A DNA stretch of 63,370 nt, the filler included, from Folioceros fuciformis (taxonomy: Eukaryota), in assembly GCA_049999805.1 (NCBI GenBank). It is 5 parts of 5 records of this genome, joined end to end, with 100 filler letters (N's around TTAATTAATTAA, not from the genome) between each part and the next. Parts side by side here need not be neighbours in the genome. Positions count along the whole stretch, not along the records: positions 1 to 26,954 come from JBNGIO010004449.1; 4 more parts are not named here. One strand, written 5' to 3'. The stretch's first letter is position 1. Each line of letters opens with the position of its first letter. This document shows, piece after piece, positions 1 to 63,370 of the stretch. The translations under genes and the position numbers were made by a program. The notes under the pieces were generated by a model. It did not search any database. It was not told the DNA's origin and was given only the letters and a program-made list of their open reading frames with translations.

Positions 1-2854
1 AGATTTTCTACGTTACACTCGACAAAATCGTCAACAGCCTTGTGAACAAGGTTTGTCATTTATGAAATCAACGAAATCACCAAAGGTGAATGACACGAAA
101 CAGACATAGGTAGAGGCACTGCAGCCAAGTCAGCCAAAACATTAAAATTGACACCACGCACGGTGAGAGCACAGGGAGGAATACCCCTTGTGATTCTGTA
201 CAAAATTCCTCATGGAAAGTCGACCGACCATAGATTGGCAAGATGCTTAAATGCTGTCGAATTCTGTCATAGGTAGCCCCTTCCACGCCTGTATAACTGC
301 GCCCTTCCAAAGGTTGGGCTCTCCTGTTTCTCGACGACATTCCCATGGATGGTACTGAATACTTTTTCTGTGCAGACATATCTGAAAGAATAAGATCTGA
401 GATGCATAGTCTGCTTCTAGCTAGGTGCCAAGTAAAACGTGAACGGGAACAAAACCGCCATGATTCTGAGCCGCAGTAATAATGCCCAACGGTATGACAA
501 GTCCTCTTCTAAAACCAAGGTCAGATTGCTGTATGGAAAGTTAGTGAAAAAGCTTACGACTCCTGTAGATGCGACCAGATGTGTAGAGAGCAACCAAACA
601 AATCTGATCTGATATGTTCCTGAACTCATTTGTCATGATCATATCACGCTGCCACAACCAGGCCATGATACTTTACACTAGACTGACGTTGGTGAAGCCA
701 TCTGACCTATGAACAACAAGGGCATCTCTCAGAAACCACTCAATATTGCCTCCTCGTTCTTGTCTGGTGAAATTTCTCACTGTAGCTCCACAACTTCAAC
801 TGAACAACCTTCTATATGGTCAAAAACATGCATACCACCACCATGTATGATATGCTGGTAGATACGCCTGATCACGCCAACCGGCAAACCCCACTGCTAA
901 ACTCGAATGCATATTATTCCCAAGATTATCAAACTCCTACGTGGTAGTGTAAGCGTGTAAAGACTGCTTGCAGATGACACCTTTCATAAGAGGCTGTGGC
1001 AAAATGTCCTTTCCCAAGCTCAGCAACAGATAGAGGGAGACTCCTATAAAGCACAAGACACCCAAACTTAGCAACCTCTTCAGATGGACTCAGCCATTCC
1101 TACGTAGACCGATGCGCAACAAGAAGTGGCATCTCACAGAAAAAAATTAAAAAGAAAACAGTTAGGTCAAACAGCANNNNNNNNNNNNNNNNNNNNNNNN
1201 NNNNNNNNNNNNNNNNNNNNNNNNNNNNNNNNNNNNNNNNNNNNNNNNNNNNNNNNNNNNNNNNNNNNNNNNNNNNCTTCACACCTGGCAATTGTCCCAT
1301 CAAATCAAAAGGCAGTGGCTAGGACACAGCAGGCCAGTTTACCAGAGGATGTACATAAAAGGTCAGGAAGAGCATTGTGACCCATCTGCTTAGGAAGACG
1401 GCTGCCAGAGGCATTCACGACACCATCTGAATCAATGCTGAGACCAGATCCAGCATCTGAGCTGGTTGAGAGAGAGTCATGTCTCAGCAGAAAGCCTTCC
1501 TTCCTGCGAAGAAGACTGTATTGCAGCAGGAACTGCTTGACATACTCTGCATTTCCGACGGGAAACCTGATGTAGATCCAGAAAAATTGCATTCAGAATC
1601 CAGAAACATTCAGCGGCACAAGTGAGATAAGATTATTTCAGACTTGAAAGCTCAAAGGCAGTGGGGAACTGGAAAAGAAGAAGTAATGTAAGCCCCTTTC
1701 AGTAGACAGCTGGGGCAAAGTAGGTACCAGAAACGTTGCTCATATATCAGCAACAAGAGTTGTGAACATTGTAAGGAAACTTACTCCACCATCTGTTGTT
1801 CAAAGCTGGCAGGAAATCCATCATCGATGCAAAACCGAGTCTGCAAAACCGCATGATAGCTTTGACCATCACACCCATGAATCTCAAGTTTTGTATCTTG
1901 CACCCCTGTTTACATGTGAACAGTAAAAGGCCTTGTAAACACATGATCTCTCTGCTCCTTTGCGAGTGTGTCTAGATGCAAGGAAAATAACAGACTAGAA
2001 AATCATTATCAGCATGTAGCACTACACACGTCCGGCTTGAAAAGTGTAAGCAGCAGAGAACACAGGAACATAATAGAAATTATCCGCAAGCCCACAAGAC
2101 GTATCACGATGGCGGTCCTGGCATTGAGCCTTAACCACGCAACGTTGCGACGCCCTTCACCAAAATAGGTGGTGATGTGTCTCATAGTTCATGCTAGGAC
2201 TTCCACAACATTAAAAGGTTAAGCATCGCCAACCATTAGAATGTATAATGCGACGCAGAATTTGGCACGAGTCGCAATTGAGCTGGCTAGTGGAACTTGG
2301 ATCCCGGGGCAAACTCCTGTCGATTAAACTGCCTGCAATCCCCCACCAGAAGACACGCTCAAAACACTTTTGGCCTGCAATCAATGTTCCCTCGGCAGCA
2401 CGCGGAAAGACTCGCTACCTGTGGACGCACATGGGGAATTGGTCCTCAACGCTGGAGAGTAGTTCACAAGATTATCGTGACCACTGCCACCAAACAGGGC
2501 AAACGAATCTTTGGCAATGTCCGCATCAATCTCATCAAAGGCAATAAGTTCTCCATTAAGAGTGTCCTCAATGCAGGCGCCCCCTTCGTCCACTCCTTTA
2601 CTGTCAAACAACAATGAACTGAAATCGGGCTCTCCTCCCCCAACTTCAACCCTAGGGGCTCTCCGCGGTGGAAAGGAAGGCAGCGGCGTGAGCAGGTTGA
2701 ACGGGGGAGGAGGGACATTGAATCCCGTCAAGCTGAAGAACGGCTCCTCGGACACACACTCTTTCGGGGTTTTCAGGAAATCAGATATGTCAAAGCGAGG
2801 ACTGTTGAGGCTGTTGAGAACGAGGCTGTCGAAATTAGGGGAACCCCCGGACAT
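1..2854 (-). CDS. RKD-like (RWP-RK family) transcription factor, 5' part; the gene continues off the left edge of the window
   Basis: Manually spliced GT-AG exons 2854-2419, 2332-2234, 1905-1785 and 1566-~1280 join in frame: MSGGSPNF...LNCDSCQILRRIIHSNG-VQDTKLEIHGCDGQSYHAVL...FPVGNAEYVKQFLLQYSLLRRKEGFLLRHD. This resembles the N-terminal motifs recalled for plant RKD proteins (CxxCQxLRxIIHxNG..KLEIHG; VKQFLxQY). Further probable exons lie near 190-380 and 1-60. The RWP-RK domain itself is not in the window. Confidence 0.62.
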
Positions 2855-3644
2855 TTTCTTCTCTTCACACATGATGCAGACAAAGAGAGGCTGTTGCCGG
2901 ATCACACAAGACAATCAAACAGCGGCCAAGCATGAGCCATCCGGCCCTGGGGAATCACAGGGCAGACATGGAAGGGAGAATTGCTATGATTCCGGGGCCG
3001 GACTGCCATACGTTACATGCTCAGGCGTCGGTGCGTGAGAAATGGCACCACATTGCAAAGATACAGGAGAAACCGGACTTGGTAGAAATGAGTATCAGAG
3101 ATGTCGAGGGAGACATGGGGGCAGGGTTGAGCAAGATGGAAAGTCACGCACGCCAGAGTAGCAAGGGTAGCCAGCCTACCACAAGCAAGCAAATTGTGAC
3201 CAAAGCCGATGGCGTTCAAGAGGCCCTCCACGGGCTCCTGATGCTCCGCACTCAAACAAAGCCTCTCAAATCTCAGCTCATTTAGGTGTAGCCTACCGTC
3301 TGAATTGGCTCCTTTGGCAAACAACTACCCTGCATTCCCGAGCCCCAAAAATAACCTAAGTAAAAAACCCCGGAAAAACCTGCACAAGGCAACCGCTGGT
3401 GAAATGGCGATGGTGTCCTCGTCAAGTCAGAAGCCTATGATCTGATGGTACAGTCTCGGCCAGGGAGTGAAGACACTGCAAGATAGTGCATCCAAGCACA
3501 GGCTGCACAGCATGAAACACAAGCACAGCAGTACAGCACCGCCGTTGCACTCAAAGCTCGCACTATTGAGACAATCTGAGTGCAAGAGAGGTGCTGCAAT
3601 GCATGCAAAGGCCTTGTCTAAAGCTCGTCCCTCCCTTGCCGCAA

Positions 3645-4202
3645 TCAATCTCTCTTCCTCCGCTTCTTCTTCTTCCTCTTCGTCTCCGCAGGTTCTTCCT
3701 CCTCGTCTTCCTCTTCCGCGTCCTCATCTCTCCTTCGTTCTGCAGTCTTCGGTTGAAGGTCCTCCGGCAAATCATCATCCAATACTGGCCTGAGCTTGGG
3801 ATTCTTGAGCTGCTGCGTCCTGGAGGGGCGGGACATGTACACCCTCTCATTCTTACACTCGTAAGTCCAGTGGCCGGGTTGGCAGCACTTCTGACACACC
3901 ATCCTGTGCTGTCCCCCGCCATCCCCTGCCTTCACAGACTTAAGATCCTTCCGCACCCCGAGCTTCACGGCCTTCTCCGTGCTCATGAGATACATCTGCC
4001 GCTTGGCTTCCTTCCGCTCCTGCCATCGGCTGGGGCCTTCCTCCTTCTGCCCATACGCGTTCACATTCCGAGCTGCCGCAGCAGCGGCCCGCTCCGCTTG
4101 CGCCCTGCTCAGGCCCTTGGCCGCGCTCAGAGCTGCTGCCTTGATCCTGTCCGCAGCCGCAGCCGCAGCATCCGCATTCTCCTTCTTTGTCGCCATCGCC
4201 AA
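3645..4202 (-). CDS. Zinc-knuckle (CCHC) protein, ZCCHC10-like
   Basis: Single-exon 185-aa ORF with CQKCCQPGHWTYECKNERVYMSRPSRTQQLKNPKL and an acidic/basic tail. Confidence 0.85.
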   Translation of the reverse strand: MAMATKKENADAAAAAADRIKAAALSAAKGLSRAQAERAAAAAARNVNAYGQKEEGPSRWQERKEAKRQMYLMSTEKAVKLGVRKDLKSVKAGDGGGQHRMVCQKCCQPGHWTYECKNERVYMSRPSRTQQLKNPKLRPVLDDDLPEDLQPKTAERRRDEDAEEEDEEEEPAETKRKKKKRRKRD

Positions 4203-4280
4203 TGCTTTCCCGCGACTACTGTAGATCGAATAACGAGCAATTCCGGAGCGGACTCGTTCGGGCAGAATCGTCTGTGGAAT

Positions 4281-4313
4281 TTTAGGGTTTCAGCGAATCG
4301 GAGTTTATAAATA
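4281..4313. promoter_or_regulatory. Telo-box (TTAGGGTTT) and TATA box (TATAAATA, 4306-4313) in a 180-bp divergent intergenic region
   Basis: Motifs read directly between the head-to-head start codons at 4202 (-) and 4383 (+). Confidence 0.5.
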
Positions 4314-4382
4314 GGAGCAACGATTCCACAATCGAGAACACGTTGTGAAGAATGCATTGAGTATGCCCGGGTGCAGAGCGAC

Positions 4383-5414
4383 ATGGCTCAGGACCACAAT
4401 GACGTGTTTGCGCGGGAGGAACCGCAGAAGCGGTCCGAGATCTACACCTACGATGCCCCCTGGCTGATCTATGGCATGAACTGGAGCGTGCGCAAGGACA
4501 AGAAATTTCGGCTCGCTATCGGCAGTTTCCTCGAGGAAATCAACAACAAGGTGGAAATCGTGCAACTGGATGATGAGACTGGGGATTTCAAAGCGGACCC
4601 TAAGCTGTCTTTCGACCATCCTTACCCAACGACGAAGATCATGTTCATCCCGGACAAGGAGTGTCAGAAGCCTGACCTGTTGGCCACCACGGGGGATTAT
4701 CTGCGGATTTGGCAAGTGCACGACGAGCAAGTAGAGCCTAAGAGCCTGCTGAACAACAACAAGCACAGCGAGTTCTGTGCCCCTCTCACCTCCTTTGACT
4801 GGAATGAGGCGGAACCGAAGCGGGTGGGTACCTCCAGCATAGATACCACTTGTACTATTTGGGACATTGAGAAGGAGGTGGTGGACACTCAGCTCATCGC
4901 TCACGACAAGGAGGTTTATGACATTGCATGGGGAGGAGCCGGAGTGTTTGCTTCCGTGTCTGCAGACGGTTCGGTGCGGGTTTTCGATTTGCGGGACAAG
5001 GAGCACTCCACCATCATCTACGAGAGTCCTCAGCCTGATACCCCGCTCTTGAGGCTCGGGTGGAACAAGCAGGATCCCCGCTACATGGCTACAATTCTTA
5101 TGGACAACTCGAAGGTTGTGGTTTTGGATATCAGGTATCCGACTTTGCCTGTGGCTGAGCTTAAACGGCATCAGGCATGCGTGAACGCGGTGGCCTGGGC
5201 TCCTCACAGCTCCTGCCACATATGCACTGCAGGAGATGACTCCCAGGCTCTCATTTGGGACCTGTCCACCATGAGCCAGCCGGTGGACGGGGGCTTGGAC
5301 CCCATTCTAGCCTACACTGCCGGAGCCGAGATTTACCAGCTGCAGTGGTCCTCTACTCAGCCGGACTGGGTTGCTATAGCTTTCTCCAAGAAGCTGCAGA
5401 TCTTACGGGTGTGA
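4383..5414 (+). CDS. LWD1: WD40-repeat protein of the LWD/AN11/TTG1 (DCAF7) family
   Basis: Intronless [64 protein letters not shown]-terminal KLQILRV. First ATG at 4383. Confidence 0.93.
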
Positions 5415-6134
5415 ACGCCGCCTCCAGATTTAGGACTAACGCACACTTTGATATGGCTGTTCTCAGAGGGTTTGCGAGGACGTCGGCTGTTATCTCTCGG
5501 CAACACTGGGTGTAGGCCAGTATTCATTTGAAACAGTAGGACGATCCTCCTGCCCGGCAGCGTGGGACCGTCACGGTCTTCCTGGTAGCTATCCTCTTGG
5601 GTCGACGCATATGGTTGCCATGTCAGTTATTCTACCCATGTGAACCTTCGGTGGGAGGTTCCATGGTCCGTTTGACGTTCCCACGGAGTTGCCTTTGTCA
5701 TCCCTGTGGAGGGATGATCCTTGTTGCCCTTCTCTCAATTGAGCACAGCAGATGTGCTGGTGGTGTCAAGGCTGACGGGTGGAAGCGCTGGTGGTCTGGG
5801 AGCAACTTCCGCAGAGGATGACAAAGACTTCGTCTGTCTGTCCTGCCAGAAGGATGAAAGGATGCCAGTCGACCCATTCAATTCGCCAGTTGGCAAACGT
5901 TTGATCGCCTTGACCTATTGAAACACGTTTTCCTGCATTTAGATGAGCTGTAGTTGACGACTTCTTGCCTAATGCTGTGCCTGCCCCCATGTAGCCTGTC
6001 CTTCGGTGCTTGTCACATTGTCTGTAAACACGCCTACGACCGTTGGACCTGACACCTCGAGTTGGTCGTCGGCCGTGGCTTTGACGCAGGGCAGCCGGAA
6101 GTGGTGTATCCCACGGCTCACACTGTCGCAACCT

Positions 6135-6180
6135 TGCCCAGGGCCCAGGGCTCGCCATTGTCAGGACTGGGCCCTGGGCA
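6135..6180. repeat. 14-bp perfect inverted repeat with an 18-nt spacer, containing TGGGCC site-II-like motifs
   Basis: tgcccagggcccag (6135-6148) and ctgggccctgggca (6167-6180). Confidence 0.7.
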
Positions 6181-6438
6181 TGGAAAGGAAAGACATCAGC
6201 CCTGGCCTAGGCAGAACAAGGGCGAGCCTGTCCTCAAGCCTCGAGGACATAAACTGCCTATTTGATTTTGTTGAATAGGTATAAATACATACATTAACTT
6301 AAAACACTTTCACTTCCTTCTCTTGGAATCCGTGAACTTGAATCCGATGTGAAGTTACTTAAATAACAATAATGAAAGCCGACCAACCGTTTGACCGCAG
6401 AGTCACAGAGCCCATCGTGGATTGAATGCTGTTACAAA

Positions 6439-8742
6439 ATGTTGGTGGCGCAGGAGGTCTTGCGGCAGCAACTCTCCTCTAGTGCTACACAGTACTACTT
6501 CTTCAAGGCAAGCAAAAGAACTGCCCACCATTACGACTTCAGGTACAGGACCCCCAACGAGGTGCAATGGCTGAGCAAAAACGGTGGTGGTTCCATGTGG
6601 AAGGCAAGGAGTGCAGGCTATTTGGTGGCTGAAACTTTGAGCCCAGGTTGTGAGGATGCGGGGTTGAAGGAAGCTGTTGAAGCTCTAGATCTCCTTGTGC
6701 AGCGAGGTTCTGACGTTGACACCTCTCTGTTTTATGGTGTTTTGAAACGATGCAGGAAGGACTTGCTGCTTTGCAGGCGGATCCATGCCATTGCTGCAAG
6801 AACTGGGCACGAGTTAGACCCGTTCTTAGCTAACCACATCATTGCCATGTATGCTTCTCACAAGAGGTTGGAGGAAGCAAGGCAAGTCTTTACTAAGGTT
6901 GCCAAGCCAAATGCCTATATGTGGGCTTCCATCAGTTTGGCGTATGCGCAGCACGGGCAGCCCACCGAGGCTATAGATCTGTACCGACAGATGAGGAAAT
7001 CGGCAGTGAAGGCAGACAGCCACGTGTTTGTGGCCGTCCTCAAGGCTTGCTCCAGTGCGGAGGATCTGGTGTGCGGGAAGGAGGTGCATGCGGAAGTTCT
7101 GGCCAGTGGCATGAAGGCTAACATGTTTGTCGGCAGCAGCCTGGTGAACATGTATGCGAAGTGCGGGCGGTTGCAGGATGCTCGCAGAGTTTTCGATAGT
7201 TTGGTCGACAAGGATGTGGTGACGTGGACGACCATGGTCTCTGGTTATGCGCAGAATGGGTTCGTTGGAGAAGCTCTGGCACTGTATGACGGAATGCAAC
7301 AGGAAGGGCTGTCGTCAGCTGATCCCGTTATGTATGTGTGCCTCGTGAATGCATGTGCGACATTCCGAGATCTGCAAAAAGGGAAGGAGCTTCATGCAGT
7401 GATTCGTGCGAGTGGTCTGGAAAGTGATGTGTCTGTTGGGAATTGCCTTGTTGATATGTATTCAAAGTGTGGGAGCTTGGAAGAGGCTCGCGCAGTGTTC
7501 GACAGATTGTCCAACAGAGATGTTGTCACCTGGAATGCCATGATTGCAGGATACTCGCAGCATGGACAGGGTGCCGAGGCACTGGCTTTGCACAGGAAGA
7601 TGGATGACGAATGTGGAGGTCCGGCTGATGAAGTTACGTTTGTTTGCCTTCTTCAGGCATGTGCTGATGTTGGAGCGCTGCATCAGGGAAGAGAGCTTCA
7701 TGGACAGACTCGTGAACGAGGCCTAGATTCGAGGGTGTATGTCGGTAGTAGCTTGGTTGACATGTATGCAAAGTGTGGGAGCATGGAGGAGGCTCGTCGA
7801 GTGTTTGACAACTTGTCCACCAAAGATGTCGTGACATGGAATGCGTTGCTCAATGGCTATTCCGAAAACGGCGAAGCTCATAAGGCTATGCAGTGTTTCG
7901 AATACATGTATCAGGAAGGTTTTGTTCCTAACGAAGCTACCTTTACTTGCCTTCTGGCCGCATGCAGTCACTTAGGCCTGGTCCAGGAAGGGCAGCGGTG
8001 TTTTAGAATCATGCTGGAGGAGCATGGTATTGAGCCCAGTGAGAGTCACTATAACTGCATGGTTGATCTTCTTGGGCGGGCAGGGCACCTCGCAGAAGCA
8101 GAGGTTATCTTGCGTACTATGGTTTGTGAGAAGAATGTGGTGGGGTGGACTTCACTTTTAAGTGCCTGCAAAAGCCACAATGATTTCGAGCGGGGCAAGC
8201 GCTGCTTCGACCATCTTGTGGAATTGGAACCTGAAAGCGCATCTGCGTATGTCCTCTTAGGTAATATCTATGCAAATGCTAGCAAGTGGAATGATGTGGA
8301 CCGAATAGAGAGCCTGAGGAAGTCTGCACAGGCGTGGAAGAAGCCTGCAAAGGTGTCCATTGAAGTGGGACGCAAGGTGCACGAGTTCACAGTGGGAGAG
8401 GACAGATGTGACGTTGCATCAAAGCTGGAGAGTGTGAACCGGAGGTTGAAAGAGGAAGGTGGGCATGTAGCACAAACAGCGTTGGTGCTGAGGGCAGTAT
8501 CTGAGCAGGAGAAGGAAGATGCTTTGTGTGGACATGCAGAAAAACTTGCCTTGGCATTCGGTCTGCTGAATACGCCCGATGGCACACCTTTGCTGGTTAC
8601 AAAAAATCTTCGCATGTGCAATGACTGCCACAGCAGCACCAAGATCATGTCACGTCTTGAACGGCGAGAGATAATAGTGAGAGATGCCCATCGAGTGCAT
8701 CGTTTCCGGGATGGGTCATGTTCATGTATGGACAGGCATTAA
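6439..8742 (+). CDS. PLS-class PPR protein with E1/E2 and a DYW:KP-type deaminase domain ending in DRH (candidate U-to-C organellar RNA editing factor)
   Basis: P-L-S triplets (SLVNMYAKCG, DVVTWNAMI), WKKPAKVSIEVG in place of the PG box, HAEKLALAFGL, CNDCH and terminal CSCMDRH. First in-frame ATG at 6439. Confidence 0.95.
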   Translation: MLVAQEVLRQQLSSSATQYYFFKASKRTAHHYDFRYRTPNEVQWLSKNGGGSMWKARSAGYLVAETLSPGCEDAGLKEAVEALDLLVQRGSDVDTSLFYGVLKRCRKDLLLCRRIHAIAARTGHELDPFLANHIIAMYASHKRLEEARQVFTKVAKPNAYMWASISLAYAQHGQPTEAIDLYRQMRKSAVKADSHVFVAVLKACSSAEDLVCGKEVHAEVLASGMKANMFVGSSLVNMYAKCGRLQDARRVFDSLVDKDVVTWTTMVSGYAQNGFVGEALALYDGMQQEGLSSADPVMYVCLVNACATFRDLQKGKELHAVIRASGLESDVSVGNCLVDMYSKCGSLEEARAVFDRLSNRDVVTWNAMIAGYSQHGQGAEALALHRKMDDECGGPADEVTFVCLLQACADVGALHQGRELHGQTRERGLDSRVYVGSSLVDMYAKCGSMEEARRVFDNLSTKDVVTWNALLNGYSENGEAHKAMQCFEYMYQEGFVPNEATFTCLLAACSHLGLVQEGQRCFRIMLEEHGIEPSESHYNCMVDLLGRAGHLAEAEVILRTMVCEKNVVGWTSLLSACKSHNDFERGKRCFDHLVELEPESASAYVLLGNIYANASKWNDVDRIESLRKSAQAWKKPAKVSIEVGRKVHEFTVGEDRCDVASKLESVNRRLKEEGGHVAQTALVLRAVSEQEKEDALCGHAEKLALAFGLLNTPDGTPLLVTKNLRMCNDCHSSTKIMSRLERREIIVRDAHRVHRFRDGSCSCMDRH

Positions 8743-9639
8743 CAGCAAGCTGTGCGTCCATCCTTTCCAGGACTCTGCCCCCATAAGGAGATAGCAAGAT
8801 GGCCCAATTCATCTTTCCTCGAGCTTTTGTCAAATTGTAAAGCAAGTTACCGAGTTATATCTTGCCCTGCAAAGGTGTCATGTCCGTAAGGCCATGTGAG
8901 CCTTACCTTACCTGGCCCTCATATCCGACTGTATGGTCTGATGCGAAGGTCAGGCGTCCCTGACATCGCATATGACCTTGTTTGATTGGCAAGGGTTTTC
9001 GGTACAGGGCTGGAGCTATGGTTGGTCACCCCGCATATCAGCAATCATCGCCAGATTCAGAGGAGTTGGATCCACACCACACATAGGCCAATCCACTGCG
9101 GAGGTAGGTTCTCGCCATTCCTTCATTCCTCTGTCCCCTGTTCTTTCTTCAGGCATTTTAATAGGCTAGATTTTAGCAACTCCAAATCTCACGAACTTTT
9201 GACATGGTTCTTTCCAGTGGCTCACTGGCTCTTGATTATTTCCGTCACCGAGGACTCATGCGTTGAAGGCATTTTGCCAGACTTGTTGCTGTAGCATCTC
9301 CATAAGCGACGATTTTCAGCAGCGAACTATCCGGAGTGGCAGGTTCAGTGTGCACCTCACTCTTCCAGTTGGCAATGCTTAAGTGACCATCATCCACATT
9401 GTAAATTCTGTTTCTCTGCATTGTGCATTTGTTGCTTCCCACTCTGAAGTTGGGATGCCCACTTGTATGTGTCTGCAGGAGGAACGCGAGTGCCCATGCT
9501 GACAGAGTGCCCTTTAAGGTCAGATGTGGTGGGCAGCTTTTTCTGCTTGCACATAAATCTTTCCTAGCAGTGTAGGGCGTCCAGATGTGACCAGTTTCGG
9601 CAATTGTGCAGGCGCTTTTGCAGCCTTGCGTGCATGCGG

Positions 9640-11406
9640 TCACGCCCGATGTTTTGTATCACCAACCAGAAATGTATGCACCAGTCCGTCCGTGTCAGTC
9701 CAAGAACTTTGGCCTGGCTGCTTCCATGCCCCAAATCCTTTTCTCCTTACCTGCATCTCCTCTGCATCCTGCCACATCTCGGCACCAGTATATACACTCG
9801 ACATCAACACATATGCTGCAGGATCGTTTTCTTCTAGCTTCACTGCTTCACGGAATGCAAGGCGTCCCACCTCCACATTGCACCACTTTCGACAAGCACC
9901 CAGCAGAGTGCGCCAAACTGCAGCGTCAGGTTGCACAGGCATTGTTTTCACAATCGCCAGTGCCTCGTCTAGTTGGCCTGCACGACCCAGGAGATCCACC
10001 AGACATGAAAAGTGATCCCTGGTGGGACTGATGCCGTATTCTCGGCTCATCGCGTCGAAGTACTCTCGCCCCTTGTTGACAAGACCCGCATGACTGCAGG
10101 CTGTTAGCAGGCTGAGGAAGGTGATCCTGTCTGGCTCTACACCATGCTGTTTCATTTCGTGTATCAAGTCAAATATGATCTCACTACCTCCTTGACGGGT
10201 GTATCCCGCAATCAACGCACTCCAGGAGACGATATCTTTTTTGGGCAATGCATCAAAAACCTCCTGTGCATCACTCATGCTTCCGGATTTTGCATACATC
10301 TCCATCAAACTGGTGGCTACAGTCACATCATGTTGCAGTCCTTGTTCCTCAATCTGCGCATGAAGCTGCCTTCCGACTTGCAAAGCCGCCACGTCTGCAC
10401 ATGCCTGTAGGAGAGACACAAATGTTATAATGCTGGGTGCGAGGCCTCCCTGTTCCTGCATAGCACGATACAGGCGAAGGGCTTCCTCACCCTTCCCGTG
10501 TTGAGAACATCCTGCTATCATGGCATTCCACGTTACTACATCTTTTCGAGTGAGGCCATCAAACACTCGTTGAGCATCTTCCAAGCTGCCACACTTTGCG
10601 TACATGTCAACCAAGCAATTGCAAACATACGAATCAGGCTCAACCTCACTGGCCAGAACATCAGCATGAACCTGTTGCCCAGCTTTCAAGTCTGCTCCCC
10701 TTGCACAAGCCTGCAAGACGGCTACAAACACATGCGCATCTGGCTTCACCCCTGACCTTCGCATCAGACCATACAGTCGGATGGCATGTTTGGCCTCTCC
10801 ATGTTGCACATGCGCAGATATTATGGAAGACCACATGAAGGCATCTGGTTTGGTAACCACGGTGAACACATCCATAGCCTCTTGCAGCCTGGCATGGGAA
10901 GCATACATTCGCAGGATGTGGTTGCACAAGAACGTGTCCGAATCGTACCCAATTCTCACACTGAGACCATGAACGCACCGACCGAGAACTAGATCCCTCT
11001 CACTCACACATTTCTGGAGAACAGCATAAATCAGAGCAGTTGAAATGAGACCACTTGTCTGCACCAGAATTCCCAGAGCCTCAACGGCCTCCCTGAGATG
11101 CCCCTGCTCACATAATCTGCCCACTGTTTCAGCCGTTACTGCACCTGCAGGCCTGCATGTATGAGCACTCGTAGGGGCACCACGAACCATTAGCATATCA
11201 AGAGGTGCTGGATTGTGCAATTTATTTACTCGGGGGACCTGCTGGAAGCCAGGCCAACGGGAACTCCTGTTCTGTTTCCAGTAATCCCACCCAAGTTCAT
11301 TCACCAGGATCTTTTCCTCAATCCTCGTCCTGGATCTCAGCTCAGCGGGAGCTGCTAAGCAAACAGCTTGACGAATGTCTAAGCACCTCCCCAACAAGAG
11401 GTCCAT
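9640..11406 (-). CDS. PLS-class PPR protein with E1/E2 and a truncated WW-like box (no intact deaminase)
   Basis: 588-aa ORF with PLS triplets and E motifs (AAVWRTLLGACRKW, AAYVLMSSVY), ending WKQPGQSSWTDTDGLVHTFLVGDTKHRA*. Confidence 0.92.
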   Translation of the reverse strand: MDLLLGRCLDIRQAVCLAAPAELRSRTRIEEKILVNELGWDYWKQNRSSRWPGFQQVPRVNKLHNPAPLDMLMVRGAPTSAHTCRPAGAVTAETVGRLCEQGHLREAVEALGILVQTSGLISTALIYAVLQKCVSERDLVLGRCVHGLSVRIGYDSDTFLCNHILRMYASHARLQEAMDVFTVVTKPDAFMWSSIISAHVQHGEAKHAIRLYGLMRRSGVKPDAHVFVAVLQACARGADLKAGQQVHADVLASEVEPDSYVCNCLVDMYAKCGSLEDAQRVFDGLTRKDVVTWNAMIAGCSQHGKGEEALRLYRAMQEQGGLAPSIITFVSLLQACADVAALQVGRQLHAQIEEQGLQHDVTVATSLMEMYAKSGSMSDAQEVFDALPKKDIVSWSALIAGYTRQGGSEIIFDLIHEMKQHGVEPDRITFLSLLTACSHAGLVNKGREYFDAMSREYGISPTRDHFSCLVDLLGRAGQLDEALAIVKTMPVQPDAAVWRTLLGACRKWCNVEVGRLAFREAVKLEENDPAAYVLMSSVYTGAEMWQDAEEMQVRRKGFGAWKQPGQSSWTDTDGLVHTFLVGDTKHRA

Positions 11407-11568
11407 GACTCGCTTGAGAGCACTAACTGTTGAGTCAAGCCTCAGAAAAATCCTTGGTAGTCCTCCACTGCATGTGGAGGCGACAGGCTGTGATCTATTC
11501 TGGAGGAACTGTTACAATTTTTTACTTCGTCACGAGCGCTGAGGCTTCCCTCCGAACGGTGATGCTGC

Positions 11569-14500
11569 ATGCGCTTGTACATACCGATGTTTAGAGCGCA
11601 CCTTCAGCGATCATCAAAAGTCCGAATTGCAAGGCCATCCATGCACATAACGTGTGGAGCTGAACGCAACAACTCTGAACGGTCTAGGTTTTGTTCGTCG
11701 CTACGGTGAGGACCTGTTTCTGAATGTGCAAAGGTGTTTGATGTCAAAACGTAATGGATATGCTATAGCTAACCGTAGATCCGTATGTAGCCTGTTGTAC
11801 ACATGTGTTTAGCAAAATGTTCTTGTGACAGTGCCCTGAAACGTGCAGAGTCAAGCATGAAGCAGGTAATGAGGAGCGATGCTGGAGCAAACAACTTAAC
11901 GAAGGGGAGCTCGGTCAAGCTGTTGGTGCTTTGGAGCTAATTGTGCAGCACGGATCTTGTCCTCCTGGGTCGCTCTTTGTTGAGGCTCTCAAGCTATGTA
12001 TTGCAAAGAAAGATTTGGTTCTTGGCAGAGGCATCCACGCCTTTGCTGTAAAATGTGGCTACGAGTCAAACAGGTTTATGGCCAACCACATCATACGCAT
12101 GTACGCTTCTCAGGGGAAGTTACAGGAAGCTTACCAGGTGTTCGGCAATCTCGTGGCTCCAAACGCTCATTCATGGTCTTCCATTATCTCGGGCTATGCA
12201 GAACATGGTCAGCCTGCCCAAGCTATACAATTTTACTGGAGGATGCGGCAGTCGACTGTCATGCCAGACAACCATGTGTTTGCAGCTGTTCTTAAGGCAT
12301 GTGCTAACACAGCGGATTTGAGATCAGGCAGGAAGATTCATGCTGATGTTCTGAGATGTGCAGAGGAACCCATTGAGTTCGTTGGGAGCTGCCTTGTCGA
12401 CATGTATGCAAAGTGTGGGAGCTTGGATGATGCTCGCGCAGTGTTCAATAGCCTGACGAGTAGAGATGTTGTTACCTGGAATGCCATGCTCACGGGATAT
12501 GTGCAGCAAGGTCTGTCGCTGGAAGCACTCTCTCTTTACACCAGCATGCAGAAGGAGGTCACCGCTCCAGCTGACCAGGTCACATTTGTGTGCCTTTTGA
12601 AAGCATGTGGTATCAGCGCGACACTCGTTCAAGGGAAGCGGCTTCACTCTCAGATTCAAGAAAGAGGTCTCGAAAATGATGTGGTGATTGGGAGCTGCTT
12701 AGTGGACATGTATGCAAAATGTGGGTGCTTGGATGAAGCTCGCAGCGTGTTTGACAAGCTATTGTTTAGGGATGTGGTCACTTGGACAGCCATGATTGCT
12801 GGATACGCTCAACGTGGGCTGGGGCAAGAAGCCCTTGCTCTTTTTGCACGTATGCAACTTGAGGGCGTATTTCCAGCTGATTATGTTGCTTTTGTGTGCC
12901 TCCTCAGAGCTTGCTCATCCATCGGAGCATTAGATCAAGGTAGGCATCTTCATTTTCAGATTTTGGAACAGGGTATGCAAGGTGACGTTGCTGTTGGCAG
13001 CTGCTTGGTGGACATGTATTCCAAATGTGGCAAATTAGACACCGCCCGCAGCGTGTTCGACAATCTGGTGAAGAAAAACGTTGTGACATGGAATGCCATG
13101 CTCGCTGGATATGCTCAGCATGGGCTGGGTCTAGAAGCCCTCAACCTCTATGCAACAATGCTGAAGGAAAACATCACGACAGCTGATCATGTTACATTTG
13201 TTTGTCTCCTGAAAGCATGTGCCAGCATTGCAGCTATACATCAGGGAAAGCAGCTGCATCTGCAGATACAAGAGCGGGGACTGGAATCTGATTTGGTCAT
13301 TGGCAATTGCCTGGTGGACATGTATGTAAAATGTGGTTGCTTAGTTGATGCCCGGAGGGTGTTTAACATTATGTCCACAAGAGATGTGGTAACTTGGAAC
13401 GCCATGCTGGCAGGATATGCTCACCACGGCCTTGGTCAAGAAGCCCTTGCGCTTCATGAAAGTATGCAGCATGAAGGCATCACTCCAGCGGGTGAAATTA
13501 CATTTGCTTGCCTCCTGAGAGCCTGTGCTAGTATTGGAGCATTAGACCAAGGAAAGCAGTTGCATGCCCAGGTTCAAGACGAATGTCTGGAGTGTGATTC
13601 AGTTGTTGCAAGCTGCCTGGTGGACATGTACGCACGATGCGGGAGCTTAGATGATGCCCGCAAGGTGTTTGATAACTTAGCCAAAAAGGATTTGGTAACG
13701 TGGAATTCCATGCTCGCGGGATATGCCCTCCATGGGCTTGGCCACGATGCTCTTGCTCTGTACACAGATATGGAACATGAAGGTGTCATTGCGGCAGATC
13801 ACGCTACGTTTGTGTGCTTGCTGAAAGCATGTGCCAGCATTTCAGCACTACCTCAGGGGATACAAATTCATGCTCAGATTCAGGAAAGGGGGCTTGAATC
13901 TCATATGGTTGTGGGTAGCTGTTTGGTGTACATGTACGCCAAATGTGGGAGCTTAGAAGCAGCCCAAAGGGTCTTTGACAATCTTACAATAAAAGACATC
14001 GTGACCTGGAATGCAATGCTATCAGGATATGCTCAGCATGGATTCACTCTGAAGGCCCTGGAATGCTATGAGAAAATGCTGTTGTCAAACATCAATCCAA
14101 ATGGAGTCACGTTCTTATCCCTCATTTCTGCATGCAGTCATGCAGGCGAAGTGGATAAGGGTCTTGAGTACTTTAGATCTATGAGCGCAGTTCACAGCAT
14201 GACTCCAGACATTGAACATCATGTGAGCATGTTAGACCTCTTTGGCCGTGCAGGACGCTTCGTTCTGTTAGAGGACTGGCTGTCGAAGATGCCAATGGAG
14301 CCTGATCTGGCAACGTGGCTGTGTGTGCTTGGTGCGTGCCGGAAGCATGGGAACATCACGCTCGGACAACAGGCCTTCAGTCGTGCAATACAACTGCAGC
14401 CAAAGCACCCTGCTGCATATGTGCTGATGTCACATATCTATGCAGATGCTGGCCTTCCGGACAGCGCAAAGAGGGTGGAGAACCTGAGAAAGAGGGAGCG

Positions 14501-14651
14501 TGCTTGGAAAGAGCCCGGACGGAGCTGGATTCAGCATGAGCAAGAAGCACACAGCTTTCTGGTCGGAGACCGAAGCCACCCACAAAACGAACAGCTGTAC
14601 GACCTCTTAGAGAAGGTCAGTTCACAGCTGAAGATAGCAGGGCACATCTGA
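11569..14651 (+). CDS. PLS-class PPR protein, E+ type (PG box, no DYW catalytic core); predicted two exons 11569-11705 and 11849-14651
   Basis: Long PLS array ending KEPGRSWIQHEQEAHSFLVGDRSHPQNEQLYDLLEKVSSQLKIAGHI*. The ORF has no upstream ATG (in-frame stop at 11826), but a phase-2 GTGAG...GTGCAG intron joins an R/S-rich, transit-peptide-like first exon (MRLYIPMFRAHLQRSSKVRIARPS...) in frame. Confidence 0.92.
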
Positions 14652-15990
14652 CGCATGGGGGCTACAGGGGATCATCAATCTCATACGCTGGCGAGACAAC
14701 ATCTGCCTAGGTGAGCCATTTGTTGATTCTGAGGTCAGTCAAACATCTCGTCGGGGACCTGTGTCCTATGTTTTCTCTATGTCTCAGCCAGTGGATACCT
14801 TTTACACGGCTTCCCAGACTAGTTCCATGTGCATGCTCTGGAAAGGCACCAGAACTTCCGGTACCAGAGGACAAAATATTGTGAGTCGCATTGTTCTCGC
14901 TTGCATGTTGGTGGGTCTTGAACTCCGCACCAGTACGTGAGGTATTCTCACGACCGTTGCACACCGCCGCAGGCTGCCACAACCCATGCTCCAGACGCAA
15001 CAGGCAACCAATTGGTAAGGAAGTCTGATTGCTATTCACTCCTCCAAACCACCTGACGCAGACATGGAGTCCAGTTACAGCTGAACCTCCAGCAAGAACA
15101 CTATCCTTGTACTACATGCCTCACTGCCTTGTTCACTGCCTCACAGCACTATCCTTTTACGCCATCAGTTTATATACCCTGCAGCTGATAGTTCACCGCC
15201 TTTCTGCCCGAGACGTGAAAACAAAGAAGGAGAGCTGGGATGCTTACTGTGTGTGTTCCCTCGTGGTGCCTTGTACAGGCTTATGAGAAATAGCCCGGTT
15301 CTCACTTTTCGTCACCCATGATCCTTGTTCATCTATCCAGATATGAGACTGGATGTGACGCACAACTTGACTACTTTGCTGGACTCTTGGGATACCTCTG
15401 ATTCCGAACCAAAAACTTAGGCACCAGTCCTTGAATGTTTGTCCATTGCCCCCGTTGACGCTCTGGCAGTCTCCTCCTTGGTTTTGTTTTTGTTTTTATT
15501 TTTAAAACATGAACTCTGTCATAATTTATTCTTATACTGTTTTTTATTTATTTTAATAAAACAAGATGAAAATCATCAAGATTGGGACATGAGGGAAATA
15601 AATCATGAGAGATATATACGGAAGAAACCGTAAACCATTTAATTTAGAGCTAATAATTTTTTATTGAAAATATTTTTTTTGTCAAACAAAAAATAGGCAG
15701 GGGACGGGGATGGGTTAATCCGAGAGTTCTTATACATTTGGCCTAAGCATGGCCTCCCTATGTATTTACACAAGGCTGGATTAAGCATCAACAAGAAGCA
15801 TATTCTAAACACTTCAACTAAAGAAAACGTATGTTAAAATTTATCAAATTATTTTTATAACTCATCTCTAATCATGTAATATTGTACTAATAATATATTG
15901 TGATATAATATTGTAGTAATAATTATACATTGATGAAATCATATTCGATCTGCTGTTCATCCTCTCATTTATCAATAAGGCATGTTAGCT

Positions 15991-16458
15991 CTAAGTAAAC
16001 ATGTACCCTACAAAACAATCTTCAACTTGAAAATATGCAAAAAACATTTTAGCACAGAGTTTTCCTATTAGCTCATTACAAATGTATTGAAGACAAGTTT
16101 TACATTGCAATTTGGTGAACATGGTGCTATCTTGTTGATAACATGCTACCGAGACATGGAAGTTAGATGGAATACTTGTTTCACTTGTTAGCATTTCAGT
16201 TTTGTAATCCAAAGAAGTATCAAGATAATTAGGAAATCTTGTCTCAGCCTTTTCAATCGCTTGAGCCAATGCATAATTCACAAATTCCGTTATTACATCA
16301 GAATCGACGTATCCCTGGCATTCTTGATCTCTAACTTTGACATTAGGGGGAAGCTCTGGGCCATAAACTTCAGAACCAACCTTGCCAAAAGATGAGAATG
16401 CAAGCAGTAGTGCAACAACATAAAGTGCAGCAACATAAAGTCCTCTTGAGGTGTCCAT
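15991..16458 (-). CDS. Secreted cysteine-rich protein, Gnk2/DUF26 (stress-antifungal)-like
   Basis: Signal peptide (MDTSRGLYVAALYVVALLLAFSSFG) and the Cys pattern C-x12-C-x2-C...C...A...C-x3-Y, resembling DUF26 (canonical C-x8-C-x2-C). Alternative ATG at 16482. Confidence 0.55.
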   Translation of the reverse strand: MDTSRGLYVAALYVVALLLAFSSFGKVGSEVYGPELPPNVKVRDQECQGYVDSDVITEFVNYALAQAIEKAETRFPNYLDTSLDYKTEMLTSETSIPSNFHVSVACYQQDSTMFTKLQCKTCLQYICNELIGKLCAKMFFAYFQVEDCFVGYMFT

Positions 16459-17574
16459 CTCTTGCACAAAAGATTGAAGCATGTGACATACAAATATTCC
16501 GGAATTGTATAGTATTTATATCCAATTATATTAATAAAATTGGATTGTAATAGTCTATTTATAAAATATAAGTATAAATATTATTATAACAGAAATTACA
16601 AAATCAAGGGAGGAAAGAGAAGAGGTTTTGTGTGCTAGTGCTAGAGAATGAGATGAATATGGTACAGGTTGGTAAGGGTGAGAATAAATGTCGTGAGAAT
16701 ATATGGGTTAGTTTCAATTAGTTAACCGTTGTTTAATATAAGTTTGGGCATTTAATAAGAGGTCACCGAGGAGCAGGGTTGGACATGGTGTCAGATATTG
16801 TGGAGCCGCTCAACGGAATGCGGTGGAAGAAGGAGTGTGTGGCGGAGGCAAGTCGTGCAAAGGAACATGGAATCCAGGTTGATGAAATGAAATTCTGAAG
16901 CAGCCGAATCCGTCAGCACGATTTCTCTTTGTGGATGCGGGCTTCGGTTGCGGATCCGAGCCGCACAATTTTCAAGCCTCCGATTCCGGGGTGACGAGTT
17001 GTTCTACCGGGAAACCGATGAATTCGCTGGAATTTTGACTGCGACTTTGGCAGACCTTCACGGGTGACACGGATCTCTGCCGCTAGCAGGGTCGGTGGCA
17101 GCTGCAGATGTTGTCCCGGTCAAGTCCACGTCCGAAAATTCTTTTCTGGCCTTGGAATGTTCAGTTCCCGAACCGGAGAATTCGAACACTGGATGCAGGC
17201 CTTTGCGGGCCACGATACAGCGCGTACTTGTGGTGGTGATGTCCGTGTGAAAGCGCCTCGGGAATGCGGGATGTGGATCTGTGCCGTTTGTGAGTGGTGC
17301 GATGGTGATGAATGTAGGACGGAGGCTGGGGCAGCTCTGGGTCATGGATGGCGGGGTCTGCGTGGTTTGCTTTGGGATGTGCGCTGTTATGGTGGTGGAG
17401 CTGACTTGCCTAGCTCGTGGCCGGGACAATTGAAATTGTTTTGAGTTTAGCGGACATTTATTTTTAAGGACGCTGGCTTAGGAAGGGGAATGATCGAATG
17501 AGAGCGGTTGTACGGCTTGGAGCGAACAAAGGCTTCCATCGATTGTAGTATGTGGAGCAGAGGAGAGGGTCGGG

Positions 17575-18963
17575 ATGTCTGATCCGGAGTCGGTGTCCTG
17601 TGCTCGGTTGGAGTTGGGCGAGCAGAAGGTGCTGTTTGTGAAGGGCAAGTGGTTGTCGGATCACTTCTCGCTGGCTGTGTTCGATGGACAGGATGCGTGG
17701 AGTTTGAATGGTGAGCGTGATATGCGCTCAGCTTTCCAGGGTTTGGTGCGGGAACTCGTGCAATTGGTGCCAAGTGGTTCGGTTTCGGTGTCGTTTTTTC
17801 AGCTACCGTGGAACAGGTTGCGTCCCGGGCTGAAGGGTGGGATAAGGCGGTGTCGGAGTACATTGACATTTGCCGGAAACACTTGGGTCAGAACGAACCT
17901 GCCTCCAACTACGAGTTCAGCCAGGAACGCGATGGTGCGAAGGTAGGGTTTCTGCTTGGCGCACTTGCTTCTTTGGAGTGGTCCTGATGGTGGCGGGTGT
18001 CTTGAGATGCATCCCCCTCTGCTTGTACTTTAGAACGTGCTTGTGTGATGGTAACCAGTCCTGCCTGCTAAGGCTGCTGACTGGTGTTGTAGCTGGCTGA
18101 TTCTTACTGCTCTGTTGTGTGCAGTTATCGTTCGAAACCAGTGACAAGTATGATACTGTGCTCAAGGGTATTTGGAGGCTGAAAAGAGAGAGCAATTCGG
18201 AGCGAACAGTTGTGGACCTTCTGAATCATCTCTTGGACGCAAATGAAGTTCTTCGTGTGAGTTGTTGGGGCACTAGTTGAAGGTGTTCTTGTAACCACGC
18301 GAAAAACGTGCAGGTTGATTGGGCACTTACTTCATTGTGCCGTGCAGGAAAGTGCTGCACGAGCCCAGTTGAATTTCGATAACATGAAAGTTGAAGCTGA
18401 GAAAACTCTGCAGCAATGCGAACGCTTCAAGGATGCCAAAAAACTGTTTGAGGACGAGGTTTACCACAAGGTGTGATATCAAGTAAGACGTTTGCTGGCA
18501 CTTGTGCATGAAGGATTGATTGAACGAGTCTCTTTCTTGAATGGTGTCTCAGTTCGTGGCAATACTCAACGCGAAAAAGGCGAAGTTGAGGGAGTTACAA
18601 AACGCAGCACAAAACGTTTCCAAGGCGAACTGCAACCAGGAAGACGAGGATATGGTTGGGAACCAGACTGACAGTGAGGATGAAGGCAGCGACAGTGATA
18701 CGGAAAGTGGAGCAGGTGCCAGGAGCCCCCTGTTTAACAGCCAAGACTTCTGCTCTCACCCTGCTGTGCCGGAAGCGGAGAGCTCGAGAGAGGCAAGCCA
18801 TGATAGGGATGCAAGCGAAGCAACTCGCAAGAGTCCCTTAAGATTAGCCGGTGGCCATGAGATGCAATCAGAGACAGCTGCGGATGCTGATGACATGGCT
18901 GCTGCTCTTCTCAGCACGGCTCCCGATTACACTAGTGCTCCTCGCCGAAGGCGATGCAGGTAG
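17575..18963 (+). CDS. XRCC4: DNA repair protein XRCC4 (NHEJ); exons 17575-17710, 17803-17942, 18125-18256, 18348-18470, 18553-18963
   Basis: Spliced product contains SCARLEL..LFVKGKW..FSLAVFDG..W..NATVEQVASRAEGWDKAVSEY..., LLDANEVLR, MKVEAEKTLQQCE and KFVAILNAKKAKLREL, matching plant XRCC4. All introns are GT-AG and in phase. Confidence 0.9.
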
Positions 18964-21242
18964 ACATGTTCCAGGTCTGCTTAGTGCACATACGGAGCAG
19001 GAGCATGTAGGCATGCTGGCGGAGTATCTGGACACTCTTCTGGAGAAGATGCTCGGCCTTGAAGCTATGCCCAGCAGGGTGAGCATAAGAAAGCTCGTGC
19101 TGAAGATGCTTTAGGCTCTCTTCAGCGTCGTCCACGTGATAAAATCATGCGGAAGGGAAGAGATTACACATGTCAACAGGCTTGGATGTTATCTTGATAC
19201 CCATTGTTCCATCATGTTGATGAAGTGTGTAAGCGTGGACATATACTGAGGAGCTGATATACGAAGATGTGGCGAGGCACCCCCGATTGCACTTTGTCGC
19301 GAGCCTCTGTGTGGAAAAATTCGCACATCGTTGCAAGCCGCTACTACCCATGCTGAAGATGCCATTTCTCACGCGTGAGCCGATTCCTTGGGGGTCGGTC
19401 AGGTTGGGCCCTCTCACCATTGGGCCGCCAGTTGCCATCAGTTCATTCGGCTGTAAGCGCGGACCTCAACCCAAAAATTTCCTACACTTTTCAACGGTCT
19501 TTTTTTATTGCAATCAAAATCTTAACCAATCGTGATGAGCTTTTTACCTGAGATATTTTGCGTCGCGCCAACTCGGATTGTATGTCTCGGAAATCTCATA
19601 ATCCATATGCAGAAAACCATATTCTGATATTGGAGTGATAAAATCTGGTGGGACTTTCAAAGCAAGCCTAGTATGATAGGACTTTCAAAGCAGGCGTAAA
19701 ATGAGTTTTGAGAGACGAGAGTGAAAGATTGGTATGTTTAAGCAAGTTTTTGCGCAGCACAGAGTGAGAATGCCCTTTTTGTAAAGAAACCTTAGAACCT
19801 CCATCTCCGTTCCAGTGCGCTTCGGAGGCCTGTTGTAGAATCTCTGTCCATGCCTTGATTGTGTCTCTGAGTTCTGGTCGTGAATCACACCCTAAGGTTA
19901 TGCAATGAAGCAACAAGCTCTTCAGACACGAGAAGAGAAGCAGAGATCTGTAAGGCAGTGAGGTCGCTAGCCCAGAATTGCACCTCCTTCTTTGTGCCCT
20001 ATCGTCTCACAACTGCAATGCAGCGCGATGAGGTCTACACGTCTAACCATCCGCTTTCCGAGATATGTCAGTGCCTCGCATCTGCCTCTCCTGTCGAGTG
20101 CATACGAGAGCCCAAGCTGTGAACTGATTTCACTTTTCTTGGATCACAGATTGTGGTTTTGGAACAGAGGAGCGTGGCGGAACGTAGGCCTGATGACAGG
20201 CTCGTCATGGCCGGTGGAAGGTACTCTCAGCTTTGGGGCCGGGAGCGCAGCAGAACTCCGACCAGCGGAACTGGAAAATGGCCATGCCGTGGCATTGCAG
20301 TCGAAAAGCTGATGCCCCGTAATCCAGTCAAATGAGACGGGCGCAAGTACTTGCAGCGTGGATTTTGTGGTGCGTAGTAACTAACGGCCTGCGCGTGGAG
20401 GTTTCCCCCAATGTGCGAGTTCCTTCACGAGACTCTCAGGCCAGCAAACATTGCGAGTTTCAGCTCTAGGGAAGCCGGAGAAGACGTCGTGGTGGATGGT
20501 AACTGATAACCAGCCCGCTGTCTGCAAATCTGGATCACATCGGATCCGGTGTGACGACGTTCAACGTCACCAGCGGATTCGGAAGATCCAGTCCGAGTCG
20601 AGTGTCAGAAACACGATGTTTGTCTTTAGCGGAATAGAAAATTGAGCTACAGAGGCGCACCACGTTCAGCGATGCTCTGTCCTGGCGATGCGATCGGAGA
20701 CTTGAAGATGAGAAATAGTACATCTCTAAACCTCGTCCAGTATGAACACTCTTCCAAACAGATACACATAATTCTATAAGTAAACAGCAGATTGAAAGGC
20801 ATCACAGCGTGTCGGACTTCGCGATTACACCGCGTTCCTTCACAGTTGTGGTCCTCTTACAGGCAACCACAGACAGCCCTGTGGACGGGAAGGGGAAGCA
20901 GCTTCACGTGAAGATGCTGACCCTGGACATGAACTAAGTTAATGCGTTTGTATCCAGCAGTCCAGTGATTATTGTAAGCAAGGTAGGGCAGCTTCAAAGA
21001 TACTGGACTAGACACTTGGATGGACTCGGTCAAACAAAGCAGAATCTGATAGGGAATTCGCACCATGGAGCGATAACAAGATCTTCCAGATGCAGAGGAC
21101 ATGGGGCAGGGACACTATCCCTCCCCCTGGATCTCTGGAGTGTTATGCAAGAACGAAAACAAGAACCCATCTTTCCCAATAGATAGTCGATTCTGTAGGT
21201 ACCACCCTTCCCCACAAGGCAGTTGTGGTTCCTTATCCCTCA

Positions 21243-21473
21243 TCATTTTGCAGGAGGAGGAGGGCTGCTGCAGTAATACGGAAAGCAACACCCTGGTTCT
21301 CCAGGAATGCAACAAGCTGCTCCGTATCTGCAGGATAGAAGCCGCCGCCTGTGGTCAGAGATTGCATCGTCCGACGCGCCACCCACTGTGACAGCGCCGG
21401 CAAGAGCCACAAGTTGCAGGCACACCATGATGAACATGGTGAGGAAGATCACAACAGCTGCGAGTTTCGCCAT
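21243..21473 (-). CDS. Small secreted cysteine-rich peptide precursor (signal peptide, RRRLL pro-site, 6-Cys mature peptide)
   Basis: 76-aa ORF MAKLAAVVIFLTMFIMVCLQLVALA-GAVTVGGASDDAISDH-RRRLL-SCRYGAACCIPGEPGCCFPYYCSSPPPPAK; ATG followed by G. Confidence 0.7.
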   Translation of the reverse strand: MAKLAAVVIFLTMFIMVCLQLVALAGAVTVGGASDDAISDHRRRLLSCRYGAACCIPGEPGCCFPYYCSSPPPPAK

Positions 21474-33300: not shown

Positions 33301-34382
33301 ACCCTTAACTGTTCTTGTAGGGACCTCTCTCTGAAAGAATACATTGCAGTGAACATGATTGAACATTTACCATAACAACAAAAGGAAACAGTATACCTAA
33401 CAACAAAATCCATGGATACCTTTCTTTAAGGACATCCAGACTCTTTTGATTCTCCTCAAGTAGACTTCTTTGCTTCATCTCCACTGCTTCTTTCACCTTC
33501 TCTTCCATCTTCAGCACAAAGGGAAAACAGGTCAACCGGAGAAACAAACGGCACGAAACCTTTTTTCTGGAATAATGTTTTTGATCAGGGTCCAAATTGA
33601 CCTGTTGCTCAAGCTGTCGATTTCGTTCTTCCAATCTGCGAATAGTTGCCTGCTGATTCTTCAAATACGTAGACTCGGTCCTGAACTCCTCAAGCTCCTG
33701 TTTCATCTTTTTGTTCTCTGCCTCCAGCTCTATAACCCTGGCAGATGTCTCCTGCAAACAGACTTTGAGTCTGGAGTTGTCACTCTCAGCTCTCTAAGTA
33801 CTCTTGAAACCCATCACCAGAGCCAGCTGCAAACTAAAGGAACACTGAACCACGAAAAGGCACATTGCTGGAGAATGTGCTTACTGGCGCTGCTTCGTGT
33901 TCAGGTTCTGGCTCTTCCTCGAAGATCTTCTGGTAGATATTAAGGAATGAATTCTCTCCACCCTTCTTGGTCTCTGCATCAAGCATCCTCGTACCCTGAG
34001 TGAGAGAACCTTCAAGCTTTCCCGTCTCTCAACAAAGGAGTGATACGAATTCCTGCATTACCACGAGGCGCTTCCACGGGTTTGCGCCTGCCCCTCTGGC
34101 TACTGTCTTGATTCTCCCTGGCCTTCTGGCCATCAAGCTTCGCCTTCTCATGTCCTGAATCCGACTCTGGGGCAGCAGAGAGCCTGGTCAGCCACCTTGA
34201 TCACCAGCCCAACATTGGATTCGACACACATTCCCCCGCGCGCTGGTGTGAGCGCATGTCCACATACCTGTCCAGTAATTAAGCACGGCCGAAATTGGAG
34301 ACGGCGAATTGAAGGGAAGAGCTGTCTTTCCTTTCTCCTTCTCTTCAGATTCAGCCCAGATGGTCCCCTCTACCCCCTCCAT
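30355..34382 (-). CDS. CASP: Golgin CASP (CUX1 alternatively-spliced-product homolog), multi-exon
   Basis: Exons encode SAVLNYW, GENSFLNIYQK, LEAENKKMKQELEEFRTESTYLKNQQATIRRLEERNRQLEQQ, QSQLFELRAQ, LFLDKNRKMEHELT, LIARLEEDILK, SMLEVICSQRDRFRQRL, KADNVKLYEKMRYVQDY and a C-terminal TM (YARTFIFFYSIALHLLVF). The exact 3' end is uncertain. Confidence 0.88.
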
Positions 34383-35223
34383 GCTGACAGCCTGTCGAAA
34401 ATCGAGAGATTCAGGACACAGCGAGCTTACGGAGCTCCAACACCGACAAGAAACGACCGGAGCCAAAACACAGCAGAATTGGGGATTTTGCACCTTGTCC
34501 GCACGGCTACAACAGGAAGACCTTGGCCGGAGCTACAGATCCATCCGATCTCCGGTTCGGACGAGCTTGCACTGCTGCGCACACTTCACGCAGGCGAAGA
34601 ACAGAGAACCTCGACGCAAAATTTACAGGGCCCCGATTTATCACACTCTACCTAGCCTAGGGCTTTTAGCGTGACCGTGCAAAACGTGTCGAACGGGCCG
34701 GGATCACTTTTCCGCGTTCCGTTCATATGTCCTCGTTCCGTTTATGCAATATGCAGCCCCTAGTTGCCGGTGTGGCATTATCTGATACGCACCCTGAGGT
34801 TGCGGCTGAAATCAATGGACTTGAGAAATGTATGCGATTCCAGTGCTCTCAACTGCTTGCGCTCGGCATACTCGATTCTGCACGGCGGCTGCGAAATCTG
34901 GAATGACGGGATTCGCTGCCCAGGGAGGTGCGAAGAATTTGCTGCCTTCCTTCTCCATTCTGCCTTTGCTTTTGGAATTGTGCGACATGCTTGGCTTGTG
35001 GTCAGGAACAAACTCCACTGTTCTAGAGCAGTGCCAACTCTGCAGGCGTCACGTACCTTTCTGCTGATGACGAATGCAGGTCCCAGCTTGTCCGAAGGAA
35101 GAGGAATTGACGGGTGGTTGAGATGAAAGCACGGCCAAGCTATTGGGTGGTTTGCTGTAAATATCAGTAGCTAGAATTCGCAGTTGTTTTGGGTGTTGGC
35201 GTATCTTGTAGAAGGCTATAGAT

Positions 35224-35985
35224 ATGGAGAGGAAGAAACAGGACACTGTGGACAAGCTTGTGACCTTCCTTGCGAAGCGGGACGGGATCGACAAATGGGT
35301 GAAGACCATGCAGTACACGGGGAAGTTCCTGCACTGGCGATTTGAACACACAAATCCAGGTCTAGCGGTTCGCGCAAAGAAGCTTGAAGTGTCCAGTGGC
35401 CTGAGCAGGAAGGCTTTCCGGTACGGGAGGTTTCTGACTGGGTTTAACACTCTCAGGAGGTCCAAGAATGCTGATCTCACCTTCGCAGTGCTAGCCACTC
35501 TGGCCAACGCGGGGGAGATGGTGTATTTCTTCTTCGACCATTTCCTCTGGCTGTCGAGGAACGGTGTTCTGGATCCCCATTTTGCCAGGCGCTTCTCCTA
35601 CATTTCGGCCTTCGGGGAGTCCTTCGGGTATGTGTTTTTCATGGTCGGAGATTTGATCCTGATCAAGCAGGGGAGGCAGACCGAGAAGCGGCTGTCCCTG
35701 GAAGTTCTAGAGTTGCAGAGAAGCCTTGCATCAACCTCGGACGGCAAGGGCAACAGCGATGTGGAAGTGGTGGAGCAATTGGTGCAGGAAAAGAAGGCTC
35801 AAATCTTGAGCATCCGGCGTAGTCGGAGCATGCAAATTGCTGCCCTGGCAGCCAATCTGGCCGACCTGTTCATTGCTCTTGCAGATATAGAGCCAAACCC
35901 TTTCTGCAATCACGTCCTGACGCTTGTTCTCAGTGGACTGACATCAGCGTGGGCGGGTTGGTACCGCAACTGGCCTTCAGATTAA
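35224..35985 (+). CDS. PEX11b: Peroxisomal membrane protein PEX11b
   Basis: Intronless; DTVDKLVTFLAKRDGIDK, SGLSRKAFR.GRFLTGFN, PNPFCNH, SAWAGWYRNWPS. Confidence 0.92.
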   Translation: MERKKQDTVDKLVTFLAKRDGIDKWVKTMQYTGKFLHWRFEHTNPGLAVRAKKLEVSSGLSRKAFRYGRFLTGFNTLRRSKNADLTFAVLATLANAGEMVYFFFDHFLWLSRNGVLDPHFARRFSYISAFGESFGYVFFMVGDLILIKQGRQTEKRLSLEVLELQRSLASTSDGKGNSDVEVVEQLVQEKKAQILSIRRSRSMQIAALAANLADLFIALADIEPNPFCNHVLTLVLSGLTSAWAGWYRNWPSD

Positions 35986-36496
35986 ATTATTTCTGCAGGC
36001 TTGCCCTGCTGCCATCGGACAGTAGTGTAGCCTGATGAGGCCTTGCCTCATCCTGAACTGTGGCTCCACCCCCCTACCAAAATGGTGGAACAATTTGATG
36101 ATGGGAACGCTTTCTATTAACGTTACCGTGCGCAAGGGTTGCGAGACCAGGGAAGAACGTACTCGTTCAACCCTGGTCCATATTTCCACTGATAGTAACT
36201 TGGAAGCAAAGCATTGTTGGCGAAGTCACCTATTCCAGTTCGAGGATGAAAGGGAGTGACAGCACATGGTAATACGTGGCTTGCAAGTTGAGCCATGGCA
36301 GGTTGTTGTAATGGGCCATATGCTAGAGGACACTCATCTATAACAACCTTGCTGTTCCTAGATACACCGGTACATTCTTGGATGGGTCCCTCAGAATAGG
36401 GAACCTGGTGCAAGCGTGCAAGAAGATAAACCAGTGAGTTGCAAATTACGGAAACACCTAGTCGCCGTCCTTAGCATATACTTCAACACAACTCTC

Positions 36497-36672
36497 CTTC
36501 CTCCTCTCTTTCATGGGCCATTCTGGTTCTCCCTCTTCTGCTCCTCCTCCTTCTCTTTCATGAGGCAGATTCGGGTTCTCCCTCTTTTGCTCCTCCTCCT
36601 CCGTCTCTTTCATGGGGCAGATTCAGGTTCTCCCTCCTCCGCTCCTCCTCTCCCTCTCTTTCAAGAGGCAGA
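36497..36672. repeat. Degenerate ~48-51-bp pyrimidine-rich tandem repeat, about 3.5 copies
   Basis: Recurring ctttcatgRggcagattcNggttctccctcYtYYgctcctcctc unit. Confidence 0.75.
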
Positions 36673-38195
36673 GCTACCCTGCAACGTGTATCAAAGTCTT
36701 CCTACACTTGGGGGGGCCTCCATTCATGCATCTGAACGACCATGGTTCGTTACTATTTCAGTCAATGCCAGACTGCGAGACCACCTACAGTACATACCCG
36801 ATTTGACTGGAACGTCATGGTTTGCGCCTCTTTGACTGGCCCTTGGTCTGGAGGGACCGGAACCGATGGGCAGCGTTCAGCCGCCTTGGGCAGCGTTCAG
36901 CACAGGGGCTGCACAGGGGTTTAAACGGAAAGGGTACCTTTTACTCAGCTTCTGCAACGTGAAGATGGAAGCTCCCACGATGATAGAGTACCACGTAGAT
37001 CGACGTAAAGCCCGAAGGAACATGGAGCATGGCCTCCTACGAAGTTTCCTCCTGCGCCGAACCCGAACCTGCCGAAGCTACCAAACCTACAGTGGGAAAA
37101 GTGGGGCATTAAGGAAACGCACATTGGACAAATCGGCTCTTCCTCATCTCCTCCTGGCATATGAGCAATACAGTGACGTGATAAGTGTGAGGAAAATGCG
37201 GCACCAAGGAGGCGTGCTGTCAAGCTGACAAGCTGGAGGTGAAGACAAACATCCAGGCAGTGAAGAAGACAAAGAGGCACCCGGATAGCGTAGCCGGGAC
37301 GTAAACAAGTTGCTTACCCGTCGACCACAGCAAGTCACGATTCACGAGGAGCCGGGAGGTTGCTAAACACACCCTTGTGCTGTGTAAGCAGGTGTCCGAG
37401 TGCCTTGATGTGAGGAACCGGCCCTCACGTTTTTTAAAATCTTGAGACGCGCAGCCATGAAAAGGGCCCCCCAGAACGCATGAAGAGCTAAGCCCCACCC
37501 ATGAGCCCCGCCGGCTGTGGCCGCTCCCTGCTGCTGCGCATTTGGCTGCCGCCTTGAGTGAGTGACTGCCTGCCGGCCTGCTGGATCTTGGGCTAGAAAT
37601 CGGATTGTGCTGGATGTATTGTGTGTGCAATGGGACTGACAGGCAGTGAGCTCACCTGAACTGGACAGGGCTTACAGTGCGGTGGCTTGCTCCGAGTTCG
37701 TAGCTCGCTCCGCAGGGGGATTGATGGGTGCCGGAGAGGGAGTTTTTGGTGGGCCTCAGCTGGATGATTGTGGAGCGTTTCCCTCTCTCTGTCTCGATTT
37801 GGTTTTCGGCGGCCTGGAGTTATGTGATCCCTGGAATTGGACCTTGAGATTCCAACACCTCGGGGTATTCTGTGCCTAGGGACTGCGGAGCACGGGAGGG
37901 TCTGGTTATTTGATTCCGGTTCAGAGAGCCGGGCCGGTACTGGGTCAGACTGGCATGGTCTGCTTGCCGGCGCCTCCAGGGAAGCAGATGAGATTGGGTG
38001 ACTGGAATAAGGACTTGGACGATCCCGGACAGTGGAGGACCCGTGATTGCTGCTCTGGGCTTGCTGATGCCTGCCAGTATGGTGCTCTTGGCGGGGAGTG
38101 TGCGATGTGGGAGCTTGTAGATTGGGTTTGGGAGATTGGGATTTGTAAGTCACTTGAGAAGGTCTTGTACTAGGTGTTTGATTCCCAGGTCTGCA

Positions 38196-41100
38196 ATGGC
38201 CGGGCTGGTGGGGTATGCGCTGGAGGTTTTTTTCCCTTCCTGGAAGGAGATGAGTATTTCCTTGGGGCTAGTTGTGGTTCTGTTGAACCTGCTGAGGCTT
38301 GTAGATTCATCGTCCAATCAACGACCGGATAACAGAGATGTCAAGGCAGATCCAGCTGTAGACAGTGATGGTGCCACTCAGCAGGGGATCGGTAGCCCTC
38401 CGCACAGTAAGGTTGGTGTTGCAAATTTCTGTTCTGTCTTGATTCTCCATTGGTTACTTTGGTGGGGGGGGTGTGTCGTTCACGAAGTTGGGGCCAGGGG
38501 AAGATTCCTGAGCTTGTCTTGATTCATCTGAGGTTGCAGCATCCAATCCTGCTGGACATGGACACTTGTCCGAGCAAGAGTTTCTCCTTGTGGCAAGGCT
38601 GAGTTCTCCAGAAGAGGGCCAGCCTACTGTCTTGCACGAAAGAACTTTTGTAATGTCTGTCTAGCAGACCCGCAATGTGCGCTGTGTTACTGGCCAGAAC
38701 CGCCATGCGTCATGATCAAATCTGACGTGACGAGCACTGCTGCTTGCATCTCATGTCTTAGTATGGGATTGACCACGACCTTTTCTTACTGTGACGGACC
38801 TTATCTCATCTCCGTGCGCTCTTATCTTTTCCATGGGCTGCTTGGTGTAGGTGCCTTTGAGAGGGGATTCTGGTAACTTAAGTGTTTATCTGGTGAAGGT
38901 GAGAGTTCACAAGACACATCAAGAAGGTGTTGTCAGCAATGTTTATATTACATGATCAGTTGTGCGACCAGCATTCCTGTTGCAGGTCTCCGGTTGCTGA
39001 ACATGATTGTGCTGCTGTATGATGATAGCTGAGCACCTGTTTCCGGCCGTGTTCATTTCAGCTGCAACTTCTGGCTGCCAAAAATTTGATCGCTGCAAAT
39101 CTCAACGGCTCCTCCGACCCTTACGCTATACTAACATGTGGGCCTCAGAAACGCTTTAGGTGGGCTTCTGATCTAACGGAACCAAGCATTCTATGGGACC
39201 TCAGTCCCTAAGTCCTTATTGTGAGAACGTGGGAGTTTTCCAGATCTTGGTATCAGATGAAGTGACTCAATTTTGGTCTGTCCCCGTAGTTCAATGGTTC
39301 CAGGAACAAGGAACCCCATGTGGGGTGAAGAGTTTGATTTCTACACAGAGGAACTACCTGTTCAGGTATGACCAGGACTGCTAGTGCCTTGTCTGCATGT
39401 TTTTCAAGGTTCCGCTATCCTTGGTTCTGAAGGAGAGCTCGAATTTCAGGTGAATATTTCTATCTACGACTGGGACATATTGTGGAAGAGCACACACCTG
39501 GGATCCGTTACCCTGAAAATCAATGACGAGGGTGATACAGAAGCTGTTTGGCATATGTTGGACAAAGGATCAGGCCAGGTACTGGATTGACTTCAAAAAT
39601 ACCTTTTCTGGTTTTCTGCTATGCCTTGAGTGTTTGGATGTATCCACTCAACTTTCCAGCACCTGCAGGTTTGTGTGCATACATCTGCAAAGTGCCTTCC
39701 GGCAAGTACAGCCGGGTGAGCTTATCTCAGTCACAGCCTGACAATTGAATCTTGTGGGGAATGAGTTCTTTTAGAATGGCGAGGAGCCTTGTTATGAGTA
39801 TAGTCTATATTTCGCAGGGGTCCATATTTGAGTGCCCTTTGGCCAGTGTTAATCGTATGCTGCTGTATGAGTGGAGATTTATGTTCCACTTCGTTTCTTT
39901 GTGGTTTGCAGGGCTGTTATCGGTGGACTGGCTGGCGGTGGCAGAGGAAGGCGGATCTCGTTGGATCGACCAGTTGGAACAGAAGTGCGGCAGAAGCCGG
40001 GACCTTTGCAAACAGTCTTCGGTCTGCCCCCTGACGAGGTAGTCTTGTGAAGCAGCTGTTGCAATCCGCGCTCGTCATCCAGACTTAAAGGTCCAAAGTT
40101 GAAAGGTCTCTATTGACCTTGTCACAGGTGGTTGAGCACAGTTACTCCTGTGCTATGGAGAGGTCCTTCTTATACCATGGTCGGATGTATGTATCGGAAA
40201 GGCATATTTGCTTCAGTTCAAATGTGTTCAACAAGCACATGAAAGTGAGTATGCTCATTGCACCCTGAGCTCCTCCCCAGTTCACCACACAGCGAGCGGA
40301 GGTAACTGATCTGCCCTTTTTCCTCGGCCTGACAGGTGGTCCTTTCTTTTGAAGATGTGGAGGAGGTAGGGGGATCTGTTGTTGAAAGTTGTGTGCCCTA
40401 CGTCAGTGATACTCAACGTCAAAGTTCTGGGTTAGTTTTCTTCTTATCCGTGGGTCTGTTGAACAGATACGAAGAAGCCAGCATGCTCTCATCAACCCTG
40501 CGATAACGATCGTCCTTCGAGCTGGATCGGGGGGTGATGGGGTGCCTCCTCTCTCTAGTCCTGATGGTATTCACGCTATGCGGACCGCTTAGCTTTGTTC
40601 TGGTGATCCGGCCGTGAGCGATCGGTATTGACTTGGAGGGAACTGGAGTGCAGGGAGGGCGAAGTACAAATTCGCGTCCTTTTGGAACCGAAATCACGCT
40701 CACAGAGTCCTGTTTCGGACAGCCAAAAAATTTCAGGACGTCGAGGAGGCTGCAAAGCTGGTACTACAGTCAGACAGACTTGGTTCACGGAAAATAGTGT
40801 AGAAACGAAGGTCGATTCTGAGATGTGGTTGCTGCGCAGGAAGAGCAACAGTCTGCATTGAGGTCACAAAGCAGCTCTTTCGCAACCCTTTCCCAATCTT
40901 CGGAAGTAGGTGCTCCTTCTGGTACTTCCGGAGTGCCCTTTCAGCCGTTCCTTAAAGAAGAGATTCTCGTGGATATATTGAAGGTACGGGAACCACGGAT
41001 CTCACTTCGTTCCTGCATGAATGTTTTGTGCAGTCCGTCTATCCCGATACTTACTGCTTGTCTTGTTTGTGTATCTGGCAGGTTGATCTGCCTTGCACTG

Positions 41101-42104
41101 TGCAACAGTTCTTCTCTGTGCTCCTCAGCGACGCTTCTAAGTTCACGGAAACATACAAATCTCAACGGAAAGACGTCGACGTCAAGGTTGCAGTTCTGTG
41201 CACTGGTCCTCAATACCTCCAGTATTGGATTGCGTGAGCAATCAGTAGTCATGAACGCCCGGTGTCGCCATTTGTTCTCTTTTGCAGCTGGAAAAGTGGA
41301 ACCCAGCGGTAGAGTATGGTGGACTTGTTCGCAAGGTTACATACCGATCTTTGTGTCACAGCCCCATGTGTCCTCCTGACACGGCAATGACGGAGTGGCA
41401 GCATGTCTCCTTCTCCACGGACAAGCGACACCTGGTGAGTGAAGTGATTGAGCTCGGTGTCATGGTTTAAACCTCTGCTCCTGACCAGGAGCCTGCAACA
41501 TGTGGAATGTTGTGCAGAAACTTGAGACTGTGCAGCAAGCACACGACGTGCCTTTCGGTTCCTTGTTTGAGGTGAGTAGGGGAAGCATTTGGAGTCTTTT
41601 TTGTCTGAGTTATTGTGTTATGTGGTGACACTGTGTTGTGCTGAGAGCAGGTGCACGCAAGGTGGACTGTGCACGGGACAACTGAGAATAGCTCTTCCAT
41701 TGTCGGCAGTGTTGGTTAGTTGCAGATTGCTCAAAGCTGTATGTCATGGTCATTGTCAATCGCAGGACTGGAAACAGACACATTTGTTTTACATGTATGT
41801 CGTTGCTGCTGACTATCATGATTGTACTTGTCTATAGGTACCCATTTCAAGAAATGGATTATCATGCAATCGAAGGTTAAGAGTGGAACTGAGAAAGAGG
41901 TACAGGGGATCGATCCCCGGTGTGTCGATAATTGGATGGTAGTTTACCAGTTACCCTCACAGCTTTTCCTTGTGATGCCGCATGCAGTATAAATTGGAGG
42001 CGGAACTCTTCATCGAAATTGCACGAAAATTCCTGGAATCACTAAGAGCTGGGGTTCAACAGGAGGAATCCAAAGATGGGGCTCAGGGTAGCGTACCTGG
42101 ATGA
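38196..42104 (+). CDS. BAGP1: C2-GRAM-VASt domain protein (BAG-associated GRAM protein 1-like), multi-exon
   Basis: N-terminal TM; C2 ([41 protein letters not shown]); GRAM ([34 protein letters not shown]); VASt ([33 protein letters not shown]). Last exon ends VPG* at 42104. Confidence 0.9.
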
Positions 42105-44020
42105 GCTGTTCACTCATATTCTGTTGATTGCAAGACAAGTCCTTGCACGCTCGGCCATCGTCATCGTCCTCCACGAAGCGTCAGATCGACCATATTGTTT
42201 CCTAATCTGAGTACACACAGTGACAATCCTATCACATCCAGTAAATTAGATGAACCACCAGTTCAAGCATAATTTAAATCTCATGCCAGTGCCCCCCGCT
42301 GGAACGGACCTCGGATCCTATCAGGGCAGAGTAGCTGAGGGAAGAGGATCCTGCCAGAGCCACATGTAACAAGGTGAAGGGACAAGAAAACGCGGGGTCA
42401 AGAAATTGTGACGGCAATAGAAACGAGCAACATAGAACAAGCAGCAAGGCAAAGATTCAGACTTGGTTCCCCAGAATACCACAACGAAAGCCATGCCGTT
42501 TTCCTGTCAGGATTCACGTGAACGGAAAATGTGTAGGGTGTGAAGAGACGCTACATACCGTGACCACTTCCGCACGAAATGGTGACTGTCGATCTTGGTC
42601 CCCTTTGATGCGAGTGTGAAAAATGGGGATTCCGCGCCCGCCCCTCCAACCTCGGCTCGCTGAGTGCGCCACCAAGCTTGTCGGTCCGCAGGCTAGCCCC
42701 TCCGCCGAGCATGAAATTGCAGGCTTGTGCAGGGCCAGACGATCTCAATGTACCCCACCTTGCCCGGCTTTGATGAGGAAAATCAGACATAAAACTGCAA
42801 GCTGGAGTCGTTCCCTGTAGGTCGGTCATGAAGAGCAAGGGACTTGAGTAAGCCCAAGACTCTTCTTCCGATTGGCCCGCAACGCAGCTCCCTAGCTTGC
42901 TGGCCTCTCCTGCGGAAAACCGTAGCACACCCTCGGCCCGCGGATGGGTGGAGACAGACGATTATATTGTCCAAGCACCCCAATTCGGCGGGCCGAAGCT
43001 GGCTAAGCAACTCCTGCCTGCAACGTGGAAATGCCACCCTCCCAAGTCTCCCTGTTGCCAGCTCTCAGGATTCATCTCTGGAGCTATCTCGACCGGCAGC
43101 TGCACAGACAGATAAGTACCAGACCGCTGGATGACAAATTCAATTGCAGTGGCACCACGTAGCTTTACATGTTTTGAAAATGCGCACAAGTGGATGCGGC
43201 GCCTGGTAGGTTTTCTGACAGCTAGGCCAAACAAATGTGTGGTGTCGGCAAGCACTAGGGGACCGAGGGTAAGATTCAAAGGGCTGTACTCAGTGGAATA
43301 GTTCGCAAAAGCAAACGCATTGAAGAAGGAAACTGTAAGTAGCCTGTACCCTGTGGGCGCCTTGTACAGTACCTGCGGATCAAGGTTTAGTGAAGCAGCT
43401 AGTATGTACTTGTACAGTGCAGCCATCACCCAAGGTCCCAAAGCTCTGTACAGTACAGCATCAGAGGAGATAGTGTCTCATCTATTTAATCGACCGCCCC
43501 AGCTCAGATGGATGCATCAAAGAACAATGCATACTTATCACTTCAAGTAATGACTATAGAAGCCCGTGTAAGAAGGCCGCCCAATGATGGTCTAGTGTTC
43601 ATGAAAACTATATAAGGCACATTACATACTGACAATGCTTCCCCTACATACACTGCTGATAAAACGTCTGCTTGCTTCACCAAAAGAGTCTGGCCTGGTG
43701 AAATTTCAAAGACCAAAGAGTGGGTCCCGTATAAGAGTCGCTCTTGCCTAGGAGGGACAGCAGCAATCTATGTGCAGTGCACTGCAGTGGAGAGCAGTGC
43801 AGAGCAACTTCCTTCAGGGTTTAAAGTACAAAGGCTGCACAGAGCCCACAAGTACATTCGGCAAGAGAGCTGGGCGCCGATTACTCTTGAGAGTAAGAAA
43901 CGCCACCAAGAAAAAATAATGCCAGCTTGTAGTGCAGCCAACACCGGGCTACAAGCTATGAATCTCCCGCCACCACCAACCTAATTATACACAAAAGAAT
44001 TCCAAAACGACAAGTAACAC

Positions 44021-47000
44021 CTACTGCATTTGCTTCCGGCGGGAAGCCCCCCCCATATCTGATCTTGGCCGCTTTACAGGATTTGGAACTCCAACGTCCA
44101 ACCTCGACCTTGACGGGTCCTGTGACGCACCACCTGCACCGCCCAGGCGGGACGCGCCAACAACAAGAGACTGCTGTGATGAAGTACTCTTGCCTGTCGC
44201 ACTGGCTGCATTCCTGCCTGCTTCCTTCCCCTCTTCAAAGCTCGGTTGTCGTCTGCTACTGGAACTACGTTGGTTCTTACTCCTACTAGAACTTGCCGGC
44301 ATTACACTACCATTACTCTCCCCCTTCCTTTTGTCAGTCTGAAACAAGCTTCTATTGTCCACCTTGCGTAGCTGATTACGCTTCTTCTTATGGACCACAA
44401 GATCGAGCGGATGCACTGGTTCCCTACTAGTGAGCTCTTCTTCATCATCTATTTTTTTTGTACTTCTACTATCAGGCCTTCCCGATCTTTTCTTCTCCTT
44501 GGAACTGGCAGCCCTTGCAGGCTCAGGCTCCTCAGCCTTCCTATCTTCCATCTTTCTCTTGTTTTTTCCTGGCACATTCTGGGGAATTTCTGGAGGGTCA
44601 TCATCGACATCTGAAGGAACTGCCTGCTGACGCACCTTTGGGGGTTTTTGTCCAGGGATCCATGCTCCTGACACTGGGGGTGGCGCAGTCTCATTTGGGA
44701 TTCCAGTTGGTTGTTGCCGTCTCCTGGTTAAAGCGGCAGCTGGAGGGGCAGCCATCTTTGTCTTCACAGAGGTGAAATCAACATCAGGAAACATAAGCTC
44801 CATACGTTGGAAGAACACTATTTGCAGGCGACGGGCATCGCTTAGAACCTGCTTGGGACATGAGATTTGTTACCACACGTGAACCAACAAGTATACATCA
44901 ATTTGAGCATTCCCCAAAGGCGAAAACTCACCTCAGTTGCATTAGCATGATACCGCACAGCATTGTCAAGCATAAGTTGCACATCTGCGGCGAAGTCAAG
45001 GACTCCGCCGTATCCAAAGTGATCGAGTCGCTCCTCAATAGTATGAACATCCACAGGGCGAGAGATGATAGTATAATAATCCGGACAGGCACTAAGCTTT
45101 GGAAGCTCTGTGAATAACTCAGCATTGACAGCTCCTTGCAACTTTTTGAGTGCCGCTTTACACTGCAAAGAGAACAAACAGACGAAACAAGCCATTCTTA
45201 ACATGCATCTCAACTCACTATAAGCTTAAGCTCTCTGCTCTTGTACCACCTGTCAATCATACCCAAAATGCTTCAAGAATCAGCCAAAAATTGAAACATA
45301 CAACCACACCTTTTTTTGTGTGCTCTCTGGCATCCGTCCCGTGACAGCACTCCAGGTTGGAATGCCACTAAGAGGCAGGATCCCCTTCATAGTTCTAGCT
45401 TCCCCTCCTTCGTAAACATCTTCCACAGGCTCTTGAAATCCATTGGCCCAGTTCGTATGTTTGAACACCATACGGGGTCGCTGACCTGGAAGTGCTTCTG
45501 GTACCACGTCTTCCAGACCTGGAAACATCGAATGTCTCCGCTTGGCAAATCCTCCCCACTGCTCAGTCCTCTCAAAGTACCCATCCTCATTGCCAACATA
45601 CGCACCAAATCCTGGTCCCTGAAGAATGCCTTGACCACTGTATGCTGGCCTAGGCGCAAATTGCACAGGAACAGCAGAAAATAGTTCGGCACCCTTATTG
45701 TTCTTCCCAGAGTCTATGAAAGCTTTACTCCGATTGCGTTTAGTGCGCTTGTTCTTTTTTCGAGGTTGAATGACTTGTTCCTCTTCAGCATCCTCTGCCA
45801 ATTGCATCCAGCTCCCTGTCCTATGAGTACCAGAATCACCAGATGCTGCAATCTCACCCTCCTCCAAATCCTCAGCCTGTCCACACAAAAGACATCCATC
45901 AAGACTCTGAAAACGACTGGAAACAAGACACAACACAGCTGAAATGCAGACGCAGTAATACGGGTTTTGCAAGATCGGCTGCATACCAGTTCCTGCCTCA
46001 GTGGATTGCTTTCCACAGCCGCCACGGATTCAAACCCATGTCCTTGACCAGGCAAATCATTCATATTGAAGCACTCCCATTGAGTTTCACCATCCTCCGA
46101 TGATGCATTGGCTGCTGGATCGTCTTGATCTTCCATTTCCTCATCTAACTCTTGTTCTAAAACTTCTTCAGACTCGTCCACTACAACCACAGCTTCATCC
46201 CCTCCTTCTACTTGACCCTCATCTTCGATCTCTCCCTCCTCATTACCCTCATCAGACAATTCCTCATCATTTCCTCCTACAATTTCCCCCTCTTCCTCCT
46301 CATCAAATTCCACAACATCTTCTACCTCTTCTTCAATCACTGCTTCCTCCTGATCTCTCTTTCGTTTGCCGCGTGTCATAGCACTGACTGACTTTGTACC
46401 ACTGCTCGGCAGACCCCTATGATTAAGCAAACCCTTCCCCTTTACTTTTGCAGCTTTGGCAAGCAACTTCTCTTCTGCTTCTCTTGTACCAATGGTCCCT
46501 ACTAGCCCCTTCTTGAGGGCTTGCTTCGAAGTTGCGGCTATTGCCGCGTTCACCTCTTGGGAACCTACTCTAAGCCACTTTGGAACCTGCTGGTACTTCA
46601 GCAGCTCCCCTGGCCAATCATATTCTTCGTCCATCTGATCAAATAGCTCAACTTCCTCGTCAGTGCGGGCTATCATGCGATTCAATTCTTGCAAGCTAGG
46701 AACATCATGCACAGATTCCTGATATCTTTCCTCATCATGTAGGAGAGCTTCAAGTGTTAGGCGGCGTTCCTCTTGGGTAGTTCTTTGATCAAACCGTCCA
46801 GCATTTATAACCTCATCTGCCATGTCAATTTTGTGTTGTTGAATGTTATTACGCACAAGACTCTCTACTGAGCCCATGTACCTGTCCTTGCCAGCCATGT
46901 CATCATCATCATCTACTGTCCCTCCGCTCCTTAACTCATCCTCCTTTTCATAGCTGGGATTAGTCTCCACCACCGCTTCAAGGTACAAGACCTTAACTTC

Positions 47001-50000
47001 CCGCTTCTGCCCAATCCGATGGGCACGAGCCACTGCTTGTTCTTCATTTTTGGGATTTGGATCAGGGTCATATATCACAACAGTATCGGCAGACTGCAGG
47101 TTCAGGCCCCTACCAGCAGCCCTAATGCTGAGCAAAAAAATAAAACAATCTGACCCAGGCCGATTGAATTCCACAATTGCATCCTCCCGAGAATCTAAGG
47201 AGGTAGTACCATCAATCCTTCGATATGCAAATCGCCGCCACTGCAAATACTCCTCCAAAATATCCAACAATCTAGTCATCGTACTGAATAGAAGGACACG
47301 ATGACCGGTCCTGTGAAGTTTAACTAAGACCCTATCCAGAACCCATAGTTTTCCACAGGATCGGACAATACTTTCAGTAAGATGATAACCTCGTGGAGGA
47401 TAATTTAAGTACGGATGATTGCACACCTTCCTCAGCTCCATGCATTTGTTTTGAAGAGGTGCATATGCTCGTGCTGGTCGAGTGGAATTTCCTCCAGCAA
47501 GTCTCTGAGCCTCATCTTGAGGATCCAAGCGGATTGTTCCAGTTGCTTTCACCCAATCGTATATGGCTGCTTGGAAAGCTGACATCTTGCACTTCAAAAC
47601 TACAGAGACCTGTTTCCATAAGCCGGTACACACGGCAACACATTAGACGGCATTTACACACCATTCGCTGTATTCAAGACTTACAAAAAACCATGAAACT
47701 AACCCACCTTTGGAGGTAAAGAGCCCTCAACATCCTCAACTCGCCGTCGGAGCACAAAGGGCTCCAATATCTGGTGCAGCCTGTGTATGATAATTACTTT
47801 CTTCTCAGTCTCCAGCCAGTCATCTTCGTCATTCTGATTGGATGTATCCTTTTGAAATGGTTTTGAAAACCACTCATGGAAAGCTCGGCTACTGTCAAAC
47901 ACCTCAGGCAGTAGCAAGTTCAATAGAGACCAAAGTTCGTGGAGATCATTCTGAAGAGCAAACACACAAAAATAAGAACCCTCCCATATCCATGAACCTT
48001 AGCCATGAGTAAGCATGCAAGCACTTATCACAGATTTTCACCTGTAACGGAGTGCCTGTAAGAAGCAATCGTCTTTGGCATCGAAATCGGTCCAAATCGC
48101 GTGCAAGACGGGATTCCCTGTCTTTCATACGCTGTGCTTCATCTATAATGATGTACTTCCAGTCGACCTTTGACAGTTTGGAGCGATCTCGCATGATAAA
48201 CTCATACGTAGTAACCAAGACGTTGAACTTCATGGCATTGACCTCCTGCAATTGCAACTTGATTTCAGAGATAACCACAGCTTTGATTTGAATGAACAAA
48301 TCAAACAAGTCCAGTGTGCTGTAGCTCTACAGTGCAAAAGCTTTGGCCACTGCAACAGTGGACCAACCTGCTGGTATATTTTTGAGCGTTGGTCCTTTAC
48401 ACCAACATAGAAAATACAAGAGACAGATGGCAGCCATCGCAGCAGTTCACTCTGCACAAAAGGAAACATTAGACCATGGGTGCGGTGTCTCTACCACTGT
48501 AGCAGAACCCCTGAGGCTTCGCAGGACCGGTACAAATACAGCATCCAAGTAGGTTATCTCATCGACATTTACCTTCCAATTTACAATTACAGCATTAGGC
48601 ACAATGATTAGATGAGGCCCATAGTTCCCCTTGAACTCCATGAGGTACGCAATCAGTGCCATTACCTGTGACAGGACAACAGAGGAGCGATGGGCACCAG
48701 AAAATACTGTCTATCCAGGTTCACACTGAACCATATCCATATACTCTAAATCACCAGCTACTATCAAAGATTAGTCTAAGGCACAATACAAAATGATCAG
48801 TAATGACCCATCAGGCGGAGTACTCGGAACTTGAGAGACTACACACACCTGCACAGTCTTTCCTAGGCCCATCTCATCAGCAAGGATACCATTCAATCGA
48901 TTATTGTACAATGAAAGCATCCACTGTAACCCCACCTGAGATCACCACCACAAAAATGAGCAACACATGCAATGCTGGGCTAAACTTGAAAGCGAACTTT
49001 GGCCAGAACCTCAGGAAATGTTGAGACCGCTTACAAGCTGATAATCACGTAAAGTGCCAGCCCGTAACATGGAAGGTTGCCTGGCGATATGCTCACTAAC
49101 AGCATGAGCCAGAGAATAATACCTGCAGACAGGTGAGAGACAACAAATAAGGCTATCAGCCAATGTGACTGACGTAGAGACATGTCAAAACCTTTGAAAC
49201 CATGTCCCCAACCTGACATATCTAAAGAGCTTACTTGTTTACAGACGTGTGCCTAGGTGTGTCTCCTTCGGAATCCCACCCTTTCGATGCAAACTGCTCC
49301 CCTGCACGGGTTGAAGCCTCCTGAACTTCCTCCTCTGAGAGGCCCTGCCCACGTGACCAGCCATTGTACACTACACATCAGCAAAGGCTTCAGAGTGGGA
49401 GATAACACAACCGCCGCCTGAACCAACGTCTACCTGAGCCCTGGCGGATGCAGCAGCTGCAAGTTTCGCTTCTTCCATCTCCTGAAGATTTTTCACAGCC
49501 GAAATCTTGCCACCTAGTTTATGAAGGTAGTCCTCTGTCTGTGACAAAAAAGAGGATAAAACCTCAAAGCGCTCGCCTGCATCACCCGGCATTTGTGTTT
49601 GTTGTTGAAACAACATTTGCCGATAGGCATCCACATCATTGTTCTTCAGAGCCTCCATTCTCTTGGTTCGGTCCTCATCCTTCTTCTTCGAGAACTCCCT
49701 TAGCATCCTCTCATGATACTTTGCAACCCCCCTGTTACGAGTAGTTCTTGCATCTCGAGTAGCCCACTGAGACTCCAGGAGCTTCTTTCTCCATTGAAGC
49801 AAAGACTTGAGCTGCTTATCTTTAGCAGCCCTCTGCTGAGCTATAACATGCCTTAGTAAATCTGCACGCTGTCTTTCACAAAGCCTGACAAACTTCCTGT
49901 ATGCCCTTTCCCCCATAGCCATGATCTCCTGCTGCTGGTCTTCCACGTCATCCCTTATTTTAGCTTGAAGATCCATTAAGCGAAGCTTTCGCTGTTCAAT

Positions 50001-51862
50001 ACGCAGCCTCACAACAAGATCTGACGATATTTGCCGACTCTCAGGGGAATTCAAAATTGCATCGATCTCAGACAGCTTCTCCACTCTCTTCTTTTCAACT
50101 ACTCTCAAGCCCTCCTCCAGCAACATCTCCCTCACACTGTATCCTAAACGGACAGGACCTCCCCAAAGGCCTGTTTGTGGGGCTCCGTCAGGCTTCCTTC
50201 CAACAAAAGGGTAGTCAAACAGAGGACCCTGATACCGAATACGCCCTTCTGCTAGAACCTTTGGCACAACAGGAGCTATGGGAGGAGCAGGGGAAAGGCT
50301 CAGAACATCCGCAGAGCTCCTGATGCCACCAACCTCAACCTTCACGTCTGGTGCAGGTACCTGAACCTTATTGACTTCAAATCTCTGATTCTGCCCCGCA
50401 TTCGGTACTGCAGCCTGATCAGGTCTCATCAACAAGGCCTGCGAAGTTGCCGGCTCAGACTTCACGATTCTGCTCATCGCTACTGGAAGCACTCCACCAT
50501 CCTGGCCCTTGGTGATGGCTGGGCCAGACGAGTACTTCTGGATCTCAGGATGAGAAACAGGAAACGACTGTTTTTGCTTTTCAGTGTCCGGCAGACCTTT
50601 CTTTTGTTCTCCCTCATCCTTCACGGTCTCAGTTGGCTTTGTGGCTGCTGTAGCAAACTGATGCTTGGCTACTACCACGGGCTTTTTATTCGCACCATCA
50701 ACTTTCGATGGCGCAGGGTGGACCTCATTTTGAGTTAGCGCAGAAGCAGGAGACCCAGCAGCGCGGTCATGTGACTGCCCCGAATTGGCACCTGAGGGTA
50801 CTCCAGCCAGTACTGGTGCCCGGGTATCACCTGAAAGTGACCAATCATTTGTTGGTCCTGTCAGAGGGGCTGGAGTGATGGATCGAAGAAGTTCTGCTTG
50901 GAGCGATTTGTCACCTCGCTGCCAAAGGACAGAAGTATGTCAGATACCAAACGGGAAAAGATGGAAGTCAAGTAGGAGAAAGGATTCAGCGAGTTAGCCC
51001 AATCAGACGTTGATATCATACTTTGATCCTCCGGAATGCCAAAATTTGAGAGCGCAACACTTGCAACTGTTGTCTAGTAAAGCCGTATCCGTGTTGCTGC
51101 TCCGGCACCGGCTGCTCATCTTGCTGCTGCTGCTTGAGTGACTGTGTCTGCCCGGGCAGCTTCTGGCTATTTGATGGCGCAGGAGGTGAATGTGATGGGG
51201 GCTGCTGCTCCTGATGCTTTGACAACTGCTGCTGCTGCTGCTTAGCCTGCTCCGGCTGCTTCGACCGCTGGGAGAATGGCTGGAGCTGATGGGGGAATTG
51301 CTGAGGCTGCTGCTGAAACTGTTGAGTATGCTGCTGGAATTGCTGCGGCTGTTGCGGAAACTGCTGGGCCTGCTGCTGATATAGCTGAGACTGTTGCTGA
51401 AACTGCAGGGAATGCTGCTGATGCTGCGGCGCAACATATTGATGCTGTGGTAGTTGTTGTAATGCTTGCTTATGGGCCTGCAGTTGGGCCTGGCGCTGAG
51501 CCTGTAACTGTAAGTGTTGCGCTTGCTGCTGCTGGGGCTGTGAGTGCTGCGCTTGTTGCTGCTGCTGAGCCTGTAGCTGTTGCGCTTGCTGCTGCTGCTG
51601 GGCCTGTAGCTGCTGGGCTTGCTGCTGCTGCTGGGCCTGTACCTGCTGCGCTTGCTGCTGCTGAGCCTGTAACTGCTGCGCTTGCTGCTGCTTGGCCTGA
51701 AACTGCTGCGCTTGCTGCTGCTGAGCCTGTAGCTGCTGCACTTGCTGCTGCTGGGCCTGAAGCTGCTGCACTTGCTGCTGCTGGGCCTGAAGCTGTTGCA
51801 CTTGCTGCTGTTGGGCTTGAAGCTGCTGCGCTTGATGCTGCTGCTGCGCCTGAAGCTGCTGG
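44021..51862 (-). CDS. BRM: SWI2/SNF2 chromatin-remodelling ATPase BRAHMA (QLQ, HSA, ATPase/helicase, bromodomain); 5' end lost at the scaffold end
   Basis: QLQ ([21 protein letters not shown]), HSA-like ([16 protein letters not shown]), [54 protein letters not shown], and a bromodomain ([12 protein letters not shown]...[12 protein letters not shown]). Confidence 0.96.
51520..51862 (-). repeat. 30-33-bp coding tandem repeat (QQQQ-A/V-QQLQA) in the BRM N-terminus, about 10 copies, running into the gap
   Basis: Repeated cagcagcagcaagYgcagcagctWcaggcY units. Confidence 0.9.
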
Positions 51863-51962
51863 NNNNNNNNNNNNNNNNNNNNNNNNNNNNNNNNNNNNNN
51901 NNNNNNTTAATTAATTAANNNNNNNNNNNNNNNNNNNNNNNNNNNNNNNNNNNNNNNNNNNN
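51863..51962. other. Artificial scaffold spacer N44-TTAATTAATTAA-N44
   Basis: Same linker as at 26955. Confidence 0.95.
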
Positions 51963-53936
51963 GGCAGCAACGGGGAGCGGGAAGAGTTGCCCAACAACGG
52001 GCTGAACGGCGGTGGCGGGGAGGACTGGATTGCCCAGTGACGGGCTAGACTCTACAGCAGTGAGGAGCAGGGACGATGCTGGCCAATCAGCCAGATGGCG
52101 GCGCGGCATGGATAGCGAGATTGGCGGGCTGAAATCGGAGCAGGCGCCGATTTCCAGCTAGTTGCAAGAGGATGGGCAGAGGTAGAAGGAGGGCACACGG
52201 GATCTAGGATGTGATCAGGCTAGAAATGGAGAGCAGGGCTGATTGGGCTGGGTTGGATGTGCACCGGGCTCTAGACAGCAGCACAGGGTTAGAAAGGATC
52301 AGCGTGACATTGCAACCTTGTTACGTGCAAAAGACCATCAAGATGCAAGTTCGTAAAACAAAAACCTTGATTCATTTGTTCAGTCTGCTATCAACTTTGT
52401 TTGATAGTGTTTTTCTCATAATGCATTGATTGTCAGCTGGTCTTAAGTTTCTTAGCAAACTATCAAAAGAATTCCCGTCCATTCTTTCCATACCTCTATA
52501 TACCCGTAACATTTCGTTGCCAACTACTTGGGTGAACATTCCCAACCAGTATAAACTGTCCACAAAGTTAACTAGTAGAATATCTGTGCCCACCAACTAT
52601 CGTTTCTTGATAAGTTTTCATTTACTAATTGCTTCTCTTGTCAAAAGGCGCTAGCACTATCTTCACCATGCATGTGTTTGCCAAGATTTGTCAACTTGTA
52701 CGATATTGCTTTGCACAACAAGTTCATACGAATGCAACGTTCTAGTAGACTTTCTAAGTCATGATAGAGGTCTTCAAGGATAATGACCACTGGGTCCACA
52801 TCCATGGCCAACCCTCCCTTACTTCCTCGAGCAAGGCTTGAAGGCAATGTCACCAATCAAAGAGTGCAGTATGATCGTTGGGCCCTGTGAGGGCAATGAT
52901 CAAAATTGGCCTTTTTGGATTGCTTAGGTCAACAACGTAGATACTATAACACCACAACCATCCCTTCTCCTATAATGGTGGGTAACAGAAAATATTATTG
53001 CCTTTTAAGGAAGATGTCTTTCAGAGGAGATATGCTTGTCGAGACAAATGGGGGGACTAGGAAATCCTAGCGCAACCATCAGCGAACAAAACTAGATTGA
53101 CTTATTATTTAAAAAACATTTATATTGGCATATGGATTCTCTTTGACACACGATAACATTCTACAACTACGGATATAGGAGGTCATCAGAACTAAGTCAT
53201 ATAAGCTGCAACACCAACCCTAGGTTATTGGGAGCGAAAGAGAGGACCAAATCAAACAGAAGGGGTCCATTATGGATATGAACATTAGCACTATTCCTCA
53301 AGCAATACGTGAAAATGTAGATGCTATTGACAACATAACAAAGTCCAAGTAGTANNNNNNNNNNTCAAAGATCAATATCTGGCTCTATCGCTAAGAGAAT
53401 AAGAGCAAGGAATCATGGGCACCATTAGTCACTATGAAGAATGCTTTCGCGGATAGGTTTGACGAAAGCCCAAAGCGACTGTTGAAGAGGAAGAGGAAGA
53501 AGAGAGTGCCTGACTAGCCGTGTCTTTGAATTGCCTTGAGTTTCATAGTATGTTACCATGGTATTAGATACATAGTGTGCACTTGGGTGCACATAAGTGC
53601 ATGCCCCAACTACCTGTAGGTTTTGTATGTTAGAATCCCATGGTTTGAAATTAATCTGACACAAGCAAAAAAACAAAGGTTTTTTAGAACAAAAGAATAT
53701 AAAAGGAAACATTACTATCATCATCATCACCACCATAATAATAATAATAATAATAATTCTTCCTTGGACCTTTAAAACCCATACACTTATAAGAAAAATC
53801 TAATAGTTTCATATTAATAAAACAAATACCTTGGATATCGAGAACGCCTAAATGTTGAGTCTTCTATATATGCTTATGTGTCGAATGTCGTACATCCAAT
53901 CATTTGATTTCATTCACTATAGAATTCCAAGTGGAT

Positions 53937-54289
53937 ATGGATTCGATCCCAAGGCTTAGAGCAAACATCACTAAAATCATCCACCATGGCCATCACCATG
54001 GTGACGACTGTCCAATGTGCAGCATTTGCTTAGATTCCATTAAACAACAACAAGAGATCATTAAGATAAATGCATGCTATCAGAGATTTTCCATGCAAAG
54101 TGTATCACTCCATGGTTAGTTAATTGTACTCGAACTTGCCCTAATTGTAGAGTGCAGATATTTGAAGATCATGATATCATTGATCAAGTGCAAAACAATA
54201 ATGAGCATGAAGAAACATTAATAAACGTATATTTCCCACTCGTGTCTATTGTTTACATTTGTTGTTTTGTCTTGTTACGTTATTTGTAG
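53937..54289 (+). pseudogene. Frameshifted RING-H2 E3 ligase-like gene with a hydrophobic C-terminal tail
   Basis: CSICLDSI..EIIKINAC in one frame and IFHAKCITPWLVNCTRTCPNCR in another; the frameshift lies at cagagatt (~54080-54087). Confidence 0.75.
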
Positions 54290-54301
54290 CAGTCTAAGAG
54301 A

Positions 54302-54404
54302 GGGTTACAAAGGAGGCATGGGAGAGAAGATTGGGTTACAAAGGAGGCNNNNNNNNNNATGGGAGAGAAGATTGGGTTACAAAGGAGGCATGGGAGAGAA
54401 GATT
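54302..54404. repeat. 31-bp tandem repeat (gggttacaaaggaggcatgggagagaagatt), collapsed around a 10-N gap
   Basis: Read directly from the sequence. Confidence 0.85.
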
Positions 54405-55552
54405 GTTGCGTGCAATAAAATCACACTTCATATATGAACTTGTTGCAAGAGCTCGTAGTGTATGTGAAAAGGGGAGATGGGCTGCCTTGTGTACATAGTT
54501 TAATGCTCTCTACCACACCAACAATCGTTGAAATGCTTAGTGTTGGACCATACAAGGTAGTTTTATAAGTTTGAACTTGCTGTGCACTCGTAGCTTTTGC
54601 TAATAGTTATGTGTTAGATTAATGAATATGAGATAAACTCCAATTATGTAGTTGTAACTCTAAGTCCACATATGAACCAAATTTGCATGCCGAGTAGAAC
54701 TCAGTTCACAACCACGCTAGCCTCCAATGGCTACAATGCCCTTGTTGGTTTGCTCTGCTCACATGCCTCTAGCCGAGGCCATGCTAGTGGCACCACCATT
54801 CTGCCTCTCATAGTGCAGCAGTCTCCATCCTCCTCCTCTTTGCGATCCTAAGACTAGGCTATGATCCACCTCCCCTTCTTGCAGCGATCTGGGTTTGAAA
54901 GGAGCTGCGTGACACACGCAGCTTGGTGAGTTAGTAAGTTACGCCATGAAATGCAACACTGGAATCAAAGGCATTGAAAACGGTCTTCATCCTAGCTCCC
55001 AATTCCATAGAACACAAAAACAGGGTTTGAGCTACCTTCCCCAAGTTACAGCGCTGCGCGGCGCAACTTTAACAACTACTGACTTCTGCCCTGGTTGCCT
55101 CTTTTGCCTAGCACCAGCCATCTTCACCGTCTAGCGTCCAGCTAAGTTGGCTTCACGCCCTTGCATCAGTGCTGCTCCTTCCATGATGCCTTGCTAGTAT
55201 ACCCTAAATTCTGTTGTTTTCCCACGTTGGACAGCAGGGTTACACCAACAACAAGTTGGGAAATACCCAACATGTGTTCCAACTCAACTTGCCTAAAAAC
55301 ATGTAGCTATTTTTAAGCTAGTTTGCAAAATATCTAGATAAGCTAGGTTCATTTATCCTAAGCATTCGTTTACTTAAGACATATATTTGCTATCCTATTC
55401 TAAACAACATTGGGTGAGGGTTTCTTAACTAATCGGCGGTCACCTTCATGACAAGGGTCAATTGTGTTGTTTCAAGTCCCAAATCCCTCATTTAACAAAG
55501 AAGCATTTCTATTTTTATGTAATCTCTATTGAACAAATCTTCACGTGTCGCT

Positions 55553-55711
55553 TGGTTGACTTACTATTACTCATCATCACTGTCAACATTCCACGTCTCA
55601 AAACTAAGTTGATTCAAGTCTATATGGTTGACTTACTATTACTCATCATCACTGTCAACATTTCATGTCTCAAAACTAAGTTGATTCAAGTCTATATGGT
55701 TGACTTACTAT
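55553..55711. repeat. 72-bp tandem repeat, at least 2.2 copies, running into the scaffold end
   Basis: Copies start at 55553, 55625 and 55697. Confidence 0.9.
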
Positions 55712-55811
55712 NNNNNNNNNNNNNNNNNNNNNNNNNNNNNNNNNNNNNNNNNNNNTTAATTAATTAANNNNNNNNNNNNNNNNNNNNNNNNNNNNNNNNN
55801 NNNNNNNNNNN
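55712..55811. other. Artificial scaffold spacer N44-TTAATTAATTAA-N44
   Basis: Same linker as at 26955. Confidence 0.95.
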
Positions 55812-55912
55812 TAGAGAAAACATGCTGCGGTATATACAATAATACTAGGATTGGGATAATCATTTAACAAAACGCTCTTCACAAACCTAAGGGAATCCAA
55901 TTCGTTCGACAA

Positions 55913-55987
55913 ATGAATTTGTTGAGTTCAACTTCATATGAGTTTGTTGAGTTCAACTTTGGATGAATTTGTTGAGCTCAATTTCAG
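55913..55987. repeat. 3 x 25-bp tandem repeat with a quasi-palindromic core (ttgagYtcaa)
   Basis: atgaatttgttgagttcaacttcat / atgagtttgttgagttcaactttgg / atgaatttgttgagctcaatttcag. Confidence 0.8.
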
Positions 55988-56929
55988 ATCATCAAACAGA
56001 ATTCAACGTCATTGAGTTCAATGCATCGAATGGAACCTTCATAGTACTATGAAAAAAGAAGGTACCATCGTCACAAGTTTTGTGAAATTTATGCACCTCT
56101 TGCACGCATGAGTCATTGTGGGTAGTGCTAATTTTGAGACTAGGAAGCTACTTCATGAGTAGACGAGAGAACAAAGACCTATAATCTCATGCTAAACTTT
56201 GCGTTGCATGCTTGCTTGTGATCGACACAACAAGCCATGAGTCCTTCACAAATTTGCTGACAAGTTCTCTAATCAATTACCTTCATGGGTGTTCCTGAAC
56301 AAGAGTAGATAACAAGTAATGCCTTCAAGTAACCAACAAGGTATGTGTGAACAAATATTGTAATGAAAATGTATTATCAACCATCTTTTGAGCTTAATTT
56401 TTTATGAGAAAGTATAAATACCTTTAATATTATTTGTATCAAATATTTAGCTTAAATTAAAAATATCTAGAGTACGAGGCCTAACCACTTTGAAAATTAA
56501 AATAAGAGGTTCGATTAGAATTACTAAGTGATTTAAAAATATTATTGGTAGAACCTTCTTATAATTTTTGAAGCGCTCATAGGTGCAACCATCAATTCCA
56601 GAATTCGTGTCACTATCCGGCGGGTATGTGAAGACTGGGCTAGCTAGCTAGGGCTTCTTACATCTAGGTCTGCAGGTTGCAGCTCACTAACGCCTACGGC
56701 TTCGACGCACTGGCATGAGGATGCTTGTGCGAACAGCCTGCTAAATCTGGAGATAGTCAGGTTTGTGTCGCCTCTGGACTGCTGCCTGCAGACGTGCACT
56801 TGGCTTGGTTCTTGTTGGGAGTCCGTGAAGCTAGAAATTATGTGCATGGTGTGGGTTTGGATGTGCACGTCTGGTTTGTGAAGTGACGGGGGTAGATGCT
56901 GGTTGCAGGGCATTTGAAGGTTGGTGAAA

Positions 56930-58194
56930 ATGCCGCCCAAAGCCTCGAAGGAGCCAGTTCAAGAGCGCCCAATTTTGGGACGCTTTTCATCGCACTTGAA
57001 GATAGGGATCGTGGGTTTGCCTAATGTCGGCAAATCAACGTTGTTCAACACTCTGACCAAGCTGTCCATCCCGGCAGAGAATTTTCCCTTCTGCACCATC
57101 GACCCCAATGAAGCTCGTGTGAATGTTCCGGACAGTCGATTCGAGTGGCTGTGTCAGTTGTTTAAGCCGAAGAGTGAGGTGTCCGCTTTTCTGGAGGTGC
57201 ACGACATCGCAGGGTTGGTCCGGGGGGCTAATGAGGNNNNNNNNNNNNNNNNNNNNNNNNNNNNNNNNNNNNNNNNNNNNNNNNNNNNNNNNNNNNNNNN
57301 NNNNNNNNNNNNNNNNNNNNNNNNNNNNNNNNNNNNAACAGCTTTTTGTCCCACATACGAGCTGTGGATGGTATTTTTCATGTTTTGAGAGCGTTCGATG
57401 ATCCGGACATTGTGCATGTGGAGGACACGGTGGATCCGATCAGAGATGTGGAGCTGATCCACCAGGAACTGCGGCTGAAGGACATCGAGTTTGTGCAGAG
57501 AAGGTTAGAGGAACTGGAAAAGGTCTTGAAACGGAGTAATGATAAGCAGAGCAAGATTGAATTCGAGTTTTGTCAGAGGTTGCTTGAGTGGATTCAGGCT
57601 GGAAAAGATGTTCGGTTCGGGGACTGGAAGGCCGTGGAGGTTGAGATTTTGAACACTCTGCAGTTGCTGTCTGGGAAACCTGTTGTCTATCTCATAAATC
57701 TGACTGAGAAGGACTATCAGAGGAAGAAGAACAAGTGGCTAGCCAAGATCCACACTTGGGTGCAGGAACATGGTGGTGAAACCATCATTCCCTTCTGCGG
57801 TGCTCTGGAGCAGAAGCTTGCAGACTTGGAACCTGCGGAAGCTGCTAAGTATCTGCAAGACAATCAGCTTCAGAGCGCCTTGCCCAAGATTATAAAAACG
57901 GGATTCTCTGCGATCAACCTCATCTATTTCTTCACAGCTGGCCCAGATGAGGTTAAATGTTGGCAGATTCGGAAGCAGTCCAAAGCTCCACAAGCCGCTG
58001 GCGCCATTCACTCTGATTTTGAGAAGGGCTTTATCTGTGCCGAAGTCATGAAGTTTGATGACCTTCAAGAGCTTGGGTCCGAGTCAGCTGTGAAGGCTGC
58101 TGGGAAGTACAAGCAGGAAGGTAAGAACTACATCGTGCAGGATGGGGATATCATCTTCTTCAAGTTCAACGTCTCAGGGGGTGGCAAGAAGTGA
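56930..58194 (+). CDS. OLA1: Obg-like ATPase 1 (YchF/OLA1)
   Basis: MPPK...[88 protein letters not shown]-gap at 57237-57336. Confidence 0.96.
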
Positions 58195-58907
58195 GTGTGG
58201 AATCTCTCTTTTGGAAGGGGTTCCATCCAGCTAGAATCTCGTTGCCGCACAATAGACAATTCTCTTTAAGGCGGAAGAACCGCCGGATTCTTTTTGCCCA
58301 CACGTGTATGCCGGAGGTGATGTTTTTTTCCCGGCCAGTGATGGAAATTCTGCTCTGCCACCACCTCCATCAAAGATGTACCCAGCGGGACTTAGCTGTC
58401 GCCGTCAATACCATACTGCCACTTAGAACTAAAACAAAAGCCAAGTCCCGTCATCTCGAAGACGCTACCACAGCTAAGAATGACGCGATTCTACGTGAAG
58501 TTTATCCTAATACAAAAGCCTCCAGGCGCTTCAACCGTTCCNNNNNNNNNNNNNNNNNNNNNNNNNNNNNNNNNNNNNNNNNNNNNNNNNNNNNNNNNNN
58601 NNNNNNNNNNNNNNNNNNNNNNNNNNNNNNNNNNNNNNNNNACAGTGGAAGATCAAGGCCTTTACCAATCTCCAAACCTACGAGCTGTAGAATCCCTTTT
58701 TGAGTAAACTGTGAACAAGGTACAGTGTCAGAACAGCACGAGGACGTCATCCACAACTATCGCCAGAAAACTCACGACTTGCACAAATTACCAATTCAAC
58801 AAACAAGATGCCGAAAATGCCGATCATGGCAGCTCGTGAATTCCAAACTTCCGCATTCTCCGTAAATCCCCAGAACGACACCGGCAGCCTGGGCTGCTCC
58901 TTGGGAG

Positions 58908-59007
58908 NNNNNNNNNNNNNNNNNNNNNNNNNNNNNNNNNNNNNNNNNNNNTTAATTAATTAANNNNNNNNNNNNNNNNNNNNNNNNNNNNNNNNNNNNN
59001 NNNNNNN
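58908..59007. other. Artificial scaffold spacer N44-TTAATTAATTAA-N44
   Basis: Same linker as at 26955. Confidence 0.95.
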
Positions 59008-60749
59008 CGGAATGTGAACAAACGAATATTTTCTTAGAAGAAAACAAGTTTGATAAATGAACATTAGGAAATACAAACGAACGAATATCTAGCTAAAATG
59101 AAATATAAATGATAAACGAATAATAGGGAATGCAAATAAATGAACAATGATCATTTATAATGTGGTGTTGTACCAAATGTGTGGTTTATATATAACAGTT
59201 TGTGCACTCTTATATACATTATTTGTTAAAAGCACACTCATAATTATGAGCTCAAATATTTCAATTTTAGATATGTTTGAAGGCTTAGATAGATTCATTC
59301 TTGTTTGGCAATCAATCTAATAGGAATTGGAATATGGTAGATCTAACAATCATGTTGTGGCCAAAATAAAACGGGAAGTACTCGAATGTAACATGGGAGT
59401 GCCAGTCATTTATGCTTTAATATGATCAATATCCCAAATGCCCAAAGAATCTTGCTTTGAGACTTTGAGGCTTTCTGTTTTGCAAAGAAAAAGAATTTAG
59501 AATTAAAGACATGCTTTAGCTCCCATGTTTGATGGGGTTCCTAGGAAAATATGTTGCTTGGATAACTTAGGGTTTTGGGTTCCCTAAACCCTAAACCCGC
59601 AATCATGAACCCTTCTTTAGCTTCTTGTTCAGCACTTACTAACCTATGCACTACATAAGTTCATAACGAAATCCTTTCATTGCGGTGGCGGAAGGATTGC
59701 ATTATCATACACTGAAGATTTTAATCCAAATATAGATGCATGGAGAAACAACTTCAAGACTTAGCCTAGGCTCCACTCCAGTCATTTCTTTCATGTATGG
59801 AAAGAGAGTAACTTAGAGACCCCTCCCTCTTTGCAATATTCTTGGAAGATTGTAGACATGGAAACTCTTAATTTCTCTAGTGCTTGTAAAAATAGTATTA
59901 GTCTTACTAATTGGTCCTATCTTCCTAACCGACCCTAGTTGCCACCAATTACCTTAAAGATAGGCCAACCTTAAGAATGGGTCGTGGGAACTTGACTAGC
60001 CACTACGAATTACCTTGAAACTAAGCTAATCTTGAGACTTGGGTGACGGCAGCTTGGCTAGCTTCTATTAATTGCCTTAAACCTAGGTCAAACATGTGTG
60101 GCTATGACACACTAAGAGGACAATCACCTAGCTTGAGTATTTTGTTAATTGCAACATTGGTCAAAACATGTGAAGGGAGACATTGTTACTAGCACCTACA
60201 TTGCACCTTCACCTATGCTCGTTTTCTTTGTAATCTGAGAACTCCCAAGTCACTCTCTTCTTCTTTTTCTTCCATGATCAGAAGAATCTTCTTTTTCTTC
60301 CATGANNNNNNNNNNTCTTTTTCTTCCATGATCAGAAGAATCTTCTTTTTCTTCCATGATCAAAAGAATGGCTTAGACCTAACGATGTTGTTGTCTACCT
60401 CCGTGGTGATGAATGCTTGGAGAGGCTATTGTGTTGTAGACATTTCCTTCTCATATGCAATCAAACGCTAGGCATCCATGAGTGTACGTTTCACCAAAAG
60501 TGTTGCATACCCCACAATTCCGTATTCTTGTACATAAAATTCACAATAGCATTGCAACCTTGTTCCATAAAATGAATCTAATCCATTGTTCCACCTTCAT
60601 TACATTAAACACCCTCCACAACGGGTTGCAAGTTGCACAAAATGCTTTCCATCACCTATTCACTATTATCACATAAAGCAAGAGACATTACAAGCTCCTT
60701 CATTACTAGACCATTCAACGTTTCATCTGAGGTGTGTATAAGAGCACTC

Positions 60750-62170
60750 CAAGCATATCTTGCACTTTCATAATGTATTTACAAATAAAGCTTTTCCTCC
60801 CTTGAGCACACTCATATATAGCCTACATGGAATGTGTATTCTCAATTGTATATGTCATGAGCATATGTTGAACTCATGTATAAAGCTTCGATGCAAGGTG
60901 GGGAAGGCAAAGTAACATTATCATCCTCAAGTAGAGTTGCCCCATCTATGGCGAAGGCAAAGTAACATTATTATCCTCAAGTAGAGTTACCCCATCTATT
61001 GCAGTGTGTAGTTTCTCATCGACTATGTTATTCACATACCCTTTAGGACCTTCTTTGCAATGGCTCACATACCAATTATGGGATGCAATTACCAAGTACA
61101 ATTGATGTAACAACCAATCTACTCATGTGCTAGCAACAGATGCCCTCGTAAGACTAAGTTTCTACTTAAAACACCAACGTCATGCCTTTATAGCATAGGC
61201 ATAGTCTTTCTATGCATGCAGAAGCATGCGAGCATTTTTTATGAACATGATTGTAATCAAAACAGGCTTTTTGAAGATGTGTATGTGCACAAGCTTGAAA
61301 TGGGAGAATACGAGGCTGGAGATATGAACTAACCTAGTTGTGCACCCTAGCTTATTGTGAAATAGCCTATGAGATATGGACTAACCTAGTTGTGCACCNN
61401 NNNNNNNNGGACTAACCTAGTTGTGCACCCTAGGTTATTGTGAAATAGCCTATGAATGGGTTGCCGTTTCTCCCACTTGGCACACTAGGAAAATAGCAAC
61501 TGATCACCCTTCCAAATTGCATCTCGAATTGATGTGATGGAGCTCTTCATGTACATCAATTCACCTAACTCATGCATATGGCTTCTTTGTCTACCCCGTT
61601 TAGGACTTTCTTAATAAGATTATGGAGCCAATCACAATGCACATGCCAAAGGCAAAGTAGAACAAGAACTTTGTAATTGTAATTGTAAACCTTTCGAATT
61701 GCAACAATCTCAGTTACACATACAATCATTAACCAATATTGCGGAGGGCAACCAAGTTGCATCCTTACTTATTAGAACCTCATGAAAAGATGTCAGTCAC
61801 GTGGCTATGGTGTCACTTCTACTGTCCTGTGCTAAATCCCATACTACTGAAATACAGTGCATGCGAAAGTCGAAAGCCATAATTGTGAAGAGCTAGTACT
61901 TGGTCTGGTACTTGGTCTGGTTTACACTAAATGTGGAATCAATCCCAAGCATATCATTCTTACTATGTGTCATACAAGTCTGAAGCATAAACGGGTCTGA
62001 ATCCCCAAACAAAACGGCTAATTAGCAGTGGACTTTGTGAAACACAAATGCAACATTGAGCCGCATCCATATACCCATAGTAATATTGTCATCCAGATGA
62101 TCTTTCCACATTGTACCCTTGCAAGTTGACAACAAGGTTGTCAATGTCTACCACGTATGAAGAAATCATC
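60750..62170 (-). mobile_element. Decayed MULE (Mutator-like) transposase/SWIM-finger element
   Basis: Minus-strand fragments, in the expected order and broken by stops and frameshifts: HLDDNITMGIWM, FVWGFR/GDSDPF, LGIDSTFSVN..KY*LFTIMAFD, KDATWLPSAILVND, VLLCLWHVHCDWLHNL, VDWLLHQL, and a degenerate SWIM finger (AIYECAQGRKSFICKYIMKV). Confidence 0.72.
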
Positions 62171-63370
62171 TCTACCCTAGACATATAGTGTCTTATCTCC
62201 AAACTTGTTGAAAGCTCACGGCATTTTAATCATCTCTACCCTAGACATATTGTGACTTATCTCCAAACTTGTTGAAAGCCCACCGCATTTTGCTCACACC
62301 TACATTTGGTGTTGTCTAAGAATCTCTGACACACAAACATTACACAATAAACCATGATTCACCCATGCGTTCTTGTCCACTCTCAATTGAGGAGCCCCAA
62401 CATCTCTTGGCATGCTAAGGTACTCTAGGTTGTGACACACTCTTCCATATTAACATCCACATGCATAGTTTCATATAAAGTTACTTGAGCAATTATTGGT
62501 CATCTTCGTAATTGTGCAATGGCAAACGAAGCTTGACAACTGTGTTTGATGATTTCATCGTTAGCCATCCAAGATTGTCTATGATCTGAACTGCAAAAGA
62601 ACAATTTGTTGCAACATCATCCATTAATGGAGCACGATCAATGTACGTGCATCCTTCCTAGCCTTCAGTCTTTCATCTCTTACCATGTGCCTTGCTCAAG
62701 TGCATAGCACTCTCTCTGCTCTCGTTCTCAATTGAAATAAACAAAGGGCAAGCAATATCACCACAAGAATTCCCACGACCATCATGGCGATGGCAACTTG
62801 AATTAGTTTCTCATTACTCCCATGACCCCGGTCGTGGATTAGCATGGATAAGAGAGAGAGAGGAGTAGGGGAGAGGAAGGCCATGCTCATAGCATGGCAT
62901 GACGACTGCTTCGGCATCGGTGGTAGGTAGGCCTTTGGTTATTCCATATCATGACATTTTAGAAGAAGTAGGTAGTCTTTGAGAAAACTGTTTGGAGGGG
63001 CTAGTACGCCTTTTGGCCTTTGGCTGTGCTTGGGTTGTTCCTTCTAACTTTGGGATATGTGGAGGCAAAACCCCGGGCAACGATTGCCAACGGGTTCCAC
63101 CTTTAGTGGCCACACTTATCCCACTGTCGTTGAGACATTGGGTTTTGTTCCCACGAAGGAGCGATGGGGTTCCTTGCTGCTGTGGATGGAGGGTCGGACT
63201 TGATCAACTCGATGATGGATTCGAGGGCTCCCCTCCAGCTCCGATCAGGCGTAGGACAGGCCTCGCTGTCCGGCAGTCAGCTGCACCTCTCTCGGTGCCC
63301 ACAAACTCACTCCAGTCACTACAACGACTCTAACCTCTCAGATCTGCGACTTCCCTCACACACTTCACTC

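Follow-up and report, generated by a model that had tools for sequence, protein, structure and literature searches.

Of the pyrimidine transitions, U-to-C exchange alone still lacks, to our knowledge, a characterised natural enzyme. The closest described systems are PPR proteins ending in a DYW domain of the KP type, for which we draw on the available portions of several reports. By definition, a Lys-Pro pair replaces Pro-Gly at the start of such a domain (PMC11845758). KP domains run to 132–133 residues without xHP, as against 136 residues in PG domains (PMC9478123, PMC11845758), and in them the catalytic His is followed by Ala or Cys (HAE or HCE, not HSE) and CxxC is preceded by Met (PMC11845758, PMC9478123), the last of these giving the M92/V95 contrast between KP and PG (PMC9478123). 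They are confined to hornworts, lycophytes and ferns, the lineages with U-to-C editing (PMC11845758, PMC9478123, PMC13386178), a distribution that agrees with the original prediction made for the gene described here. Hornwort KP proteins of the DRH subgroup were named by Gerke et al. 2020 and Gutmann et al. 2020 (cited in PMC9478123).

In 2022, U-to-C editing both in E. coli and in human cells was reported for three of seven consensus KP designs; the available text names KP2 and KP3 (both GRP-based) and the fern-based KP6 as active, and does not list the DRH-based KP1 with them (PMC9478123). With the GRP consensus designs KP2 and KP3, U-to-C editing occurred and C-to-U was undetectable in E. 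coli (PMC9478123). The original prediction had held KP domains to be the prime candidates for U-to-C editing; these designs take the chemistry beyond mere conjecture. Nor does its statement that the amino donor is unknown hold any longer: a Schiff-base mechanism via the enzyme's own lysine has been proposed (PMC11332814), and in 2024–25 the enzyme's own Lys88, essential in designer proteins, was put forward as nitrogen donor (PMC11845758). Lys88 is also conserved in PG domains (PMC11845758) and thus fails to tell the two classes apart. E64G, L113V and F133H turned KP6 into a C-to-U-only enzyme, and T17, A116 and V119 raised its U-to-C activity (PMC11845758). The part of that report available to us states the activity of natural KP proteins as still unknown, the accessible text of a December 2025 review describes synthetic KP editors only, and a search of a limited library for a characterised native KP factor found none. 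Across the text available, every activity result comes from a synthetic consensus protein. Related factors of the PG type include Arabidopsis OTP86 (7o4e/7o4f) and DYW1 (7w86), a consensus PPR-DYW protein (9kfx) and moss PPR56, C-to-U deaminases whose documented chemistry is hydrolytic.

The gene lies in a 63,370-nucleotide stretch of DNA (the window), the whole of which contains a single DYW domain by tblastn. Its reading frame runs uninterrupted from the first ATG over 767 codons (see table); 500 mononucleotide shuffles of its 2304 bases gave a mean longest stop-free run of 99 codons, with 204 as the maximum. The encoded protein follows the scheme (P)-L1-S1-(P1-L1-S1)x3-P2-L2-S2-E1-E2 plus a 133-residue DYW domain, with motif lengths of 22/33/31 (the first P being partial), 35/35/31, 36/35/31, 36/35/31 and, for P2-L2-S2, 35/36/32. 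These tandem P/L/S lengths, the terminal P2-L2-S2 triplet and the E1 and E2 motifs after S2 are the features of PLS-class membership. Pfam PPR families reach E 1e-64 on the protein, E_motif (PF20431) reaches 62.5 bits (cut-off 27.3) at residues 580–637, and DYW_deaminase (PF14432) reaches 121 bits (cut-off 24; E 1.9e-35). The original prediction of an intact gene holds. Residues 1–94 matched zero Pfam families.

Table. Features of the gene and of its protein product, in window coordinates
Feature	Position	Strand	Remarks
Complete intron-less CDS, PLS-class PPR-E1-E2-DYW:KP protein (P0001)	6439..8742	+	ATG at 6439; 767 codons + TAA (8740-8742)
N-terminal 72 residues preceding the repeats	6439..6654	+	presumed organelle-targeting presequence
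Degenerate PDF-like motif YDFRYRTPNEVQWLS	6532-6576	+	inside the N-terminal 72 residues
PPR tract, 15 motifs	6655..8136	+	hand annotation against the PLS pattern; Pfam PPR, PPR_1, PPR_2 and PPR_3 matches
E1 (34 aa) + E2 (34 aa), helix-turn-helix, link from repeats to catalytic domain	8137..8340	+	E_motif; motif lengths; structural model
DYW:KP domain, DRH subgroup, 133 residues	8341..8739	+	PF14432; PDB matches; model; tree; HMMs
Lys-Pro pair naming the subclass, replacing Pro-Gly	8341..8346	+	K635-P636, K1-P2 of the domain, within ...AWKKPAKVSIEV
H65-A66-E67 (HAE): zinc ligand, Ala for PG-type Ser, catalytic Glu	8533..8541	+	
Lys88	8602..8604	+	essential for U-to-C in designer KP proteins (PMC11845758, available part)
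Met92 (KP-typical; Val in PG type), then zinc ligands C93-N-D-C96	8614..8628	+	CNDC at 8617-8628
HRFRDGSCSC, His/Cys cluster of second zinc site	8698..8727	+	role from solved DYW structures (PMC13324415, available part)
C-terminal Asp-Arg-His replacing Asp-Tyr-Trp	8731..8739	+	
Probable long spliced 3′ UTR	8743..9996	+	single X3 contig; boundaries uncertain by 2-5 bases

Every motif that the original prediction had read as pointing to the KP class was recovered. The KP box stands where the PG box would be, the active site is HAE, CxxC and HxFxDGxCSC are intact, the protein ends in DRH, and the segment after the box is shortened: aligned with the solved 9kfx, the domain shows a 4-residue gap at the PG-type S-H-P-Q and one residue inserted further along, which accounts for its length of 133 rather than 136 residues. 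Together with A66, K88 and M92, the full set of KP diagnostics (K1-P2, 133 residues without xHP and a non-DYW end being the others) is thereby present. PG factors share with the window protein the PLS-E1-E2-DYW architecture, the deaminase fold, both zinc sites, the catalytic Glu and the active-site Lys, but differ from it by having a PG box, the S-H-P segment, HSE, a Val ahead of CxxC and a DYW end. Of 63 columns across E1-E2-DYW with conservation of 85% or more among 44 KP-clade rows, the window protein matched 61; the exceptions are a Gly-to-Ser change in E2 and an Ala-to-Val change at DYW position 5.

Structure prediction agreed with this picture. The AlphaFold model (pLDDT 89.8) has four helices across E1-E2—that is, helix pairs—and its best Foldseek matches were 9kfx_A (E 3.3e-18), 7o4f, 7o4e and 7w86, with E-values ranging to 3.7e-08. 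Sequence matches in the PDB spanned E 1.5e-48 to 4.1e-33, among them 9kfx (E 1.5e-48) and 7o4e (E 3.5e-34). The model confidently predicts a cytidine-deaminase-like fold, and HRFRDGSCSC would provide its second, His/Cys zinc site.

In a quick tree of 120 DYW domains (four changes, many open forks), the window domain fell into a group of 52 rows (SH-aLRT 99) that contains all 30 other HAE rows, 11 DRH and 4 GRP rows, 6 of the 7 other HxE rows and a single HSE row. Clustering with PG domains, the result that the original prediction had named as counting against it, did not occur, and the remaining 67 of the 68 HSE/DYW (PG-type) rows lie outside this group. All five nearest rows end in DRH, although the DRH rows do not resolve as one branch of this tree. 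The profile-HMM classification that had also been proposed points the same way: using home-made profiles trained without the window, with groups labelled by motif and distinct from the published PG/WW/KP HMMs, the domain scored 256.4 bits for DRH, 236.2 for GRP, 190.9 for fern KP and 159.4 for PG, i.e., 20, 65 and 97 bits below DRH for the latter three. Among database sequences, the best matches were 66–77% identical over residues 600–767; of the 21 best, 10 have a DRH end, and GRP ends also occur. Motifs, tree and profile scores identify the window protein as an intact member of the DRH subgroup of DYW:KP proteins.

Like hornwort DRH KP proteins, it combines the KP box, a length within the 132/133 residues without xHP, HAE, K88, M92 and the DRH end. 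Unlike its database matches, it carries S6 (where they show C or A), A47 (D or E) and M130 (mostly G), in addition to V5 and the E2 Ser. With the designer proteins KP2 and KP3 (hornwort GRP) and KP6 (fern consensus), it shares class, length, HAE, K88, M92 and CxxC, yet it ends in DRH as opposed to GRP or GD-x-F; moreover, the designs are synthetic consensus domains on a designed PPR tract, whereas the window protein is native.

On balance, we think it probable that the locus is nuclear and encodes a specificity factor for organelle RNA editing that belongs to the DRH subgroup of the DYW:KP class; a hornwort is its most likely source. Pointing indirectly to such a host are the DRH and GRP ends among the database matches, compact gene spacing, the short apparent introns (114 and 136 bases) and a neighbour of the E+ type, a subgroup enriched in hornworts (PMC13386178, available part). 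Its direction of editing is where the original prediction of a native U-to-C factor is only partly upheld. The intact DYW:KP/DRH protein stands, and the step from a DRH end to U-to-C chemistry is weaker than had been assumed, given that KP1 is not named as active and that the window domain carries G64, V113 and H133—the very residues that, in KP6, left C-to-U as the only activity. A true KP/DRH protein could in vivo edit C to U, or in both directions, with the DRH subgroup then not being a dedicated U-to-C aminase; we regard this as unlikely. KP6, after all, performs both reactions in human cells, and the zinc ligands and catalytic Glu required for deamination are kept here. However, G64 and V113 are also found in GRP rows (fern rows have E64, L113, D116 and F133), and yet in E. 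coli KP2 and KP3 yield U-to-C but undetectable C-to-U. The U-to-C-favouring T17, A116 and V119 are likewise present—A116 and V119, as well as G64 and V113, being common to the window domain and GRP-type rows—and what was measured in a fern-consensus context need not hold for a hornwort domain. The restriction of KP domains to U-to-C-editing lineages (PMC13386178, PMC11845758, as far as available) further speaks against this alternative.

Since T17, A116 and V119 are combined with G64, V113 and H133 in one domain, dual direction is conceivable: the DRH subgroup may represent a natural mixed-state KP enzyme, in which case the window protein could edit both ways, or its context or a partner could set the direction. 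We advance this idea as a rather doubtful one; if true, DRH proteins would be functionally distinct from GRP and fern KP types.

A different concern is whether an editing factor with a genuine task is at hand at all. Three PLS genes, the present one among them, cluster within 8.2 kb, and hornwort genomes hold thousands of PPR genes expanded by duplication—2,308 were counted in one such genome (PMC13386178, available part)—so that it might be a redundant paralogue of young age within a tandem array of PPR genes, lacking an essential editing site of its own, and intact and transcribed while neutral or only RNA-binding. The two changed conserved columns would fit this scenario, as would the outcome of an orthologue search with the PPR tract (residues 60–560), which found no orthologue or close relative of the tract among the 120 listed of 7,969 matches (best identity 48%). 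The same outcome weighs against the main reading, as it leaves no argument for a conserved target. These 120 were long multi-repeat PPR proteins of 32–48% identity from lycophytes, ferns, gymnosperms and unnamed sources. As only 8,000 candidates were scored, and the summed score used for ranking gives an advantage to long repeat proteins, which dominated the result, the missing orthologue is weak evidence. The neighbouring PLS genes are only 43–50% identical in the repeat tract, arguing that the duplication is not recent, and the window protein retains the other 61 conserved columns, all catalytic residues and its unbroken frame. Taken with these observations, redundancy appears fairly improbable to us.

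We judge it exceedingly improbable that the locus represents a pseudogene without expression or an artefact of assembly. Between 0.89 and 0.94 of sampled words were present in three runs from two studies, and contigs of these runs lie on the gene with zero differing letters; those of run X3 include 6458–7779 and 8049–8529, the first beginning 19 bases past the ATG. A further X3 contig is contiguous with the end of the CDS and includes its last 115 bases; it aligns, again with zero differing letters, in three blocks (8628–9101, 9216–9338 and 9475–9996), omitting two stretches of 114 and 136 bases bounded by GT..AG, as short introns would be. Depth at these spliced joints was 0 in both DNA-type runs. 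In the joined 3′ form, a long plus-strand ORF was looked for and none was seen. This spliced contig, from one run, suggests that the gene is transcribed. In favour of the pseudogene or artefact, no run is recorded as RNA and the transcription start was not seen; at 6223, an X3 contig has a loose end whose 22 letters are absent from the window at up to one mismatch. X3 counts as an RNA run by the analysis tool's guess, and its contigs give neither strand nor expression level. The intact frame again argues against this reading.

Returning to the reading of the locus as an organelle editing factor, we infer import of the protein into plastids or mitochondria. There, its 15 P, L and S motifs would read RNA at one base per motif with S2 at −4 from the edited base, in keeping with the modular reading by PLS motifs and the S2 position described for such proteins (PMC13324415, available part). 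E1-E2 and the DYW domain would form the tunnel presenting the edited base to the zinc site (H65, C93 and C96, with E67 as acid/base). The fifth and last residues of the motifs for −16 to −4 are NN, AD, VN, SD, TD, VD, ND, ND, VR, SD, NN, TS and NN, from which we predict an upstream element 5′-Y n n G G n U U n G Y n Y-3′ (−16 to −4), followed by three unconstrained bases and the edited U. As the L-motif codes (VN, VD, VR and TS) are poorly predictive, only 8 of these 13 positions are constrained.

Being intact, native and apparently transcribed, and having its repeat code defined, this DRH-type gene can serve as a test object. What makes the DRH subgroup especially interesting is that the available text does not name its consensus design as active (PMC9478123). 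At the same time, this is a new gene of an already catalogued, large family, whose class, distribution and likely chemistry are in print. No feature that we found sets this copy apart within that very large family: it is one of very many equivalent hornwort candidates, sound but ordinary rather than a discovery, and its value is practical, as a construct for testing, and not conceptual.

Elsewhere in the window, X3 depth was zero in 11246–11679 and near zero in 15586–16000, with runs X1 and X2 at 6–10; we did not count this as evidence.

The KP gene is a single open frame beginning at its first ATG, with in-frame stops found upstream; 500 shuffles of its bases gave longest stop-free runs of 99 codons on average and 204 at most, compared with the 767 of the gene itself. 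Pfam recognized many PPR repeats in the encoded window protein (best E 1e-64). Its E motif scored 62.5 bits and its DYW_deaminase domain 121 bits (cut-off 24; E 1.9e-35), the latter being the sole DYW domain of the 63 kb window in tblastn searches with the protein's own parts. Motif boundaries were set by hand against the PLS pattern, giving 35-36, 35, and 31 residues for P1, L1, and S1, and 35, 36, and 32 for P2, L2, and S2. Numbered from the Lys-Pro pair, the DYW domain carries K1, P2, S6, T17, A47, G64, H65, A66, E67, K88, M92, C93, C96, V113, A116, V119, D131, R132, and H133.

The KP gene, hand-split parts of its protein, and neighbouring genes
Feature	Position	Strand	Description
WD40 gene	4371-5414	+	on one side of KP gene
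KP gene	6439-8742	+	767 codons; first ATG at 6439; TAA end
N-terminal extension	residues 1-72		
PPR tract	residues 73-566		partial P, L1, S1; P1-L1-S1 three times; P2, L2, S2
Position-5/last pairs	-16 to -4		-16 NN, -15 AD, -14 VN, -13 SD, -12 TD, -11 VD, -10 ND, -9 ND, -8 VR, -7 SD, -6 NN, -5 TS, -4 NN
E1 and E2	residues 567-634		34 residues each
DYW domain	residues 635-767		133 residues
PPR-E gene	9640-11406	-	588 aa, PLS class; ends ...AWKQPGQSSW...VGDTKHRA
PPR-E+ gene	11931-14651	+	906 aa, PLS class; ends ...AWKEPGRSWIQ...GDRSHPQ...IAGHI

In sequence alignments, the DYW domain matched the structures solved for a PPR-DYW consensus protein (9kfx; E 1.5e-48), OTP86 (7o4e; E 3.5e-34), and DYW1 (7w86; E 4.1e-33). 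It differs from all three by a four-residue gap exactly at the PG-type S-H-P-Q, one extra residue later, HAE in place of HSE, and Met rather than Val before CxxC. Together with the open frame, the alignment confirmed every motif originally predicted: the KP box, the shortened post-box segment, HAE, CxxC, the His/Cys cluster, and the DRH end. A confident AlphaFold2 model of residues 567-767 (mean pLDDT 89.8, pTM 0.78; lower confidence at model residues 111-130) likewise had 9kfx_A as its best Foldseek match (E 3.3e-18), followed by 7o4f/7o4e (about 1e-09) and 7w86 (3.7e-08).

According to the available text of two papers, KP domains are defined by a KP pair replacing PG at the domain start and by more varied C-termini; their catalytic His is followed by Ala or Cys, most lack xHP and span 132-133 residues, and hornworts possess two subgroups, DRH and GRP (PMC11845758, PMC9478123). 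To place the window domain, we built our own tree and profile HMMs from the best 120 matches to residues 600-767, the best 22 of which include both DRH and GRP termini. The tree, a quick maximum likelihood reconstruction over only 144 columns, comprised the window domain and 119 matches; one match, P0102, was left out because its DYW motif lies away from the C-terminus. With the root placed arbitrarily on an HSE row and many forks open, the window domain fell within a 52-row group (SH-aLRT 99) containing every one of the 30 other HAE rows, the 11 DRH-ending rows (window domain included), and the four GRP-ending rows, along with six of seven rows with another residue in HxE, but just one of 68 HSE rows. 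Each of the five rows closest to it ends in DRH; the DRH rows do not resolve as a single branch in this tree. Home-made profiles trained without the window domain (10 DRH, 4 GRP, 12 fern-type KP, and 63 HSE rows with a DYW or DFW terminus) scored it at 256.4, 236.2, 190.9, and 159.4 bits, respectively, so that it sides with KP, and with the DRH model above all, rather than with PG; three PG rows scored highest with the PG profile, whose training set includes them. Moreover, 61 of the 63 columns at least 85% conserved across E1-E2-DYW in 44 KP-clade rows match in the window protein; the two departures are in E2, with Ser where Gly is conserved, and at DYW position 5, with Val where Ala is conserved. 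We consider the assignment to the DYW:KP class, DRH type, secure.

The original prediction of a native U-to-C factor thus holds for class, whereas the direction of catalysis is left unsettled by the sequence, since the protein mixes T17, A116, and V119, which favour U-to-C editing, with G64, V113, and H133, the states of a C-to-U-only KP6. In the portions of the sources considered here, three of seven consensus KP designs—the GRP-based KP2 and KP3 and the fern-based KP6—edit U to C both in E. coli and in human cells, and the mainly DRH-based KP1 is absent from the active designs named (PMC9478123); L6C, V17T, D47E, D116A, and I119V favour U-to-C editing in KP6, E64G, L113V, and F133H make it a C-to-U-only enzyme, and Lys88, conserved in PG domains too, is essential (PMC11845758). 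GRP-type matches share G64, V113, A116, and V119 with the window protein. Functionally, the best explanation is that the protein is probably a native U-to-C editor acting through the Zn/Glu67 site and Lys88. That the protein is a C-to-U or bidirectional enzyme, as G64, V113, and H133 would allow and T17, A116, and V119 speak against, appears unlikely. More doubtful still is a redundant paralogue: PPR genes number in the thousands in hornworts, with 2,308 counted in one species as far as the cited text goes (PMC13386178), which would fit this reading, and the near-complete agreement with the conserved KP-clade columns speaks against it.

The literature searched contained no characterised native KP factor; in the text available to us, the activity of natural KP proteins is stated to remain unknown (PMC11845758), and a December 2025 review covers only synthetic KP editors (PMC12733224). 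The DYW:KP family, its distribution, the chemistry of synthetic forms, and a nitrogen-donor model are all already published, the last superseding the earlier remark that the amino donor is unknown. The KP gene is of use as a test construct.

In the established PPR code, a position-5 N specifies a pyrimidine and T or S a purine, while the last residue specifies G or U if it is D and A or C if it is N. Applied to the position-5/last pairs, with L-motif pairs taken as uninformative, this code predicts the element 5'-YnnGGnUUnGYnY, then three free bases, upstream of the edited nucleotide. S2 aligns with the nucleotide at -4 relative to the edited base, and PLS motifs read bases singly via residues 2, 5, and last, in the part of the source considered (PMC13324415).

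Three of eight sequencing runs contained 0.89-0.94 of sampled words: X1 and X2, from one sample, and X3, from another study; no run is recorded as RNA, and X3 is taken as RNA by guess. Their contigs on the KP gene showed zero differing letters (3000-16000 compared). One X3 contig (record 21; 1,119 bases) joins 8628-9101, 9216-9338, and 9475-9996, skipping one stretch of 114 bases and another of 136, each bounded by GT..AG; the DNA-type X1 and X2 have zero depth at both joints. This matches the expectation for a spliced + strand RNA and, contigs being silent on strand, ends, and level, is at most a moderate hint that the KP gene is transcribed. Since the contig begins within the last 115 bases of the coding sequence and its joined form holds no long + strand ORF (longest stop-free stretch, 146 residues), the region suggests a spliced 3' UTR of about 1 kb, which would run antisense to the final ~357 bases, at the 3' end, of the convergent PPR-E gene. 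For PPR genes that otherwise lack introns, it is unusual to have them in the 3' UTR. At 10378-11245 and 12114-13415, summed contig depth reached hundreds or thousands in each of the three runs, with many contigs showing loose ends, or joints that link the three PPR genes; both are as expected from k-mers common to very many PPR paralogues, which also explain why no single contig crosses the KP gene.

The KP gene lies between the WD40 gene and the two further PLS genes, with compact spacing and short introns. Both PLS neighbours retain PG-type box remnants without a catalytic DYW core, and in the repeat tract they share 43-50% identity with the KP gene; one KP-type and two PG-derived truncated PPR genes thus share a single 8 kb cluster. 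The E+ subgroup is termed hornwort-enriched in the text available (PMC13386178). Together with the compact spacing, the short introns, and the DRH and GRP termini among the best matches, the E+ neighbour is an indirect sign that the host is a hornwort.

No Pfam family matched the N-terminus of the window protein, where residues 32-46 (6532-6576) form a degenerate motif remnant, YDFRYRTPNEVQWL. Among 235 proteins compared, 27 carry one to three copies of W..FF.DPSQWWDNR..K....PDFKHK.T.E.LW within their first 250 residues (including proteins P0008, P0012, P0122, P0126, P0147, P0195, and P0226), with lycophyte, liverwort, and Sphagnum among the sources. We take this W..FF...PDFKHK motif to resemble the 'PDF motif' that plants have in their OSB (organellar single-stranded DNA-binding) proteins.

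Elsewhere in the window, a long ORF at 24319-27006 (+) combines an S1-like segment, an acidic tandem repeat of TTVAQVPAE-like units, and, at the C-terminus, an EF-Ts domain (PF00889, E 8.3e-29) with a UBA/TS-N domain; it is presumably a plastid S1-domain/EF-Ts polyprotein gene. Runs of N at about 24.6, 27.0, and 29.3 kb, seen as X in the translations of this ORF and of 27884-29677, are assembly gaps inside apparent coding regions. Finally, 45714-47633 (-) and 49371-50678 (-) are exons of a large gene that encodes a chromatin-remodelling ATPase of the SNF2 type (Helicase_C, E 3.8e-24); the latter ORF has no Pfam match but looks like the more upstream portion of such a protein.
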